From: Muribaculaceae bacterium
Lineage (GTDB): Bacteria; Bacteroidota; Bacteroidia; Bacteroidales; Muribaculaceae
NCBI GenBank assembly: GCA_029063895.1
Contig: JAIDNJ010000057.1
Location: 4,896 to 68,895 of the forward strand
Reading direction: 5' to 3'
Length of the DNA: 64,000 nucleotides
Part shown: positions 1-64,000 of the stretch, in pieces
Layout: the number at the start of each line of letters is the position of its first letter
How positions within the stretch are numbered: position 1 is the first letter of the stretch
Program-made: the position numbers and the translations under genes
Notes under the pieces: generated by a model
The model's database searches: none
What the model was told of the DNA's origin: nothing
Seen by the model: the letters and a program-made list of their open reading frames with translations, nothing else

Positions 1-398
1 CCGAAATGGCTGCCGACAAAGGTCTCATTCTTGTAGATACAAAATATGAATTTGGCAAGCGTGACGGCAAAGTGGTTCTTATCGACGAAATTCACACTCC
101 CGACTCGTCGCGCTATTTCTATGCCGATGGCTATATGGAGCGTTTTGAAAAAGGACTTCCCCAACGTCAGCTCTCAAAAGAATTTGTGCGTCAGTGGCTC
201 ATCGACAATGGCTTCATGGGTAAAGAAGGTCAGACAGTACCCGAGATGACCGATCAGTTCTGCAACGAGGTAAGCGACCGTTATATCGAACTTTATGAAC
301 ACGTTACCGGTCGTAAATTTGAAAAAGCTCCCGAACAGAACCTTGAGGCGCGTATCGAGTCAAATGTTCTCTCTTGCCTTGACCAACTTGCCCGCTGA
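1..398 (+). CDS. purC: Phosphoribosylaminoimidazole-succinocarboxamide (SAICAR) synthase, C-terminal part; the 5' end lies outside the window
   Basis: [11 protein letters not shown] and [12 protein letters not shown] are typical PurC motifs. The reading frame is open to the window edge. The stop TGA overlaps the next ATG (TGATG at 396-400). Confidence 0.9.
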
Positions 399-1141
399 TG
401 GAGGTAGGAGCTGAAAAAATAAATCCATATCACGGCGATACCCGTCCAAAGACCGATCAGGTGCGCGATATGTTTGATTCGATCGCGCCGGCCTATGACT
501 TCATGAACAGGGCCATGACATTTGGAGTGGACAAGTGGTGGCGTTCGGTTGCAGTCAAAATGATTTGCAAGGCCCGCCCCACCAACATTCTTGACATCGC
601 GACGGGTACAGCCGACCTTGCTATAAAATTGGCCGACAAAATTAATCCCGCTCATGTGACCGGGGTCGACTTGTCGGCCAATATGATTGAGATAGGAAAT
701 AAGAAAGTTGAAGAAAGAAATCTTGTCGACCGCATAGACCTGATGACGGCCGATTGTCTCGCGCTGCCATTTGATAATGATACATTTGACTGTATTACAG
801 TTGCCTATGGAGTGAGAAATTTTGAACATCTCGATCGTGGATATGCCGAGATGTTCCGCGTGATGAAACCGGGAGGCATGCTTGTGGTAATCGAGCTGTC
901 AACTCCGGTCAATCCGCTTGTGAAACCTTTCTATAAGCTTTATACCGGTCACATCATTCCGCTCGCCGGAAAAATAGTCTCAAAAGATGTGAGGGCCTAC
1001 TCCTATCTGCCCGAGAGCATAGCTGCCGTACCACAGGGCAACAATATGCTGTCGCTGATTGCTGGAGCCGGGTTTACCGACTGCCGATTCAAAACACTGA
1101 CATTTGGCACATGTTCGATATATTCGGCCAAAAAGCCTTAA
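398..1141 (+). CDS. ubiE: Demethylmenaquinone/ubiquinone C-methyltransferase (UbiE/MenG family)
   Basis: The N-terminal VRDMFDSIAPAYDFMNRAMTFG motif and the SAM-binding ILDIATGTADLA motif are present. The length of 247 aa fits the family. Confidence 0.9.
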   Translation: MEVGAEKINPYHGDTRPKTDQVRDMFDSIAPAYDFMNRAMTFGVDKWWRSVAVKMICKARPTNILDIATGTADLAIKLADKINPAHVTGVDLSANMIEIGNKKVEERNLVDRIDLMTADCLALPFDNDTFDCITVAYGVRNFEHLDRGYAEMFRVMKPGGMLVVIELSTPVNPLVKPFYKLYTGHIIPLAGKIVSKDVRAYSYLPESIAAVPQGNNMLSLIAGAGFTDCRFKTLTFGTCSIYSAKKP

Positions 1142-1184
1142 ACAAAATGTCATTATAACCGCTAACATTCACTATTGACGGTCA

Positions 1185-3017
1185 ATGAAAGATTTATTTG
1201 CGCTATTACGCCGGTTTGTTCCGCCTTATAAAAAATATTTGATCCTGAATATTGTATTTAATATTCTGGCTGCATTTCTCACCTTGTTCTCTTTTGCTGT
1301 GATTATACCCATCCTCGAGATGCTTTTCAAAGTTAAGGAGGCAGTCTATACCTACATGCCGCTTGGGTCAGGGTCAATAAAAGATGTAGTTTTCAACAAT
1401 TTCTATTATTTTACTCAGGAAGCTATAGAGCGGTGGGGCCAGTCAACAACACTCGCTTTGCTTGCCTTGGTCCTTGTTGTCATGACTGCTTTAAAGACAG
1501 GCGTTACATATTTGAGTTCCTATTTTATCATCCCGATGAGGTCGGGTATCGTGCGAGACATACGCAACTATGTTTTTGATAAAATAGTGTCACTTCCAAT
1601 ATCCTTTTTCACTTCCGAGCGAAAAGGCGATGTCATGGCCCGTATGAGTGGTGACGTTGCTGAAATAGAGAACTCGATAATGGCGTCACTCGATATGTTT
1701 TTCAAAAATCCGGTCATGATTATCGTTTGTCTGGTGATGATGATCTTGATTTCGTGGCAACTCACGGTTTTTGTATTGATATTGCTACCTATTGCCGGTT
1801 ACTTTATGGGTAAAATAGGCAAGAAACTCAAACGCAAATCGCTCGAGGGGCAAAACCAGTGGGGTGTGCTGATGTCAAATATTGAAGAATGTCTTGGCGG
1901 TCTCCGCGTTATTAAGGCTTTCAATGCCGAACAAAAAATAGAAGACCGCTTTCATCGCGAAAATCAGGTCTTTTATAATTTGTCAAACAAAATAGCGCGC
2001 CGACAGTCGCTTGCTCATCCTATGAGTGAATTTCTCGGCACTGTTGCGATTGCCATTGTGCTTTGGTTTGGCGGTTCACTCATTTTGGGGGGGTATTCAT
2101 CGATGAACGCCGCTTCGTTTATCTATTATATGGTCATTTTTTACAGCATCATCAATCCGGCCAAAGAGTTGTCAAAAGCTATGTATGCAATTCAAAAAGG
2201 ACTTGCATCAATGGAGCGCGTCGATAAAATTCTGGGAGCTAAAAATCCGATACAAGACCCGCCATCTCCGGTTATCATTGATAATTTCAAAGGCGATGTT
2301 GAGTATTCGGGAGTAACGTTCAGTTATGAAAGTTCACCTCATCCCGTGCTTCAGGATATTGACCTTCATATACCGGCCGGAGCGACTGTGGCTCTCGTTG
2401 GGCAATCAGGGTCGGGTAAATCGACACTTGCCGATCTGTTACCACGATTCTATGATGTTAAAAAGGGGGCGGTGAAAATCGACGGAATAGATATCAGAGA
2501 CCTCAAGGTACATGACCTACGCTCTTATATGGGTAATGTTAATCAGGAGGCCATACTCTTTAACGACACTTTTTACAATAATATAACTTTTGGTGTTAAA
2601 AACGCAACGATGGAACAGGTCGAGGAGGCCGCCCGCATCGCCAATGCCCATGATTTCATCATGGAGTCGGAAAACGGTTACGAGACAATGATTGGCGACC
2701 GCGGATGCCGACTCTCGGGAGGACAGCGTCAGCGTCTCTCGATAGCTCGAGCTATTCTTAAAAATCCCCCGTTGCTTATTCTTGATGAAGCTACATCGGC
2801 ACTCGATTCCGAGAGCGAGAAACTCGTTCAGGAGGCTCTCGACCGGTTAATGAAGAATCGAACTACTCTCGTCATTGCCCACCGACTGTCGACCATCCGC
2901 AACGCCGACCTCATTTGTGTGCTTCATGAAGGCCGCATTGTAGAACGTGGAACCCATGACGAGTTGTTCCGACTCGACGGGTATTACCGCCGTCTTGTCG
3001 ACATGCAAAAATTTTAA
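1185..3017 (+). CDS. ABC transporter, fused permease/ATP-binding protein (MsbA-like exporter)
   Basis: The N-terminal half is a TM domain. It carries Walker A GQSGSGKST, the ABC signature LSGGQRQR and Walker B LLILDEATSALD. Confidence 0.9.
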   Translation: MKDLFALLRRFVPPYKKYLILNIVFNILAAFLTLFSFAVIIPILEMLFKVKEAVYTYMPLGSGSIKDVVFNNFYYFTQEAIERWGQSTTLALLALVLVVMTALKTGVTYLSSYFIIPMRSGIVRDIRNYVFDKIVSLPISFFTSERKGDVMARMSGDVAEIENSIMASLDMFFKNPVMIIVCLVMMILISWQLTVFVLILLPIAGYFMGKIGKKLKRKSLEGQNQWGVLMSNIEECLGGLRVIKAFNAEQKIEDRFHRENQVFYNLSNKIARRQSLAHPMSEFLGTVAIAIVLWFGGSLILGGYSSMNAASFIYYMVIFYSIINPAKELSKAMYAIQKGLASMERVDKILGAKNPIQDPPSPVIIDNFKGDVEYSGVTFSYESSPHPVLQDIDLHIPAGATVALVGQSGSGKSTLADLLPRFYDVKKGAVKIDGIDIRDLKVHDLRSYMGNVNQEAILFNDTFYNNITFGVKNATMEQVEEAARIANAHDFIMESENGYETMIGDRGCRLSGGQRQRLSIARAILKNPPLLILDEATSALDSESEKLVQEALDRLMKNRTTLVIAHRLSTIRNADLICVLHEGRIVERGTHDELFRLDGYYRRLVDMQKF

Positions 3018-3045
3018 AAAATCAAAACTGATATTTGATATACAA

Positions 3046-4314
3046 ATGAAACGAAGCGACTTTGAAATAATGGCTCCTGTCGGGAGTTACGAATCGCTCT
3101 CGGCCGCGATAAATGCCGGTGCCGATGCCGTTTATTTTGGAGTGGAGGGACTCAATATGCGCTCCAAATCGAGTGTCAATTTTACCCTCGATGACCTCCA
3201 CAACATATCGGAAATTTGCACACGCGCCGGCGTCAAATCTTATCTTACGGTCAACACTATCGTCTATGATGACGAGACAGATAAACTCCACAGTGTCATT
3301 GACGCGGTGGCCAATTCCGGCATATCGGCCATCATCGCCTCAGACATCGCTGCAATCCTTTATGCACGCAGCAAGGGAGTCGAGGTTCATATCTCCACAC
3401 AATGTAACATTTCAAATACCGAGGCTGTCAGATATTATTCTCAGTTTGCCGATGTTGTTGTACTAGCCCGAGAACTGTCACTCGACAAGGTTGCAGCCAT
3501 ATCAAAAGCTATTGACGATGAAAATATTTGCGGGCCTTCTGGACGTAAGGTGAGGATTGAGATGTTTTGCCACGGTGCGCTGTGTATGGCGGTGTCGGGT
3601 AAGTGTTATCTGTCACTTCACGAAATGAATTCGAGTGCCAACCGGGGTGCCTGTACCCAGATTTGCCGTCGAGGATATACTGTCCGCGACCGTGAGACCG
3701 GTGACGAGCTTGCTGTTGAAAACAAGTATATCATGTCGCCCAAAGATCTCAAGACAATTCATTTTCTCAATAAAATGATTGATGCCGGGGTCTCGGTGTT
3801 TAAAATCGAAGGTCGTGCCCGCGGACCCGAGTATGTCGATACTACTGTAAGAGCATATTCCGAGGCGCTTCAGGCTATATGTGACGGAGCGTATACCGAC
3901 GAACGTATTGCCGGCTGGGACGAAAGCCTTGCCAAAGTATTTAACCGTGGATTTTGGGATGGATATTATCTTGGTCAGCGTCTTGGCGAATGGTCTTCAA
4001 AATATGGATCGTCGGCTACCAGAACAAAAGTATATGCGGCCAAAGGCATCCGTTATTTCTCCAATATAGGTGTGGCCGAGTTTCAGATGGAATCGGGTAG
4101 ACTGAATGTGGGTGATGAGATTGTCATCACTGGTCCAACAACCGGAGCGATTATAATGACGGTTAATGAGATTAGAGTCGATCTAAAACCGGTTGACCAT
4201 GCTCGCAAAGGTGACCGCTTTTCAATTAAAGTCGATTCAAAAATCAGACCGAGCGACCGGCTGTATATCTGGAAAGAAACAGCCGCTGATGTGTCCCAAA
4301 ACAATAAACCCTGA
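3046..4314 (+). CDS. Peptidase U32 family protein
   Basis: The U32 signature EMFCHGALCMAVSGKCYLS is present. ATG at 3046 (MKRSDFEIMAPVGS) was chosen over the track start at 2947, which overlaps the upstream ABC gene. Confidence 0.85.
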   Translation: MKRSDFEIMAPVGSYESLSAAINAGADAVYFGVEGLNMRSKSSVNFTLDDLHNISEICTRAGVKSYLTVNTIVYDDETDKLHSVIDAVANSGISAIIASDIAAILYARSKGVEVHISTQCNISNTEAVRYYSQFADVVVLARELSLDKVAAISKAIDDENICGPSGRKVRIEMFCHGALCMAVSGKCYLSLHEMNSSANRGACTQICRRGYTVRDRETGDELAVENKYIMSPKDLKTIHFLNKMIDAGVSVFKIEGRARGPEYVDTTVRAYSEALQAICDGAYTDERIAGWDESLAKVFNRGFWDGYYLGQRLGEWSSKYGSSATRTKVYAAKGIRYFSNIGVAEFQMESGRLNVGDEIVITGPTTGAIIMTVNEIRVDLKPVDHARKGDRFSIKVDSKIRPSDRLYIWKETAADVSQNNKP

Positions 4315-4318
4315 GAGG

Positions 4319-5116
4319 ATGAAAAGGGTCTTCTTATATAGCATAATAGCAGCTTTCTTGTTAACGGCTTGCTCGACGTCGCGATCGTCATTAACCTATT
4401 TTGAGGATATTGATAAGGCTACAAAATCGTTTGATGTCGATACGGCTCAACTTGTTATCGCGCCACATGACGAGCTGTTGATTTCTGTAACATCTTTTGT
4501 TCCTGAAGCAACAGCCCAATATAATTTACCTCCGACTAACATGTCGACAACCGAAAGCACTCAGATTTCATCAGCTTATGCTATCTCGACCTATGTAGTG
4601 AATCCTGCCGGTTATATCGACATTCCTTCAATCGGTCTACTGAAAGTAGAAGGGATGACAACAACACAGCTTACCGACTCGCTCGTGAGACTAATATCAA
4701 AAGAGGTTGTCGATCCAAACGTAAGAGTTCAGTTGGTCAATTTTGCGGTAAATGTTATTGGTGAAGTAAAAAATCCCGGACATTTCAAACTCAACTCCGA
4801 GCGTGTGTCTATTTTTGATGCTATTGCAATGGCAGGTGACCTGACAGAATATGGTCGTCGCGATGCGGTAATACTCATCAGGGAAACCGATGGCAAACGA
4901 ACCGTTCATAAACTGAATCTGAACAGTGCTGATATTCTTGACTCGCCTTACTATTACTTGCAACAGAACGATGTGGTTTATATCGAACCAAACAAGATAA
5001 GGCAGGACAATTCAAAATATAACCAGAACAATGCCTACAAGCTGTCGCTGACTTCAACTATTGTCAGTGTTGCCTCGGTTATTGCTTCTCTGATAATTGC
5101 CATCATTATCAAGTAA
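4319..5116 (+). CDS. Polysaccharide export outer-membrane lipoprotein (Wza/Poly_export-SLBB type)
   Basis: There is a lipoprotein signal MKRVFLYSIIAAFLLTAC, and a GEVKNPGHF SLBB-like motif. ATG at 4319 was chosen over the overlapping track start at 4193. Confidence 0.85.
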   Translation: MKRVFLYSIIAAFLLTACSTSRSSLTYFEDIDKATKSFDVDTAQLVIAPHDELLISVTSFVPEATAQYNLPPTNMSTTESTQISSAYAISTYVVNPAGYIDIPSIGLLKVEGMTTTQLTDSLVRLISKEVVDPNVRVQLVNFAVNVIGEVKNPGHFKLNSERVSIFDAIAMAGDLTEYGRRDAVILIRETDGKRTVHKLNLNSADILDSPYYYLQQNDVVYIEPNKIRQDNSKYNQNNAYKLSLTSTIVSVASVIASLIIAIIIK

Positions 5117-5127
5117 AAAATATTAAG

Positions 5128-7428
5128 ATGAACAACCAGCAAGACACGAGTGATCGAATCCAGTTGCGTCCCATACTCATACAGTGGTGGAAGGCAAAAT
5201 GGTGGTTTGTCGTGTCGGTCGTTGTGTGCTTGGCTACAACCTTTCTATATTGCAAGGTCAGGACTGAAAAATATTCGGTACACGCCAGTCTGCTCATCGA
5301 GGATGATGACAAACAGAATCTTGGCGAAATATCGTTGACCGATATTTTTGGTGCAAAAGGTAATGTGAATGACGAGCGTTTCATTATTTCATCCCATGCA
5401 CTGTTACGTGAGGTGGTGTCAAGTCTTGGTCTTGAGCGTGCCCGCTTTGTAGCTCGTGACTGGACCGGAATGAAGATGGCCTATATGGAATATCCGGTCG
5501 ATGTCGTGCTCCCTGCCGGAATGGCTGATACGCTACGTCAATCGATTGAATTTAAAATAAAAGTAAACGGGCAGGGAGCAGTGAAAGTCTCGGCCCGGCT
5601 AAATGGTGATAAGATTGCGACTGTCAAGAATGACTCCATGCCCGTGACCGTTTCTACACCATGTGGTGAATTTTTGATAGAGCCGACACCATTCTTTAGC
5701 AAGGGTCAGGAAGTATCCGAAAAAATATGTGTCGAGGGTTATGATGCTGCCGCCGAGGCATTGATGGAAGATATCAATATAGATTTGGCTTCAAAAAAAT
5801 CAAATGTCATAAAGATTTCGATGCCAACGCCCGACATTTACTATGCCCGGGATATTATCAACACGCTTGTAGAGAGATACAATATCCGATCAGTTACGCG
5901 TCGTAACGAAGAAGGTAATAGAACTATCTCATTTATTGATTCGAGACTCGAATTGCTATCGGGTGACCTTGCCGAAACTGAAGCTGAGGCCGAAGCCTTC
6001 AAAAAGAGCCGTAACATTGCCGATATTGCGGGTGAAGCCGAATATCAGACACTGAAAAAAGGTAAAACCGAGCAAAATCTTATCGAAGCCGAGACCGAGG
6101 CTGAGATTCTGAAAATGGCACGTGATTTCCTTTCATCTCCGGCAAATGCCTACCAGCTTTTACCGGCATCTATTGACAACAAACCGTTACAGGAGACTAT
6201 TGACCAGTATAATAAATTAATTCTGAAGAGAATTAATCTTGCCAAGAATGCTTTGCCTGGCAATCGTCAGCTTTCAAGACTTTCAGAACAGATAGATGCG
6301 ATGAGAGCTAATATAATAACATCGGTTTCGCGGGCCTATGACAGTCGTATGGTGGCGGTAAACCAGTTGAAATCAGAGTTTGGGGCCGCTCAGGCAAAAC
6401 TCGGCGATATTCCGGCTCAGGAGCGTGGTTTCCGCGATATTTCACGACGTCAGGCTGTAAAAGAGAAACTATATCTGTTTCTGTTGCAAAATCGCGAGCA
6501 AACAGCGATGATGCTTGCCAATGCCACTCCAAAAGGTGTGGTTATTGACGAGGCTTATGCGCTCAACGAACCGTTGACGATGAAAAAGAGATATATTTAT
6601 CTCATAGCACTCGTCATCGGTCTCATGTTGCCACCTATAGTGATTGCGGTAAGAAATATTCTGCGAAACAAGTTTACGACTTTGGATGAACTTCGTTCAC
6701 TCACTTCATTGCCCGTGCTCGGCGAGATTTCATTATCACGATCAAAGTCTCCGCTGGTAGTCTACAAGGGAGCTGACACTTCGGTTGCCGAGCTGTTCAG
6801 ACTTATCAGAAGTCATCTCGAATTTATTTTGCCGTCACAAGAGAGCAACACCTTGCTTGTGACATCGACAAGCTCTGGTGAGGGTAAATCCTTCATCTCT
6901 ATAAATTTGGCGGCAACACTCGCGCTTACGGGTAAAAAAGTGCTCGTGGTCGGTGCTGACATTCGCAAACCTCGCTTGGGTACTTATCTGTCAATTGAGT
7001 CAAGTCGTACTCATCCGGGTCTTACGTCTTATGTATCAAATCAGTCGCTGACGGTTAACGAGATTATATTCAAATCAAATGAAAAGATACCGTTTGATAT
7101 CATCCTGTCAGGTCCGGTGCCTCCCAATCCGGCCGAGTTGCTGTTAAATCCACGTCTCGACACTCTATTCAAGCACCTGTCGGAAATATATGATTATATA
7201 ATCATTGACTCGGCTCCTGTTGGAATGGTGAGCGATACATTTACTCTCGACCGACTGGCGGCTGCAACTATCTATGTTTGTCGTGCCGATTTCACAACTT
7301 TTGAAGACATCCGATTTGTCGAACGTATCGCTGAGGAAAACCGTCTAAAAAATCCGGCTGTAATTCTTAACGGAACAAAGTCGAAAAAGGGGTATGGATA
7401 TGGTTATTCTGATAATAAGGTCGATTGA
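5128..7428 (+). CDS. Chain-length determinant / tyrosine autokinase (Wzc-like)
   Basis: The N-terminus is a Wzz-type TM plus coiled-coil region. The C-terminal P-loop is TSSGEGKSF, followed by a Tyr-rich tail KKGYGYGYSD. Confidence 0.85.
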   Translation: MNNQQDTSDRIQLRPILIQWWKAKWWFVVSVVVCLATTFLYCKVRTEKYSVHASLLIEDDDKQNLGEISLTDIFGAKGNVNDERFIISSHALLREVVSSLGLERARFVARDWTGMKMAYMEYPVDVVLPAGMADTLRQSIEFKIKVNGQGAVKVSARLNGDKIATVKNDSMPVTVSTPCGEFLIEPTPFFSKGQEVSEKICVEGYDAAAEALMEDINIDLASKKSNVIKISMPTPDIYYARDIINTLVERYNIRSVTRRNEEGNRTISFIDSRLELLSGDLAETEAEAEAFKKSRNIADIAGEAEYQTLKKGKTEQNLIEAETEAEILKMARDFLSSPANAYQLLPASIDNKPLQETIDQYNKLILKRINLAKNALPGNRQLSRLSEQIDAMRANIITSVSRAYDSRMVAVNQLKSEFGAAQAKLGDIPAQERGFRDISRRQAVKEKLYLFLLQNREQTAMMLANATPKGVVIDEAYALNEPLTMKKRYIYLIALVIGLMLPPIVIAVRNILRNKFTTLDELRSLTSLPVLGEISLSRSKSPLVVYKGADTSVAELFRLIRSHLEFILPSQESNTLLVTSTSSGEGKSFISINLAATLALTGKKVLVVGADIRKPRLGTYLSIESSRTHPGLTSYVSNQSLTVNEIIFKSNEKIPFDIILSGPVPPNPAELLLNPRLDTLFKHLSEIYDYIIIDSAPVGMVSDTFTLDRLAAATIYVCRADFTTFEDIRFVERIAEENRLKNPAVILNGTKSKKGYGYGYSDNKVD

Positions 7429-7430
7429 TT

Positions 7431-8879
7431 ATGAGTGTCGCCCCGGTCAGCAGTCAAATTAGTGAAAGTAACAATGTATCACGACGATTTTCGGCTTCGT
7501 GGCGTCAATATGTGTCGGCTGGAATATATCTTTTTGCGCTCTCACTGTATGGCCTCGATTTTTATCCCGCCATTCTTCTCATTTTCTTCCTGCTAATTGA
7601 CAGCTGGAATTCAAATCGGGTAGAGTTTGTGTTGAGGTTTACACTCTTGGCCGGTTGTTATGGATTTACAGCACCAGACCGCGGGTTTCCGGTAAAGCCG
7701 TCAGATGTTGTACTGATGTTGTCTTTTATTGCTTTTCTTTTTTATCGCAAAAGGGGAGTAGTGATGAAGATAACTGTCGCGATTGCACTTTATATTTTTT
7801 TTATCCTCGGTTTGGCCATGTTGTCCGATGAATCAATGTCGATACAGATTTTACAGATTAGAAATTATTTGTCGATAATCTATCTGTTTTTTGTACTCTA
7901 TGTGTGGGCCGATTATGAGTTTGATATCAAGATATTATGGCATCTCGCTATTGTGTATTCACTTGTTGTGTGTTGTTTTTATATCATTGACGGATTTATA
8001 CTCAGCGGATACGCCTTTATACCCAACACGGTAATATTCAGTGATGATACATCATATTTCTATGACCTTAACTGGGCTCCTTTTTCGTTACGTTTTCCAC
8101 GAAAATATCCTCCGGGACTGTATTTAATGGCACTTGCGGTCTATCCGGTGGCGCGATATGAGAGGCTATCGGTATGGCAGTGGGTGATTGTATTCCTGGC
8201 ATTGTTTGCTTGCCGAACAATGACCTTCATCGCGGCTCTTGTGGTCACCTATATTGTGTCGGCAGGATTGACACGACGTTTTATCAGATACTGTCTGTTG
8301 GCTATTATTTGTTTACCATTGTTCTTTATTGCCGACCGTCTATCAGGCAATCATCTGCGTATAGCCTCAACCGTAGACCAGTTTGTTAATTTTACTATGC
8401 CCGAGGAACAGATAGACGGTGAACAAGTCGAGGGGCTTGTTACATTTGGGTCGGGCCGACTTGAGCAGATTATCCCCAAAATTTATCATCAGATAGAATC
8501 TGGCAAGTTACTGACTGGTTTCGGCTTCTTGCATCCTCAAAAGACAACCGCTTCACAGTTTATAATCGACAATCCGCTTTATTCCGATATTGCATCATCT
8601 GAGGAGGTTGTTACCGGTGTTGAGGTTACCCAGATTCAAACAATTCTTGATATTGGAATTATAGGGTTCATTATCCAGACGCTATTTTTCATCTATCTGT
8701 ATAGGATTGTAAGGAATCAAAGAGAAAGTTTCTATTTCGGGTCAACTCTTGTCATCTTTTTTATAGCCGGTCTCGGCGGTTTTTCGGGCTGGATATTTTA
8801 TCAATCGCTTTTCTTGATATCGATTTCATTGGCGGCGGTGATATGTTATAATAAACATTATAAACAGTTGAGACAATGA
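7431..8879 (+). CDS. Polytopic membrane protein, O-antigen polymerase/ligase-like (Wzy-type)
   Basis: Many hydrophobic helices and its position between Wzc and a glycosyltransferase support the call. The track start at 7425 is TTG, so ATG at 7431 is preferred. Confidence 0.6.
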   Translation: MSVAPVSSQISESNNVSRRFSASWRQYVSAGIYLFALSLYGLDFYPAILLIFFLLIDSWNSNRVEFVLRFTLLAGCYGFTAPDRGFPVKPSDVVLMLSFIAFLFYRKRGVVMKITVAIALYIFFILGLAMLSDESMSIQILQIRNYLSIIYLFFVLYVWADYEFDIKILWHLAIVYSLVVCCFYIIDGFILSGYAFIPNTVIFSDDTSYFYDLNWAPFSLRFPRKYPPGLYLMALAVYPVARYERLSVWQWVIVFLALFACRTMTFIAALVVTYIVSAGLTRRFIRYCLLAIICLPLFFIADRLSGNHLRIASTVDQFVNFTMPEEQIDGEQVEGLVTFGSGRLEQIIPKIYHQIESGKLLTGFGFLHPQKTTASQFIIDNPLYSDIASSEEVVTGVEVTQIQTILDIGIIGFIIQTLFFIYLYRIVRNQRESFYFGSTLVIFFIAGLGGFSGWIFYQSLFLISISLAAVICYNKHYKQLRQ

Positions 8880-9916
8880 ATATTGTACACGTCATATTCA
8901 ACATGAGACCGGGAGGGATGGAACATTTTCTATCCGATTTGGTTGATATCCAAAGCAGTTCGGACGATAATGTGTCGGTAATTGTGGTCAACCGCGACAA
9001 CGATGACAAGCTCATGAACAGAATATCATCAAGATGTAATGTCATCGAGATAAATCGTACCGAGGGGAGCTTTAACCCATGGTATGCCATAAAATTGAAC
9101 CGAATACTCGGGCAACTTACTCCCGATGTTGTCAATGTTCATTGCCGTCGGTTGATGGGAATGATTGTAAAGCGCAAAAAGGTGAGATATGTCTTTACTT
9201 GTCACGATATGCTTGAACCGTTGGGTTTTGCCAGCCGTGCCGATTATTTTATCTCGGTGAGTGAGGCGGTTGCGGGGTGGATGAAAGAGAGTTTCGGAGT
9301 TGAATCTGAAGTTATCAATAATGGCATTCAGACTGATGAAATAAAGAAACGTTGCGATAGACCATTGGGTAATCCTATCAAACTCGTTACTATAGCTCGT
9401 CTTGACCACACTGTTAAAGGTCAGCATATACTTTTGGAAGCACTTGCCTCGATGCGTTGCCTCGATTTTTGTCTCGATTTGATTGGCGACGGACCATCAC
9501 GCGTATATATTGAAAAACTTGCCGAAGGTTTAGGTATCGGTTCACGTGTCCGATTCATGTTAAATGTTGAACGTAGGGAACTTTACGGCAGATTGAATCA
9601 ATATGATATCTTTATCCTTCCCTCATTAAACGAAGCATTTTCAATAGCGCTTGCCGAGGCTCTTGCAGCATCGCTTCCTGTGATTGTCTCCAATCTTGAT
9701 GGTCCGATGACTGTAATTGATAAGGGAGATTATGGTTTGGTTTTCACTCCCGGTGACTCTCATGACCTTGCTTGCAAAATCAGTGAAATTGTCAATAATT
9801 ATTCTCTCGCTTTTTCACGTGCTCGTCATGGCTCTGAGTTTGTCAAGTTATCATTTGATATCACGCGAACTACTGCTCGTTATCGACAATTTTACAAAAA
9901 AATTGTGTGTTCATAA
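8876..9916 (+). CDS. Glycosyltransferase family 4 (GT-B fold)
   Basis: The C-terminal region ILPSLNEAFSIALAEALAASLPVIVSN matches the GT4 E-x7-E region. An ATGA start/stop overlap links it to the upstream gene. Confidence 0.85.
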   Translation: MNIVHVIFNMRPGGMEHFLSDLVDIQSSSDDNVSVIVVNRDNDDKLMNRISSRCNVIEINRTEGSFNPWYAIKLNRILGQLTPDVVNVHCRRLMGMIVKRKKVRYVFTCHDMLEPLGFASRADYFISVSEAVAGWMKESFGVESEVINNGIQTDEIKKRCDRPLGNPIKLVTIARLDHTVKGQHILLEALASMRCLDFCLDLIGDGPSRVYIEKLAEGLGIGSRVRFMLNVERRELYGRLNQYDIFILPSLNEAFSIALAEALAASLPVIVSNLDGPMTVIDKGDYGLVFTPGDSHDLACKISEIVNNYSLAFSRARHGSEFVKLSFDITRTTARYRQFYKKIVCS

Positions 9917-9978
9917 TTTAATCGATAGATAAAATACTTTTTGTAATACCTGACTCATAAATTGAGATACACAATCTT

Positions 9979-9986
9979 TATCTTTG
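9979..9986 (+). promoter_or_regulatory. Candidate Bacteroidota -7 promoter box (TATCTTTG)
   Basis: Matches TAnnTTTG and lies 19 nt upstream of the ATG at 10005. Confidence 0.35.
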
Positions 9987-10004
9987 TAAAATCCAGACAG
10001 ACTT

Positions 10005-10844
10005 ATGAAACGAATACATCTTATTGGTCGTGTTGTCGACCAAATCACTTCTGAAGAAGGGCAGGCACACTATTATGATAAAATGAATTATTGGCGTGTT
10101 TGTTTTGCTAATACAAATCCGCTTTGTATCCCTGGCATTGAAGATGCTAATGAATATCTATGTTTGAGAAAGATTAAAGACTTATTATGGTCTAAAAGTT
10201 CTACTGAAGATAGACTTAGATTACGAAAGTTACAGATATATGAAACAAGATATGACTGGCGTCCATATAAATCAATGGCTAATAGTTTTATCGGACTTGT
10301 TTCACCAACCGGCAAACAGATATTGCCCGAAGCTTTTTCCGATGTATTTACTCAGTTTGATGCGATTGATAAATTGCCTGACTTTATTCCGGTAAGCAAT
10401 GGCAAAGCTTGGGCATTGATTTCGCTTTCAGCTTCTCCGGTTCTTGTTACCGAATTTTGTTATAAAATGATTATTCCTGAAAGATGGGAGAGCCGATTAT
10501 TTTTTGTTCAGAATAAAGCAACAATGAAATGGGGTGCTTTATCAATAATATGGCCATTTACAAATGTGAGTAGTCGTCGAGATTGTGCCTTTCCGTGTAT
10601 TAAACAGATTATGCCTTGTATTGCCGATGAAATATATGAGGATGAGTTAATGACTGAAGAGTCTCCGACTATATTTTTCATGACTCGTGTTGGTAAAAAA
10701 TTTGGAATTTTGACCGATTTTGGATATTCTGAGATTATTTATGATTCATATGAAACAGATGATGAAGAATATTCATTTCGTTTAATTTGCAAAGATTGTA
10801 AGAGAGCTCATCACGTCGATTTCTGGCATCCAGATGGAAAATAG
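10005..10844 (+). CDS. Hypothetical protein with WG-type repeats
   Basis: Recurrent segments GKAWALIS, MKWGALS and KKFGILTDFG resemble WG/KWG repeats. The gene is AT-rich and shows no catalytic motif. Confidence 0.5.
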   Translation: MKRIHLIGRVVDQITSEEGQAHYYDKMNYWRVCFANTNPLCIPGIEDANEYLCLRKIKDLLWSKSSTEDRLRLRKLQIYETRYDWRPYKSMANSFIGLVSPTGKQILPEAFSDVFTQFDAIDKLPDFIPVSNGKAWALISLSASPVLVTEFCYKMIIPERWESRLFFVQNKATMKWGALSIIWPFTNVSSRRDCAFPCIKQIMPCIADEIYEDELMTEESPTIFFMTRVGKKFGILTDFGYSEIIYDSYETDDEEYSFRLICKDCKRAHHVDFWHPDGK

Positions 10845-10886
10845 ATTTTATGGGATAGTTTATTGGTCGCTCATAGCGGCTTTAGG

Positions 10887-12563
10887 TCACTTTTGTATTA
10901 TTTCCCAACAGCCAGCTTTTGTTGAGCCTACTCTACGGATAAGTCCTTCTGAAATTAAGCTTTCCAAACGTCTTTTTACACTGCTATCATGCAGTACTAA
11001 AGTCTTGCTTATTTCCGATCGAGTTATTTTAGGATTTGATTTGATGAGACTTAAAATCTTCTTTTTTTGGTCGGCTATCTGGTCGGTAGCTGTTATTTTT
11101 TGGTCGGATGAGAACGGTATATAGCTTTCTTGGACCACAGGGTATGTTTCTTGGTCGTAATCTTGGTCGGTTTGGATGCTGTAAGCTTTTTCTTGGTCTT
11201 TTTTTCGAGTTATTTCGGCAGTTTGCTGGCCGCTTTTGAGGACTGTATTGGTCGTTTCTTGGTCGGCTTGGGGTTCAGGGGTTTCGATCAGGTCGCTATA
11301 GAGTTCAAGCATGGCTTTTACGTCCTGCTCGTTACCTCCGGTGGATAAGATAAGTACTGTTCTATCTACGCCATCTTTATGGGTTTCTTCAATTGTTACA
11401 GGGGTATGATAGACTTTTTCCCAACGTTTGCAAATGCCGTTCAGACCGCTTCCGGCTCGTTCTCCAAATTCGATTAGGGAGAAGATCTTCAGCATGATTC
11501 CATTTCGAGGGTCTGAGATACCACCTTCAACCGCATCAGTGATAGAGATGCGTACCGTGCCCGGATTTGAGAGACGGTAGCCTTCTTCCGATTTCTGGAT
11601 AACAAGTCCCTGACGGCCATAAAAGTCGGCGTGGACACAAGCATTGGTGATGGCTTCTCGAAGGAGTTTGTGAATCGGTGTATCGTCGACGCGCAGGTTT
11701 CCTTTCAATACAAAAGGAACTTTGAGACCTTGTTGCATACGTCGCAAGGCTTCAATCACAAAGTCAAACACGTTTCCGCTCCAGTCGCCTGAAGTTGATA
11801 CAATACGATCGGTCCAGCGGGTGACTCCCAATGAACGGTTTTCTTGATAATCAAGAAAATAGTTGGGAAACTCTCGTGTAATCTCATATTCGTAACCGAA
11901 CATCAACAATCCGGCAGCGGTAGGATGATATTTGCCGTCTTCTCCGATTCCAATTGCCCCGATCTTGCGCAGGAACATCTCATCATCCTCGTTGTTCCAA
12001 AGATGGTTGATATGGGTTGAGCGGAAAAAGTTACGATAGCGTTTGACGGTATCCATACAGAAAACCGACATGTCCATTTTGTTAAGGACCTTAGAATCCT
12101 GAGTGACATATGTGGCATCACGAAACATCAAAGCCATTTCATCGATAGAACAATGATAGTCGCCTTCATGATTTCGGCGGTAGGTTCCCGATTTTGGATC
12201 AACTCCGACATAGACAGGGCGGGCGGTTCGCTCGGCTCGCGGAACGCGGACAATGAGTATATCCTTTCCCTCGAGCGGTTCAATCTTAACCATACTGTCG
12301 GTAACGATATTTGCGCTTATTTTCTGTCGGTTGTTGACCATATTCCAGAAATCTTTCTTCAGTTTTTCGGCATTTACATCTTCCGGCACAAGTCGTCCGT
12401 CCTTATCTTCGCGCACTCCAAGCAGAATGATTCCACCATCAGTATTAGCAAAAGCCGAATAGGTCTCCCAAAATGAACCGGGAAAACCACCTTTTGCCTT
12501 TTTGGCTTCAAGCTGATTATGTTCTCGGTACTCGCCGAGTTTGCTTAAATCAAATTCTGCCAT
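10887..12563 (-). CDS. AlbA_2/Schlafen-like (divergent AAA) domain protein with ATPase-like middle domain and C-terminal winged HTH
   Basis: The N-terminus EHNQLEAKKAKGGFPGSFWETYSAFANTDGGIILLGV is typical of AlbA_2. The C-terminus ITRSEISKTLVLHDSSVKRRLESLISEGLIRRVG is a wHTH. ATG at 12563 is preferred because a TAACTTTG box (12624-12631, minus) lies inside the longer track ORF. Confidence 0.75.
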   Translation of the reverse strand: MAEFDLSKLGEYREHNQLEAKKAKGGFPGSFWETYSAFANTDGGIILLGVREDKDGRLVPEDVNAEKLKKDFWNMVNNRQKISANIVTDSMVKIEPLEGKDILIVRVPRAERTARPVYVGVDPKSGTYRRNHEGDYHCSIDEMALMFRDATYVTQDSKVLNKMDMSVFCMDTVKRYRNFFRSTHINHLWNNEDDEMFLRKIGAIGIGEDGKYHPTAAGLLMFGYEYEITREFPNYFLDYQENRSLGVTRWTDRIVSTSGDWSGNVFDFVIEALRRMQQGLKVPFVLKGNLRVDDTPIHKLLREAITNACVHADFYGRQGLVIQKSEEGYRLSNPGTVRISITDAVEGGISDPRNGIMLKIFSLIEFGERAGSGLNGICKRWEKVYHTPVTIEETHKDGVDRTVLILSTGGNEQDVKAMLELYSDLIETPEPQADQETTNTVLKSGQQTAEITRKKDQEKAYSIQTDQDYDQETYPVVQESYIPFSSDQKITATDQIADQKKKILSLIKSNPKITRSEISKTLVLHDSSVKRRLESLISEGLIRRVGSTKAGCWEIIQK

Positions 12564-12706
12564 GATTAGATAGTTGTTATTTGATACTCGCGTTGCCGCT
12601 GCTATGATTATTAGCTTACAATGCAAAGTTAGTAAAAATCATCAGATAATCAATAATCTACGCGATTTTAATCTCTATCAATTTTGATTTTTATTGTCAA
12701 AATTCA

Positions 12707-13738
12707 TTATTCAGTCGGTATTTTGTAGAGGTTGGCGGCTTTGGTTATATTCACGGCTACGCGTTCGCGCAATTCCGGAGGTGCGATTACCTCGACATGG
12801 CCGCCAAAGCCAAGGATGAGGCGCTCCAGTTCGTTGTTTATAACTACTTTCAGCGAAATTTGGATGCTACCGTCGCGAAATCTTTGCTCAACTTTTTGTG
12901 AGCGATGAAACGGTTTTGACTCGACATAAGGTGCTTGATCTCGGTCAATTTTAATAACTATGCGACGCGCTTTATCTTTTATCATACGTGAGACGCCGAT
13001 GGTGTCGTCAAAGTAGTGGGTCGGGTCAAAATCGACACACTTTTTGAAAGGAATATTATTGTCAACCGTTACCGAATGGATGCGGTCGAGTGCAAAGATG
13101 TTGACCTGTGGGGATCGGTTCAATGTTTTCTCTCCAATTAAAAACCAGCGGTTGCGGTACTCTTTCAACAAGTAGGGATAGACGGTGATAATTTCGGGTT
13201 GACGAGCTTTGAACGACTGATATTCGATAGCGATCGTCTGCTGCTTTTTAACCGCATCATAAATTGTGCCGATAAATTGAGCTCCGCGATAACCCTCGAC
13301 ATGTTCCATATCCATGGCCGGAAGCGACGTGCCTGTATGACGTGAAATCTGCTCGTTGAGCTTGCTGATGATGTCGATTGATGACGCGAGCTGTGGAAAA
13401 CCCTGAAGCTGGCGGAGGATGTCGAGAGCCGAGTTAAGTGCATTAAGCCCCTCGTCGTTGAGTGGCAGATGAGTGATGCTGAAATCGGGGTCTTCATACT
13501 CATAATATTTGTTTTCACGCACGACTATCGGCGCGTTATATCCCAATCGGTCACTGCGCATCAGGGCAAGGTCGTTTTGAAACGTCCGGCGGCTCACCGG
13601 GTTGCTCCTGCCTTCAAACTCGGCTAACGCATCGGTGCATGCATTGATGAGGTCGTTGATGGTCCATCGGCGATAATGATTTTGAAGACAGCGATCGATA
13701 GTCGATATTCTTATGAGTGTAGAGCGATTAAGAGGCAT
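12707..13738 (-). CDS. WYL domain transcriptional regulator (HTH-WYL)
   Basis: There is an N-terminal HTH-like region, and the WYL core is VYPYLLKEYRNRWFLIGE. It is divergent from rtcB. A TATTTTTG box lies at 13755-13762 on the minus strand. Confidence 0.8.
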   Translation of the reverse strand: MPLNRSTLIRISTIDRCLQNHYRRWTINDLINACTDALAEFEGRSNPVSRRTFQNDLALMRSDRLGYNAPIVVRENKYYEYEDPDFSITHLPLNDEGLNALNSALDILRQLQGFPQLASSIDIISKLNEQISRHTGTSLPAMDMEHVEGYRGAQFIGTIYDAVKKQQTIAIEYQSFKARQPEIITVYPYLLKEYRNRWFLIGEKTLNRSPQVNIFALDRIHSVTVDNNIPFKKCVDFDPTHYFDDTIGVSRMIKDKARRIVIKIDRDQAPYVESKPFHRSQKVEQRFRDGSIQISLKVVINNELERLILGFGGHVEVIAPPELRERVAVNITKAANLYKIPTE

Positions 13739-13834
13739 ATCACAAAATTTTTGACAAAAATAGAAAAATAATTCCTGCTGCGCAAATCAACTGCGCACTC
13801 ATCCGGAACCTTTGCATCATAAATTTATATAACT

Positions 13835-15034
13835 ATGATAATAGAAGGAAAAACGACGGCGGCACGAATATTTACCGATAATATTGAAGACGCCGCTCTT
13901 CAATGGGTCAAAGACCTTTGTGATCAACCAGCATTTGAAGGAATACCGATTGTCCAGATGCCCGATGTTCATGCCGGCAACGGGTGTAACGTCGGGACTG
14001 CATATCCGGTGGGCGCATATGTTAATCCCGACCATGTGGGGGTTGACATCGGGTGTACCATATCGATGTACAGGCTCTCCTCACCGGTCTGTCCCGACGA
14101 TTATGCCCTGCTTAACCACCGTATCCGTGAGGCGGTGCCGATGGGTACCGATATATGCGCTAAAAATTCGATGAATGAAAAAGAACTTTTCCGATTTCTC
14201 AATTCGCGGTATCAGAAGGCACGTTCGGCTGCCCCTGATCTAATCGACGAAATACGGCGCATCGATGACAGGTTTATTTCTGATTTTTGTCGTCGCGTCA
14301 AGTTGCAGGAGGGTAGCTTCTATAAAAGTCTCGGCACCCTCGGGGGTGGAAATCATTTTATTGAATATGGCGAAGGCGTGACGACCGGTGACGGCTGGCT
14401 TTCAATTCATTGTGGCTCTCGAAATCTTGGTGTAAAGGTTGCCAATTACTGGCATAATGTGGCCCGGAATCCTAAACGGGCGAGCTTTATCGGTTATCTG
14501 TGGGGTGATTCGTTGCGAGGATATCTCTCTGACATGATTATAGCACAGGCTTATGCACTATATAATCATCAGATAATTGGCGACCGAATATTTGCAATAT
14601 TAAAAAAGCTTTGTAAGTCCAAATGTGTTGAGTCAATCATTACCATCCACAACTACATATCGGTGACCGACGACTGTCCCATACTTCGCAAGGGGGCAAT
14701 TGATGCGTCCGATGGGTTGAAAGTCGCTATTCCGTTCAACATGCGCGATGGCATAGCAATATGCCGTGGCCGCGGAAACGAGCAGTGGCTCAACTCGGCA
14801 CCTCACGGCGCCGGCCGATGCATGAGCCGTGCGCAGGCACGTAAAAACATATCGCTTGACGATTTTGAGCAGCTTATGTCGGGCATATTTTCAACCTCAG
14901 TAGTGGAGACTACACTCGACGAGTCGCCTGGAGCTTATAAACCAACCGATGAAATCATCAGGCTTATAGAACCGACGGTTGAGATTCTAACACTTGTCAA
15001 GCCAAAACTTAACATTAAAGATACCGGAAAATGA
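13835..15034 (+). CDS. rtcB: RNA ligase RtcB family (RtcB2 type, paired with PrfH)
   Basis: Motifs MPDVHAG, GGGNHFIE, HCGSRNLG and the C-terminal PHGAGR are present. Confidence 0.9.
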   Translation: MIIEGKTTAARIFTDNIEDAALQWVKDLCDQPAFEGIPIVQMPDVHAGNGCNVGTAYPVGAYVNPDHVGVDIGCTISMYRLSSPVCPDDYALLNHRIREAVPMGTDICAKNSMNEKELFRFLNSRYQKARSAAPDLIDEIRRIDDRFISDFCRRVKLQEGSFYKSLGTLGGGNHFIEYGEGVTTGDGWLSIHCGSRNLGVKVANYWHNVARNPKRASFIGYLWGDSLRGYLSDMIIAQAYALYNHQIIGDRIFAILKKLCKSKCVESIITIHNYISVTDDCPILRKGAIDASDGLKVAIPFNMRDGIAICRGRGNEQWLNSAPHGAGRCMSRAQARKNISLDDFEQLMSGIFSTSVVETTLDESPGAYKPTDEIIRLIEPTVEILTLVKPKLNIKDTGK

Positions 15035-15666
15035 AAGAAATAAAACAAAATGATAATACAAAATTTAAATACATACAGATAACCGCCGGGCGCGGTCCGG
15101 TCGAGTGTGCCCGTGTCGTTACCCTTGTTGCACGTGAACTGATAAAAGCCGCTCCAACGCTTTCAATAGCCGACAGTGAGCCTCACAATCAGCACGATGA
15201 TTGCTACATGTCGTTGACATTGGTTAGCGACAGTCCGTTGTCACCGGCTTTTGTTGCCGAGTGGGAGGGAACGATGCAGTGGACAGCTACCCGCAATTCC
15301 TACAGGCCCGGGCATAAACGTGTCAACTGGTTTGTCGGCATCAGTTTTTTTGATGAAGTTGAACTGCCGACGATAAGCGATGGTGACATCGTTTATGAGT
15401 CATGTCGTTCGGGTGGTAAAGGTGGCCAAAATGTCAACAAAGTTGAGACAGCTGTGCGAGCCGTCCATCTCCCAACCGGTCTGTCGGTGAAATGCTCTGA
15501 CCAACGTTCCCAACACCAAAATAAAGTTATTGCCCGTCAGCGGTTGATGCTCAAACTCCATGCCCGCCAGACTGCTTGTAAAAACGAGTCCCGTGCCGAG
15601 CGCTGGACCTGTCACGACTCGCTTGAGCGCGGAAACCCCGTCAAGAAATTCAGAGGACCGCTGTGA
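15031..15666 (+). CDS. prfH: Peptide chain release factor H-like protein
   Basis: The GGQ motif (SGGKGGQNVNKVETAV) sits in a short RF-like protein. An ATGA overlap links it to rtcB. Confidence 0.85.
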   Translation: MKEIKQNDNTKFKYIQITAGRGPVECARVVTLVARELIKAAPTLSIADSEPHNQHDDCYMSLTLVSDSPLSPAFVAEWEGTMQWTATRNSYRPGHKRVNWFVGISFFDEVELPTISDGDIVYESCRSGGKGGQNVNKVETAVRAVHLPTGLSVKCSDQRSQHQNKVIARQRLMLKLHARQTACKNESRAERWTCHDSLERGNPVKKFRGPL

Positions 15667-15791
15667 ATTTATAATATTGTAGTGTTGATTTACATTCAGA
15701 CTTCAATGTTAATGAAAATAACTATATTTGTATTACGAAATTTTAATTGAATAATCGGAGCCATGTATCACAAAATGATACATCAGAGAAA

Positions 15792-15799
15792 TAATTTTG
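15792..15799 (+). promoter_or_regulatory. Candidate -7 promoter box (TAATTTTG)
   Basis: Matches TAnnTTTG and lies 17 nt upstream of the ATG at 15816. It is preceded by an 8-bp inverted repeat, ATGTATCA (15763-15770) and TGATACAT (15776-15783). Confidence 0.35.
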
Positions 15800-15815
15800 C
15801 AAAAAATAAATAACT

Positions 15816-16337
15816 ATGAATAAAACGATGATTCTTGCAATAGGTGGTGCCGGTTGCAATATCGCTGAAACTTTTGTTGGTAATGCATCGGTACAGTGGC
15901 TAAAAGATGCAACTTATGTTTTTGCCGACAGTGATTTGAGTCATATAACCCAACTAACCGACAAGGGTTATAAGACTATTACGCTTCATAACGATTCTGA
16001 TTGTTTTAAGCCGGAAATTTTTGACAGGATCAAAAAGATTTATATTCTTGCCGGATTGGGTGGAATGACCGGAAGTGCATACATTGGTAAAGCAGTCGAA
16101 AGTACCAGGGCTGTGGGAATCGATGACATTACTGCGATTGTCACTACTCCATTTTTATTTGAGGGAGAAGCGGTGATTGAGAAAGCTGTAAAAACAATCG
16201 AGTCAATATCGGGTATTCGGGTAAAAGTATTTAATAACTATGCTCTACTGCAAAAATATACTGATACTGACTTAAAAAGTGCATTTGGATATTTTGAACG
16301 GGAGATGTTGAAGTTTATGGAATCGGAAGAAATCTGA
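15816..16337 (+). CDS. Truncated FtsZ/tubulin-like GTP-binding domain protein (173 aa, N-terminal domain only)
   Basis: IGGAGCN (15840-15860) resembles the FtsZ T1 loop. AGLGGMTGS (16050-16076) resembles the tubulin signature. VTTPFLFEG (16140-16166) resembles FtsZ VTxPFxFEG, and VFNNYALL resembles IPNDKLL. The protein ends in the H7 region and has no C-terminal domain or T7 loop. Confidence 0.6.
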   Translation: MNKTMILAIGGAGCNIAETFVGNASVQWLKDATYVFADSDLSHITQLTDKGYKTITLHNDSDCFKPEIFDRIKKIYILAGLGGMTGSAYIGKAVESTRAVGIDDITAIVTTPFLFEGEAVIEKAVKTIESISGIRVKVFNNYALLQKYTDTDLKSAFGYFEREMLKFMESEEI

Positions 16338-16930
16338 TGAAAATACTACACTTATCTGACACTCACGGGTGCCATCATAGACTTGGCCAACTGCCCTATA
16401 CCGATGTCGTTGTACATTCAGGCGACTTTACAATGAATGGTAGCCAGAGTGAAGCTATCGATTTTCTTAATTGGTTCTGTGATTTGCCCCATCGTCATAA
16501 AATTTTCATTTGCGGGAACCACGATGAGTGTCTTTATGGTGCCAATATTGACGGTCTCGACAATAATGTGCATTACCTTTGCAACTCGGGTATAGAGATT
16601 GAGGGAGTGAGATTTTATGGCGTGCCTATGTTCATGGGTGATTGTATAACAGATCGACAGACCCGCAACTATGAGCGTATTCCCCAGGATACCGATGTAC
16701 TCATCACTCATTGCCCGGCATACGGTATTCTTGATGTTGACGATAATATTCATTATGGCTCGGAAGAAATCTTGTCAAAGCTATCGGCTGTCCGCCCAAA
16801 AGCTCATCTTTTCGGTCATATTCATGTTCAACACGGATTAACAACTGTCGATGGTACGATTTTTTCAAACGGAGCGATTATGAATATCGATTACACAAAT
16901 CTGAACTCTCCCGCTGTTATTGAAATATAA
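16337..16930 (+). CDS. Metallophosphoesterase (calcineurin-like, Metallophos_2 type)
   Basis: Motifs LSDTHG, SGDF, GNHD, THCP and GHIH are present. The start overlaps the upstream stop (TGATG at 16335-16339). Confidence 0.85.
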   Translation: MKILHLSDTHGCHHRLGQLPYTDVVVHSGDFTMNGSQSEAIDFLNWFCDLPHRHKIFICGNHDECLYGANIDGLDNNVHYLCNSGIEIEGVRFYGVPMFMGDCITDRQTRNYERIPQDTDVLITHCPAYGILDVDDNIHYGSEEILSKLSAVRPKAHLFGHIHVQHGLTTVDGTIFSNGAIMNIDYTNLNSPAVIEI

Positions 16931-16967
16931 TTATTGGAAACTGACGACTGTGCCATATCGACACTAA

Positions 16968-18554
<1,587 letters not shown>

Positions 18555-18608
18555 TAAATGAGACATATATACTGACGCGAGATATTTCCCGCTCAGCTTT
18601 AATAAAAT

Positions 18609-18642
18609 GGCGGTGTGTCAAAAATTGACATACCGTCTTTTT
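18609..18642 (+). terminator. Intrinsic terminator after guaB
   Basis: The hairpin GGCGGTGTGTCAA-AAA-TTGACATACCGTC is followed by TTTTT. Confidence 0.6.
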
Positions 18643-18774
18643 ATGTATATCCCATCTATCGGTATTGCCTCCAATTGATTCACTCAACTGGCATCCATAG
18701 CCCTTTTAAGAACTTTTACTTAAATTTTTCTTTAAATATGGTGATTTGGTCTGTCATTTTTCAAAATAAAGCGT

Positions 18775-18782
18775 TAACTTTG
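18775..18782 (+). promoter_or_regulatory. Candidate -7 promoter box (TAACTTTG) for fba
   Basis: Matches TAnnTTTG and lies about 50 nt upstream of the ATG at 18832. Confidence 0.4.
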
Positions 18783-18831
18783 CAGACAAAAGGAAAAAAA
18801 GATTTATACAACAAAATAAATAGTTTTCAAT

Positions 18832-19827
18832 ATGGTAAATTATAAAGACTTAGGTTTGGTAAACACTCGCGAGATGTTTGCCAAAGCCATCAAAGGTGGT
18901 TATGCTATTCCCGCTTTCAACTTCAATAACATGGAACAGCTTCAGGCTATCATCAAAGCCGCTGCTGAAGACCGTTCACCCGTTATTCTTCAGGTTTCTA
19001 AGGGTGCCCGCAACTATGCCAACCCCACCCTCCTCCGCTATATGGCCCAGGGCGCTGTTGCCTATGCCAAAGAACTCGGCTGGGAAAATCCTCAGATTGT
19101 TCTTCACCTTGACCATGGTGATTCATTTGAACTCTGCAAATCTTGTATCGACAGCGGTTTCTCTTCAGTAATGATCGACGGTTCACACCTTCCCTATGAA
19201 GAAAACGTTGCTCTCACCAAGAAAGTCGTTGACTATGCCCACCAGTATGATGTTACCGTAGAAGGTGAGCTCGGTGTTCTCGCTGGTGTTGAAGATGAAG
19301 TTTCTTCAGATCACCACACCTACACCAACCCCGAAGAAGTTATCGACTTTGCTACCCGCACCGGTTGCGATTCACTCGCTATTTCAATCGGTACAAGCCA
19401 CGGTGCTTACAAATTCACTCCCGAACAGTGTACCCGCGACGAGAACGGTCACCTCGTTCCTCCTCCATTGGCATTTGACGTTCTTGATGCCGTTATGGAA
19501 AAACTTCCCGGATTCCCCATCGTTCTCCACGGTTCTTCTTCAGTTCCCCAGGAATATGTTGACATCATCAACTCAAACGGTGGTAAACTTCCCGATGCTA
19601 TCGGTATCCCCGAAGAACAGCTCCGCAAAGCTGCCAAGAGCGCCGTTTGCAAAATCAACATCGACTCAGACAGCCGTCTCGCTATGACTGCCGCTATCCG
19701 CAAAGTCTTCAACGAAAAACCCGCAGAGTTTGACCCCCGCAAATATCTCGGCCCGGCTCGTGACGAAATGGAAAAACTCTACAAACACAAAATTGAATAC
19801 GTTCTCGGTTCAAAAGACAAAGCATAA
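18832..19827 (+). CDS. fba: Fructose-bisphosphate aldolase, class II
   Basis: Motifs AIPAFNFNN, HLDHG, the GELG region and HGSSSVP are present. Confidence 0.95.
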   Translation: MVNYKDLGLVNTREMFAKAIKGGYAIPAFNFNNMEQLQAIIKAAAEDRSPVILQVSKGARNYANPTLLRYMAQGAVAYAKELGWENPQIVLHLDHGDSFELCKSCIDSGFSSVMIDGSHLPYEENVALTKKVVDYAHQYDVTVEGELGVLAGVEDEVSSDHHTYTNPEEVIDFATRTGCDSLAISIGTSHGAYKFTPEQCTRDENGHLVPPPLAFDVLDAVMEKLPGFPIVLHGSSSVPQEYVDIINSNGGKLPDAIGIPEEQLRKAAKSAVCKINIDSDSRLAMTAAIRKVFNEKPAEFDPRKYLGPARDEMEKLYKHKIEYVLGSKDKA

Positions 19828-19860
19828 GCAAGTCGTCTGAAACGAAATATAAATAAAATA

Positions 19861-19894
19861 GGCGGTGTGTCAAAATTGACGCATCGCCTTTTTT
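19861..19894 (+). terminator. Intrinsic terminator after fba
   Basis: The hairpin GGCGGTGTGTCAA-AA-TTGACGCATCGCC is followed by TTTTTT. Confidence 0.65.
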
Positions 19895-20099
19895 AGTTGA
19901 TGTAGGGAGTTTGGCACATCACAACAAATCGGGTCAATTATTTATTATGTCTGTTTACGGGTGAGGTGTCCATTGATAAGTCCTATTGCTCGGCCACTGT
20001 TGGACTCCATGTGTTTATATTTTGATGAAATGATACTAAAAAAACTGCTGAGCCAAACTTGACACAGCAGTTCCATATTTTTACTTAATCGCCGCTGAT

Positions 20100-22571
20100 T
20101 TAATCGAGGGCCTTTTTGGGGTAGAGGGATTCCCACCATGAGTCATCGTCCTGAAGATATTTGGCAAACCAGGCAAAAATAGTGTCTTGCCACTGTTTGC
20201 GTTTCTTGAAGTCGGTCACCTGGTGGTTGGCGTCCTTGACGGCTACAAAGGCGGTTTCGTTGCCGAGGAGTTTGAGAGCGGTATACATCTGGATGCTCTC
20301 GCCGATGGGTACGTTGGTGTCAACGTCGCCGTGGAGAAACAGGATGGGTGTGTGGATTTTGTCGGCATTGTAGAGCGGACTTTGCTTGACATACAGGTCG
20401 GGATGGCTCCAGGGATAACTGTTGGCCATCGAGACTTCGCTATAGGAATAACCCCAGTAACCTTCGCCCCAATAGCTTGTGTGATCGCTGATGCCGGCAT
20501 GTGAAATGGCTGCCGCAAAAAGGTCGGTTTTGGTCTGGAGCCATTGTGTCATGAAGCCGCCATATGATGCACCGATACATCCGATTTTGGCCGGGTCGAC
20601 CCATTGGTTTTCGTTAATAAATTGCTGAACACCCTCGATGATGTCCTCGGCAACTCCCTCACCGGCTGTGTTGACGTGGCGCGAGCCCCATTCCTGACCA
20701 AATCCCGAACATCCGCTCGGGTTGATTGCCAGCACTATATAGCCGTGGGCGGCATAAACCTGATGGGGATAACGGCTGTTGAATATTCGTGCGGTGGGGT
20801 TGCAACCACCGTAGTAATTGACGATTACAGGATATTTGCGCGATGGGTCAAAGTTGGGTGGGAGCACATAGCGGGCATTGATGCTGTCGCCGCGTGAAGT
20901 GACATAGGTCCAGGGAATGCACTCGCCGAGGCCTATTCCGTCAAGTCGTTCTCCGCTCAGGTCTTCGAGCATGTTGTGACGCATGTTTTTGGTGTTGAGC
21001 GAGTATAGGCGGTTGGCGTTGGATGCGCCCATGCCGTAGTAGAGCATGACGGGAGCATTGCCGGCGAGGGAGAACGACGATATGTATTCTTCACCGGCCT
21101 TGAGGTTGTCGATTTTACCGTTGGCAAGGTTGACGCGGTAAAGATTGCGGCGGTCTTTGTCCTCGCCTATAAAGTAGATTGAGTTGTCGTTGCGACTCCA
21201 CTCGATTATCTCGATAGCAGGGTCAAAATCGCGCGTGAGAGGCGTTATTTTGCCCGTGGCGACGTCCATGACGAGCAGCTGGTATTCATACATGTTGGCG
21301 ACCTTGTCGTCGGGCAGATTGCGCCCTATGCCGTTAAGACCGTCGGGCGAGGCCACGATGGCGATTTTTGTTCCGTCGGGCGAGATGCGTGCCGACCCGA
21401 TGAAGCCGTCTTTGTCGATGACCTGACGCGTGGTGTTGTCCTTGAGATCGAGCAGATAGAATGAAGTGAGAGCTGTCGGGCGTTTTTCGAGACGCGATTC
21501 CGACACGCTGTAAAGCAGCTTGGTTCCGTCGTCAGTGATGTTGCAGAGGCTAACGTTACGGTTGCCAAATGTCAGCGGTGTCGACAGTCCGGTTGCCAAA
21601 TCCATTTTCATGAGCGACCCGCGGTTGCGCCATCCGGGCTGACGGTCCTCGGGGTGTATTATCTCATACAAATCGGCGCTTTTTTCTTTGGGGCCTTCCT
21701 GATATTTTGTGTAGACGATAAAATCTTCGGTCGGAGCGATTGTGAAACGTATGGCAGGGAGATTGTCGGCGATAACAGTCTCATTGTTGGTGAGAGGGTC
21801 GACGGTGACGAGCTGACGGTTGCCGCTGAGATTGCGCACGTAGTAGAGCAGTTCGCTCTTGGGCATCCAATGGAGATTTTCATTGAATCGGCCGAGCTTG
21901 CGACCCGTTGTCAGGTCGGTGAGTTCGGTGGTGTGAGTGGTCGCACCCCCGTCGTGGGTATAGACATAGTTGGCGAGCATATATTTTCCGGCGGGTGACA
22001 CTTCTACCGAGCTGTAATCTTTGCCTATGAGAATATCGTCGAGAGTGATGCGTCGCTGCTTGTCGCTGTTGACGGTCAGTAGCTCGGGACGGTCAGTGTC
22101 GACAGTCACGCTGACGGCTTGGTTGGGGTCGGTTCCGTCGGTAAGACACTTGATTGTGATGTCATGTGTGGCCGGTTTGAGTGCGAGAGCATCCCCGTCG
22201 AGCTTCTTGCCGTCGAGATACACTTCATAGTTTTTGATTCCGTCAACATTCAGTTTACCTGTGACATAACGTTCATTGTCAAGCGTGAAGTGGAGCATGT
22301 GAAGAGCAGTGCCGGTTGATTGCAATTTGACAGGCCCGCTGACGGTCTCTCCTTTTCCGGCCGCCGAGAGCGCCAACGGGGTTTTGAGAAGCGAAGCGGT
22401 GTCAAATTTTTTTGAATTGACATCTATACTATCGACCATCACTGGATTATTGATTGAAAACGGGCCTGAATATTTCATCGACGATATATTGATGATTTCA
22501 GCCTGTGAGGCCAGCGACAATGCACCTGCCATTGCCAGCGGTATGAGACGTCGGGATATCTTTTGGTTCAT
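20100..22571 (-). CDS. S9 family serine peptidase (prolyl oligopeptidase/DPP-like) with N-terminal beta-propeller region
   Basis: A signal peptide is present. The nucleophile motif is GASYGG, with a C-terminal HGDVDTNVP Asp region. A TAACTTTG box lies at 22616-22623 on the minus strand. Confidence 0.9.
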   Translation of the reverse strand: MNQKISRRLIPLAMAGALSLASQAEIINISSMKYSGPFSINNPVMVDSIDVNSKKFDTASLLKTPLALSAAGKGETVSGPVKLQSTGTALHMLHFTLDNERYVTGKLNVDGIKNYEVYLDGKKLDGDALALKPATHDITIKCLTDGTDPNQAVSVTVDTDRPELLTVNSDKQRRITLDDILIGKDYSSVEVSPAGKYMLANYVYTHDGGATTHTTELTDLTTGRKLGRFNENLHWMPKSELLYYVRNLSGNRQLVTVDPLTNNETVIADNLPAIRFTIAPTEDFIVYTKYQEGPKEKSADLYEIIHPEDRQPGWRNRGSLMKMDLATGLSTPLTFGNRNVSLCNITDDGTKLLYSVSESRLEKRPTALTSFYLLDLKDNTTRQVIDKDGFIGSARISPDGTKIAIVASPDGLNGIGRNLPDDKVANMYEYQLLVMDVATGKITPLTRDFDPAIEIIEWSRNDNSIYFIGEDKDRRNLYRVNLANGKIDNLKAGEEYISSFSLAGNAPVMLYYGMGASNANRLYSLNTKNMRHNMLEDLSGERLDGIGLGECIPWTYVTSRGDSINARYVLPPNFDPSRKYPVIVNYYGGCNPTARIFNSRYPHQVYAAHGYIVLAINPSGCSGFGQEWGSRHVNTAGEGVAEDIIEGVQQFINENQWVDPAKIGCIGASYGGFMTQWLQTKTDLFAAAISHAGISDHTSYWGEGYWGYSYSEVSMANSYPWSHPDLYVKQSPLYNADKIHTPILFLHGDVDTNVPIGESIQMYTALKLLGNETAFVAVKDANHQVTDFKKRKQWQDTIFAWFAKYLQDDDSWWESLYPKKALD

Positions 22572-22754
22572 TTTTAAAATGTCTGCGTAATAATTGATTT
22601 AAATTTAAGTGTTTACAAAGTTACGCATAAAAAACAAGATAGCGAAGGAAGTAGGAGATAAAAAAATCACTTATAAAATTGAAATTTTTAATGCTGTATC
22701 GCTGAATGATACACCATCGCTCTAATTTTGCAGCGTAACTTAAAAAACATCAAA

Positions 22755-23270
22755 ATGGAACCTATCACAAAAAATGAATTTCTCAACTCAGTTCTTGAAG
22801 CCGAAGCATGGAAAGAGATTTCTCAGTCAGAATCGCTCAGCATGGATATGCTTGAAAAATATGTCGATAAACTCGATTGGGATGAAGTTAGCGGCAATAC
22901 AAAAGTGCTTTGGACAATCGACGGTATCAACAAATTTATCAATCGCATTGATTGGGACGAGTTCTCGCGCAGTTGTTCCGATCACCTCATTTGTGAGTCG
23001 GTACTCATGAAATTTTCCAATCGATGGGATTGGAAAGCGCTCTCCAATCGAGATTGTTTCTACAATAACTGGAGCCTCCTCGAAAAATTTACCGACAAAG
23101 CCGATTGGTCAGAAATCATCACAAATTGGAGCATCGAGAAGCCACTTGAATTTTTCGCACGATTCCAGCAATACATCCCCATGTCAAAGCTCCAGGACTC
23201 TCGCCTATGGAACGAAATGGTCGAGGCGCGTGCCAAAAGCATTATGCAGGAAGCTGTGGGGATAAGGTGA
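22755..23270 (+). CDS. Hypothetical tandem-repeat protein (about 5 repeats of a DW-x2-(L/V/F/I)S motif)
   Basis: The repeats are KLDWDEVS, RIDWDEFS, RWDWKALS and KADWSEII, spaced about 25-31 aa apart. ATG at 22755 is preferred over the TTG track start at 22728. Confidence 0.5.
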   Translation: MEPITKNEFLNSVLEAEAWKEISQSESLSMDMLEKYVDKLDWDEVSGNTKVLWTIDGINKFINRIDWDEFSRSCSDHLICESVLMKFSNRWDWKALSNRDCFYNNWSLLEKFTDKADWSEIITNWSIEKPLEFFARFQQYIPMSKLQDSRLWNEMVEARAKSIMQEAVGIR

Positions 23271-23424
23271 AAATGGGTATACCAATCAGTATCATAGTAG
23301 TGTATTAATTTTGCATTTGAAGTGGTTGCTAAACTTAGCATTCGATTTCAGGTGTATTACTGCTCATATTATTGAAATCTATCAACTTAGAAGACCTAAA
23401 TTTGCGAACCCTAAAAAATATTAG

Positions 23425-23432
23425 TAAATTTG
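23425..23432 (+). promoter_or_regulatory. Candidate -7 promoter box (TAAATTTG) for the DUF262 gene pair
   Basis: Matches TAnnTTTG. A second identical box lies at 23397-23404, and a TAATTTTG box lies at 23306-23313. Confidence 0.3.
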
Positions 23433-23520
23433 TGCCATAAACCAACTTAGTAAAATTTAATAAGATAAAGGCTTGTGCTTGCTTAAGGCTACAATCTAAA
23501 TGATTTAATACCCTTTTATC

Positions 23521-25512
23521 GTGGAATCTACAAAAAGTGAAAATTTAATAGAGCAAAAAGCCATTGGAGACTTACTATGTGGCTATGAGTTCCATATTCC
23601 TCCTTATCAGAGAGGTTATCGCTGGACAAAACAGCAAGTGGTAGATCTTTGTAACGACTTGTTGGAATATGCTCTTAGGCCGTTATCGGATATAGCGGAT
23701 ACAAAAACTTTTTACAGTCTTCAACCTTTGGTTGTAAAATATCGTAATGAGAAGTCATTTGACGTAATCGATGGACAGCAGCGACTGACCACAATCTACA
23801 TATTGTTTCGCTTCTTGATGGCTGAATTGGGACCAACACCTGATAGGTTAAAACGTATACAACGAGATGTAAACCTCTATTCAATTATCTATGAAACTCG
23901 TAAAGATGATACTGATTTTATTGCAGATTTAGGTTCTTATGGCTGGGAAGAACGACTTAGTGCGTGGGCAATGGATATTGATATAGCTCATATTTATAAT
24001 GCATATCAATATATGAAAGAATGGCTATATCCTAAGGATGAGAATGAAAGATATTCAAGTGTAGCTACTTGTAGACGATTTATAAAAGAGGGAATGGACT
24101 CATATGAGATTGCACTTAAACTCCTGACTCTTCTAAAAAATAAAAAGGACACTACAAAACCCGAGGGAAATGCACAGTTTATTTGGTATCAATTATCCTC
24201 AGATAAAGATGCTATAGAAGAGTTTATTGTTGAGAATAAGGGAAAAATAGGTCTCAGCGATACTGAAAGAATCCGAGCTTTGTTCTTATATCGAGAAGAT
24301 AAAAACAATGAGGTCGATGTGGCTCAACAAATAAGCATTGCTAAGGATTGGGATGAGATAGAGACAACACTTCAAGATTCAGGATTTTGGTCTTTTATTA
24401 GTTCCGAAAATTTGGAAGAGGGTAGAATATCTCTATTATTTCAGTATATTAATAATATAGATACTCTTAAAGATAAAAAAGTATCCAGTGATCTATATCG
24501 ATTTTACGAGCAGAAGTTTGCAGAAAAAGAAGGGAATGTAGCTATGAGGGAATGGGAAAGAATTCTCGAAGCTTTTCGAATGCTAAAAAACTGGTATAAG
24601 GATGCGTATTTGTTTAATATAATAGGTCTTCTCACACGGGAAGGTATTAGTCTAAATGATATTGCACATATCTACTATAGCCAAGATGTAAAAACAACGG
24701 CACAGTTTGTTATAGAACTTAACAAAATTGTTAACAGAAAATGTCTTCCCCGGTTAGGATCAGAAGTTAAGGAAGGTGAAGAATCTCACATAAAGACCGG
24801 TCAGAATGATAAATTTGGATTTAAATTTGGAGAGCTCCATCTTAACCTCAATTTTAATGACCATAAAGATAAAATTCGTTCATTGCTTTTGTTTTTAAAT
24901 ATTCTGGTTTTAAATGAGCAAATTGAGAATCATAGAAAGAATGATATGGCCTATAGTGGTAATGAGTATCGTTTTGCGTTTGATTTGTTTGACAAAGAGA
25001 CGTGGGATGTCGAGCATATAGATTCGGCAACCACCAATCAACTTAAATCAGAGTCCACAAGAGCAATGTGGATACATAATGCTGATGCGGCTATAAAGCA
25101 TTTTTACAAGAAAGACTACCCTGCTTTTTTGGTAGTAAAGGAAAAATACGAGTCAGGAGAAACAAACTTTGAGACTCTCCACAAAAAAGTTATTGAGTTA
25201 ACGGATATCGAATCATCCGATGAGGAAATGAAGAATTGGATAGGGAATCTAACACTTCTTAACGCCAATATAAATCGTGGATATGGAAATGATATTTTTG
25301 CTGCTAAATGTATGAAGATTGACGAAAAGGTTAACGCTGGTGCGTTTGTTCCGGTATGTACACGCATGGTGTTTTATAAGGCAATACCAAATAATGAAAA
25401 TTCAGCAAGCCACCTCGAATGGAATTTCACCGACAAGAAAGCATATCATGATTGGATGCTGAAAAAGATTATGGATTTCAAAAAAAGATTCCCACTCAAA
25501 ATAGAATACTAA
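23521..25512 (+). CDS. GmrSD-like type IV restriction-type protein (N-terminal DUF262, C-terminal DUF1524 His-Me finger)
   Basis: The DUF262 motifs are IPPYQRGYRW and DGQQRLTT (23770-23793). The DUF1524-like region is WDVEHID ... GNLTLLNANINRGYGN (25012-25290). The apparent start is GTG. Confidence 0.8.
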   Translation: MESTKSENLIEQKAIGDLLCGYEFHIPPYQRGYRWTKQQVVDLCNDLLEYALRPLSDIADTKTFYSLQPLVVKYRNEKSFDVIDGQQRLTTIYILFRFLMAELGPTPDRLKRIQRDVNLYSIIYETRKDDTDFIADLGSYGWEERLSAWAMDIDIAHIYNAYQYMKEWLYPKDENERYSSVATCRRFIKEGMDSYEIALKLLTLLKNKKDTTKPEGNAQFIWYQLSSDKDAIEEFIVENKGKIGLSDTERIRALFLYREDKNNEVDVAQQISIAKDWDEIETTLQDSGFWSFISSENLEEGRISLLFQYINNIDTLKDKKVSSDLYRFYEQKFAEKEGNVAMREWERILEAFRMLKNWYKDAYLFNIIGLLTREGISLNDIAHIYYSQDVKTTAQFVIELNKIVNRKCLPRLGSEVKEGEESHIKTGQNDKFGFKFGELHLNLNFNDHKDKIRSLLLFLNILVLNEQIENHRKNDMAYSGNEYRFAFDLFDKETWDVEHIDSATTNQLKSESTRAMWIHNADAAIKHFYKKDYPAFLVVKEKYESGETNFETLHKKVIELTDIESSDEEMKNWIGNLTLLNANINRGYGNDIFAAKCMKIDEKVNAGAFVPVCTRMVFYKAIPNNENSASHLEWNFTDKKAYHDWMLKKIMDFKKRFPLKIEY

Positions 25513-25513
25513 A

Positions 25514-28144
25514 ATGAGTATATCAAAATTACATACATTAGAGAAACTCCTGTCTGATGGAGTCGATATTTCGGTCAACGATAATGAGGATAGAAATTAT
25601 CCGATTGCTGGCATCCTTATTCCTCGCATACAGCGCCCCTATGCTCAGGGACGCAGAAACAAGAATATTAGTGATATTCGTCGTAATTTTGTCGAGAATC
25701 TGTTGTCTGCAGTGTCATCAGAGGAAGCGTGTACACTTGAACTCAGTTTTATTTTCGGTTCATTGCAAAAAGTTAACTGGGATAATTCAAGACGTATTAA
25801 TGAAGCCCTTGAACTTCTTGATGGTCAGCAGCGACTTACTACGCTCTTTCTTCTCCATTGGTATCTTTACAAAAAAGAGAGTTCAAAAGACTTACCAGAA
25901 TGGTTATCTCGATTCCGATATGAGACGAGAGATTCTTCTACAACATTTTTATTGAAAATTACAGATAATTCAATCGAGATTGACTTGAATGAGATTGTAA
26001 AGGGGAACGATACCAAATCAGAGGATATAATAAAACCATCCGAGGCTATTACACGCCTTATATGGTTCAATAATGATTTCCGTTGTGACACTACTGTAAT
26101 GTCGATGCTGTGTATGCTGGATGAAATCGATTCACAATATAAAGATCTTGATAAAAAGGGTAAGACTCAAGGGCGTATGCTTCATAAGAATCTGGGACGG
26201 ATACAATTCTATATCAGATTACTTCTTAAATTTGACATGTCTGATTTACTGTTTATTAAAATGAACAGTAGGGGATTGCCTCTCGTACCTTTTGAAAATT
26301 TCAAGGCGGATGTGATGAAATATATGGAGAAGGCTAAGACATATGACGAGTTAGTGTATGTAATTAATGACAATCCATCTCCTTTTCATTTTTATTTTGC
26401 ATCTCAAGTTGACACTAAATGGGTGTATATTTTCTGGGACCGACCTGCTATTCCTATCAAAGGGTCGATAATAGAACTTGATGATAAACGTACAGGTGCG
26501 CGCTTTTTTCGTTTTTTTAACCGGATGCTTTTCACGAAACTTGCGGTAGACTATGCTGAAACTGAAGATTCTACTGAAATGGAAGAATTGGAATCTGCAT
26601 GTGAATTCTTTCGTACCATCCCAGAAATCTCCATGAATGAGCATTTAACAGATTGGAACACTAAATACTTGCCTGCGATTTCCCGTTGGAATGGAGGTGA
26701 GGACTATTTCCGTCAAAGCGCTAAAGTTCTAAATGTTCTATCCGACAATTATACCATGGGAATTAAATTGAGAGATGCAATTAGGAAATCACCATTCATA
26801 TCGACGTCTAAATTTGATATATTTTCAAAAGCCAATGATGCTAACGGGACTTTTACTTATGCTCATAGAGCATTTTTATCCGTAATCATTGACTTTATTA
26901 TACAGATACCAGAAGAATATACTATTACATCTTCGATTGTTGCAAACAACCTCAGAAAATTGATTCGTGTGCTTCATAATGTAATAGAGTATACAGAAAT
27001 AGATAAACAAAATATCCTTGATTTTATCAAGGCTTTTCATAAAATACTCCTCTCCATTGAAGTGCAATCTGGAGATTTTTATTGTGCTATCGCAAAATAT
27101 GATGGCAACTTTGAGTGGATTAAGGCAGAAGCTGCAAAGGCTAAAGATATTTGTCGGGATGGTAGGTTTGAAGCAGTGATGGTCCGTGCTGAAGAACATC
27201 CGATTCTCCGCGGTCGCATTACCCCAATATACAAACAAGGAGAAATGACAGTAGAGCAACTTTCAGAGTACGTTGATGAATTATTTCGAATATTCCCTGT
27301 TGATAAAAAAGGAATATGTTTGGGTATCTCTAATGACTACGCTCTGGAAGACTCTCATCTGTTGATTCGCGCCATGATGAGTTGTCTTACGAGCTGGGAT
27401 AAGCTTGTTGGAACTTATGTCACAGAACGAGGTTTTGTCATACGAGGGGGAGAACCAGTCAATAGCCAGTATCTGTCAAATATTCTATTAGGGAAGGGTA
27501 GGGCTGAGAGTCTGTTTCAAAGGTACTTTTTTGAATATTTTGGTAAAAAGGATTTTGGTAAATATCTTGTTGAAGTAATTGAAAATGCTGGTACTCATGA
27601 AATAGATGACGAAAGAACAAGAGATGTTTACAACAGATTGGTGACCGAATCAGACTCATGCAAACTTTATAACTGGATAAAAAGCCGAGAGAAAGATCGC
27701 CCGGATAAAGAGCCCGTTGTTAGATGGCTTAGAGATGCGGGAATTCTCAATTATGACGGTACTAATTATGACCGTCTGGTATTAACTACACCTCGTCGAT
27801 ATGTTATTCCTGCTATAATCCACATAACAGGAGCGCACTTTGAAGATAAAAGTCAAGAAGGACATGTACAGAGATTTGGGGAATATTTTGCTTATGATGT
27901 GAGTGTTGTTAAAGATATTAAAACTAATATGGGACTTGATATAACAATTAAAGCAACGTTTTATCCAAATGGTTTGTGCAAAGTTTATGTGAAGTCAACA
28001 TCTCAGGAAGTTCACAACGCGCTTAAAACTGACCATAATAAGGATGAGAGTTCTTATTGGCATTCTTATAAAGATGAGTCATCCGCACAAGTGATTGGTC
28101 AAAAGATAAATGATTGGGCAGCCCTGTTGCAAACTGGATGTTAG
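25514..28144 (+). CDS. DUF262 domain protein with a long uncharacterised C-terminal region
   Basis: The DUF262 motifs are IPRIQRPYAQG and DGQQRLTT (25820-25843). The gene starts 1 nt after the upstream stop. I recognise no clear catalytic motif in the remaining roughly 600 aa. Confidence 0.7.
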   Translation: MSISKLHTLEKLLSDGVDISVNDNEDRNYPIAGILIPRIQRPYAQGRRNKNISDIRRNFVENLLSAVSSEEACTLELSFIFGSLQKVNWDNSRRINEALELLDGQQRLTTLFLLHWYLYKKESSKDLPEWLSRFRYETRDSSTTFLLKITDNSIEIDLNEIVKGNDTKSEDIIKPSEAITRLIWFNNDFRCDTTVMSMLCMLDEIDSQYKDLDKKGKTQGRMLHKNLGRIQFYIRLLLKFDMSDLLFIKMNSRGLPLVPFENFKADVMKYMEKAKTYDELVYVINDNPSPFHFYFASQVDTKWVYIFWDRPAIPIKGSIIELDDKRTGARFFRFFNRMLFTKLAVDYAETEDSTEMEELESACEFFRTIPEISMNEHLTDWNTKYLPAISRWNGGEDYFRQSAKVLNVLSDNYTMGIKLRDAIRKSPFISTSKFDIFSKANDANGTFTYAHRAFLSVIIDFIIQIPEEYTITSSIVANNLRKLIRVLHNVIEYTEIDKQNILDFIKAFHKILLSIEVQSGDFYCAIAKYDGNFEWIKAEAAKAKDICRDGRFEAVMVRAEEHPILRGRITPIYKQGEMTVEQLSEYVDELFRIFPVDKKGICLGISNDYALEDSHLLIRAMMSCLTSWDKLVGTYVTERGFVIRGGEPVNSQYLSNILLGKGRAESLFQRYFFEYFGKKDFGKYLVEVIENAGTHEIDDERTRDVYNRLVTESDSCKLYNWIKSREKDRPDKEPVVRWLRDAGILNYDGTNYDRLVLTTPRRYVIPAIIHITGAHFEDKSQEGHVQRFGEYFAYDVSVVKDIKTNMGLDITIKATFYPNGLCKVYVKSTSQEVHNALKTDHNKDESSYWHSYKDESSAQVIGQKINDWAALLQTGC

Positions 28145-28191
28145 TATACTATTCCAACTATAGACAAAACAGAGAAATATTGTTTTCAGAT

Positions 28192-28722
28192 CTATCTTAC
28201 CGGGTCCCCGCAATACTGTCGTCTTCCGCACTTGGGGCAGTGCTCTCCGCGCCACACGCTGTCAAACTGCTCCATTGCGGCCTCGACGAGGGTAGGTTCG
28301 TTGGTAAGGATTCCAGCCTCAAAGTTACGGCGCGTGCTGCTCTTCATACCTATACCGGCGCCGGTCAGATTGGCCGAGCCGATGTAGGCAGTTTCATAGT
28401 CAAAGATGAGCATCTTGAAGTGGACACGCGGGCACAGCATCCGTTCCAACGAGGTTCTCAGGGCCGGGTAGCGGTCAAAATCCTCCTGGAAAGCCGGTCC
28501 CGGCTCCTTGGCGTGTATAAGCCGTACTTCAATCCCGCGTTTCAATAAACGTGCAATAACCCCGAGAAACGGTTCGGTCGAGCTCCCCGCTTTCACATGC
28601 AGGTCTTTGATGTCGGCAGTGCCAATCCAGAGCGACTTTCGTACACCGGCTACTCTGGAAAGCACTTCGTTATAGTGATCATCATTCGTAATAAAACGGA
28701 TGAAAGGGGGATTGTTATTCAT
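28192..28722 (-). CDS. Phospholipase D-family (single HKD) nuclease, Nuc-like
   Basis: A canonical HxKx4Dx6GSxN motif, HFKMLIFDYETAYIGSAN, lies at 28369-28422. The C-terminus HCPKCGRRQYC is a possible zinc knuckle. Confidence 0.85.
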   Translation of the reverse strand: MNNNPPFIRFITNDDHYNEVLSRVAGVRKSLWIGTADIKDLHVKAGSSTEPFLGVIARLLKRGIEVRLIHAKEPGPAFQEDFDRYPALRTSLERMLCPRVHFKMLIFDYETAYIGSANLTGAGIGMKSSTRRNFEAGILTNEPTLVEAAMEQFDSVWRGEHCPKCGRRQYCGDPVR

Positions 28723-29776
28723 ATTCTATATAATGTTTTATGTCGCGCTCGGCTTGTAGAAAACGGTTGGCGGTGTGAAGTATTATACTTCGGGCGCCGT
28801 CATCGTGAGCCAAAAGATCAGTGTGGGTGGCAAACTCTGTCAGCATATTGAATACTGTCCAGACGTTTAGGTCAGTCTTGACCAATTTTGCTTGTTTCTT
28901 AATGTCAACACCACGAGTGCTGAAATAGTTCTCATATTTTCGTGTTGGCAAAAAGGAATCAACAGTTTCGGCCGACATATTCGTTTGGTGTCCCGTCAAC
29001 TCTCGACTGATACTTTGCAATTCAAATAGAGAGCATGTGGTATTCATGGCTTCCAAAGCCTTTTCTTCATAGGTCCGGAATCCGATTTTAGGCAACTGAC
29101 GACTTTTGGCCAGTTCAATCATGCGATGCACTTCTGACGGATTAAATGAATAAAGTTTCGTTTGCTGTTTCTTCACAGTCGCCACCGCTCCATTTGTACA
29201 TACAAGACGTGTATAGAAGTTGCCAAGCTCAATCTCGTCGCCGGTCCAATGAAGATAGGCACCATCGGTTATCGTGTCCTCTCCTGGCGCAAACTGCTGT
29301 ATGGTTGGAGTCCGGCTTTGCATGTATATCATGATGTCAAACAGTCCGTTGCTGCGAACGTCCATTTTCTCAAGTTCATAACGGGCATCTTCCATAAACA
29401 GTTGGGCAAAGTCAAAAAATTGTTGAGGAGGGATGAACTCCTGTTTTGGAATTAAAATGTTAACAATATGTCTTGTTTCAGGGGATGCGATGATAACCAC
29501 ATCCTTATTGTTGGCAAGACTGTTGGCATCAGAAAGGAAGTTTCGGAAATTAACCTGTCCGACATCACCCGAGGCGTTTCTCACCATGTTGAGTTGAGCT
29601 CGGCTTGTACCAATTTGTCGATTAAGTGACTCAATCACCGATGGTTCGAAAACAAGATCCATACCGTTGAGGTCAAACAACGGTCCGTCGATTTGTCTAA
29701 GGTCGCCCAATGCGACTTTTTTGTGCGGAAATAGCTGCTGTTCTATTTTAGCAGATTGGGAAATGAAATTTGGCAT
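28715..29776 (-). CDS. DUF932-like (phage/plasmid-type) protein
   Basis: RLVCTNG (29189-29209), preceded by TDGAYLHW, resembles the DUF932 RxxCxNG core as I recall it. The start overlaps the upstream stop (TAATG) and the end overlaps the PLD gene by 8 nt. Confidence 0.55.
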   Translation of the reverse strand: MPNFISQSAKIEQQLFPHKKVALGDLRQIDGPLFDLNGMDLVFEPSVIESLNRQIGTSRAQLNMVRNASGDVGQVNFRNFLSDANSLANNKDVVIIASPETRHIVNILIPKQEFIPPQQFFDFAQLFMEDARYELEKMDVRSNGLFDIMIYMQSRTPTIQQFAPGEDTITDGAYLHWTGDEIELGNFYTRLVCTNGAVATVKKQQTKLYSFNPSEVHRMIELAKSRQLPKIGFRTYEEKALEAMNTTCSLFELQSISRELTGHQTNMSAETVDSFLPTRKYENYFSTRGVDIKKQAKLVKTDLNVWTVFNMLTEFATHTDLLAHDDGARSIILHTANRFLQAERDIKHYIEYE

Positions 29777-30654
29777 TACTGATTATCTATATTTTCAGAG
29801 TTATTAAATAGTTCGTCAAAACGATCGGCATATTTGCGCAAACTGTTTGCAACCTCAGTCTGCATGCGTCTGATTCGGGCGTCTTTTTCATATCGTTCTT
29901 CGTCAAACCGTACATCACCTGTCGTGCTCAAATCATAATATAGCCTAACGCCTACATCGCCGCGCCTATGCTTTGAGAATACCACATATCGGTCCGAGAA
30001 AACATTACGCGGATTGTCAAAACGTAATTCCATCATTGCGGTGATACTGTGTTTCAGTCGGTTGGAACCTATAAAGTTACCCGATTTTGTTACTTGTTGA
30101 ATTGTTAGAAAGGTCGTGTTTAAACCTCTTTGGTTTTGAGCTTTATTATTTCGCTTTATCATTGCCAGCATCCGATTTTCGGCCTCCTTCATGCGTAAAT
30201 TCTCTTCGTCCTTTATGATGCCCTGAAGTTCATAAAATGAATCAATGGCTACAATATCCCAGCCAAGGTCAAGAGTAGCTTCTATTTCAGTGAGGTTATG
30301 AGAACAATCATTACCCGAAAAACTACTCTCAATAAATAAGATATCGATATACTTAAATTTAGGGTAGCGCTGAACATAGATGGCAAGGTCTATTTCGTTC
30401 ATTTCGGCGCTTACAAATAATATACGGGCGTTGGGGTAATAATTCATGATGTTGGCAAGCATATCCAGCACAATAGTTGTTTTGCCCGAGCCAGGATCGC
30501 CAATAATCATGTAATTTACACCCTTGGGGAGACCATTATAGCTACATAGCAATCGGTCGAGTACCGTATGGGTATCGAAGTTTATGAATAGCGACTTGTC
30601 AAAATTCAAGTCGCACATTCTTACAATATTCGGGATTCTGACATCTTCAATCAT
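29776..30654 (-). CDS. RadA/Sms-like RecA-fold ATPase (no Zn-finger or Lon-like domain)
   Basis: Walker A is GDPGSGKTT (30475-30501) and Walker B is WDIVAIDSF. VTKSGNFIGSNRLKHSITAMMEL resembles RadA HVTKxGxxAGPxxLEHxVD, and SKHRRG stands in place of KNRFG. The track start at 30702 is TTG, so ATG at 30654 is preferred. Confidence 0.75.
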   Translation of the reverse strand: MIEDVRIPNIVRMCDLNFDKSLFINFDTHTVLDRLLCSYNGLPKGVNYMIIGDPGSGKTTIVLDMLANIMNYYPNARILFVSAEMNEIDLAIYVQRYPKFKYIDILFIESSFSGNDCSHNLTEIEATLDLGWDIVAIDSFYELQGIIKDEENLRMKEAENRMLAMIKRNNKAQNQRGLNTTFLTIQQVTKSGNFIGSNRLKHSITAMMELRFDNPRNVFSDRYVVFSKHRRGDVGVRLYYDLSTTGDVRFDEERYEKDARIRRMQTEVANSLRKYADRFDELFNNSENIDNQ

Positions 30655-30707
30655 GATAGCAAAGTTAGAGCTATGATATGCCGGATTGCGACATAGACTC
30701 AATAAAT

Positions 30708-30929
30708 TTAGTCATCTTCAAATATATGCTTATCTATTTCTCTCACCATGTCATCAATAAGCCTGACAAAGTGGCGGTGCTGAATGGCAACCCCAATCAC
30801 GATACCCATCAATCCTTTTACATAGAATGAGTGGGGAGGTCCTATAAAATATGCTAACCCACCAAGAATTATCGGCAGAATAAGTAATCGCAAATATTTG
30901 ACATATAAACAAAGCAATTTGTATAACAT
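30708..30929 (-). CDS. Small membrane protein (73 aa, two predicted TM helices, acidic C-terminus)
   Basis: Two hydrophobic segments are LRLLILPIILGGLAYFIG and GLMGIVIGVAI. It has an ATG start and is the first gene of the minus-strand cluster. Confidence 0.5.
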   Translation of the reverse strand: MLYKLLCLYVKYLRLLILPIILGGLAYFIGPPHSFYVKGLMGIVIGVAIQHRHFVRLIDDMVREIDKHIFEDD

Positions 30930-31020
30930 ATTGATTCATTTAAATATAAAAAGAGAAATAGTATCCCAAAACTTGAATACTTTTGAAAAAAGACATTTAT
31001 GAGATGATCTGTTTCGCCTG

Positions 31021-31028
31021 CAAAAGTA
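31021..31028 (-). promoter_or_regulatory. Candidate -7 promoter box (TACTTTTG on the minus strand) for the 30929-28192 operon
   Basis: The reverse complement of CAAAAGTA matches TAnnTTTG. It lies about 90 nt upstream of the ATG at 30929. Confidence 0.3.
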
Positions 31029-31093
31029 TGGCATAGTTTGATATTGGACAATTAAACTGTTACCATTAATCAATTGACGCAAATAGTCATGGA

Positions 31094-32143
31094 TTATGAG
31101 CTATAATTATCCGTTTTATTAGTCGAAATTGTGATTATTTGAAGCGCAATTTCATCTTTGACATCATTATCTACGCCTTTAATTAGTGTAGGACGTATGT
31201 CTTTAACTGTGAATGTCGGGTTAAGAGCGTCATATAGCCGGTTATCTTCATCTACGGTCAAAGAGTATTTGTCGCTTGTGTAAGCCACAACAATAACTTC
31301 TGTCGCTCCCTTGCATATATCCTCCAATGTCGGGCTAAAATTTGCAAGCAAATCAATTAGATAATCCACTCGGTCAGACTTCCCGTAAACATGAGTTTCT
31401 CTCCAGGTCTCATAAATCTCCCCGGCGTTAAAAATCGTTGATTCTATATTTTTTACAGGTACATTGGTTCGCTTGACTAAAGTATCTAACAGATGCTGAC
31501 GCTTTTCGAGTTTTTTCAGTTGATTAATACGCTTATCTATACGATATTGACGTTTCCGTTTACTACGATTTAAATGTAATCGACGTCTGCCGAGATTGCG
31601 CCATTCATCCGATGAAAGGTAATAGGTCATACGATCGGGTTCATCCTTTAGCTGGCGTTTCAGTTCTTTCCGGGTTTCCGCCGAGACATAAGGCAATATG
31701 CTTTTAATCTGAAGCTTCTTTACCAATAGTCCATATTTAGTGAATGACTTACGATCTATTTTATTATTAAATAGCTCCTTGGTCCGACGAGGGGTAAAGC
31801 CATAAAAAGTCATGCCCCAAAGAATGGCTCCTGCCAGTTCGGCATCGGTAAATGGATTATATTCAGGTTTGATTACGTCTTTACCCACCGTGTTGTGCCA
31901 AAAATCGCCTTCAACATTTAGGGCAAGAAGTGGCAACGAATGGAGCTCATACCATTCTTCTCTTGGCATAACGTCAAAAGTTACCTCGCCTCCGTGGCCC
32001 TCAAAATTGGTATTACGGATAATATCAAACGCCTCCTTATAACCGGCAAGACATTTTATTGAGCCTTCGTTACGGTGAGTATTTTGTAGTGCCTTGACGA
32101 TTTCGTCAAAACTAAGGGAATTGAATAATTCTTTTACGGTCAT
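31094..32143 (-). CDS. Hypothetical protein with a strongly basic central helical segment
   Basis: It has no catalytic motif. The central segment is RRRLHLNRSKRKRQYRIDKRINQLKKLEKRQ. ATG at 32143 is preferred over the TTG at 32164. Confidence 0.5.
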   Translation of the reverse strand: MTVKELFNSLSFDEIVKALQNTHRNEGSIKCLAGYKEAFDIIRNTNFEGHGGEVTFDVMPREEWYELHSLPLLALNVEGDFWHNTVGKDVIKPEYNPFTDAELAGAILWGMTFYGFTPRRTKELFNNKIDRKSFTKYGLLVKKLQIKSILPYVSAETRKELKRQLKDEPDRMTYYLSSDEWRNLGRRRLHLNRSKRKRQYRIDKRINQLKKLEKRQHLLDTLVKRTNVPVKNIESTIFNAGEIYETWRETHVYGKSDRVDYLIDLLANFSPTLEDICKGATEVIVVAYTSDKYSLTVDEDNRLYDALNPTFTVKDIRPTLIKGVDNDVKDEIALQIITISTNKTDNYSS

Positions 32144-32277
32144 AGCTATATCATTTTCGGGCAAAGTTAGCTATGAGGTGACGCGAATCGTGATACAGCA
32201 AACAAAAAGTGCAAAATAGGATATCAAACAAGTTTTACAGTAGGTTTGTTTTAATTCTAAATTATAAAAAGAAAACG

Positions 32278-32952
32278 ATGAAAGTACTTGGAATAAACGG
32301 AAGCGCCCGCAAAGGCTGGAATACCCGGACATTAGTAAATAAGGCTCTTGAGGGAGCAGCCTCTATGGGCGCGGAGATTGAACTCATTGACCTGTATACA
32401 GAGCCTCTTAAAGGCTGTCTTGAGTGTTTTGCGTGCAAACGAAAAGGCAATAAGACCGGAGGGATATGTGCCATCCGCGACAATATGCGTCCCCTGCTCG
32501 AGAAGGCTCACGATTCCGATGTAGTAATAATCGGGTCGCCCAATTTCTTCGGTTATCCATCGGCGATGGTTCGTGCTTTCATGGAGCGTTTCCTTTATCC
32601 CCTTTCTACCTATATGGTGAAAGACGGTCAGCATGTCAAACTTTTGGGCGAGAGAGTAATTCCCGCTGGAATGATTTTCACGATGAATGCCGACAAAGAA
32701 TATTATGACCATGGCGGTTATGCGGCAACACTCGGTTCTACAACTCGATCATTGCAATATGTGCTTGGTTATGCCGAGGAATATGATAGCTTTAACACAC
32801 TCCAGTTCAAAGATTACTCACAAATGGATGCAAACATGTTTGATGCTGACGATAAAATGCATCAGCATGAGGTGCAGTTCCCCGTCGACGAGCAAAAATG
32901 CTATGAAATGGGACAACGCCTTGTCGCTAAGGCTCGAGAATTGAATAAATAA
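32278..32952 (+). CDS. Flavodoxin-like fold NAD(P)H-dependent FMN reductase / iron-sulfur flavoprotein family
   Basis: The N-terminus MKVLGINGSARKGWNT and VVIIGSPNFFG are typical of the family. ATG at 32278 is preferred. Confidence 0.8.
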   Translation: MKVLGINGSARKGWNTRTLVNKALEGAASMGAEIELIDLYTEPLKGCLECFACKRKGNKTGGICAIRDNMRPLLEKAHDSDVVIIGSPNFFGYPSAMVRAFMERFLYPLSTYMVKDGQHVKLLGERVIPAGMIFTMNADKEYYDHGGYAATLGSTTRSLQYVLGYAEEYDSFNTLQFKDYSQMDANMFDADDKMHQHEVQFPVDEQKCYEMGQRLVAKARELNK

Positions 32953-33006
32953 AAGTTTGATATCATCTAAGCAGAGTATCTCAATTATCCTTTGAGCATA
33001 ATTACT

Positions 33007-33717
33007 TCATAACTCCTCCCCATAGCAGCCTTCGCTGAAATATTCAGTATCGAGCCACTCATCCTGCACCCTGCCGCCGTTACGATTGACAGTTGCCTTT
33101 AACCATTTCAAACTGTGAGGCTCAAGTTCAGTGTAATCATTTGCCAATATTCTTAACCGTGAATCATTGCTGACCGAGATTTTTCTCAAATTCCAACAAA
33201 GGGAGATGTCGAGTTCCTCGATATTGGAGTTATTAGTCAAGTCAAGAGATTTAAGATTTTTACTTGACCTGCATATAACCTTTTTTAATCCTGGCATAGA
33301 AGACAAGTCAAGATTAGGGGCATAATACTCGGTGACAACAAGTGTTTCAAGGTTGGGACATCCACTGAAATCAACATTGGAGAGCTGGGTGTATTGCAGA
33401 TATGTCAACGCGGGACAATCCTTAAAGACTACATGATTAACATCTGTTTCCCATGTGCCGTCGACAAGAGCTAACAATGAGTCGCTGTCGTCCGACAAAA
33501 ACTCAATCTCAAATGGCAACTCTTTCCCTTCGGCCGATTTGTAGTAGTGAGCAACGCGGCTCATGCTGTAGCCGGGATGATGACATAATGTAGAGTGAGT
33601 GCCGTCGCCCCAGTGTACTTCAATTGAAGTTCCCGGCTTCAACATGGCGTCAAACCACACATGATTACCCTCGGTCCACTTCAAAGTATTAATTGATATT
33701 TGTAATAAATGTTTCAT
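33007..33717 (-). CDS. Leucine-rich-repeat protein
   Basis: The C-terminal half has LRR-like units of about 22-24 aa (CPNLETLVV, LKSLDLTNNSNIEELDIS, NLRKISVSN). A TAATTTTG box lies at 33736-33743 on the minus strand. Confidence 0.6.
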   Translation of the reverse strand: MKHLLQISINTLKWTEGNHVWFDAMLKPGTSIEVHWGDGTHSTLCHHPGYSMSRVAHYYKSAEGKELPFEIEFLSDDSDSLLALVDGTWETDVNHVVFKDCPALTYLQYTQLSNVDFSGCPNLETLVVTEYYAPNLDLSSMPGLKKVICRSSKNLKSLDLTNNSNIEELDISLCWNLRKISVSNDSRLRILANDYTELEPHSLKWLKATVNRNGGRVQDEWLDTEYFSEGCYGEEL

Positions 33718-33819
33718 ATCTTATGCTTTTTTGCACAAAATTAGAAACGACCTGTCCCAAATATCGATACACGATTAATAAAATTTCTCCGGTTTAGATT
33801 TTTATGAAAAATGTTGAAG

Positions 33820-34308
33820 TTATAAAAGTTTCATTGCAATAGCTGCGCAGGCTTCGGCATCGGCGAGGGCGTGGTGGTGGTTCTCCATATTGTAGCCACA
33901 GGCGGCTGCCGAGAGGTGGAGCTGATGGCTCGGCAAGTCGAGACAGCGGCGCGAGGCGGCAAGGGTGCAATGAAATTCATAGCCGGGATATTCCATCCCA
34001 TATTCCTCAAAGGCGGCTTTGAGACAGCTCTCGTCAAACGGACGGTTGTGAGCCACAAGCGGCAGCCCCTTGATTTTGTCAACGACGCGTGCCCACACCT
34101 CGGGAAAGCGGGGTTGACCGTCGGTGTCGGCACGGGTGAGACCGTGGACTTCGGTCGTCCAGTAGGTATAGTAATTGGGGGTCGGTTCAATCAGGCTGTA
34201 AAATTTGTCGACAATCATGCCGTTGCGCACAATCACGACGCCCACACTGCATACGCTTGACCGCCGGCCGTTGGCTGTCTCAAAATCTATTGCTGCAAAA
34301 TCAGTCAT
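33820..34308 (-). CDS. 3'-5' exonuclease, DEDDh (DnaQ-like) family
   Basis: The DEDDh motifs are AIDFET (DxE), HNRPFD and HHALADAE (Hx4D). Confidence 0.85.
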   Translation of the reverse strand: MTDFAAIDFETANGRRSSVCSVGVVIVRNGMIVDKFYSLIEPTPNYYTYWTTEVHGLTRADTDGQPRFPEVWARVVDKIKGLPLVAHNRPFDESCLKAAFEEYGMEYPGYEFHCTLAASRRCLDLPSHQLHLSAAACGYNMENHHHALADAEACAAIAMKLL

Positions 34309-35210
34309 CAGTCCTCGTTATACAGTTCATACATATCTGTAATCCAGCTTTTCATGGTCTTTCGCAACGAGGGCGGAGACATCACCTCAATCCTCCCGCC
34401 GGCCTGGAGCAATTTCATTACAAAATCGTAGGTGGGGGCGACGTACAGTTCAAAGTCGGCATACTCGCCACAGTCCTCGATGAGCCGCTGGCTGTGGTGT
34501 AGCGGCAGCGATTTGAGGTAGTGTTTGTGGGCCTCGTTGGCGCGGATGACGATGCGCTCCGGCTTTTCGTCATACCCGATTACAATGCCATATCTGGTCG
34601 CAAAAAACTCGTCGGCCGAGAAGTTTTTGGGCAATCGGAACGTGTCTGAAGTCGGCTCGACACTCTCCAGCCTGTCGAGTCCATACACCTTGATTTCGTT
34701 GCGGTTGTTGCGTCCCAGCACATACCATCGGTTCTCAAACAGTTTTACACAGTAAGGCTCGACGGGAAATGTAAAACTCTTTGACATATTGAATGGCCGG
34801 TAGGTGATGCTGATGACACGGTTTTCCTTCATTGCCATGAGTATAGTCGTGAGATAGTCGCGTCCCGAGGGAATCTCGTCGACGATAATGCGGTCTTTGA
34901 GCGAGAGGTTCTCGCCGATGATGTTGCCCACAGCCCACGAGTCAAGCATCCACTTTTTCAGCCTGTTGTCGTCGATATTCTCGGGGTTGGCTATGAAATA
35001 GCAGTAACCTCCTGTCGTCTGGCACTCGATGTCGATGCCAAACTGGTCGGCAATGGCCCGGCGCCAGCGGTTGAACGTGGCGCGGTGAAGCGGACGGCAG
35101 TCGCTTAAATCTTTGTTGCGTTCCCACAGGTCCGACAACTCTTTGTGGGAAATTCTGTCGGCGCGGCGAATTGTTTCAATCAGCCATGTATATTTTTGCA
35201 GTTGGTTCAT
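34308..35210 (-). CDS. WYL domain transcriptional regulator
   Basis: There is an N-terminal HTH-like region, and the WYL core is VEPYCVKLFENRWYVLG. The track start at 35243 is TTG. ATG at 35210 is preferred because a TATCTTTG box (35231-35238, minus) lies upstream of it. Its stop overlaps the exonuclease ATG. Confidence 0.75.
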   Translation of the reverse strand: MNQLQKYTWLIETIRRADRISHKELSDLWERNKDLSDCRPLHRATFNRWRRAIADQFGIDIECQTTGGYCYFIANPENIDDNRLKKWMLDSWAVGNIIGENLSLKDRIIVDEIPSGRDYLTTILMAMKENRVISITYRPFNMSKSFTFPVEPYCVKLFENRWYVLGRNNRNEIKVYGLDRLESVEPTSDTFRLPKNFSADEFFATRYGIVIGYDEKPERIVIRANEAHKHYLKSLPLHHSQRLIEDCGEYADFELYVAPTYDFVMKLLQAGGRIEVMSPPSLRKTMKSWITDMYELYNED

Positions 35211-35455
35211 CTCTTTTTGATTTAATACTGCAAAGATAGTCAAAGCCTGTCACATTTTGTGATACAGGTCATGGTAAAAGTAAGATATTTTTGTGGAAAA
35301 AATCAGAATTGAGCAACAAAAGGCTTGAAACCTGTAAAAATTGTTGTGCCGATTTTGATGCCGATGGAATTTTATGTAAATTTGTAGCATATTCTAAAAA
35401 CACTTTGTAGATCGTTCGGAAGGCGATTGTCGAATTATTTTTAGATTTTATACCG

Positions 35456-37699
35456 ATGAGAAAGAAATTCCTCCTTACGGTTGCAATGGCTGCCGGTTTC
35501 GGCATTTCATGCAACTTGCACTCTGAAAATGTAATCACGTGGGAAACACTCGGAAACGGTCATACAGCCGCTACCGGTAACAAATATATACAACGTTTCA
35601 CCATACAGGCCGACGGCCCGTTTGAACGTCTTGCATTCTGTGCTTTCAAGCGCGGGCTGAAGTCTGCTAACCCTGCCGACACTGTAATCGAGCTGTTGCC
35701 CGGATACTATGCCGTGGCATCAGACCGTTTTTCCCAAGCCTCACCATCGACGCCGGTTGTTGTCGATCTTGTCACCGACGGAGCTTTGCACAATATATCG
35801 TTTGCTCCCGACGGCATGCATCTCGTTGCCGACGGTAAACCTGTCAGGGCCATCAACATCCGCAAGCCGATTATCGATCGCCAGTCCCAGTATTCAACTC
35901 CGACATCTGACGGCATTCATGACCCGATGACTTACGGTGCCGGGATATATGCCATCAACGATAGCCTGCGCAGCAGTCACCGTCAGGCTCCCTACATGGC
36001 TATCCCCACTCCCAAGTCAGTTAAGCTGACAGGCCGCAATGTAACCCGTCCCGATGCCGATAATGTAAAAATTGTAAAGGTTAACAATCCGCATCACGAC
36101 TATTATCGTGTATCAATCGGGGGTCCGCGCCTGACTGTCTACACCAACAGCGAAACCCCGGAAGCTGTTGTTTCATCAATCATGAGACGCGTCGATAGCG
36201 CGACTCTTCCCGACGGTCGGGTACCCGGCGCTGTTATCGAAGACTGGGCCGACCTCCCTTATCGCGGTCTGATGATTGATGTTGCCCGTAACTTTACCGA
36301 TGCCGCCAACATGAAGACTCTCATCGACCTGATGGCCGATTACGGGTTAAACGTGCTTCATTTCCATGTAGGCGATGACGAAGGATGGCGTGTGGAGATT
36401 CCCGAGCTGCCCGAACTAACCACCGTAGGTGCTCGCCGAGGTTATACCGAAAGCGACGACGTTACGTTCCTGAAACAGATATACAGCGGCGACGGCAACC
36501 CCGAGGCTACCGATACGCCTGCCAACGGATTTTATACCGTCGATACCTATATTGACCTTCTCCGTTATGCCAAGGCCCGCGGAATCGACATCATCCCTGA
36601 GTTTGACAGTCCCGGTCACAGCCGCGCGGCCATCATTGCTATGGAACAGCGATATAAAAACACGGGCGATGCATCGCTGAGACTCATTCATGACGGCGAC
36701 ACATCAAAATATACCACCGCTCAGGATTTTCACGACAATCTCATGAATCCGGCTCTCGAAGGTCCTTATAAATTCTGGGATATTGTGGTTAAATCAATAA
36801 AAGATACCTATAACAAAGCCGGGGTTCCTCTCAAAGCTATTCACATCGGTGGTGACGAAGTGCCCAATCATGCATGGGACGGCAGTGGGCCTGCTCAAAA
36901 TCTGATGAAAGAGAAGGGTATGGAACATCAGCGCGAACTTCATGCCTACTTTGTTGACCGTGTCGGTGAGATAGCCGAGCGTCATGGTGTGAAAATTGCC
37001 GGATGGCAGGAAATAGCACTCGATCACTCGGCCGATTATGACACCAAGATGTTGCCGAGAGTTGAGGCTGTCAACTGCTGGACAAGTGCAGGTGACTTTG
37101 GTAGCCGCATCGCGTCTCAGGGCTATCCGCTTGTTCTCAGCAATGTCGACTATCTTTATTTTGACCAGACTCCTACATCTCATCCCGAAGAACCCGGACT
37201 GACATGGGGTGGTATTGTCGACGAGTTCAGTCCGCTTCATGCTACGGTTGACCGTCTTTGCCCTACATCACCCGAGGTACAGAAAAACGTAAAAGGTATT
37301 TCGGCACAACTTTTTGCCGAGACAGTGAGGTCGCGTGCTATGATTGAGCGTTATCTGCTACCTCGTCTTCTCGGACTGGCCGAACGCGCCCATAACATCA
37401 CACCTACCCTCACCGACAGTGAATATTTCGGAGCTCTTACCGACGAGATGGACGGCTGGGTTGCCGATGGCCGCAACTTCTTTTTGCGCCAGCCCGGTAT
37501 TAGAGTCAATCAAGGTAAAATAGAGATGAACGATGCCTATGGCAAGGGTGAGATACGATACACAATCGACGGATCGGTACCCACACGCGACAGCGCTCTA
37601 TATACCGGACCAATCGATGCTGCCGGCATCACTCAGGTGAGAGCTCGTCTATTTTATGGTGATGCTGAGAGTGTTACAACAATATTAAATGTAGAATAA
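35456..37699 (+). CDS. Beta-N-acetylhexosaminidase (GH20)
   Basis: Motifs HFHVGDDEGWR and HIGGDEV (catalytic D-E pair) are present, with a signal peptide. Confidence 0.9.
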   Translation: MRKKFLLTVAMAAGFGISCNLHSENVITWETLGNGHTAATGNKYIQRFTIQADGPFERLAFCAFKRGLKSANPADTVIELLPGYYAVASDRFSQASPSTPVVVDLVTDGALHNISFAPDGMHLVADGKPVRAINIRKPIIDRQSQYSTPTSDGIHDPMTYGAGIYAINDSLRSSHRQAPYMAIPTPKSVKLTGRNVTRPDADNVKIVKVNNPHHDYYRVSIGGPRLTVYTNSETPEAVVSSIMRRVDSATLPDGRVPGAVIEDWADLPYRGLMIDVARNFTDAANMKTLIDLMADYGLNVLHFHVGDDEGWRVEIPELPELTTVGARRGYTESDDVTFLKQIYSGDGNPEATDTPANGFYTVDTYIDLLRYAKARGIDIIPEFDSPGHSRAAIIAMEQRYKNTGDASLRLIHDGDTSKYTTAQDFHDNLMNPALEGPYKFWDIVVKSIKDTYNKAGVPLKAIHIGGDEVPNHAWDGSGPAQNLMKEKGMEHQRELHAYFVDRVGEIAERHGVKIAGWQEIALDHSADYDTKMLPRVEAVNCWTSAGDFGSRIASQGYPLVLSNVDYLYFDQTPTSHPEEPGLTWGGIVDEFSPLHATVDRLCPTSPEVQKNVKGISAQLFAETVRSRAMIERYLLPRLLGLAERAHNITPTLTDSEYFGALTDEMDGWVADGRNFFLRQPGIRVNQGKIEMNDAYGKGEIRYTIDGSVPTRDSALYTGPIDAAGITQVRARLFYGDAESVTTILNVE

Positions 37700-37703
37700 T
37701 GTT

Positions 37704-40700
37704 ATGTGGCGACTGTTTTTAATATTGATTGTTATCGCCGGGATTTTTGAGCCGGCTGTTGGTGCGGTCCGTTATATTAATGTTCGTGACGGTCTTTCAA
37801 GTCGTCAGGTTTATGAAGTAGAGGAAGACCCTGACGGGTTTATGTGGATATACACCAACTCGGGTCTTGATCGTTTTGACGGTCACACCATGAAACATTA
37901 TTCGCTCAATCCCGGTGAAGAACAGAGCGATTACATTCAGTCGGCCACATCAATGCAACTTGCTCCCGACGGCACGCTGTGGATTGCAGTGAAGTCGGGA
38001 GCCATCTACCGCTATGACCGGCTTCTCGACCGGTTTGAGAAGGCTTACCGTTTTCTCGACCCGGCTATTTTGCTATACAATTTCACGTTCATGCCCGACG
38101 GCAGTCTTGTTGTTTGTACCAACAACGGACTCTACATATGCTCCAACGGTAAAGATATCGAAAAGATGGCTCTTGACGGCAAGCTGGTCAGGGCCGTTGT
38201 CCGCGTGCACGACGGCAGCTATTATGCCGGTACCGACCACGGTCTGTACCATATTGTTCAAAGCGGAAGCAGCTGGCGCGGAAGTTTTGTGCCCGGAACC
38301 GAGGGAGTATATGTCCTTTCTATAATCCAGTCGTCGGGTAAATTATATGTAGGATCTTTTTCTCAGGGCGTACTGACAATCGACGGGAATGGATCGGTCG
38401 GCACTCTCAATTTCAGTGTGCCTCCGTTGCCCGTAAACGCGCTTAAAAGCTATGGTGGTGACAGCCTGCTGATAGGTGTCGACGGTGCCGGTGTTTACCT
38501 TGTCGACTCGTCATCAGACAACCTTCTGCATCACTTTCGTGATGGCGATGAAAGCGAGTTTGATTTGTCGGGGAATACAATCTCCGATATCCACGTGAGC
38601 AGCGATAAAGGCATCTGGATTGGAACCAGTCATAACGGTGTTAACTATATCCCGCCGTCGGGTCATGCGGTAAACGTTATCAAGTCAAAGAAGGGTAATG
38701 AATCATCGCCGGTATCCGATTATATAAATGCCATTTATGAAGACGCGGACGGTGATTTATGGTATGGCACCGACCACGGTGTGAGCCGTCAAAATATTTT
38801 GAGCGGACAATGGTGGCGTTATCTTCAGCGCAACGACTATGTAGCCAGTGTGGTGTTGTCGTTTGGCGAGGACAGTCGAGGCCGTGTTCTCATCGGAACT
38901 TATGGCGACGGTCTTTATATCATTGACAAGACTACCGGTATAGTGAGTCGTCTTCCGCGCCAGCAACCTGGTACAAATACCGGTGTAGGCACCGATTATG
39001 TTTTTGCCGGTTATGGTACGCCCGATGGCAATGTTTGGATCGGCGGCATCAACGGACCTCTCACGTGCTATAATATCAATGATAACTCCTATCGATATTA
39101 TGACGAGGATTGTATAGCCACTATCATCAATGACGGTGGCAAGCCGCTGTTTGGAGGCAATAAGGGAGTGGGAAAATATCATCCCGAGAGTGATTCATTT
39201 GAATGGACCCAGACATTTGACACCGTCACCGTGCGCTATCCCGTGAGAGTGTTGCTCACCGATACCGTCGGGACCGAGCTATGGATAGGCACTCAGGGCG
39301 ACGGATTGGTAAGATATGACCGAAAAAATGGCACCGCACGCCGCTTCACGATAGCCGACGGCTTGAGTTCCAACTCAATTTACTCGCTTGCACGCGGCAA
39401 CAATGGCGGTGTATGGATATGCACCGAGACCGACCTTTATCGCTATGATCCTGTCGACGGACGTCTCATGCGTTTCACCAGTTTTCTCGGTACAAACCGG
39501 GGCGTGTTCAATGCCGGTAGCGGCATCACCACCCGCGGAGGCAACATAATGCTTGGAACGGCCGAGGGTTGCGTGGTATTTAATCCGGCTGAAGAGTTCA
39601 AACATTCTACCGGCGGCAATATCCTTTTGACCGATTTCAAAATCCATGACCAAAGCATCATACCCGGTGGAGATGGTTCGCCGCTCATGGGCAATATAAA
39701 TATGACCGACAACATAAGATTGTCTCACAAGCAAAACAGTTTTGAAATTGATCTTGCTCTCATCAACTATGCATCGCCCCAGCGCATAGGGCTTGAATAT
39801 ATGCTCGAAGGGTATGACGACAAACCGTCACATGCCGGAGCCAGTGTATCGTTACGCTACACCGATTTGCCCGCGGGAAAATATACTCTTGTTGTAAAAG
39901 CGATTGACCTTTATAGCGGCAAGGCGTTTGCCACCCGTAATCTTGCCATTGAGGTGAAACCGTCAATGTGGCTCAGTCCGTGGTCGGTTACTCTATACCT
40001 TGTTATTGCGCTGGTATTGCTTGGCGCCGCGATATCACACTGGAACAGGATAAGGCGAGAGCGACGCATCGAGTCTCAGTTGAGGTCTTATGCCGCAATA
40101 GCACACGATATTCGCACCCCTATGTCGATGATTAAAGCCCCGCTTCTAAGCGTCGAGCTCGAAAACGGTCTGAGCGAGCGGGCACGTACAAACCTGAAGC
40201 AGGCACGCCTCGGCATTGACAAAACCATGAACATGCTTGACGAGATGCTCGGTTTGAGGCGGGAAGCCAATGCCCCGGGACTTCAGGTGCAGCCGGTGGA
40301 TATACTCAAGTATCTCCAGGTCAAGGTTGAGGAATATTCGACACTGGCTATATTCAAGGGGCTCAGGCTTGAATATCATGTGGACCCAAACCTCTCAACC
40401 GTCATGATTGACCCCGATAGATTTGACCATATTGTCGACAATCTTCTCTCCAATGCCATAAAATATACCAACAGCGGCAGTGTCACTCTTGATGCAAGAC
40501 TTTCGGGACGTAAACACTGGAGTCTATCGGTGATAGATACCGGCATAGGTATATCAAAAGATGATGCACGTCACGTGTTCAGGCACCGCCACCGTTCAAA
40601 TGAGGCTGCCGACTGTGATGCCTCGGGAACCGGTCTCGGACTGATAATAACACGACGGCTTGTTACCGACCATCGCGGCAAAATCACCTTTGACAGCCGT

Positions 40701-41582
40701 CAGGGCGTGGGTTCAACATTTAAGATTACCTTGCCGCTTACATTCCCCGACCGATATAGAGCCGGTATATCGGCCGACACAACCGACAGTCATGGTGATG
40801 GAAAACTGCAAGTCGATGAAGCATTGAATGATACCGGTGAAAAGAGTACGCTTGTTATCCTTGATGACGATGCCGATATGCGTTCATTCCTCAAGTCTCA
40901 GCTTGAAGAGGATTATAATGTTGTTGAGGTCGATGGAACTCCATCGGCTCTCGAGGAGATAAAGGAACGTAATCCCGACCTGGTCATATCTGACGTTATG
41001 ATGCCGGGGCTGCGAGGTGACGAACTATGCCGACTGCTCAAAACCAATATTGATACCAGCCATATTCCTGTAATACTACTTACTGGACTTGCAGGGCGGG
41101 GTGATATTGTAGCAGGGCTTGAGGCCCGTGCCGACGATTATGTCATCAAGCCGTTTGACATCGTTGTGCTCAAGGCACGTATCCGAAATATAATCAAGAG
41201 CCGTCAGGAGCTTGGCAAGCGCATCCTTGCTCAGGACGGAGAGCCCGAGCGCGAGGAATATTCCAACGAGCTTGACCGTCGTTTCATGACCCGGACAATG
41301 GAAATAATCAGCAACAATATATCTGATTCAGAGTATTCGGTTAATGAACTCTGTTCCGACCTCGGCATGAGCCGAACATCGGTCTACAATAAGATAAAAT
41401 CGATAAGCGGACAGTCGCCCAACGAATTTATGCGCATTGTCAGACTCAACCGTGCCAAGGAACTACTCGCCACCCACAGCTATAACATCAGCGAGGTTGC
41501 ATATATGGTCGGATTTTCCGATCCCAAGTATTTCAGTACGTCTTTCAAGAAACAATTTGGATTCAGCCCGAGTAAAGTTTGA
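37704..41582 (+). CDS. Hybrid two-component system regulator (periplasmic beta-propeller sensor, histidine kinase, receiver, AraC HTH)
   Basis: The H-box is AHDIRTPM and the G2 box is GTGLGL. The receiver carries LVISDVMMPG and KPF. The C-terminus is an AraC-type HTH. Confidence 0.9.
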   Translation: MWRLFLILIVIAGIFEPAVGAVRYINVRDGLSSRQVYEVEEDPDGFMWIYTNSGLDRFDGHTMKHYSLNPGEEQSDYIQSATSMQLAPDGTLWIAVKSGAIYRYDRLLDRFEKAYRFLDPAILLYNFTFMPDGSLVVCTNNGLYICSNGKDIEKMALDGKLVRAVVRVHDGSYYAGTDHGLYHIVQSGSSWRGSFVPGTEGVYVLSIIQSSGKLYVGSFSQGVLTIDGNGSVGTLNFSVPPLPVNALKSYGGDSLLIGVDGAGVYLVDSSSDNLLHHFRDGDESEFDLSGNTISDIHVSSDKGIWIGTSHNGVNYIPPSGHAVNVIKSKKGNESSPVSDYINAIYEDADGDLWYGTDHGVSRQNILSGQWWRYLQRNDYVASVVLSFGEDSRGRVLIGTYGDGLYIIDKTTGIVSRLPRQQPGTNTGVGTDYVFAGYGTPDGNVWIGGINGPLTCYNINDNSYRYYDEDCIATIINDGGKPLFGGNKGVGKYHPESDSFEWTQTFDTVTVRYPVRVLLTDTVGTELWIGTQGDGLVRYDRKNGTARRFTIADGLSSNSIYSLARGNNGGVWICTETDLYRYDPVDGRLMRFTSFLGTNRGVFNAGSGITTRGGNIMLGTAEGCVVFNPAEEFKHSTGGNILLTDFKIHDQSIIPGGDGSPLMGNINMTDNIRLSHKQNSFEIDLALINYASPQRIGLEYMLEGYDDKPSHAGASVSLRYTDLPAGKYTLVVKAIDLYSGKAFATRNLAIEVKPSMWLSPWSVTLYLVIALVLLGAAISHWNRIRRERRIESQLRSYAAIAHDIRTPMSMIKAPLLSVELENGLSERARTNLKQARLGIDKTMNMLDEMLGLRREANAPGLQVQPVDILKYLQVKVEEYSTLAIFKGLRLEYHVDPNLSTVMIDPDRFDHIVDNLLSNAIKYTNSGSVTLDARLSGRKHWSLSVIDTGIGISKDDARHVFRHRHRSNEAADCDASGTGLGLIITRRLVTDHRGKITFDSRQGVGSTFKITLPLTFPDRYRAGISADTTDSHGDGKLQVDEALNDTGEKSTLVILDDDADMRSFLKSQLEEDYNVVEVDGTPSALEEIKERNPDLVISDVMMPGLRGDELCRLLKTNIDTSHIPVILLTGLAGRGDIVAGLEARADDYVIKPFDIVVLKARIRNIIKSRQELGKRILAQDGEPEREEYSNELDRRFMTRTMEIISNNISDSEYSVNELCSDLGMSRTSVYNKIKSISGQSPNEFMRIVRLNRAKELLATHSYNISEVAYMVGFSDPKYFSTSFKKQFGFSPSKV

Positions 41583-41654
41583 GATAAATAGCCTTTTAGT
41601 TATTTTATAAACCCTTTTTGACAGAATTTGAACCGGAATTTAGTTTCCGACCGT

Positions 41655-41662
41655 TAATTTTG
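41655..41662 (+). promoter_or_regulatory. Candidate -7 promoter box (TAATTTTG)
   Basis: Matches TAnnTTTG and lies 29 nt upstream of the ATG at 41691. Confidence 0.35.
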
Positions 41663-41690
41663 CGTCATCATCATATCACATATTTTTAAA

Positions 41691-42662
41691 ATGGAAACAT
41701 ATTTAGGGTTGGATTTTGGAGGTACCAAGCTGTTTATCGGAGAAGTTGACAGTGACGGTAATATCCTTTCCGGAAAAAAATACAGCACAGGTTATGTCAA
41801 CCAGCAGTCGGCTGTTGACATCATTAAATCATCACTCAGCGACTATCTTCGCACGGTAGGTTGTGGTGACCGTCATCCGTCGGCAATCGGTATTGGTCTT
41901 ATAGGGCGTGTTGACTCGGATTCGGGTCAATGGTTACAGATTGACGGCGACCGTTCTCAGGCAATTGATCTTGCATATGATATAACTGAGACATTTGGAT
42001 TGCCTTGTTTTTTGAGCAATGATGTCAAAAGCGCCACTACCGCCGAGCAATGTTGGGGTTACGGTAAAATGAGCGACAATTTTGTGTATATCAACATCGG
42101 CACCGGTATAGCCGCCGGGACCGTTATAGATGGACGGCTCACTCGCGGAAGCCATTTTAATGCCGGTGAAGTCGGTCACACTCAGGTAGGTGTGTCGGTT
42201 GGTGTGAAGTGTTGCTGCGGACGTCGTGACTGTGTCGAGGCGATTGCATCGGGAAGCGGATTTGACCTTTGTGCCCGCATGATGAAACCTCATTATCCCG
42301 AGTCAGCGCTTGAGCTTCCACGACAGTCGGGCGAGCGTGTTGATGTCCGTCGCATTTACGAACTCGCCCGCATGAACGACAGCCTTTGTGAGACACTTGT
42401 CGACAACGCGGCTACCGGGATAGCCAATCTCATCATGAACCTTGTGCGTGTCACCGACCCCGATACGGTGATTCTTGGCGGCGGTATCGTTTCCGACCCT
42501 ATGATGTATAACAAGATAATGATGCGCCTTCATCAGCACACAATGCGCTTCGTTACCAACGGGGTTGTGCTGACACGTCTTGATCCCGCCAATATAGGCC
42601 TGCTTGGCGCTGCTGCGGTTGCCATGTCGGGTTATAGAAAACTTCAAAATAAAGAACAATGA
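41691..42662 (+). CDS. ROK family sugar kinase (probably N-acetylhexosamine kinase)
   Basis: The N-terminus is LGLDFGGTK, and the ROK zinc motif is GHTQV...CCCGRRDCVEA. The context is nagB plus a sugar transporter. Confidence 0.85.
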   Translation: METYLGLDFGGTKLFIGEVDSDGNILSGKKYSTGYVNQQSAVDIIKSSLSDYLRTVGCGDRHPSAIGIGLIGRVDSDSGQWLQIDGDRSQAIDLAYDITETFGLPCFLSNDVKSATTAEQCWGYGKMSDNFVYINIGTGIAAGTVIDGRLTRGSHFNAGEVGHTQVGVSVGVKCCCGRRDCVEAIASGSGFDLCARMMKPHYPESALELPRQSGERVDVRRIYELARMNDSLCETLVDNAATGIANLIMNLVRVTDPDTVILGGGIVSDPMMYNKIMMRLHQHTMRFVTNGVVLTRLDPANIGLLGAAAVAMSGYRKLQNKEQ

Positions 42663-43408
42663 AAATAAGTATAGCCGACAGCCGGGAGCAGTTTGACGAT
42701 ACTGCCGCCCGACGCATTGTAGACCAGATTTGCCACCGCCCCGATTCTGTTATAGGATTATCGACGGGACGTACCACCGGCAATATTCACCGCCGGGTTT
42801 GTGAAATTCATTCATCACTTGACTTTGACGTGTCGCGTGTGACATTCTTCGGGCTTGATGAGGTTACAGGTGTTGACCGTGAATATGCAGGCGCATGTTA
42901 TAAGATGCTGTTGACCGAGATAATCGAGGGCTTAGGTGTGAAAATGGAAAACTTTCTTATGCTTCCTACCCGTTCTGACGATTTCGATGCTGCCTGCCGC
43001 GATTTTGTATCGGCTATTGATAATCGTGGAGGTATTGACCTCCTCATTCTCGGGCTTGGCGAGAACGGTCATCTCGGATTCAATCAGCCCGGTTCACCTT
43101 TTAACGGCACGGCTTGCACCTCGCTTATGGACAGTCGACTCGAGGAGCGTATCCGCCGCGAGACCGCCACTCCCGACGATGTCCCTCTCGGCGGTGTTAC
43201 TCTCGGTATTCGCGACATCATGCACGCTCGCCGCATCATCCTGGTTGCTAACGGAGACAACAAGTCCGATATTGTCAGGGAGATGTTGTGTGGCCCCGTC
43301 ACTACCGATGTACCCGCCTCGATACTTCAGCTTCATCCCGACTGTGAATTTATTCTTGACAGCAAAGCTGCCTCAAGAATCGATGTAAAACAACTGCGTA
43401 ACTGTTAA
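42659..43408 (+). CDS. nagB: Glucosamine-6-phosphate deaminase
   Basis: The motif GLGENGHLGFNQPG is present, the length fits NagB, and an ATGA overlap links it to the ROK gene. Confidence 0.9.
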   Translation: MKISIADSREQFDDTAARRIVDQICHRPDSVIGLSTGRTTGNIHRRVCEIHSSLDFDVSRVTFFGLDEVTGVDREYAGACYKMLLTEIIEGLGVKMENFLMLPTRSDDFDAACRDFVSAIDNRGGIDLLILGLGENGHLGFNQPGSPFNGTACTSLMDSRLEERIRRETATPDDVPLGGVTLGIRDIMHARRIILVANGDNKSDIVREMLCGPVTTDVPASILQLHPDCEFILDSKAASRIDVKQLRNC

Positions 43409-43412
43409 AACA

Positions 43413-44699
43413 ATGTCAACAAACTCTATAACACGTCAGGTGGCGGGAGCCAATTATGTGACCGCCTTCCTCACCATGGTGATTCTGTTTTTCGTGGTGG
43501 GATTTTTAACAACCGTCAATACTCAGTTTCAGGCCCCGTTAAAAGAGGCTTTTCTTGACGGAATGGGCTCGTTGAAAAATACTTTTGCGACCCTCATCAC
43601 ATTCTCATGGTTTCTTGCCTATCCTGTTTGTGGCGGTCTCGGGTCAAAATGGGTTAACGCTTATGGCTACCGTTCGACGCTTGTTCGCGGTCTTGTAATG
43701 ATGAGTGGCGGACTTCTGTTATTTTTCGCTTCATCGTGGATGTCAAGCAGCTACCCCGATGTTGTGATTTTGCTTGGCGGTCTATCGCTTCCTCCGGCTT
43801 TCCTGGTGTTTCTGCTCGGTTCATTTACCGTAGGTGGTAGTGCTACAGTGCTTCAGGTGGTTATCAATCCCTATCTCTCGGCATGTGAGGTAAAAGGCAC
43901 CCAAAGCGTGCAACGTCTCGCTATCGGTGGCTCGGCCAATGCGATCGGAACGACAGTAGCTCCATATTTTGTGTCGGGCATCGTGTTTGGCGGTGTTGCG
44001 GTCGAGAGTGTCGAGGTGGGCATGCTCATGGTCCCGTTCCTGATACTCGCCGCCCTGATGATGTTGATTGGTCTTGGACTTTGCAAAGTTCCGTTACCCG
44101 ATATCAGCGGGACCCGTGCCGACGACTCGGTGGAGCTGTCACGCAGCGTGTGGTCGTTCCGTCATCTCACTCTTGGGGTTGTTGCCATTTTCTTTTATGT
44201 GGGAGCCGAGGTGTGTATCGGTGCCAACATCACCATGTATGCTCATGACATCAATATGCCGTCACCGGCCCTAATCGCTACTGTCTATTGGGGTGGTATT
44301 CTTGTTGGACGTCTTGTGGGCAGTACGCTCAGCACCGTCCCTCCTCGTGTTCAGCTTACAGTAACGACTACATTTGCCACCCTTCTCACTATTGCCTCGA
44401 TCGCAGCCGATAGCCCATGGATGCTTGCCGCTGTAGGTCTTTGTCACTCAATAATGTGGGGCGCTATTTTTACCCTCGCTGTAAAAGACCTCGGGCGTTA
44501 CACCACCATTGCCTCGGGTGTGTTCATGATTGGTGTAGTGGGTGGAGCGATATTGCCGCTGCTTCAGGGCGTTCTTGCCGATATTTCGGGCTCATGGCGA
44601 CAGACCTGGTGGCTGGTGGCAGCATCAGAGATGATAATGCTTGCCTACGCGCTGTGGGGTTCGCGCATCCGCCCGGGCGATACCGATACTGAAAAATAA
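43413..44699 (+). CDS. MFS sugar transporter (glucose/galactose/GlcNAc-type)
   Basis: The protein has a 12-TM hydrophobic profile, is 428 aa long, and sits in amino-sugar catabolic context. Confidence 0.85.
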   Translation: MSTNSITRQVAGANYVTAFLTMVILFFVVGFLTTVNTQFQAPLKEAFLDGMGSLKNTFATLITFSWFLAYPVCGGLGSKWVNAYGYRSTLVRGLVMMSGGLLLFFASSWMSSSYPDVVILLGGLSLPPAFLVFLLGSFTVGGSATVLQVVINPYLSACEVKGTQSVQRLAIGGSANAIGTTVAPYFVSGIVFGGVAVESVEVGMLMVPFLILAALMMLIGLGLCKVPLPDISGTRADDSVELSRSVWSFRHLTLGVVAIFFYVGAEVCIGANITMYAHDINMPSPALIATVYWGGILVGRLVGSTLSTVPPRVQLTVTTTFATLLTIASIAADSPWMLAAVGLCHSIMWGAIFTLAVKDLGRYTTIASGVFMIGVVGGAILPLLQGVLADISGSWRQTWWLVAASEMIMLAYALWGSRIRPGDTDTEK

Positions 44700-44722
44700 A
44701 TAACTGTCAAATTTACTATATC

Positions 44723-46429
44723 ATGAATAAATTTTATCGACTGGTTTTCATGCTGATATGTCTTGTCTCAGGTTGCTCTCTATGGGCAGCCCCCGAGAGC
44801 AAGGTAATCGTGGCCTATGTAACATCGTGGAGCGATGTCATGCCCGATCCATCGGCAGTTACTCACATCAACTATGCGTTTGGAGGTGTCAAAGACACTT
44901 TTGACGGAGTAAGAATAAGTAATCCTGATCGCCTTCGTGCTATAGCAGGTCTCAAAAAAGATAACCCACAGCTCAAAGTGCTTCTTTCGGTTGGAGGCTG
45001 GGGTGCCGGTAATTTCAGCGAAATGGCTGCTGACCCCACGTTAAGACGAAAATTTGCTGACGACTGCCTGCGCATTGTCAAGGAATATGGTCTCGATGGC
45101 ATTGATATCGACTGGGAATATCCCGGCAGCAGTGCCGCCAAAATATCATCGAGCCCCGATGACCGCGCCAATTTCACCCTCCTTATGAGAGACTTGCGCG
45201 AGGCGCTCGGCTCCGACCGTCTCCTCACGATAGCAACATCGGCCGGGGCGGAACATATCGCCTATACCGATGTGATTCCCTATCTTGATTTTGTAAATAT
45301 CATGACCTATGACATGGCCAATGCGCCCAAACATCATGCGGCTCTTTACCCGTCGGAAAATACGCCCGACATGACTTGTGTGGAGTCGGTGAGACGTCAC
45401 ATCGCCGCCGGCGTACCTGTCAACAAACTTGTTCTCGGTGTACCGTTCTACGGTCGTGGCGGTCAGGAGATGAAAGGACGTGATTTCCGTAATATAAAAG
45501 AGGGTGACGGCTACAGCCTCATCTTTGACAATCTTGCCAAGGTTCCTTTCATGGTCAATGCCGACGGAGTTCCTGTGTTGGGATATGACGATGCTCACTC
45601 GCTCGGCTATAAATGTGATTATATTCTTGAAAACGATTTGCTCGGGGTTATGTACTGGGACTATAACGGCGATGATGCCGACGGGACACTGCGCAATACT
45701 CTTGCCGGCAAACTTATGGATAAACCCCATCGTCAGCGCATTCTTGTACTCAGCGAGGGTGGAGGTCAGCATGGCCCCTTTACTCAGCGTGCGATGACAT
45801 GGCTTCACGGATATGCCGACACTCACGGATATGCTATCACCGAGATAAGAAACGCCAACGGCATCACGGCCGATTTCCTTAAAGGATATGACCTCATTAT
45901 ACAGCTTGACTTTCCTCCTTACACATGGCCCGACGATGCTCAGGCCGCATTTGTCGACTACATCGATAATGGCCGTGGCGGTTGGATAGGGTTCCACCAC
46001 GCTACGCTGCTCGGCGACTTTGACGGCTATCCTATGTGGAACTGGTTTTCTGATTTTATGGGTGACATCGCGTTTAAAAATTATATTGCTCCGCTTGCCG
46101 ACGGCAAGGTTACCATAGAGCAGACCGACCACCCCGTTATGAAAAATGTGAACGCCACATTTGTGCTCCCCGACGACGAATGGTACACCTACAACCGTTC
46201 ACCCCGACCCAATGTGTCGGTTCTCGCTTCGGTCGACGAGGACAGCTATACACCGGCATCGGATATAAGAATGGGCGACCATCCGGTCGTATGGATCAAT
46301 CCCGTTAAAAAAGCACGGAACATATATTTTCAGCCCGGACACAGCCCGCGTCTTTTTGAGTCGGAAGACTTTTGCCGCATGCTGTCAAATGCAATAGAAT
46401 GGACAATAGAGAACAATAGCAATAAATAA
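44723..46429 (+). CDS. GH18 glycoside hydrolase fused to a C-terminal ThuA-like domain
   Basis: The GH18 catalytic motif DGIDIDWEY lies at 45095-45121. From about 45730 onward the C-terminal half (RILVLSEGGG..., GRGGWIGFHHATL) parallels the stand-alone ThuA-like gene at 55231. Confidence 0.8.
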   Translation: MNKFYRLVFMLICLVSGCSLWAAPESKVIVAYVTSWSDVMPDPSAVTHINYAFGGVKDTFDGVRISNPDRLRAIAGLKKDNPQLKVLLSVGGWGAGNFSEMAADPTLRRKFADDCLRIVKEYGLDGIDIDWEYPGSSAAKISSSPDDRANFTLLMRDLREALGSDRLLTIATSAGAEHIAYTDVIPYLDFVNIMTYDMANAPKHHAALYPSENTPDMTCVESVRRHIAAGVPVNKLVLGVPFYGRGGQEMKGRDFRNIKEGDGYSLIFDNLAKVPFMVNADGVPVLGYDDAHSLGYKCDYILENDLLGVMYWDYNGDDADGTLRNTLAGKLMDKPHRQRILVLSEGGGQHGPFTQRAMTWLHGYADTHGYAITEIRNANGITADFLKGYDLIIQLDFPPYTWPDDAQAAFVDYIDNGRGGWIGFHHATLLGDFDGYPMWNWFSDFMGDIAFKNYIAPLADGKVTIEQTDHPVMKNVNATFVLPDDEWYTYNRSPRPNVSVLASVDEDSYTPASDIRMGDHPVVWINPVKKARNIYFQPGHSPRLFESEDFCRMLSNAIEWTIENNSNK

Positions 46430-46507
46430 AATAGGTAGTGAAATGGTTGGAGAATTTATGTAGTCCAACAGGAAAAATTCTTCATTAAGGTAAAAAGGTT
46501 GATTTGG

Positions 46508-46542
46508 TGACAGGTCCGCGTGGTCGCGGACCTGTCATTTTG
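46508..46542 (+). terminator. Intrinsic terminator
   Basis: The perfect hairpin TGACAGGTCCGCG-TGGT-CGCGGACCTGTCA is followed by TTTTG. Confidence 0.65.
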
Positions 46543-46649
46543 TTAACCCGTTGATTGTAAACGTATAGTTATCGTGGAGTTTGTTTGATGTTTGATAGAA
46601 AACAAACTCAATTTGATTGTTTCTCAACCATTGTCAGCGCGTGTGTCAC

Positions 46650-46657
46650 TAAATTTG
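46650..46657 (+). promoter_or_regulatory. Candidate -7 promoter box (TAAATTTG) for susC
   Basis: Matches TAnnTTTG and lies about 70 nt upstream of the ATG at 46729. Confidence 0.3.
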
Positions 46658-46728
46658 CTACCAATTAACAGTCCTTCCGAACTATTGAAAAAGTAACAAA
46701 AATTTATTTATCTAAAAAACTAATCATC

Positions 46729-49700
46729 ATGAAATTAAGAATCACATTTCTGCTGATTGCTCTGATTGGTCTGATGTCTGCAAGGGCTCAGAACATATCT
46801 TGGAGCGGAACGGTTGTCGACCGTGAAGGTGAGCCTCTTATCGGTGTTAGTGTCGTCCCAGTCGACAATCCTGCGGCCGGTACGTCAACTGACATTGACG
46901 GTAAATTCCACATTCAGGTCGCTGTCGGTTCTAATGTCAAATTCTCGTATGTTGGTTTTAATACCAAAATTATCAAAGTGGCTCCCGGAGAGAACGACAT
47001 CAACGTGGTCCTCGAAGAGAGCTCGACCGATCTTGACGAAGTCGTGGTTATCGGCTACGGCGTTCAAAAAAAGAAGCTGGTTACCGGCGCCACCACCCAG
47101 GTAAAGGGTGAAGATATCGCCTCGCGCAACACGGTATCGGCTATCGGTGCTCTTCAGGGTCAGACTCCGGGTGTCAACATCACCAGCCTCGGTGGTAAAC
47201 CTAATTCAGGTTTCAAGGTGAACATCCGCGGTGTCGGAACAAACGGAGACTCCAATCCTATTGTGGTTGTCGACGGTCTTGTGGGTTCGCTCTCCAATCT
47301 TGCCGAGCTTAACCCCAACGATATCGAGAGCCTCGACGTGCTCAAAGATGCTGCTTCGACTGCGATCTATGGTGCGCGTGCTGCCAACGGTGTTATTCTC
47401 GTTACAACCAAACATGGAGCCGAGGGTCGCACCAACATCTCTTTTGACGCTTATGTGGGCTGGCAGAACATTGCAAGCCGTCCCCAGATGCTCAATGCAA
47501 AAGAGTATATGTACATCTATGATGTAGCCCGTATGTATGAAGGCAATGCTCCCATGAACTGGCAGAGTATTGTTCCTGGAAATGTTTGGGAAAATCTCGA
47601 AAACGGCTGGGAAGGTACCGACTGGCTCGACCTTCTCATCGGTAAGAATGCACCCCAGCAGAGCTACAATTTCGGTGTGTCGGGCGGTAGTGCTATGGGT
47701 TCATACGCTATCGGTCTCGGTTATACCTCTCAGGAGGGCGTGATGTTGCGCGACTATCTTGATTCCAAATTTGAGCGTCTCAATGCACGCATCAACAGCG
47801 ACTGGAATCTTATCAAGGTTGGCAAACGCAATCTTCTCAAGTTTGGTGAGAACCTCATGCTTTCCTACACCAATTCAAACGGTCTCAACGCTATCAGCAC
47901 CGGCGGTGCATGGAGCAACACTGTCCGCACGGCTCTGAAGGCTTCGCCCCTCATGCCCGCTTTTGATGACGAAGGCAACTTCACTCCCGGAGCAAGCTGG
48001 CTCAATGACTCCCAGCAAAACCCGCTCCGTGCCGCTACCCGCGGTGGTGCCGACCAGAACAACAGCAAGGGTTACTCGGCACGCGGTAACTTCTATCTCC
48101 AGCTTGAGCCCATAGACAACCTCGTGCTTCGAAGCACTCTCGGTTTCGGCTACTATGGCAGCACTTCGCGCAGCTACAGCGAGCCTTACAATGACGGCGT
48201 GTTTGGATCGGCTACTCTCGACCAAATCAACCAAAGCTCGAGCAACGACTATGCATGGTCTTGGGAAAACACAATCGCCTATAACTTCAAGGTGAACGCA
48301 AACAACATTTCGGCCCTTCTCGGTATGTCGGCCGAAAAATGGGGACTGGGCGAGGGCGTCTCGGCCATGCGTACCCAAAATACATTTGGTGACTGGCTTC
48401 ACGCATATGTTGGCAACGGTACACCTATCGCTTCTCAGAGCGACTGGGGTAACGGAGGCTGGCCCAGCGGACGCGGCGCCATCAACTCTTACTTCGGTCG
48501 TTTAACCTATGACTATGACAGCCGCTACATGGCAACTGCAACTCTCCGTGCCGACGGTTCGTCAAACTTTGCCCGCGGTCACCGCTGGGGTTACTTCCCC
48601 TCGTTCTCGGCCGGATGGAACATCGACCAGGAAAATTTCATGGAATCGACCCGCGACTGGCTCAATCAGCTTAAACTTCGTGCAAGCTGGGGTCAGAACG
48701 GTAACTGTAACATCGCCAACTTCCAGTATCTCGCTACAGTTTGGGTAGGTGGTGCCGACTACTTCTTTGGCAGCGACAAATGGGGTAAGGAAATCGGCTC
48801 ATATCCCGACAAAATCGCCAATCCCGACCTGACTTGGGAACGCTCGGAACAGTGGAACGTCGGTATCGACACCCGCTTCCTCAACACCCGTCTCTCTTTT
48901 GTGTTTGACTGGTATCGCAAAATAACCAAAGACTGGCTCGTAAGCGCTCCTATCCTTGCTTCTTACGGTACAGGTGCCCCGACAATCAACGGTGGTGACG
49001 TTCGTAACCAGGGTATCGAGCTCGGTCTCAACTGGAATGACAAGGCCGGTGACTTCAGCTATTCGGTAGGTGTAAACCTCGCCTACAACACCAACAAGGT
49101 GACCCGTCTTGCCAATGACTCGGGTACAATCAATGGCCCCGGCGACGCAGTGCTCCAGAACTCAGGCTTTATTTCGCGTATCGAGGTTGGCGAGCCCATC
49201 GGTTTCTTCTATGGCTACAAAACCCTCGGTGTGTTCCAGAATCAGGCCCAGATTGACTCATATGTCGATGCTAACGGTGACAAAATCATGCCTCAGGCAG
49301 TGCCCGGTGACGTGATTTTCTATGACCGTGACGGCGACGGACAAATCTCGGATAACGACAAGATGAATATCGGTGACCCCCACCCCGATGTTACTCTCGG
49401 TCTCAACCTCCAGTTCTTCTACAAAGGCTTTGACCTCGGTGCCAACTTCTATGGCGCGTTCGGACAGCAGATTGCAAACTGCTACCGTGACCACAACACC
49501 TCGGGCTTTGACAACTGGACATATTATCTTGCAAGCAATGTATGGACCGGCGAGGGCACCAGCAACCGCTATCCCCGCCCCTCGACATCATCAAGCATCA
49601 ACTGGTCTTATATCTCTGATGTATTTGTCGATGATGCCGACTACTTCCGTCTCCAGAGCCTCACATTCGGTTACGACTTCAAGTCGCTTTGTCCCCGTAT

Positions 49701-49887
49701 GCCTCTCGGACAGTGCCGTCTTTACGTGAGCGCTAACAATCTCTTTACCATTACCAAATACAAAGGCTTTGACCCCGAAATCGGTACTGACGGTAACTGG
49801 GGCGGTACAGCCTGGGTACAGGGTGTCGACCAGGGTTTCTATCCCACCAGCCGCACATTCCTCGTTGGTGTAAACCTCAAATTCTAA
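46729..49887 (+). CDS. SusC/RagA family TonB-dependent outer-membrane transporter
   Basis: It has an N-terminal carboxypeptidase-regulatory-like domain (GTVVDREGEPLIGVSV), a TonB box/plug (DEVVVIGYG), a length of 1052 aa and a terminal F. Confidence 0.95.
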   Translation: MKLRITFLLIALIGLMSARAQNISWSGTVVDREGEPLIGVSVVPVDNPAAGTSTDIDGKFHIQVAVGSNVKFSYVGFNTKIIKVAPGENDINVVLEESSTDLDEVVVIGYGVQKKKLVTGATTQVKGEDIASRNTVSAIGALQGQTPGVNITSLGGKPNSGFKVNIRGVGTNGDSNPIVVVDGLVGSLSNLAELNPNDIESLDVLKDAASTAIYGARAANGVILVTTKHGAEGRTNISFDAYVGWQNIASRPQMLNAKEYMYIYDVARMYEGNAPMNWQSIVPGNVWENLENGWEGTDWLDLLIGKNAPQQSYNFGVSGGSAMGSYAIGLGYTSQEGVMLRDYLDSKFERLNARINSDWNLIKVGKRNLLKFGENLMLSYTNSNGLNAISTGGAWSNTVRTALKASPLMPAFDDEGNFTPGASWLNDSQQNPLRAATRGGADQNNSKGYSARGNFYLQLEPIDNLVLRSTLGFGYYGSTSRSYSEPYNDGVFGSATLDQINQSSSNDYAWSWENTIAYNFKVNANNISALLGMSAEKWGLGEGVSAMRTQNTFGDWLHAYVGNGTPIASQSDWGNGGWPSGRGAINSYFGRLTYDYDSRYMATATLRADGSSNFARGHRWGYFPSFSAGWNIDQENFMESTRDWLNQLKLRASWGQNGNCNIANFQYLATVWVGGADYFFGSDKWGKEIGSYPDKIANPDLTWERSEQWNVGIDTRFLNTRLSFVFDWYRKITKDWLVSAPILASYGTGAPTINGGDVRNQGIELGLNWNDKAGDFSYSVGVNLAYNTNKVTRLANDSGTINGPGDAVLQNSGFISRIEVGEPIGFFYGYKTLGVFQNQAQIDSYVDANGDKIMPQAVPGDVIFYDRDGDGQISDNDKMNIGDPHPDVTLGLNLQFFYKGFDLGANFYGAFGQQIANCYRDHNTSGFDNWTYYLASNVWTGEGTSNRYPRPSTSSSINWSYISDVFVDDADYFRLQSLTFGYDFKSLCPRMPLGQCRLYVSANNLFTITKYKGFDPEIGTDGNWGGTAWVQGVDQGFYPTSRTFLVGVNLKF

Positions 49888-49893
49888 ATTTCT

Positions 49894-51693
49894 ATGAAAC
49901 TTAAGAATATTTTCTGTGGCCTTATGGCTACTGCGGCCCTCACCGGCTGCTCAGACAGCTTCCTTGACACTGATAACCTCACGTCAAAGGACTCAAGCAA
50001 CTTCCCGGCAAACATCAGTGATGCCGAGGAGATTATCACCGGTATCTATCGTCCGGTTATGGGTGACTCGGATGCACCCCAGAACAACGTTCTCTTTGTC
50101 GCCGAGCTCATGAGTGACGAGCGACTCGGTGGCGGCGGTCGTGACGACGCCCAGCCCCAGTCGGTTGCAAGCTACATGAAAACAAGCGACAACCAGTATT
50201 CGGGCCTTTGGGGACGTTGCTATCAGGGTATTTACCGCTGTAACTACCTGCTCGCTTCCGACGAACTCATCGACTGGGATGGCGATGAAGAGACACGCTC
50301 ACGCATTCTTGGCGAGGGTCACTTCATGCGTGCCTACTATTACTTTGATTTGCTTCGTCTTTTTGAAAACGTGCCGATGCCCCTCTCTCCCGAACCTGTC
50401 AACCTCCCTCAGACCCCCGTTGACGAAGCCTACGGTATTGTAGCCGCTGATCTCCTCAAGGCAATAGAATTGCTTCCTGCAACTCGTCATGCCGGTCTTA
50501 ACGGTGTTGGCACTGACGGCCACGCAACCCGTTGGGCTGCCGAGGCACTCCTTGCCCGCGTCTACCTGTTCTATACCGGTGTATATGGCAAGCAATCAAT
50601 CACTCTTCCCGAGGAAACCGGTACTCTTGAAAAGGCAGCTGTTGTTGCTCATCTCGAGGACTGTATCAAAAACTCGGGTCACGACCTCGCTTCAAAATTT
50701 GGAGACCTCTGGGCCTACTCGGCTGCCGGTGACTACTGGCTCAACGAGAAATATGGCTACAACTGGCTCGGCGACTGCGACGCCTGGGCCGGATGGGAAG
50801 GCAAGACTGCCGGTTATCGTGATAACCCCGAGCCCATCTTCAGCATCAAGCACGCCTACGGTGCCCAGTATTATGGCCGTAACCTCACAGCCCTTTTCTT
50901 CAGCCCGCGTTATCAGGATGCCGATAACCCCAACTCGGACGGTGACGGCTGGGGTGGTGTATATCCATTTGGAACAGGCTGGGGTGGTGGTACAATCACT
51001 CCCGACATCTGGAATACATGGCCTCAGAACGACCCCCGACGCAAGGCTTCTATTCTTAATGTCGATGACCCTGAAGAAATGCTTCCCGACGGACGTCACA
51101 TGATTTATCATGACAATGGTGGTCACCAGGTTGAGGATACCCACATGTTCAACAAGAAATATATAGCAATCAACGTCCACTCGACCACAATGGAGTCAAA
51201 AGACCCCCAGAACGGTCCAGGTGCGGTGGCTCTATACTGGTATTGCTATCCCGAAATCATGGCTACCGACAACGACTACATGTCGTGCAACTTCATGGAT
51301 GAGGTCGCAATCCGCTTTGCCGACGTTCTCCTTATGCACTCCGAGCTCACCGAGACCGCTGACGGTATCAACCGTGTGCGTAACCGTGTAGGTCTTGATC
51401 CCGTTGCTTACAGCGAGACCAATCTCCGCAACGAACGTCGTTGGGAGCTTGCATTTGAAGGTATTCGTTTCTTCGATATCAAACGCTGGGGGCAGCTCTC
51501 GCTTGTCGACGCCCACCGTTCAAATATCGAGTGCTGGTGTGACGGTGCCCTCCGCACTATCTCGGTCAAGATGCGTCCCGAAACCAACGGCTGGCTTCCC
51601 ATCCCCGATGATGAAATCCAGAAGTCTGAAGGTGTTCTCAAGCAAAATTCAGGCTGGGGAACTTCAGAGGGTAACTTTAAATCTCCTTATTAA
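49894..51693 (+). CDS. SusD/RagB family nutrient-binding outer-membrane lipoprotein
   Basis: It has a lipoprotein signal (LTGC), lies immediately downstream of susC, and carries a C-terminal RRWELAFEGIRFFDIKRW motif. Confidence 0.9.
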   Translation: MKLKNIFCGLMATAALTGCSDSFLDTDNLTSKDSSNFPANISDAEEIITGIYRPVMGDSDAPQNNVLFVAELMSDERLGGGGRDDAQPQSVASYMKTSDNQYSGLWGRCYQGIYRCNYLLASDELIDWDGDEETRSRILGEGHFMRAYYYFDLLRLFENVPMPLSPEPVNLPQTPVDEAYGIVAADLLKAIELLPATRHAGLNGVGTDGHATRWAAEALLARVYLFYTGVYGKQSITLPEETGTLEKAAVVAHLEDCIKNSGHDLASKFGDLWAYSAAGDYWLNEKYGYNWLGDCDAWAGWEGKTAGYRDNPEPIFSIKHAYGAQYYGRNLTALFFSPRYQDADNPNSDGDGWGGVYPFGTGWGGGTITPDIWNTWPQNDPRRKASILNVDDPEEMLPDGRHMIYHDNGGHQVEDTHMFNKKYIAINVHSTTMESKDPQNGPGAVALYWYCYPEIMATDNDYMSCNFMDEVAIRFADVLLMHSELTETADGINRVRNRVGLDPVAYSETNLRNERRWELAFEGIRFFDIKRWGQLSLVDAHRSNIECWCDGALRTISVKMRPETNGWLPIPDDEIQKSEGVLKQNSGWGTSEGNFKSPY

Positions 51694-51714
51694 TCATACC
51701 AACGATTACTCAAT

Positions 51715-52659
51715 ATGAAACTCAAGAATATTTGCAGCATGGGTCTCATCGCCATGCTTCTGATGGGCGCTACATCGTGTCTTGACACTCATGTATCAGA
51801 CGACCATGATGCTTTTGCCAACATTGACGCCGATGCCGATGCCCTTGCGGGTAGGCTGGCTCCGAAATTTTACTATGAGAACGGAACCAACCACTCCAAC
51901 AAGGTACGTGTCTACAATAATTCAGGTTATGACTGCCGTCTTGACTACATTGTGGGAACGGTTATGCTCGGTCACGGTACCGACAATTGTGCCGAGGTTG
52001 TAGTTCCTTTCTCGGGTGACCTTGTGTTCACTGCCACTGTACTTTGTGAAGGTGCACTTGTACCGGTTGAGATACCCGTTCGGGTTGAAGACCTTGACTC
52101 AGACCTTGACCCGCTCTTTGTTGCTCTCTCGGGAGGTTCGTCGGAGGGACGCACATGGCAATGGTGGGCCGATGAAGAGAACGGTTCTTATTCTTACATC
52201 GACGGTTCGTGGGGATGTGTCGGTGGTGGCGGTTACGGCTGGTCGCCCACCGGTCCCAACTGGGTTTGCTACGGTATTGGTATGGCCGACGAATGGACAG
52301 GCCAGCTCATTACAATGGACGAATGGGTTAAATTTGACCTCGATGGCGGTCCGAATGTCACTGTTCATTACAGCGACGGTACCGAAGCCAAGGGTACATT
52401 TGCTCTCACCTCGGGTACTACTCCCGAAAAAGCCGCTCTCGGTTGGGTTGCTACCATGAAACTTACAGTGCCGCTGCCCCACCAGATTACCGATGGTCAG
52501 TACAGCTGGTATCTTGACCTGCCTGCCGAGTTTGACGTGGCCATGCTTGATGACGAACACCTCATTCTCATCGCCCCCGGTGGTGGTGGCGCTCATGTCA
52601 TCTGTGATGACAGCTGGGGTATCTCATCAACTCACTGGACCTTTAAGGTAAAAAAATAA
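51715..52659 (+). CDS. Surface lipoprotein of unknown function (SusE/F-position protein)
   Basis: It has a lipoprotein signal MGATSC and occupies the position after susD. No catalytic motif is visible. Confidence 0.5.
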   Translation: MKLKNICSMGLIAMLLMGATSCLDTHVSDDHDAFANIDADADALAGRLAPKFYYENGTNHSNKVRVYNNSGYDCRLDYIVGTVMLGHGTDNCAEVVVPFSGDLVFTATVLCEGALVPVEIPVRVEDLDSDLDPLFVALSGGSSEGRTWQWWADEENGSYSYIDGSWGCVGGGGYGWSPTGPNWVCYGIGMADEWTGQLITMDEWVKFDLDGGPNVTVHYSDGTEAKGTFALTSGTTPEKAALGWVATMKLTVPLPHQITDGQYSWYLDLPAEFDVAMLDDEHLILIAPGGGGAHVICDDSWGISSTHWTFKVKK

Positions 52660-52681
52660 GATAACTCTTTCTCATGAATAA

Positions 52682-52720
52682 ATGCGTGCCCGGTCAATGG
52701 GTCGGGTACGCATTTTTTTC
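52682..52720 (+). terminator. Intrinsic terminator
   Basis: The hairpin ATGCGTGCCCG-GTCAATGGGT-CGGGTACGCAT is followed by TTTTTTT. Confidence 0.6.
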
Positions 52721-52760
52721 TATCCGTACTTTATTTATCACATTCTTTTAATTCTATTCC

Positions 52761-55190
52761 ATGTTGCCGACACGTAAAATAGCTTTAAGTCTGATAGCCT
52801 TGACGTTATCGGCATCTGTTTGGCCGGAATGCGATGCCGGCTTTGACGATGCTTTGCAACGATCGGGTTATCTTCATTCACCTCTTCATAATACAACCGG
52901 TATATCACTCGAAGACGAGGCTGCATCCAAGCTTGTGTTCGACTCGATGATTCTTGACGGCCAATGGAACGTGACCGGAAGTCATGCTTCAAAAGTTGAT
53001 GGAGACACCATGGCGATGCTGGTCAATTTTGATACCGGTAATTTACGTGCTAAAGGCTCGCCTGATGACCCTGACTATGCTACATATGGAAATGCAGTGG
53101 CTGTGCTTGACCTCGGAGGTGTTTCGCTCGACCGCTTCAACCGCTTGTGTCTGGTTATAGAACCGCTGTGTCCCGGACTGAGGGTTGTCAACATAAATCT
53201 GTCATTCAATAACCGATATGAGGCGACCAAAGGTTTCAATCGCCCTACCGGATCCCATCTTATACAGCTTTCCAACGGTGCTGTGAACCGTTGCTATCTC
53301 GAGATAGCCGACTTTCGTCGTGACTGTGTCGACAATATCGCGCTTAGTGTATCGATCAACGGCCGTGACCTGCCAATAGCTGCCGATGTGTTGTTCCGTA
53401 TTCATTCAATCTCGGCCCAGAAAGTAGATAAAACTGAAAAAGTGAGCGGGTGGATTCCCGATGCCGACCATATCATCTATTCTCAGAGCGGCTACCTCGA
53501 TTCCGATACCAAAACTGCCATTTGCCACCGGTCACTTGCCGGTAAGCAGTTCAGTATCATCAATAACGATGACAATACGATTGTCTTCAGCGGCAAAATT
53601 TCCAAAGACAAGACAACGGTTGGTGAGTTTGGTGTCATCGATTTCAGTAGCCTGACCCGCCCCGGAAATTATTGTATCAAAACAGATAATATAACGACTG
53701 CACCGTTTGCCATCTCGGATAACAGTTTGTGGACTCCGTCATGCTGGAGAGTACTCAATTTTATATTTTGTCAGCGCTGCGGATATGCAGTGCCGGGAGT
53801 CCATTCCTTATGCCACACCGATCTTTTCAGCTGTCACAATGGTTTGATGCGCCCCTATTCGGGCGGATGGCATGATGCCGGTGACCTTTCGCAGCAAACG
53901 CTTCAGTCGGCCGATGTCAGCTATGCTCTGCTCGAACTATATGAACACCGCAAGGACACCGACCCGATACTTGCCGCCCGTCTTCGCGAGGAAGCGTTGT
54001 GGGGTCTCGATTTTGTGTTGAGAAATCGGCTTGGCGACGGTTATCATGCCAGCAGTATGGGCTTACTCATCTGGCAGGACGGTATTGTTGACAGTCATGA
54101 TGATATCAGGTCGGTGCGTGTCCAGAATCTCCCCTTTGACAACTATCTCTATGCAGCCTATGAGGCTTATGCCGCCCGTGTGCTCGACGATGGTACCGAT
54201 CCCGAGATGGTCAGGTATTTAAAGAAAGTGGCGGCCGAGGATTATGATTTTGCATGTGACGGCTTCAAATCAAAAGGTTTTGGCGGATGGATCAGTCCCT
54301 ATGAACATACTTATTGTACGAGCGAGTGCCAGTTTATGGCCACAGCATCGTGGGCGGCTTCCCAGCTTTTTGCCTTGACCGGCGACTCCCGCTATGCCGA
54401 TGATGCCCGCCGTCATGCCGATTATGTTATATCGTGTCAGTGTGACAAGCCGGTTGGCAAGGACAAAATATGCGGATTTTTTTATCGCAATCCCGATCAC
54501 CGCTCGGTGGTACATTTCATTCATCAGAGTCGCGAACAAATTTTCATGCAGACATTTGCCGAATTGTGTCGCACTCAGCCCGGTCATGCCGACTGTGACC
54601 GCTGGCGACAGTCTATGGCCGCTTACGGTTCATATATCAAATACCTGATGAGATACACGTTGCCCTACGGCATGATTCCCGCCGGAATCTATCGTGATGA
54701 CGAGCCGCTTGATACCGATGCTTTTTTTGCCGTACATCTGTTTCCACCCGAAGATGCTCCACAACAGTTTAAATCCCAGGCATCTAAAGGTATATCGGTG
54801 GCTCCGGGATTTTTTGTGAAACGTTTCCCTGTATGGTTCAATATCTTTAACGGTAATCTGGCAATCCACACGTCAATGGGAAAGGCTGCGGCTATTTGTG
54901 GCAACGTGCTTCATGACCCCGAGCTGATGACAATAGCGCGTGAACAGCTTTACTGGATTGTGGGTAAAAACCCTTTCAATCAGTCGCTTATTTATGGCGA
55001 AGGAGCACGCTATCCATCGCTCAACAATTTTTCATCGGGCGAGATTGTCGGAGCGATGCCGGTGGGTATCCGTTCGCTCGGCGACAGCGATGAACCTTAT
55101 TGGCCCCAGATCAACAACGCCTGTTACAAGGAGGTGTGGCTCACATCGGCCGGAAAATGGCTTTCGCTTGTGGCCGAGACCGATGCCTGA
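52761..55190 (+). CDS. Glycoside hydrolase family 9-like protein
   Basis: GGWHDAGD matches the GH9 signature region. The fold appears to be (alpha/alpha)6-type with a long N-terminal extension and a signal peptide. Confidence 0.7.
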   Translation: MLPTRKIALSLIALTLSASVWPECDAGFDDALQRSGYLHSPLHNTTGISLEDEAASKLVFDSMILDGQWNVTGSHASKVDGDTMAMLVNFDTGNLRAKGSPDDPDYATYGNAVAVLDLGGVSLDRFNRLCLVIEPLCPGLRVVNINLSFNNRYEATKGFNRPTGSHLIQLSNGAVNRCYLEIADFRRDCVDNIALSVSINGRDLPIAADVLFRIHSISAQKVDKTEKVSGWIPDADHIIYSQSGYLDSDTKTAICHRSLAGKQFSIINNDDNTIVFSGKISKDKTTVGEFGVIDFSSLTRPGNYCIKTDNITTAPFAISDNSLWTPSCWRVLNFIFCQRCGYAVPGVHSLCHTDLFSCHNGLMRPYSGGWHDAGDLSQQTLQSADVSYALLELYEHRKDTDPILAARLREEALWGLDFVLRNRLGDGYHASSMGLLIWQDGIVDSHDDIRSVRVQNLPFDNYLYAAYEAYAARVLDDGTDPEMVRYLKKVAAEDYDFACDGFKSKGFGGWISPYEHTYCTSECQFMATASWAASQLFALTGDSRYADDARRHADYVISCQCDKPVGKDKICGFFYRNPDHRSVVHFIHQSREQIFMQTFAELCRTQPGHADCDRWRQSMAAYGSYIKYLMRYTLPYGMIPAGIYRDDEPLDTDAFFAVHLFPPEDAPQQFKSQASKGISVAPGFFVKRFPVWFNIFNGNLAIHTSMGKAAAICGNVLHDPELMTIAREQLYWIVGKNPFNQSLIYGEGARYPSLNNFSSGEIVGAMPVGIRSLGDSDEPYWPQINNACYKEVWLTSAGKWLSLVAETDA

Positions 55191-55230
55191 CTACATGCTT
55201 TAAATCAACTATTTATAAAAACCAATTATT

Positions 55231-56040
55231 ATGAACAGGATTAAAACCATATTGTTGGCGCTTGCCGTGCTGTTGTCAGTGCAGGCATTTGCCCAGGATG
55301 CCGGTTATCCGGCCAATTATGCTCGTGCCCCACGTTTTAAAGCGTTGCTTTTCTATTCCGATACAGCCGAGGAAGCTCACGTTCAGTTTGCACATCAGGC
55401 AATCGATTTCTTTACACGTCTCACCTATGGTGACGGCTACATACTTGACACTACAACCACTCTCGAGGGATATGACTATGAACGTTTGAGCGGTTATAAT
55501 GTGATGATTGTAATCAATGCCGCCCCCGAAGGGCAGGCTCAGCGTGCCGCATTTGAACAATATATGGAAAACGGAGGTGGATGGCTCGGTTTTCACGCGG
55601 CGGCCTATAACGATGCATCGACCAACTGGCCGTGGCTCAACAAATTTCTTGGCTGTGGAAAATTTTACTGCAACAACTGGCCACCCCAGTGCGTGTTACT
55701 CGACGTTGAAAAGAAAGATGACCCCGTGATGCGTAACATCCCGGCATCGTTTGTCGCTCCTGAGAGCGAATGGTATCAGTGGAATCCGTCTCCGAGACAA
55801 AATCCCGATGTTGATATATTGGCCTCGATATCGTCTCTTAATTATCCTCTCGGCATCAAGGATGTCATCAGTCACGGTGATTTTCCCGTTGCATGGCGTA
55901 ACCGCAATTACCGCATGGTTTACCTTAACTATGGTCACGGAGACCGCGAGTTTACCGATGCCACACAAAACCTGCTCACTCTTCAGGCATTCCGATATGT
56001 CGTGAGCCTTGACCCCAAAGGCAATCCGTTTGAAAAATAA
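55231..56040 (+). CDS. ThuA-like domain protein (secreted)
   Basis: It has a signal peptide. GGGWLGFHAAAY parallels GRGGWIGFHHATL in the GH18 fusion. Confidence 0.7.
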   Translation: MNRIKTILLALAVLLSVQAFAQDAGYPANYARAPRFKALLFYSDTAEEAHVQFAHQAIDFFTRLTYGDGYILDTTTTLEGYDYERLSGYNVMIVINAAPEGQAQRAAFEQYMENGGGWLGFHAAAYNDASTNWPWLNKFLGCGKFYCNNWPPQCVLLDVEKKDDPVMRNIPASFVAPESEWYQWNPSPRQNPDVDILASISSLNYPLGIKDVISHGDFPVAWRNRNYRMVYLNYGHGDREFTDATQNLLTLQAFRYVVSLDPKGNPFEK

Positions 56041-56213
56041 CCGTTTTCTCATTTATAGGTAGTAGGAACGTGCCTTTGGTTGGTAATGGATATGAATAAC
56101 TGAAAACCGGTAATTGAACACCAAGGGCGCGTTCCCTATTATTTGATAGGGTTCCTGTTTGATAATCAGTCTCTCACGATGATTATAGGCTATTTTTTTG
56201 TAATTTTGTGCAT

Positions 56214-58559
56214 ATGAAAAAAATAATAATAACAGCTCTTGTGTCGGGATTGCTTGCCGGGTGTGGAAACAACGGTAGCCGCGGTGATATGTCACCGGCA
56301 ATTCCAAATGACAAGGATATCGAGACAAAGGTATCGGAAATTGTTTCGGGAATGTCGCTTGACGACAAAGTCGGTCAAATGTGCGAGGTCGTCGTCGACC
56401 TGGTTTGTGCCGATACTCTTCAGGACAATAAAGTAGTTCTCGATTATGCAAAAGTTGATACCATATTTAATAAATACCGTGTAGGCTCTATTCTGAATAC
56501 AGCTCAGGGACATGCTCAGGACCGCGATACATGGTATCGTCTTATCAGTGGCATCCAGGATGCGTCGATGAAGTATATAGGTATCCCCGATGTTTATGGA
56601 GTAGACCAGAATCACGGGACGACATATACTGTGGGCGGTACGCTTTTCCCACAGGAAATAAACATGGCGGCATCGTTCAACCGCGATCTTGTGCGCGAGG
56701 GAGCGGCTATCTGTGCCTATGAAACCCGGGCAAGCTCTATTCCCTGGGTTTATAACCCGGTGATGGATCTTGGCCGTAATCCCGTGTGGAGCCGTATATG
56801 GGAGAGCTTTGGCGAAGACCCTTACATCAACGGGGAGATGGCGGTTGCAATGGTGAAAGGTTATCAGGGTAATGATCCTAATCATGTCGGAGTAAATAAT
56901 GTCGGTGCCTGTCTCAAGCACTATATGGCATACGGTAACCCTGTGACCGGTAAAGACCGTACTCCGGCGTCAATCAATCCTGTTGACCTGCGCGAAAAAT
57001 ATTTTCACCCTTTTAAAGAAGCGATACGGGCGGGAGCTCTCTCGGTGATGGTAAACTCAGGTACGAATAACGGTTTGCCATTCCACGCCAACTACGAGAT
57101 GCTCACCGTATGGCTCAAGGAAGACCTTAACTGGGACGGAATGATTGTGACCGACTGGGCCGATATTCATAATCTTTGGCGTCGTGACAAGATAGCAGCC
57201 GACTATAAGGAGGCAATCATGCTTGCTGTCAATGCCGGCGTGGATATGTCGATGACTCCCTATGATACTGAATTTTGTACACTGCTTAAAGAGCTGGTCA
57301 AGGAAGGAAAGGTAGCTCAATCGCGCATCGATGATGCCGTGAAACGTATCATCCGTTTCAAACTGCGTCTCGGCCTCTTTGAAACACCTGTTACCAATCC
57401 TGCCGATTACCCTCTCTTCGGTAGTAAAGAACATGCCCAAAAAGCGCTTGAACTTGCTGTCCAGAGCGAAATTCTTCTTAAAAATGAAAATGGCGTGTTG
57501 CCTATATCAGCCGGCAAACGTATTCTTGTAACCGGTCCTAACGCTAACTCTATGCGTTCGCTCAACGGCGGATGGTCTTATACTTGGCAGGGAACCGACG
57601 AGCCTCAATATCACGAAGGATATAACACGATATATCAATCACTTTGCAATGAATATGGTGCTACAAATGTGATTCTTGAGCAGGGTATGGACTATGTCGG
57701 TGACTATGGTCAGTGGGAAGCCGAGCAGAATATCCGCATTGAACGCGCGGTAGCAGCGGCCCGCAATGCTGATGTTATCGTAGCATGTATCGGTGAAAAC
57801 TCCTACTGCGAGACTCCCGGTAATACCAACGACCTGCATCTGTCGGCCAATCAGACCGCACTTGTCAAGGCTCTTGCAACAGCCGGTAAACCGATTGTCC
57901 TTGTTTTGAACGAAGGACGTCCGCGCATCATCCGTGAAATCGAACCCCTTGCCTCGGCTATCATTGACATAATGCTCCCCGGTAACTATGGCGGCGATGC
58001 TCTTGCACAACTTATCTCGGGCAAGCAAAATTTCAGCGCAAAATTGCCGTTTACCTATCCGCGCTGGATCAATGCTCTCGCTACCTATGACCACAAGCCG
58101 TGTGAGACAGTCGAGACTATGAGCGGTGCTTATAACTATTCGGCCGATATTGACGTTCAGTGGCCGTTTGGCTATGGTATGAGCTATACAACTTTTGAAT
58201 ATTCAGACATCACAGTAGATAAAGTCAAATTCTCGCCTAACGACAATATCACGGTTTCGGTAAATGTGCGTAATACCGGATCGACCGACGGTATGGAGGC
58301 GGTGATCCTTTACAGCAGCGACCTCGTGGCATCGATTACTCCCGACGTGCTCCGTGTGCGCGGTTTTGAAAAAATAAATCTCAAGCCTGGCGAAAGTAAA
58401 CGAGTTGAATTTACTATACCGGCGTCTGACCTCGCTTTTGTAGGCTATGACGGACACTGGACCCTCGAAGCGGGCGAGTTTGAATTTACAATTGGCGGCC
58501 AAAAGGTAAAAGCGTCATGCACCGGCACAAAGGTGTGGGACTCTGCAAACATTCAATGA
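56214..58559 (+). CDS. GH3 beta-glucosidase-type glycoside hydrolase (lipoprotein)
   Basis: Motifs KHYMAYG and the nucleophile region MIVTDWADI are present, with a C-terminal FnIII-like domain. ATG at 56214 is preferred over the GTG at 56208. Confidence 0.9.
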   Translation: MKKIIITALVSGLLAGCGNNGSRGDMSPAIPNDKDIETKVSEIVSGMSLDDKVGQMCEVVVDLVCADTLQDNKVVLDYAKVDTIFNKYRVGSILNTAQGHAQDRDTWYRLISGIQDASMKYIGIPDVYGVDQNHGTTYTVGGTLFPQEINMAASFNRDLVREGAAICAYETRASSIPWVYNPVMDLGRNPVWSRIWESFGEDPYINGEMAVAMVKGYQGNDPNHVGVNNVGACLKHYMAYGNPVTGKDRTPASINPVDLREKYFHPFKEAIRAGALSVMVNSGTNNGLPFHANYEMLTVWLKEDLNWDGMIVTDWADIHNLWRRDKIAADYKEAIMLAVNAGVDMSMTPYDTEFCTLLKELVKEGKVAQSRIDDAVKRIIRFKLRLGLFETPVTNPADYPLFGSKEHAQKALELAVQSEILLKNENGVLPISAGKRILVTGPNANSMRSLNGGWSYTWQGTDEPQYHEGYNTIYQSLCNEYGATNVILEQGMDYVGDYGQWEAEQNIRIERAVAAARNADVIVACIGENSYCETPGNTNDLHLSANQTALVKALATAGKPIVLVLNEGRPRIIREIEPLASAIIDIMLPGNYGGDALAQLISGKQNFSAKLPFTYPRWINALATYDHKPCETVETMSGAYNYSADIDVQWPFGYGMSYTTFEYSDITVDKVKFSPNDNITVSVNVRNTGSTDGMEAVILYSSDLVASITPDVLRVRGFEKINLKPGESKRVEFTIPASDLAFVGYDGHWTLEAGEFEFTIGGQKVKASCTGTKVWDSANIQ

Positions 58560-58568
58560 TTTTGAAAA

Positions 58569-59828
58569 ATGAAAGCTACACAAATAACAATGATTTTTGT
58601 CGGTCTGCTTGCCTTGGCATCGTGTCAGGGCCACCGGACTGCCGACACACCCTCAAGCACAAATTTTTTGAGAGTGCAAGGTCATGATATAGTTGACTCA
58701 AACGGAGAAAAATTTTATATCAAGGGTACAAATGTAGGCAACTGGCTCAACCCCGAGGGCTACATGTTTGGCTTTGGGCGTGTCAACTCGCCGAGAATGA
58801 TTAACGAAGCATTGTGTGAACTTGTCGGTCCTACAGAAGCACAACGTTTCTGGCAAGAGTTCAAAGACAATTATATCACCGAGGCCGACTTTGAATTTAT
58901 CGCTTCGACAGGGGCAAATACCGTGAGGGTACCGTTTCATTACAAACTTTTTACCAATGAAGATTACATGGGACTCAATGACGACAACGAAGGTTTCCGT
59001 CGTCTTGACAACTGTGTTGAATGGGCCGGTAAAAACGGGTTGCGTCTAATTTTTGACATGCATGACTGCCCCGGCGGTCAAACTGGTGACAATATCGACG
59101 ACAGCTACGGGTTTCCGTGGCTCATGACCGATACTGTTTCTCAAAACCGATTTGTCGATATATGGAAACGTATAGCAGCACGATATGCAGGCGAAGATGT
59201 TGTTCTCGGCTATGAACTCGCCAATGAACCGGTGGCAACCTACTGGGAAGGTGAAGAGCGGGACTCGCTCAACGCTGCACTCGAACCCCTTTACCGTCGT
59301 GCTGTCAAAGCAATACGCGAGGTTGATAACAATCACATCATTTTGTTGGGTGGACCGCAATGGAACAGCTATTTCGGCAATTTTACCGACTGGAATTTTG
59401 ACGATAACATCATGTACACCTGCCATCGTTACGGGGGCGAACCCACAGCCGAGGCTATCAAGGAGTATATAGATTTCCGAGATCTCACCGGGCTGCCTAT
59501 GTATATGGGCGAGATAGGGCATAACACCGACAGCTGGATGAGCGATTTTGTCGACGTGATGCGAGCCAATAACATCGGTTATACATTCTGGCCTTATAAA
59601 AAACTTGGCGACAGCTCTATGACCGGTGTGGCTATACCCGACGGCTGGCAGGAACTCGTGGCCTTTGTCGAGGCTCCGCGCGGTTCCTATGGAGAGATTC
59701 GCGAGGCACGCAAGCTGTGTTCACCCGAACGCGGTCGTGAACTTCTCGACGCTTATATTGCCGGCGCACACTCCGACCGAATGCTTGTTCATAAAGACTA
59801 TATAAATGCAATCAAACTCGATAAATAA
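58569..59828 (+). CDS. GH5 glycoside hydrolase (cellulase family, lipoprotein)
   Basis: The acid/base motif is ELANEP and the nucleophile region is YMGEIG. The lipoprotein signal is LALASC. Confidence 0.8.
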   Translation: MKATQITMIFVGLLALASCQGHRTADTPSSTNFLRVQGHDIVDSNGEKFYIKGTNVGNWLNPEGYMFGFGRVNSPRMINEALCELVGPTEAQRFWQEFKDNYITEADFEFIASTGANTVRVPFHYKLFTNEDYMGLNDDNEGFRRLDNCVEWAGKNGLRLIFDMHDCPGGQTGDNIDDSYGFPWLMTDTVSQNRFVDIWKRIAARYAGEDVVLGYELANEPVATYWEGEERDSLNAALEPLYRRAVKAIREVDNNHIILLGGPQWNSYFGNFTDWNFDDNIMYTCHRYGGEPTAEAIKEYIDFRDLTGLPMYMGEIGHNTDSWMSDFVDVMRANNIGYTFWPYKKLGDSSMTGVAIPDGWQELVAFVEAPRGSYGEIREARKLCSPERGRELLDAYIAGAHSDRMLVHKDYINAIKLDK

Positions 59829-59839
59829 CATTTCTTTTT

Positions 59840-62089
59840 ATGCGTCTCAAAAATACATTTGCCATCTTACTGACCGCTGCCACGTTGACTGCCGTCGCCA
59901 GGACTCCGGTATATCTTGACGATTCAAAACCGATTGAAGAGCGTGTCAACGATGCTTTGTCCCGAATGACAATTGCTGAAAAAATTGCAATAATACATGC
60001 TCAGAGCAAATTCAGTTCGCCGGGCGTCCAGCGTCTCGGTATTCCCGGAATATGGTGTACCGACGGACCTCACGGCATACGTCCCGACGTGCTTTGGGAT
60101 GAATGGGACCAGGCCGGGGCGACCAATGACTCGTGTGTGGCTTTCCCGGCTCTGACATGCCTTGCCGCGACATGGAATCCCGACATGGCGGCACTATATG
60201 GAAAGTCAATCGGTGAGGAAGCCAGGTATCGCAACAAAAATGTGTTGCTCGGTCCCGGTGTAAACATAAACCGCACGCCGCTCAACGGACGTAGCTTCGA
60301 GTATATGGGTGAGGACCCGCTGTTGGCTGCGACAATGGTGGTGCCCTATATCCGTGGCGTTCAGGATAACGGTGTAGCTGCGTGTGTCAAGCATTATGCT
60401 CTCAACAATCAGGAAGTTGACCGTTCCAGCATCGATGTTTATGTTGACGACCGCACTCTCCACGAAATTTATTTGCCGGCATTCAAGGCTGCCATCATCG
60501 ACGGCGGCGCATGGGCCATCATGCCCGGTTATAACAAGTATCAGGGAGATCATGCGTGTGAAAACCGACGTCTGTTACTTGATATACTCAAGGGCGACTG
60601 GGCTTTTGACGGCGTGGCAATCAGTGACTGGGGTGCCGTTCACAATACTGAAAAGGTTGCAGCCAACGGTCTCGATATGGAATTTGGATCATGGACCAAC
60701 GGCCTTAATTTCGGAGCGAGCAACGCTTATGACGATTATTACCTTGCCAAGCCCTATGAGAAACTGATTCTCGAAGGTAAAGCCGACACGGCCTTGCTCA
60801 ACGACAAGGCGGCCCGAGTGCTTCGTCTCATTATGCGCACCGAGATGAACCGCAACCGCCCGTATGGCTCGATGAACAGCCCCGAACACTATGCCGCTGC
60901 CCGACAGATTGCCGGCGAAGGTCTGGTGCTTCTGAAAAATGAGAACAATCTGCTCCCCGTCTCACCCGATGTTAAAAAAATACTGGTGGTGGGCGAGAAT
61001 GCAATCAAGATGATGACTGTTGGAGGCGGTTCGTCGTCGCTTAAAGTGCAGCGCGAGATTCTTCCGCTTGACGGAATCAGGGCCAATGCGTCATCAAAAG
61101 GAATCGAAGTTGACTATCAGCGCGGGTATGTCGGTGATGTCACCGGCGAATACAACGGCGTGACTACCGGACAGAATCTTGCCGATGAACGTAATAGCGA
61201 ACAGCTCATTGCCGATGCAGTCAAGGCTGCCCGTGAGGCTGATATGGTTATCTTTATCGGTGGTTTAAATAAATCGGATCATCAGGACTCGGAGGGTGCC
61301 GACCGACTTTCATATGACCTTCCTTATGATCAGGATAAAGTTATTGAGGCTCTTGTGGCTGCCAATCCCAACACGGTTGTTGTTAATTTGACCGGTAACG
61401 CTTATGCCATGCCCTGGAAAGATCGTGTGCCGGCCATAGTCCAAGGGTGGTATATTGGTTCAGAGGCAGGCAACGCTATCGCCGATGTACTCTTTGGTGA
61501 CGTTAATCCATCAGGAAAACTGCCGTTTACAATGGTTGTCGCTCTCGATGATTTTGCAGCTCACGCTACCGGCGATGCATCGGTTTATCCCGGTGTAGAC
61601 GGTAAAGTCACCTACAAGGAGGGGCTCGACGTGGGCTATCGTCATTTTGACAAGCTACCTGCCAAGCGTGTGAACTATGCATTTGGTCACGGAAAGAGTT
61701 ACACCACGTTTGATCTCGGCAAGCCCCGGCTGTCAAACAGTATTCTTAAAGCCGACGACGTGCTGACCGTTACCGTCCCGGTGACAAATACCGGCACACG
61801 CGATGGTGCCGAGGTTGTGCAGCTCTATGTTCATGATGTGAAAAGTAAAATCAACCGACCTTATAAGGAACTCAAGGCGTTTGATAAAGTCAGCGTCCAA
61901 CCCGGTAAAACCGAAAATGCAACCATGACAATCGACCGCCGTGCGTTTGCCTACTACAATCCCGAGACATCGCTCTGGACTGTTAATCCCGGCCGTTATG
62001 AACTGCTCATAGGCAACTCGTCTGATGCAATTTCAAATCGTCTGACAGTCAATATACCCGAAGCAATAACATGGTGCGATTCCGAGTAA
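59840..62089 (+). CDS. GH3 beta-glucosidase-type glycoside hydrolase
   Basis: Motifs KHYALNNQE and the nucleophile region VAISDWGAV are present, with a C-terminal FnIII-like domain. Confidence 0.9.
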   Translation: MRLKNTFAILLTAATLTAVARTPVYLDDSKPIEERVNDALSRMTIAEKIAIIHAQSKFSSPGVQRLGIPGIWCTDGPHGIRPDVLWDEWDQAGATNDSCVAFPALTCLAATWNPDMAALYGKSIGEEARYRNKNVLLGPGVNINRTPLNGRSFEYMGEDPLLAATMVVPYIRGVQDNGVAACVKHYALNNQEVDRSSIDVYVDDRTLHEIYLPAFKAAIIDGGAWAIMPGYNKYQGDHACENRRLLLDILKGDWAFDGVAISDWGAVHNTEKVAANGLDMEFGSWTNGLNFGASNAYDDYYLAKPYEKLILEGKADTALLNDKAARVLRLIMRTEMNRNRPYGSMNSPEHYAAARQIAGEGLVLLKNENNLLPVSPDVKKILVVGENAIKMMTVGGGSSSLKVQREILPLDGIRANASSKGIEVDYQRGYVGDVTGEYNGVTTGQNLADERNSEQLIADAVKAAREADMVIFIGGLNKSDHQDSEGADRLSYDLPYDQDKVIEALVAANPNTVVVNLTGNAYAMPWKDRVPAIVQGWYIGSEAGNAIADVLFGDVNPSGKLPFTMVVALDDFAAHATGDASVYPGVDGKVTYKEGLDVGYRHFDKLPAKRVNYAFGHGKSYTTFDLGKPRLSNSILKADDVLTVTVPVTNTGTRDGAEVVQLYVHDVKSKINRPYKELKAFDKVSVQPGKTENATMTIDRRAFAYYNPETSLWTVNPGRYELLIGNSSDAISNRLTVNIPEAITWCDSE

Positions 62090-62112
62090 TCGTCGGAAAG
62101 GATATAAAAAAT

Positions 62113-62146
62113 CGAGGGCCGCTCCTGCAACGGAAGCGGCCCTCGG
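62113..62146. terminator. Bidirectional terminator hairpin between convergent genes
   Basis: The arms CGAGGGCCGC and GCGGCCCTCG form a perfect 10-bp GC-rich stem. The hairpin is flanked by A-rich sequence upstream and T-rich sequence downstream. Confidence 0.6.
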
Positions 62147-62169
62147 TGTATTTAAAGGAATGATATAGG

Positions 62170-64000
62170 TTACCAGATAATTACCTGTTCTTCGGCAGGA
62201 CGGTACATCTTGTCACCCTCCTTGATACCAAATGCCTCAAAGAATGGGGTGATGTTGCGGAGCGATACATTCACGCGGTTCTCGGCCAGCGAGTGAACGT
62301 CACCGGTTGTGAGGTTGCGTTTTTCCTCGTCGCGGATGTTGCTTGCCCAGATGTTGGCATAGTTGAGGTAGAACACCTGCATGGGGGTGAATCCGTCAAT
62401 GAGAGCGGCTTCCGAGTCGATGTCAACACCTTTCTTGGCCTGAGCGTCGAGGAACGCAGTGCGCGAGATGCGTAGACCACCTTGGTCGGCGATATTTTCA
62501 CCGAGTGTGTAACGGCCGTTGGCATGGAGACCGGGGAGAATCTCGACTGAATCAAACTGAGCGACGAGCTTGTCGGTGAGGATGGTGAAAGCCTCGGCAT
62601 CGGCCGGTGTCCACCACGGTTTCATGTTGCCCTCGGCATCAAAGTTGCGGCCCTGGTCATCAAATCCGTGAGTCATTTCGTGACCGATGACAACACCGAT
62701 ACCGCCATAGTTTTCTGCATCAGATGCTTCGGGGTCAAAGAATGGAGCCTGAAGGATACCGGCAGGGAAGACGATTTCGTTGGCAAGCGGGTTGTAGTAG
62801 GCGTTAACTGTCTGAGGAGTCATACCCCACTCGGTTTTGTCGACCGGTTTACCCCATTTGGCATATTCCTCGGCCTGATGCCACATTGCCACGTTGTGCA
62901 TGTTTTCGTAGTAGCTCTTAGAGGGGTCGATTTCCATTGACGAGTAGTCTTTCCACTTGTCGGGGTAGCCGATTTTAACGGTGAAGGCTGCAAGCTTTTT
63001 CTGAGCATTGGTTTTGGTTGAGTCGCTCATCCATGTGAGGTTGTCGATGTGCTTGCCGAGAGCGGTGCGCAGGTTTTCGACGAGACCGAGCATGTATTGT
63101 TTTGATGATTCGGGGAAATATTTCTCTACATAGAGCTGACCGATTGCCTCGCCGAGCGAACCTTCGGTAGCCGAGAGTGCGCGTTTCCAGCGGGGACGCT
63201 GTTCCTGAGCGCCGGTAAGCACTTTGGTATATTCAAAGGCGGCGTCGGTAAAGTTATCACTTAGTTTGCCGGCTGCCTGACCAACATAATTCCAAAGATA
63301 GTAGTCCTTGATTTCACGGTCGTTGAGAGAGCCAAGGAGTTCAACGCCGCGTTTGAGTGTCTCGGGAGTGGTGACGATAACCTGCTCGGGAGTGTCGATA
63401 CCCATTGTCGACTTGAAGTATGTGTTCCAGTCTACGTTTTTAAATTCTTTGGGAAGATCGGCCGAGGCATAGGGATTGTACATTTTTGTGATGTCACGGC
63501 TTTCCTCGCGGGTGCGGGTTTTCTCGGCGAGTGAAGTCTCGATTTTCATAACGTTGTCAACGATGCGGTCAGCGTCGGCTTCGCTATATCCGGCATTCAT
63601 CATCTGAGTTTTGATGAGCTTTTTATAGGCGTTGCGCACGGTGGTGTTGCGTTCGTCGTTTTCGAGATAGTAGTCGCGGTCACCCATACCGAGTGAAGCA
63701 CCGCTGAGATACATCGCATACTGGTTTGAGTTGGTCATGTCTTCCATGGGACCGGCACCAAAGAACGGGTTGCCATAGTTTGTGTGCATCCAAATCAGCA
63801 GGTCATACATGCCGTCATGGTCGGTCGACTCGATTTTGGCGAGGTCGGCCTTGATGGGTTCGGCGCCTTCATTGTTACGGCGAACCGAGTCCATTGCCTG
63901 GGTATAGATAGTGGCCACTTTAAAAGCGACACTTCCCGGCTCAGGATTCTGGTCGGCGAGACCGGTCACGATTTCTTTAACGCGGCGTTCGGCCTCGTCG
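62170..64000 (-). CDS. M13 family zinc metallopeptidase (PepO/endothelin-converting-enzyme-like); the N-terminus lies outside the window
   Basis: The zinc motif is HEMTHGFD, and GENIADQGG is also present. The frame stays open to the window edge. Confidence 0.9.
   Translation of the reverse strand, partial: DEAERRVKEIVTGLADQNPEPGSVAFKVATIYTQAMDSVRRNNEGAEPIKADLAKIESTDHDGMYDLLIWMHTNYGNPFFGAGPMEDMTNSNQYAMYLSGASLGMGDRDYYLENDERNTTVRNAYKKLIKTQMMNAGYSEADADRIVDNVMKIETSLAEKTRTREESRDITKMYNPYASADLPKEFKNVDWNTYFKSTMGIDTPEQVIVTTPETLKRGVELLGSLNDREIKDYYLWNYVGQAAGKLSDNFTDAAFEYTKVLTGAQEQRPRWKRALSATEGSLGEAIGQLYVEKYFPESSKQYMLGLVENLRTALGKHIDNLTWMSDSTKTNAQKKLAAFTVKIGYPDKWKDYSSMEIDPSKSYYENMHNVAMWHQAEEYAKWGKPVDKTEWGMTPQTVNAYYNPLANEIVFPAGILQAPFFDPEASDAENYGGIGVVIGHEMTHGFDDQGRNFDAEGNMKPWWTPADAEAFTILTDKLVAQFDSVEILPGLHANGRYTLGENIADQGGLRISRTAFLDAQAKKGVDIDSEAALIDGFTPMQVFYLNYANIWASNIRDEEKRNLTTGDVHSLAENRVNVSLRNITPFFEAFGIKEGDKMYRPAEEQVIIW

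Follow-up and report, generated by a model that had tools for sequence, protein, structure and literature searches.

An open reading frame of 173 amino acids in the genome of a Muribaculaceae bacterium encodes the nucleotide-binding domain of FtsZ by itself, and we refer to its product as mini-FtsZ. At a probability of roughly 85%, we regard it as a functional FtsZ paralogue reduced to this single domain, belonging to a small Bacteroidales family and coupled to an MPPED2-type phosphoesterase in one cassette of a WYL-linked nucleic-acid-damage or conflict regulon whose companions are the RNA-repair modules RtcB and RtcB-PrfH. FtsZ and tubulin are defined by polymerising head to tail, each subunit activating the GTPase site of the following one through its C-terminal half, and a nucleotide-binding half that is held alone under purifying selection therefore needs a different function. 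The features on which this account is built are collected in Table 1, with positions counted along the whole stretch of DNA analysed (64,000 nucleotides, hereafter the window).

Table 1. Genes and regulatory sites of the mini-FtsZ island and of its putative regulon in the window.
Feature	Position	Strand	Remarks
WYL343, 343-aa WYL/WCX regulator	12707..13738	-	Divergent from rtcB-prfH
Repeat CTGCGCA-N6-CTGCGCA	13778..13797	.	Between WYL343 and rtcB; distinct from the operator
rtcB	13835-15034	+	RNA ligase, directly upstream of the mini-FtsZ cassette
prfH	15031-15666	+	Ribosome rescue, paired with rtcB
19-bp palindromic operator TGTATCACAAAATGATACA	15764..15782	.	Consensus TGTMTC-N7-GAKACA
Bacteroidetes-type -7 box TAATTTTG	15792..15799	+	9 nt after the operator, 16 nt before the mini-FtsZ ATG
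mini-FtsZ, 173 aa	15816..16337	+	FtsZ nucleotide-binding domain alone
MPPED2-like class III metallophosphodiesterase, 197 aa	16337..16930	+	PADLOC PDC-S10
Operator copy, exact	22695..22713	.	9 nt before the TAATTTTG box of the 171-aa gene
171-aa gene	22755-23270	+	Downstream of the exact operator copy
LRR protein gene	33007-33717	-	Downstream of an operator copy
Operator copy, 1 mismatch	33753..33771	.	9 nt before the -7 box of the LRR gene
RNase T / Rv2179c-like 3'-5' exonuclease	33820..34308	-	Operon with WYL300
WYL300, 300-aa WYL/WCX regulator	34308..35210	-	Presumed regulator of the operator
Operator copy, 1 mismatch	35248..35266	.	9 nt before the -7 box of the WYL300-exonuclease operon

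The original prediction had recognised the N-terminal domain of FtsZ by eye from four motifs, which lie at residues 9-15 (IGGAGCN), 80-87 (GLGGMTGS), 109-117 (VTTPFLFEG) and 139-146 (VFNNYALL), and comparisons of profile, sequence and structure all agree with it. The score on the Pfam Tubulin family (PF00091) is 35.9 bits, above the cut-off of 33, and every match to PDB sequences down to about E = 0.2 is an FtsZ, the best being 1w5f (E = 2e-6). The AlphaFold2 model is confident (pLDDT 90.4, pTM 0.88) and its best 50 Foldseek matches in the PDB are FtsZ without exception, with query TM scores mostly of 0.7-0.84 (0.8-0.84 for the best matches) and E-values of about 1e-9 to 1e-7; no other Rossmann-like family appears among these 50. 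The Rossmann-like nucleotide-binding fold of FtsZ/tubulin is thus present by AlphaFold2, Foldseek and Pfam alike, and the assignment to FtsZ is far above chance. The protein falls outside canonical cell-division FtsZ, scoring 33.1 bits against a cut-off of 295.2 on TIGR00065 and over residues 72-162 only, and a Pfam search returned no match to FtsZ_C (PF12327).

Alignment with Bacteroidales and Escherichia coli FtsZ separates what has been kept from what has been lost. T1, T2, T4, T5, T6 and H7 are all in place, whereas a deletion of some 17-20 residues has removed the T3 GAGANP loop together with most of H3, and in both model and alignment the chain terminates at the end of H7, directly before the T7 loop. 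Neither the T7 synergy loop (NxDxxD) nor the C-terminal GTPase-activating domain is encoded, so that the absence of T3, T7 and C-terminal domain claimed beforehand holds by alignment, model and Pfam. T4 reads G-G-x-T-G (GLGGMTGS) and conforms to the tubulin signature GGGTG[ST]G with its third glycine variable, G82, G83 and T85 being near-invariant across the family, and T1 is GGAGCN with a cysteine that is invariant in the family. Nearly all of the invariant or near-invariant residues of the family fall within T1, T2, T4, T5, T6 or H7. The phosphate/ribose loops T1, T2, T4 and T5 are retained along with the guanine-reading T6 Asn, the H7 Phe and the H7 acidic residue, and since these guanine-contacting positions are kept it may fairly be predicted that mini-FtsZ binds nucleotide without being a self-activated GTPase. 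Without a bottom polymerisation face, it is also predicted not to form a canonical homopolymer.

Two known cases come close to this architecture. Oliva, Cordell and Lowe are said to have split FtsZ experimentally into independently folding domains in 2004 (PDB 1w5f). The N-terminal domain of FtsZ shares its fold and the retained motifs with mini-FtsZ, which differs in being a natural stand-alone gene, in the T3/H3 deletion, and in an overall identity of only about 15-22%. FtsZl1 and FtsZl2 are divergent members of the FtsZ/tubulin superfamily that were discovered through genome context (Makarova and Koonin, 2010; PMC2875224). FtsZl1 likewise has no recognisable FtsZ C-terminal domain, and also no recognisable T6-H7, which mini-FtsZ keeps. 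Both are multidomain proteins of large size (about 1,000 aa with a coiled coil and an alpha-helical domain, or carrying a C-terminal region of about 300 aa) from vWA/OmpA membrane-remodelling operons, and this architecture and context are not those of a 173-aa single domain in an island of RtcB, WYL and phosphoesterase genes.

The mini-FtsZ family consists of about 60 protein clusters of 161-186 aa, with 34 representatives at E < 1e-30, and its hosts are Bacteroidales, mainly Muribaculaceae. Metagenomes were scanned with an N-terminal-only alignment, while a contig scan with the full family alignment returned one real relative among what was mostly true FtsZ, because the PFxFEG pattern is common to both. 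No copies were found in phages (IMG/VR, GenBank phages) or plasmids (PLSDB), and the sequencing runs that matched the locus were DNA metagenomes only, with no RNA runs among them. In the literature we found no description of a half-FtsZ, the RNA-repair survey of Burroughs and Aravind (2016; PMC5062991) being outside this scope, and nothing relevant on a link between FtsZ and RtcB. Median dN/dS is 0.15 for mini-FtsZ (265 pairs) and 0.125 for the phosphoesterase. The family evolves faster than its neighbour genes, as mini-FtsZ identity between loci is 46-53% and that of the phosphoesterase, WYL and exonuclease genes of the same loci 70-88%.

Scored with the family profile, most Bacteroidales FtsZ reach 68-84 bits, E. 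coli FtsZ 56 bits and archaeal and Verrucomicrobial FtsZ 52-56 bits. The stretches at T5/H5 and T6-H7 (PFLFEG; NNExL..Y.D.NF.NAF) differ little from their counterparts in Bacteroidales FtsZ, and a hydrophobic residue at the position of E. coli L178 is also common to the two. Judging from the profile scores and these stretches, mini-FtsZ probably derives from Bacteroidales FtsZ. A two-domain intermediate exists in the form of a 328-aa T3-less FtsZ paralogue with FtsZ_C, encoded in a similar island, and the C-terminus of relatives of 305-343 aa matches FtsZ_C with an hhalign probability of 86%; the C-terminal extension of another group (P0187/P0190/P0197) showed no FtsZ_C similarity. One example of an FtsK/SpoIIIE ATPase fused to a mini-FtsZ domain was also found. 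These two-domain relatives, and real decay at some loci where only the first ~34 mini-FtsZ codons remain, could be taken to mean that the gene is a functionless, decayed fragment of a longer FtsZ paralogue, a possibility that the original prediction had itself raised. We consider this exceedingly improbable and effectively ruled out by a length held across the ~60 clusters, by invariant motifs resembling those of a catalytic site, by a dN/dS close to that of the phosphoesterase, by the conserved translational coupling described below and by the confidently predicted fold.

The gene downstream was correctly recognised from the start as a complete calcineurin-like phosphoesterase, as it matches PF00149 (E = 9.5e-14) and carries the metal motifs DxH, GD, GNH[DE], H and GHxH in full. 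Among 25 homologues D8, D30, N61-H62, H125 and H161 are invariant and H10 and H163 near-invariant. Its sole close solved relative is MPPED2, by sequence (3rl4; phmmer E = 1.3e-25) as by fold (Foldseek E = 9e-16, TM 0.82-0.85, ~30% identity, with the next best match at ~1e-6). MPPED2 is a class III phosphodiesterase of cAMP and cGMP (PMC10547211). This match in sequence and fold, together with the metal motifs, aligns the enzyme with MPPED2, MPPED1, dMpped and Rv0805, whereas proteins of the MPPED family are ~290 aa in length and the one described here is a bacterial protein of 197 aa in a WYL/RtcB island. For its substrate, 2',3'-cyclic RNA ends appear as plausible as cyclic nucleoside monophosphates. 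The PDC-S10 HMM matches over nearly its full length (248 bits, E = 1.2e-74; residues 1-196 on profile positions 10-215 of 223). PDC-S10 is listed in PADLOC as a single-gene defence candidate, whereas mini-FtsZ matches no PADLOC model, and in the literature we found no experimental report of a function for PDC-S10 or of phage protection by it.

The two genes are joined at a junction of TGATG, in which the mini-FtsZ TGA (16335-16337) and the phosphoesterase ATG (16337-16339) have one base in common, and this overlap, noted from the outset and confirmed by the coordinates, recurs in 32 of 34 loci. The phosphoesterase lies directly 3' of mini-FtsZ in 31 of 38 distinct loci and the junction is held while the upstream neighbours vary. 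Such constancy is the chief argument for the main rival to the function we propose below, namely, along the lines of the original prediction, that mini-FtsZ is a guanine-nucleotide sensor or regulatory subunit in complex with the phosphodiesterase, gating it by GTP, GDP, GMP or a signalling nucleotide. The substrates of the enzyme would then be cyclic nucleotides, RNA ends with 2',3'-cyclic phosphate or RNA(3')pp(5')G intermediates. The concentration of mini-FtsZ conservation at nucleotide-contacting residues and the resemblance of the enzyme to a cyclic-nucleotide phosphodiesterase speak for such a sensor, as do the neighbouring RtcB ligases, which use GTP and release GMP (established knowledge; reference cited in PMC4012209). 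The wider distribution of the phosphoesterase tells against it. This family has more than 3,200 clusters and is therefore about 50 times larger than that of mini-FtsZ, and members at 70-79% identity are translationally coupled elsewhere to unrelated upstream genes, including a 329-aa PD-(D/E)XK-like protein, a 204-aa protein, an MBL hydrolase and a 3'-5' exonuclease. The coupling thus looks like a trait of the phosphoesterase as last gene of an operon. Distant mini-FtsZs have no adjoining phosphoesterase, and some loci have lost mini-FtsZ and retained the phosphoesterase, which shows that mini-FtsZ is dispensable there. The gene neighbourhoods of two distant stand-alone members were uninformative. 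To our knowledge, there is also no precedent for an FtsZ domain that regulates an enzyme, and we consider a sensor role unlikely. The expectation of a conserved pairing therefore stands for most loci and fails for the distant mini-FtsZs, and the idea of a self-contained two-gene module has to be abandoned: mini-FtsZ and phosphoesterase are not an autonomous module but one cassette of a WYL-linked regulon.

Evidence for this regulon comes from the promoter. The cassette had been credited with a box of its own preceded by an 8-bp inverted repeat, and both are present; the repeat (ATGTATCA at 15763-15770 and TGATACAT at 15776-15783) is part of a shared 19-bp operator that occurs four times in the window, against 0.37 expected, and all four copies sit 9 nt from a -7 box. 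The window together with all loci retrieved (1.22 Mb) contains 109 operator sites, 106 of which have a TAnnTTTG box 8-10 nt away, compared with 9.4 sites and none with a box in shuffled sequence. Reading of the + strand upstream of mini-FtsZ revealed no TTTG -33 element, the operator being located at that position. At other loci the operator also precedes the WYL gene and cassette operons, so that one palindromic site is common to the promoter of the WYL regulator and to those of its putative targets, as in WYL regulons of the CapW/BrxR/DriD/PafBC type. As the operator is common to the WYL300-exonuclease operon and the cargo genes, the mini-FtsZ pair can be placed as one cassette of a WYL-linked regulon. 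WYL300 is 70-78% identical to the WYL genes flanking mini-FtsZ/phosphoesterase cassettes elsewhere. By association it is presumed to control the operator, the copy before its own operon presumably being autoregulatory, and it would bind these sites in response to an inducing signal. The rtcB-prfH pair has its own distinct upstream repeat, found directly 5' of RtcB genes in 36 fetched loci, and its divergent neighbour WYL343 is 90% identical to its L055 orthologue. Rfam and terminator scans of the mini-FtsZ region gave no matches, and the sigma-70 promoter scan is not applicable to Bacteroidetes. We found nothing relevant in the literature on a Bacteroides WYL regulon. The closest parallels are DriD and PafBC, in which a WYL regulator with a palindromic site by the core promoter governs a damage regulon (PMC9186387, PMC4211646, PMC11804915). 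An operator in place of the upstream promoter element would resemble activator-type WYL promoters.

The adjacency to rtcB-prfH was accurately described, but it is a conserved association and no accidental patch. Among 30 loci that span 9 kb or more, 21 have the pair next to mini-FtsZ and phosphoesterase, 25 have RtcB no further than about 6 kb from mini-FtsZ, and 28 have a WYL gene nearby. One may therefore suppose that mini-FtsZ is an accessory of RNA repair, supplying or sensing GTP for RtcB guanylylation or serving as a scaffold for RtcB, PrfH and the phosphoesterase. A single gene call (P0186) that joins a 70-aa RtcB-adjacent protein to mini-FtsZ and the HAD_SAK RNA-end phosphatases of related islands would fit such a role. 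We nevertheless find it quite improbable, as the more distant mini-FtsZ loci are without RtcB and we know of no accessory mechanism of this kind. The gene order at 13835-15666 has the architecture of the published RtcB2-PrfH rescue/repair module, which has no FtsZ-like or phosphoesterase partner, and RtcB-PrfH of E. coli functions without such a factor (PMC9304027, PMC9223846).

The remaining gene content of the island comprises PD-(D/E)XK-like and MBL/RMMBL nucleases, an IetA-like AAA+ protein and GmrSD genes, the 330-aa and 311-aa proteins being read as PD-(D/E)XK from motifs recognised by eye. The neighbour families of 204, 330, 213, 99/71 and 171 aa received no assignment from Pfam or PADLOC. 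A related island contains a PARG gene, and one mini-FtsZ variant adjoins the tra genes of a conjugative transposon. This company, the PDC-S10 match of the phosphoesterase and the fast evolution of the family would suit a part of some other conflict system, either a decoy for phage or toxin FtsZ inhibitors or modifiers, or a nucleotide-dependent anti-phage or anti-plasmid effector or sensor acting with the island nucleases. PDC-S10 is only a candidate though, no specific attacker is indicated, and mini-FtsZ has neither a PADLOC match nor the phage or plasmid copies sought above, which leaves this explanation improbable.

Our best guess, which we hold tentatively, is that mini-FtsZ is an inducible capper of FtsZ filaments. 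The WYL regulator would sense damaged nucleic acid and switch on the operon, whereupon the phosphodiesterase would act on cyclic-phosphate RNA ends or cyclic nucleotides. Nucleotide-loaded mini-FtsZ may then use the top face that it has kept to bind host FtsZ at the T7 bottom face and, lacking a bottom face itself, cap the growing ends of protofilaments and delay division during repair. This full sequence from WYL regulator to phosphodiesterase and capping is tentative to doubtful. That a stress-induced, top-face-only FtsZ would cap the Z-ring substoichiometrically, as a WYL-controlled division checkpoint coupled to RNA repair, we regard as doubtful. MciZ and SulA are FtsZ inhibitors that act at this bottom face. 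FtsZ filaments grow by subunit addition at the bottom end, and mutants of the bottom interface block division substoichiometrically (bioRxiv 10.1101/2020.02.25.965095). As a capper, mini-FtsZ would be the natural counterpart of these dominant-negative mutants, whose geometry of a top face without a bottom face it shares. The likeness is incomplete, as those mutants are full-length FtsZ with point mutations, MciZ and SulA are unrelated small proteins, and the top face of mini-FtsZ is partial. A precedent for a division inhibitor under WYL control is provided by DriD-didA of Caulobacter, in which a WYL transcription factor induces the inhibitor after DNA damage (PMC9186387, PMC4211646). DidA differs from mini-FtsZ in being a small membrane protein with no relation to FtsZ, and the WYL regulator considered here is putative.

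Several observations weigh against capping. In FtsZ, the T3 loop contacts and senses the gamma-phosphate and forms part of the longitudinal top interface with H3, and both elements are deleted. Q47 and Q48 of T2 are not kept, and the position of R142/R143 is Val in the copy of the window, with Lys or Arg in most members. Faster evolution than the neighbour genes fits poorly with so conserved a target as FtsZ, and the conserved overlap of one nucleotide would also be expected from a stoichiometric partnership with the phosphoesterase, which counts against a capper.

If capping is true, mini-FtsZ would represent a division inhibitor of a new kind in abundant gut bacteria, the first to be derived from FtsZ itself, and a natural probe of filament polarity. 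It would further provide a living instance of the split-domain FtsZ that has been postulated for the origin of tubulin-type polymers. If it instead senses guanine nucleotides for the phosphodiesterase, this would represent a new use of the tubulin fold. The common operator marks out a WYL-linked regulon in Muribaculaceae that had not been described before. This regulon counts a 3'-5' exonuclease, RtcB-associated cassettes, nucleases, an LRR protein and the PDC-S10 phosphoesterase among its members and offers a testable context for the PADLOC candidate PDC-S10 and for the RNA-repair islands of gut Bacteroidales.

The 173-aa product of the upstream gene (mini-FtsZ) is an FtsZ nucleotide-binding domain standing alone, and all four motifs from which the original prediction had recognized it by eye were found in the window ORF. 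It passes the Pfam Tubulin/FtsZ GTPase domain (35.9 bits vs. a threshold of 33), falls far short of the FtsZ equivalog model in profile searches (33 bits vs. 295 required) and matches FtsZ exclusively among PDB sequences down to E ~0.2, with T. maritima 1w5f as the best match (E = 2e-6). The AlphaFold2 model, for which 35 family members served as input, is confident (pLDDT 90.4, pTM 0.88), and every one of the top 50 PDB structures that Foldseek matched to it is an FtsZ (query TM-scores ≤0.84). This excludes a different Rossmann-like family. A search of 5.8 billion proteins returned 61 clusters of relatives, nearly all 161–186 aa long and, where named, Muribaculaceae, while an exhaustive profile search gave 34 representatives at E < 1e-30 and, among weaker matches, many further stand-alone mini-FtsZ-like proteins of 165–190 aa. 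Median dN/dS over 265 gene pairs from the fetched loci is 0.15, near the 0.125 of the phosphoesterase. The length kept across the 61 clusters and this dN/dS rule out a decayed fragment, and mini-FtsZ is, judged by its sequences, a maintained family.

Family members were aligned with Bacteroidales FtsZ from the fetched loci and with the E. coli FtsZ sequence, which served for numbering only. T1 reads GGAGCN vs. GGGGGN in FtsZ, T2 is D38-S39-D40 (the counterpart of FtsZ N43-T44-D45), T4 is GLGGxTG and T5 is PFLFEG, and the T6 Asn (N141) and H7 Phe (F157) are retained, the latter followed four residues on by an acidic residue (E161 in the window copy, D in most members) equivalent to the guanine-reading residue of FtsZ. 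Invariant or near-invariant positions of the family fall nearly all within these T1/T2/T4/T5/T6/H7 elements. The T3 loop and the larger part of H3 are gone through a deletion of ~17–20 residues, and the C-terminus is the end of H7, directly ahead of the T7 loop position. This combination supports the predicted binding of guanine nucleotide by a protein that would have no gamma-phosphate sensor, catalytic loop or bottom polymerization face.

The mini-FtsZ profile scores 68–84 bits on most Bacteroidales FtsZ, 56 bits on E. coli FtsZ and 52–56 bits on archaeal and Verrucomicrobial FtsZ, and the T5/H5 and T6-H7 segments align closely with Bacteroidales FtsZ. Relatives of 305–343 aa have a C-terminus resembling FtsZ_C in profile-profile comparison (probability 86%, E = 5e-6) and a degenerate T7. 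A T3-less two-domain paralogue of 328 aa in a Sodaliphilus MAG (JBGUJU010000088.1; locus L003, 5710–6696) matches Tubulin at 90 bits and FtsZ_C at 47 bits, has the signature GLGGETGT and no C-terminal tail, and shares its island with two HAD_SAK RNA-end phosphatases, a microbial PARG and a gene homologous to the 171-aa one of the window; it may represent an evolutionary step toward mini-FtsZ. The likely history runs from FtsZ to an accessory T3-less paralogue, which then lost its C-terminal domain. Further architectures include an 800-aa FtsK/SpoIIIE ATPase fusion adjoining a SprT-like gene (P0215; L121 753–3155), a 646-aa MUG113/GIY-YIG and zinc ribbon fusion (P0281), a single gene call joining a 70-aa RtcB-adjacent protein with mini-FtsZ (P0186), and an unrelated ~130-aa C-terminal domain.

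The phosphoesterase carries the full set of metallophosphoesterase motifs and has MPPED2 as its only close solved relative (sequence E = 1.3e-25; fold TM 0.82–0.85, ~30% identity), the next-best fold matches being nine orders of magnitude weaker. As class III phosphodiesterases, MPPED proteins hydrolyze cAMP and cGMP (PMC10547211). The PADLOC defense candidate PDC-S10, for which a literature search found no functional studies, matches the phosphoesterase over its full length (E = 1.2e-74), and homologues in jumbo phages and Flavobacterium phages are 31–43% identical.

The two genes had been proposed to form a module, which they do only partly. In the window the TGA stop of mini-FtsZ and the phosphoesterase ATG have one base in common (TGATG). 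Among 39 distinct mini-FtsZ genes from metagenomes and assemblies, 38 of them with enough downstream sequence, the phosphoesterase follows immediately in 31, and 32 of the 34 loci examined preserve the 1-nt overlap (TAATG or TGATG). Four findings, however, speak against an autonomous pair. The phosphoesterase family numbers >3,200 clusters, and members 70–79% identical to the window copy are translationally coupled to other, unrelated genes upstream, among them those of a 329-aa protein bearing a PD-(D/E)XK-like motif and of a 204-aa unknown; on plasmids the partner is an MBL hydrolase (Prevotella) or a 3'-5' exonuclease (Marinobacter). Distant mini-FtsZs (31–36% identity) neighbor a small protein with two TM segments, an LRR protein or the exonuclease, not the phosphoesterase, which a syntenic relative of the window locus (WYL-RtcB-PrfH-mini-FtsZ) also lacks. 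In six loci (L105–L109, L112; ~5001–5102) a recent deletion has cut mini-FtsZ to its first 16–34 codons and spared the phosphoesterase. The suggestion that mini-FtsZ is a nucleotide sensor or regulatory subunit accounts for the coupling and agrees with the cyclic nucleotide substrates of MPPED-type enzymes and with GTP use by RtcB, but it leaves unexplained why the phosphoesterase often occurs without mini-FtsZ; it is the main rival to filament capping, at a probability only slightly lower.

The promoter and 8-bp inverted repeat ascribed to the pair are both present, but the repeat forms the core of a palindrome of 19 bp (TGTMTC-N7-GAKACA) that is not the pair's own. It is followed after exactly 9 nt by a Bacteroidetes -7 box (TAnnTTTG), and the window holds four such sites vs. 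0.37 expected, all with identical spacing.

Window features, by position
Feature	Position	Strand	Product	Context
Schlafen/AlbA_2 protein gene	10887–12626	-	579 aa	adjoins 343-aa WYL gene
Second repeat, CTGCGCA-N6-CTGCGCA	13778–13797			directly upstream of RtcB
Operator	15764			ahead of mini-FtsZ and phosphoesterase
mini-FtsZ ORF	15816..16337	+	173 aa	
Phosphoesterase ORF	16337..16930	+	197 aa	
guaB	16931–18554		IMP dehydrogenase	directly after phosphoesterase
Operator, exact copy with -7 box	22695			ahead of 171-aa gene (22695–23270 with operator)
Accessory/defense stretch	23521–35266			
Operator	33753			ahead of LRR protein gene
Operator	35248			ahead of 300-aa WYL/WCX regulator, in operon with RNase T-like 3'-5' exonuclease

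At other loci the operator precedes the orthologous WYL gene and cassette operons. In the fetched sequence (1.22 Mb, much of it redundant) the operator occurs at 109 sites, 106 of them with a -7 box at 8–10 nt, vs. 9.4 sites and none with a -7 box in the shuffled control. The WYL proteins are 70–86% identical among main-clade loci (~45% for the divergent L045) and the exonucleases 76–88%. The simplest reading of these sequence patterns would be an autoregulated WYL regulon with mini-FtsZ-phosphoesterase as one cassette, the WYL protein presumably binding the operator. Since the operator sits where a -33 element would be, and no -33 TTTG occurs there in the copies inspected, its position fits repression by occlusion and equally PafBC/DriD-like activation. 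The operator-driven 171-aa protein has internal W/D-rich repeats and no match in a Pfam search; its homologue in the Sodaliphilus island (33% identity; L003 2248–2772) adjoins the HAD_SAK genes.

In most loci the island runs from RtcB (417–445-aa type, minus) through an MBL/RMMBL hydrolase, 330-aa or 204-aa protein to mini-FtsZ, the phosphoesterase and a 71–99-aa protein, followed by the 343-aa WYL gene (minus), divergent from RtcB (399–405-aa type)-PrfH. Among mini-FtsZ loci of at least 9 kb, 28/30 have a WYL gene, 25/30 RtcB and 21/30 PrfH. In L050–L052 a WYL-RtcB/204-330-mini-FtsZ-phosphoesterase island adjoins TraQ, TraO, DUF4138 and TraM genes belonging to a Bacteroidales conjugative transposon, together with a lysozyme gene, and the island is therefore mobile-element cargo at least sometimes; other variants are flanked by housekeeping genes, and the window's has a capsule locus on one side and guaB on the other. 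IMP dehydrogenase catalyzes the committed step toward GTP, and its adjacency is probably coincidence, because downstream genes differ at other loci. The second repeat (YTRCGCA-N6-YTRCGCA), a conserved promoter-proximal element distinct from the operator, recurs at L041 5769–5788, L055 4013–4032, L066 1157–1176 and ~30 more loci, precedes RtcB genes of both paralogue types and may serve as binding site for the 343-aa WYL regulator. The 579-aa protein combines Schlafen/AlbA_2, HATPase_c_4 and a C-terminal winged HTH, and is absent from the syntenic locus L055. The accessory stretch holds two GmrSD (DUF262) type IV restriction genes, a PLD-family nuclease, a DUF932 protein, a KaiC/DnaB_C-like ATPase, a DUF6557 protein, an FMN reductase, the operator-driven LRR protein and the WYL-RNase T operon; on Prevotella plasmid pE2-28 (L125) two DUF262 genes and exonuclease plus WYL are likewise arranged, divergent from MBL-phosphoesterase. 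RtcB-PrfH repairs ribosomes cut by colicin E3-type toxins (PMC9304027, PMC9223846) and WYL factors have been proposed to sense RNA fragments in repair and conflict systems (PMC9503650), which makes a nucleic-acid-damage or conflict response the context of mini-FtsZ. A role as RtcB cofactor is possible, at lower weight.

We favor, at a probability of only about 0.3–0.35, a reading in which mini-FtsZ caps FtsZ filaments: in effect an FtsZ with the top face only, it would block further growth. FtsZ filaments gain subunits at the bottom end, and substoichiometric amounts of subunits whose bottom interface is defective poison assembly (bioRxiv 10.1101/2020.02.25.965095). Capping is preferred because of this geometry, because the selected nucleotide-site residues are those for GTP-dependent longitudinal contact, because the T5 and T6-H7 top-face stretches are still FtsZ-like, and because damage regulons commonly carry a division inhibitor, including one WYL regulon, DriD-didA (PMC9186387, PMC4211646). 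Against it count the T3/H3 deletion, the fast divergence of the family and the tight coupling to the phosphoesterase. A decoy or defense component is also possible, at lower weight.

We found no published description of a stand-alone FtsZ N-terminal-domain family, or of the operator and its regulon, and earlier mention of either in an RNA-repair neighborhood survey (PMC5062991) is possible. FtsZl1 and FtsZl2, divergent families already known, differ from mini-FtsZ in being large multidomain proteins in other contexts. New are the mini-FtsZ architecture and context within the FtsZ/tubulin superfamily, and the WYL-linked regulon. The finding is both real and unusual, with a mechanism within reach of ordinary experiments.

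What the first reader, a model, noticed from the sequence alone, without database searches (positions are those of the whole stretch)
28192..30929. Candidate undescribed four-gene system: 2-TM protein, RadA-like ATPase, DUF932-like protein and HKD nuclease
Four minus-strand genes form one compact unit. (1) A 73-aa protein with two hydrophobic helices. (2) A RecA-fold ATPase most similar by motif to the RadA/Sms core: Walker A GDPGSGKTT at 30475-30501, VTKSGNFIGSNRLKHSITAMMEL, and SKHRRG in place of KNRFG. It lacks the RadA zinc finger and Lon-like domain. (3) A 353-aa protein with a DUF932-type RLVCTNG core at 29189-29209. (4) A 176-aa single-HKD phospholipase-D nuclease with a perfect HxKx4Dx6GSxN motif (28369-28422) and an HCxxC...C tail. 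Genes 2/3 share TAATG and genes 3/4 overlap by 8 nt, which implies translational coupling and stoichiometric assembly. A TACTTTTG box precedes the cluster. The operon is convergent with the GmrSD-like pair inside an AT-rich island. An ssDNA or recombination-intermediate-sensing ATPase combined with a PLD nuclease effector and a membrane component resembles a defence or anti-mobile-element system. I cannot match this gene combination to any named system. The alternative is a remnant of a plasmid/ICE leading-region module, since Nuc-type PLD nucleases and DUF932 proteins are also plasmid-borne.
Basis: partly seen in the sequence, partly recalled or inferred. Interest (0 to 1): 0.85.

Follow-up and report, generated by a model that had tools for sequence, protein, structure and literature searches.

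The report
ATPase–DUF932-like–PLD nuclease defence-island operon
A tightly coupled RecA-type ATPase, fast-evolving DUF932-fold protein and small PLD nuclease recur as one operon in gut Bacteroidota, usually beside a WYL regulator and known anti-phage genes, so this is a real, uncharacterised candidate immunity module, though its function is untested.

Summary

The unit is not four genes.
- The strict core is a pair. The RecA-superfamily ATPase is followed directly by the 353-aa DUF932-fold protein in 69 of 71 species-level loci.
- The pairing persists in distant relatives with 28-53% ATPase identity.
- The single-HKD PLD nuclease lies within 5 kb in 24 of 31 loci with full flanks. In 20 of those it sits directly after the 353-aa gene.
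- A WYL-WCX (BrxR-like) regulator lies within 5 kb in 18 of 31.
- The 73-aa 2-TM ORF is specific to this lineage and is not part of the conserved unit.

The context is a shuffled defence island (GmrSD pairs, McrBC-like, IetA-like, ShosA-like and DEDDh genes). Integrases are almost absent, and there are no close homologues in 72,556 plasmid or 50,697 phage records.

The 353-aa protein diverges about three times faster than its partners yet keeps an invariant R-C-N / S-E / T polar set, which suggests an enzyme.

No PADLOC v2 model matches the 353-aa protein, and no named system matches the combination.

Most likely reading (about 0.5): a WYL-regulated anti-phage or anti-mobile-DNA module. No function was tested.

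The parts
29776..30654 (-). Core gene 1: RecA-superfamily (RadA/KaiC-like) core-only ATPase, 292 aa from the ATG. The ORF extends to a TTG at 30702.
   Evidence: Pfam KaiC PF06745 scores 29.3 bits against a cut-off of 26.6. RadA and RadB NCBIfam models give about 1e-5, far below their cut-offs. Invariant features are Walker A, E100, D154, QQ202-203 and KHRRG. Present in 80 species loci.
28715..29776 (-). Core gene 2: 353-aa DUF932-fold protein, translationally coupled to the ATPase (TAATG).
   Evidence: It follows the ATPase in 69 of 71 loci. The AF2 model has pLDDT 83.6. Foldseek against BFVD finds phage DUF932/TIGR03299 proteins at E 4e-16 to 1e-9. Nothing comparable in PDB. Invariant residues are R190, C193, N195, S249, E252 and T313.
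28192..28722 (-). Frequent third gene: single-HKD PLD-family nuclease with a C-terminal HCxxC...C knuckle. It overlaps the 353-aa gene by 8 nt.
   Evidence: PLDc_2 at 5e-13. Within 5 kb in 24 of 31 loci, directly downstream in 20. Its only near-full-length PDB relative is Nuc 1byr, at a weak E of 0.09.
30708..30929 (-). 73-aa hydrophobic ORF with two segments. Lineage-specific and probably not part of the conserved module.
   Evidence: Singleton in the clustering. The only homologue outside the species is in L022. Gene callers call it in same-species contigs.
31021..31028 (-). TACTTTTG, a Bacteroidetes -7-type box upstream of the 73-aa ORF. A second box, TAACTTTG, lies at 30660-30667(-) just before the ATPase ATG.
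   Evidence: The motif is frequent in the window (77 copies against 41 expected), so this is weak evidence.
34308..35210 (-). WYL-WCX (BrxR-like) transcription regulator, the most consistent accessory partner of the operon.
   Evidence: Pfam WYL 7.9e-13 and WCX 9e-8. PADLOC WYL 1.2e-28. Within 5 kb in 18 of 31 loci and often directly adjacent.
33820..34308 (-). DEDDh exonuclease, which forms a recurrent WYL>EXO pair.
   Evidence: RNase_T 2.4e-18. PADLOC PDC-S48 9e-32. Present in 22 loci.
31094..32164 (-). DUF6557 protein, a recurrent island neighbour.
   Evidence: Pfam 9.8e-8. Present in 14 loci and directly beside the operon in several.
33007..33717 (-). LRR protein, a cargo gene found between the WYL gene and the ATPase.
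   Evidence: LRR_4 1.1e-6. In L109 its homologue is the only gene between the WYL gene and the ATPase.
23521..28144 (+). Pair of GmrSD-family (DUF262) type IV restriction-like genes, convergent with the operon. A separate module of the same island.
   Evidence: Pfam GmrSD_N. PADLOC HEC-06/Orf5/SspE. A GmrSD pair occurs in 11 of 29 loci.
22728..23270 (+). About 171-180-aa repeat protein of unknown function that marks the left edge of the island.
   Evidence: Cluster of 14 loci. No Pfam hit.

Best explanation
The finding is one copy of a conserved Bacteroidota module. Its obligatory core is a RecA-superfamily (RadA/KaiC-like) ATPase translationally coupled to a DUF932-fold protein. A Nuc-like single-HKD PLD nuclease usually follows in the same operon, and a WYL-WCX (BrxR-type) regulator usually lies beside it.

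I read it as an anti-phage or anti-mobile-DNA module that sits in a defence island.

**Proposed working (all steps inferred).**
1. The WYL regulator keeps the operon low until a nucleic-acid cue appears.
2. The ATPase, which carries a KxRxG arginine-finger motif like the ring-forming RadA, DnaB and KaiC proteins, assembles with the DUF932-like protein on ssDNA or on replication or recombination intermediates of an invader.
3. The DUF932-like protein supplies specificity and probably a catalytic activity of its own, given its invariant R190, C193, N195, S249, E252 and T313.
4. The PLD dimer degrades the nucleic acid.

**Shown:** gene identity, coupling, co-occurrence, context and evolutionary rates.
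**Not shown:** any activity, complex formation or phenotype.
For: **Pairing.** The ATPase is followed by the 353-aa gene in 69 of 71 species loci, with gaps mostly -4 to +11 nt. The pairing is kept in distant relatives L102-L105 at 28-53% ATPase identity.

**Partners.** In 31 loci with full flanks, a PLD lies within 5 kb in 24 (20 directly downstream, 3 directly upstream) and a WYL gene in 18.

**Minimal cassette.** In L109 the order WYL-LRR-ATPase-353aa-PLD sits between housekeeping genes.

**Defence neighbours.** Known defence families occur in at least 20 of 29 loci: GmrSD in 11, DEDDh/PDC-S48-like in 11, IetA-like in 6, ShosA-like in 3 and McrB-like in 2. The distant locus L102 sits among Z1, HATPase_c_3, PLD and DruA genes.

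**Not on mobile elements.**
- Tyrosine integrases occur only in L054 and L002/L003.
- The plasmid collection gives only true radA at 26% identity.
- The phage collection gives three weak hits, none with a DUF932 gene beside it.

**Evolutionary rates.** Median identity to the window copy is 67% for the ATPase, 65% for the PLD and 29% for the 353-aa protein. The 353-aa identity tracks ATPase identity with no discordant pairs, so the unit is inherited together and one partner evolves fast, as specificity or conflict proteins do.

**Likely active site.** A polar residue set is invariant across 171 distinct members.
Against: - There is no experiment, and guilt by association is the main argument.
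- The ATPase and PLD are unusually conserved for defence genes (62-90% and 55-77% identity across families).
- The PLD is missing from about a quarter of loci, with no consistent substitute effector.
- DUF932-fold proteins are otherwise typical of phages, plasmids and ICEs.
- Many neighbours are nucleic-acid repair or processing genes rather than classical immunity genes: RtcB, DprA-like, SLOG, SprT-like, DEDDh, FtsK-like and DnaE-like.
- The ATPase structural model was poor (pLDDT 54), so its oligomeric class is inferred from motifs only.
Confidence: 0.5

Rival explanations
1. WYL-controlled nucleic-acid damage or repair module. The RadA-like ATPase, the DUF932-like protein and the PLD nuclease process damaged DNA or stalled recombination intermediates of the host itself. 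This would parallel the ssDNA-sensing WYL regulators PafBC and DriD, which switch on DNA-damage regulons (established knowledge, not tested here).
For: - The ATPase is strongly conserved and its nearest relatives are RadA, RAD51 paralogues and KaiC.
- Recurrent neighbours include DEDDh exonuclease, RtcB(+PrfH), SprT-like, DprA-like, SLOG, metallophosphoesterase, an FtsK-like gene and a DnaE fragment.
- WYL adjacency is frequent.
Against: - Distribution among species is sporadic, and the flanks differ from locus to locus.
- The 353-aa partner diverges quickly.
- The module co-locates with type IV restriction genes and other defence families.
- The local gene order is shuffled, as is typical of defence islands.
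Confidence: 0.2
2. Remnant or cargo of a mobile element. The genes are an establishment, anti-restriction or recombination module of a plasmid, ICE or phage, now fixed in chromosomal islands.
For: - The DUF932 fold matches phage proteins.
- DUF932 genes are reported on integrated plasmids and ICEs.
- Nuc-type PLD nucleases are plasmid-borne (pKM101 Nuc, PDB 1byr).
- Core-only RecA-like ATPases give weak matches to phage Sak4, UvsX and DnaB families.
- FtsK-like and DprA-like neighbours are present.
Against: - No close homologue of the ATPase exists in 72,556 plasmids or 50,697 phages.
- Only 3 weak 353-aa relatives were found in IMG/VR, and none has the ATPase beside it.
- Integrases are nearly absent within 10 kb.
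- Cassettes lie directly between housekeeping genes.
- In L002-L004 a mobile element interrupts the PLD gene rather than carrying it.
Confidence: 0.15
3. The four genes are one membrane-anchored four-component system, with the 2-TM protein as a functional subunit.
For: - The 73-aa ORF is on the same strand, 54 nt upstream of the ATPase ATG, and is hydrophobic.
- A positional homologue exists in Duncaniella locus L022 (pairwise E 5e-7).
- A different small membrane protein (Transgly_assoc) lies upstream in L001 and L012.
Against: - A small hydrophobic ORF lies upstream of the ATPase in only 9 of 73 loci, and those 9 represent 3 unrelated families.
- The ORF has no family hit in any library.
- A TAnnTTTG box lies between it and the ATPase ATG.
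Confidence: 0.05

Closest known systems
RadA/Sms and the KaiC/RadB branch of the RecA superfamily
   Same: RecA-fold core with Walker A and B, a catalytic Glu and a KxRxG arginine-finger motif (KHRRG here, KNRFG in RadA). The best long alignments are to RadA (PDB 5lkm and 8rxc), RadB and KaiC.
   Different: It lacks the N-terminal zinc finger and the Lon-like domain and is only about 290 aa. Scores are far below family cut-offs (TIGR00416 gives 24 bits against 403). Its obligatory partner is a DUF932-like protein.
DUF932 / TIGR03299 'phage/plasmid-like protein' family
   Same: Similar length of about 350 aa, the RxxCxNG motif, and a fold match to phage DUF932 proteins (Foldseek E 4e-16 to 1e-9, TM about 0.5).
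   Different: The Pfam score is below the gathering threshold (19.6 against 23), and only 7 of 16 diverse members hit at all. It forms a small separate clade of 549 representatives. That clade is chromosomal, always follows a RecA-like ATPase, and is not on phages or plasmids.
Nuc (pKM101) and DrmC-type single-HKD PLD nucleases
   Same: One HKD motif in a protein of about 170 aa, which implies a dimeric active site. Weak hits to DrmC, MkoB, NucT and DpdK models. Near-full-length alignment to Nuc 1byr.
   Different: All scores are far below the equivalog cut-offs. It has no signal peptide. It carries an extra conserved HCxxC...C tail. No DISARM, Mokosh or Dpd partner genes are present.
BrxR-family WYL regulators of defence islands (PMC9122601)
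   Same: A WYL plus WCX regulator adjacent to variable defence cargo, with GmrSD-family genes next to it.
   Different: The cargo here is not BREX. The ATPase-DUF932-like-PLD operon is not mentioned in that paper.
Ring ATPase plus effector defence pairs (HerA-SIR2 and HerA-DUF4297; recalled from memory, not tested)
   Same: A two-gene core of an oligomeric P-loop ATPase tightly coupled to a partner that is probably an enzyme, located in defence islands.
   Different: The ATPase clade differs (RecA/RadA-like rather than FtsK-HerA) and the partner fold differs. No homology was detected.

Membership tests
RadA/Sms | N-terminal C4 zinc finger | tested here: not met
   The protein starts about 50 aa before Walker A and has no Cys cluster.
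RadA/Sms | RecA-like ATPase core with Walker A and B | tested here: met
   GDPGSGKTT and IVAIDSF are invariant. The alignment to RadA covers residues 44-207.
RadA/Sms | KNRFG motif | tested here: not met
   The motif here is KHRRG and is invariant in the family. The distant homologue in L102 has KNRKG.
RadA/Sms | C-terminal Lon-protease-like domain, and the equivalog score | tested here: not met
   The protein ends about 60 aa after the motif, in a predicted long helix. TIGR00416 scores 24 bits against a cut-off of 403.
KaiC-type ATPase domain (PF06745) | Pfam gathering score | tested here: met
   29.3 bits against 26.6, covering residues 48-246. This is domain-level only, because true KaiC has two such domains.
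DUF932 (PF06067) | Pfam gathering score | tested here: not met
   19.6 bits against 23. Seven of 16 diverse members hit at E no better than 4.5e-4.
DUF932 (PF06067) | Shared fold with bona fide DUF932/TIGR03299 proteins | tested here: met
   Foldseek against BFVD gives E 4e-16, 7e-11 and 1e-9 to phage DUF932 proteins, using a model with pLDDT 83.6.
PLD superfamily nuclease (Nuc-like) | HxKx4Dx6GSxN motif and the PLDc_2 gathering score | tested here: met
   The motif lies at residues 101-118. PLDc_2 scores 49.4 bits against 27.
DISARM | DrmC equivalog score, plus DrmA helicase and DrmB (DUF1998) nearby | tested here: not met
   NF038319 scores 38.6 bits against 133. No DrmA or DrmB hits among the window neighbours.
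MADS | Full-length mad8 match and the other mad genes in the operon | tested here: not met
   The mad8 hit covers only the P-loop region, residues 57-164. An unrelated McrB-like protein hits the same model. MADS is an 8-gene operon, and none of its other genes is present.
Any PADLOC v2 system | A model matching the DUF932-like component | tested here: not met
   No families for the window protein. One of 16 diverse members hits at E 0.009.
Plasmid/ICE leading-region or prophage module | Location on plasmids or phages, or next to integrase, transfer or structural genes | tested here: not met
   Cassettes lie between housekeeping genes. Transfer genes were not searched with dedicated models.
BrxR-type WYL regulator (neighbour gene) | WYL plus WCX domains | tested here: met
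   WYL 7.9e-13 and WCX 9e-8. DNA binding and ligand were not tested.
Anti-phage defence system (functional class) | Protection phenotype against phage or mobile DNA | not testable with these tools
   Only genomic association is available.

The most novel reading that the evidence does not exclude
The ATPase-DUF932-like pair is the motor and enzyme core of a previously undescribed immunity system of gut Bacteroidota, with or without the PLD nuclease. Its DUF932-fold subunit would be a new kind of enzyme, built around the invariant R-x-x-C-x-N-G, S-x-x-E and T/H/D residues. That would give the first functional handle on the DUF932 superfamily carried by many phages, plasmids and ICEs. Stand-alone mobile-element DUF932 proteins could then be counter-measures or ancestors of the host system.
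Probability: 0.3. Interest if true: 0.8.

Novelty: new variant of a known kind. Interest (0 to 1): 0.6.

Why it matters
If the module is a defence system, it adds a Bacteroidota-specific one to the known repertoire. That matters for phage therapy and for engineering gut Bacteroidales.

It would also link a RecA/RadA-type motor to immunity. And it would give DUF932 its first testable function. DUF932 is a domain of unknown function that is widespread on mobile elements and has no solved structure.

The very uneven evolutionary rates within one operon point to a clear experimental target for specificity, the 353-aa protein.

Even if the function turns out to be repair rather than immunity, the obligatory ATPase-DUF932 pairing is new information about both families.

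Tried and rejected
- **Sequence search of the 353-aa profile against PDB:** nothing below E 0.2.
- **Foldseek of the 353-aa model against PDB:** the best hit is CapZ at TM 0.2, which is not meaningful.
- **AF2 model of the ATPase:** the alignment was shallow and the model poor (pLDDT 54). The Foldseek hits to RAD51 paralogues, RadA and KaiC are therefore only supportive.
- **dN/dS between close relatives:** dS is saturated, so only dN is usable. Values are 0.08-0.12 for the ATPase, 0.18-0.22 for the 353-aa gene and 0.15-0.21 for the PLD.
- **Cassette swapping of the 353-aa gene against a conserved ATPase:** rejected, because no discordant pairs exist.
- **A conserved fifth gene in the slot between the WYL gene and the ATPase:** rejected, because the genes in that slot are unrelated to one another.
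- **mad8/MADS lead:** rejected as a generic P-loop match.
- **Megaphage ATPase homologue LR756508:** it has no DUF932 partner.
- **Strain-level presence/absence using the flanking S9 peptidase:** no exact match is on record.
- **Sigma-70 promoter and terminator scan:** counts are no higher than in shuffled sequence.
- **Literature searches for DUF932, PF06067, TIGR03299 and yfjQ:** no functional study was found.
Full report
**Observation**

All four minus-strand ORFs are present at the stated coordinates.
- The Walker A site is at 30475-30501.
- RLVCTNG is at 29189-29209.
- The HxKx4Dx6GSxN motif is at 28369-28422.
- The TAATG junction and the 8-nt overlap check out against the translations.

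TACTTTTG lies at 31021-31028(-). TAnnTTTG is frequent in the window, with 77 copies against about 41 expected. A second copy sits immediately before the ATG at 30654.

Homologues of the ATPase are 280-293 aa, and gene callers in same-species contigs use that ATG. The TTG start at 30702 is therefore probably an over-extension.

The convergent GmrSD_N pair and the low-GC stretch (33-38% over 23-28 kb) are confirmed.

**Component identities**

*PLD*
- PLDc_2 gives 5e-13, above the Pfam cut-off.
- There are weak matches to DrmC, MkoB, NucT and DpdK, all far below their equivalog cut-offs.
- The only near-full-length solved relative is the pKM101 Nuc endonuclease.

*ATPase*
- It passes the Pfam KaiC-domain threshold at 29.3 bits against 26.6.
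- It aligns weakly to RadA and RadB.
- It lacks the zinc finger and the Lon domain.
- It carries KHRRG where RadA has KNRFG.
- The AF2 model was poor (pLDDT 54), but its best PDB matches were RAD51 paralogues, RadA helicase and KaiC.

*353-aa protein*
- It scores below the DUF932 threshold at 19.6 bits against 23, and only 7 of 16 diverse members hit at all.
- A good AF2 model (pLDDT 83.6) matches phage DUF932/TIGR03299 proteins in BFVD at E 4e-16 to 1e-9.
- It matches nothing in PDB.
- It is therefore a divergent member of the DUF932 fold, for which no solved structure was found in PDB and no functional study in the searched literature.

*73-aa ORF*
- It has no family hit.
- Its only relatives are in same-species contigs and one Duncaniella locus.

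**What is conserved**

A scan of one genome per species with an ATPase alignment returned 80 loci. Nearly all are labelled Bacteroidota: Muribaculaceae, Prevotella, Alistipes, Porphyromonas, Bacteroides, Salinivirgaceae and Flavobacteriales. A few records are labelled Bacilli, Lachnospiraceae, Spirochaetaceae, Oscillospiraceae, Acutalibacteraceae or Opitutales. I called ORFs in these loci, clustered them and ran HMM searches on six-frame translations.

- The 353-aa gene directly follows the ATPase in 69 of 71 loci that have enough downstream sequence. Gaps are mostly -4 to +11 nt.
- Among 31 loci with at least 5 kb on both sides, a PLD lies within 5 kb in 24. It is directly after the 353-aa gene in 20 and directly before the ATPase in 3.
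- A WYL gene lies within 5 kb in 18 of the 31. Neither partner is present in 3.
- The 2-TM ORF is a singleton in the clustering.
- Distant members of the 353-aa family found by an exhaustive profile search (549 representatives at E<=1e-3) still have a RecA-like ATPase immediately upstream (L102-L105).
- The smallest cassette, L109, is WYL-LRR-ATPase-353aa-PLD, flanked by housekeeping genes.

**Context**

The neighbours of the window copy are themselves the most frequent neighbour clusters elsewhere, but in shuffled order. They include the WYL gene, the DEDDh exonuclease, the LRR and DUF6557 genes, the GmrSD pair and a 171-aa repeat protein.

Other recurrent neighbours:
- a second type of GmrSD pair
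- HEC-05-like DUF262 proteins
- an IetA-like AAA ATPase (2e-30)
- a ShosA-like DprA protein (3.5e-54)
- McrB-like and McrC-like genes
- RtcB
- a metallophosphoesterase
- a SLOG protein
- a SprT-like protein
- FtsK-like and FtsK-gamma pieces
- a DnaE fragment
- FtsZ/tubulin-like proteins

At least 20 of 29 loci carry a recognised defence family.

Tyrosine integrases occur only in L054 and L002/L003. The ATPase has no close homologue in the plasmid or phage collections. The few 353-aa relatives in IMG/VR lack the ATPase.

This argues against a plasmid, ICE or prophage module and for a defence-island setting. The window itself comes from a Muribaculaceae genome (names).

**Evolution**

Median identity to the window copy is 67% for the ATPase, 65% for the PLD, 37% for the WYL protein and 29% for the 353-aa protein.

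| ATPase identity | 353-aa median identity | PLD median identity |
|---|---|---|
| 80-85% | 59% | 72% |
| 70-75% | 34% | 62% |

Across 2343 locus pairs the 353-aa identity falls monotonically with ATPase identity, with no discordant pairs. The genes are inherited together, and one partner evolves about three times faster.

Despite this, R190, C193, N195, S249, E252 and T313 are invariant in 171 distinct family members. G196, W306, N310, H318 and D345 are nearly invariant. This looks like an active or ligand-binding site.

**Mechanism**

My best reading (about 0.5) has four steps, all inferred:
1. The WYL regulator controls expression.
2. The RadA/KaiC-like ATPase works in a stoichiometric complex with the DUF932-like protein on invader ssDNA or on replication or recombination intermediates.
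3. The DUF932-like protein provides specificity and perhaps catalysis.
4. The PLD dimer is the usual nuclease effector.

Only the genomic facts are shown.

Rival readings:
- a WYL-controlled repair or damage module (0.2)
- a domesticated mobile-element module (0.15)

**Comparison and novelty**

No PADLOC v2 model matches the 353-aa family. The mad8 hit of the ATPase is a generic P-loop match. DISARM, Mokosh and Dpd partner genes are absent.

The closest conceptual analogues are WYL/BrxR-regulated defence islands (PMC9122601) and ring-ATPase-plus-effector pairs. The latter comparison is from memory and untested.

I rate it a new variant of a known kind: an ATPase-plus-nuclease defence-island operon with an unprecedented DUF932-fold core partner. 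Interest is 0.6. The module is real, widespread in gut Bacteroidota and uncharacterised, but its function is unproven, and candidate systems of this general type are numerous.

Noticed in passing
window 10887-16930: A second accessory cluster. It contains an SLFN_AlbA_2+HTH protein (10887-12626, -) and a WYL-WCX regulator (12707-13738, -) divergent from RtcB (13835-15034) and a PrfH-like RF-1 protein (15031-15666). It also has a 173-aa tubulin/FtsZ-like protein (15816-16337) and a metallophosphoesterase (16337-16930). The same families recur beside the ATPase-DUF932 pair in other species.
   Followed up: partly
L102 6844-7953 (distant homologue locus): The partner ATPase of a distant DUF932-like protein carries a C-terminal ribosomal L7/L12 C-terminal domain (Pfam 3.4e-26). 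The gene was not called in the source record. The island also holds Z1, HATPase_c_3, PLD and DruA genes.
   Followed up: partly
L006-L009, L014, L017, L020, L093-L097; window 15816-16337: Islands around the operon repeatedly encode short stand-alone pieces of essential housekeeping proteins: an FtsK motor (239 aa), FtsK-gamma (64-83 aa), a DnaE fragment (about 360 aa) and FtsZ/tubulin-like proteins (144-378 aa). This is unexplained. A decoy or bait role is only an idea.
   Followed up: no
L002-L004 about 11201 versus L001/L012: In some strains the PLD gene is cut after codon 49 by DNA that starts with a tyrosine integrase. It is intact in otherwise identical contigs.
   Followed up: partly
L106 5967-6668 versus window 33717-33820: A same-species contig has an extra 233-aa gene between the DEDDh exonuclease and the LRR gene. 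The window lacks it, so this is strain-level cargo turnover inside the island.
   Followed up: no
window 33820-35210 and about 10 other loci: WYL>DEDDh exonuclease forms its own recurrent two-gene unit, sharing a 1-base start/stop overlap (ATGA) in the window. The exonuclease matches PADLOC candidate PDC-S48 over its N-terminal half (9e-32).
   Followed up: no
window 31094-32164; L037, L045, L054, L061, L078: A DUF6557 protein sits directly next to the operon in several species, after the PLD or after the 353-aa gene. It could be a further accessory component.
   Followed up: no
L029, L030: Two Muribaculaceae MAGs have the ATPase with an upstream WYL gene but no DUF932-like gene after it. These are the only exceptions to the pairing.
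   Followed up: no
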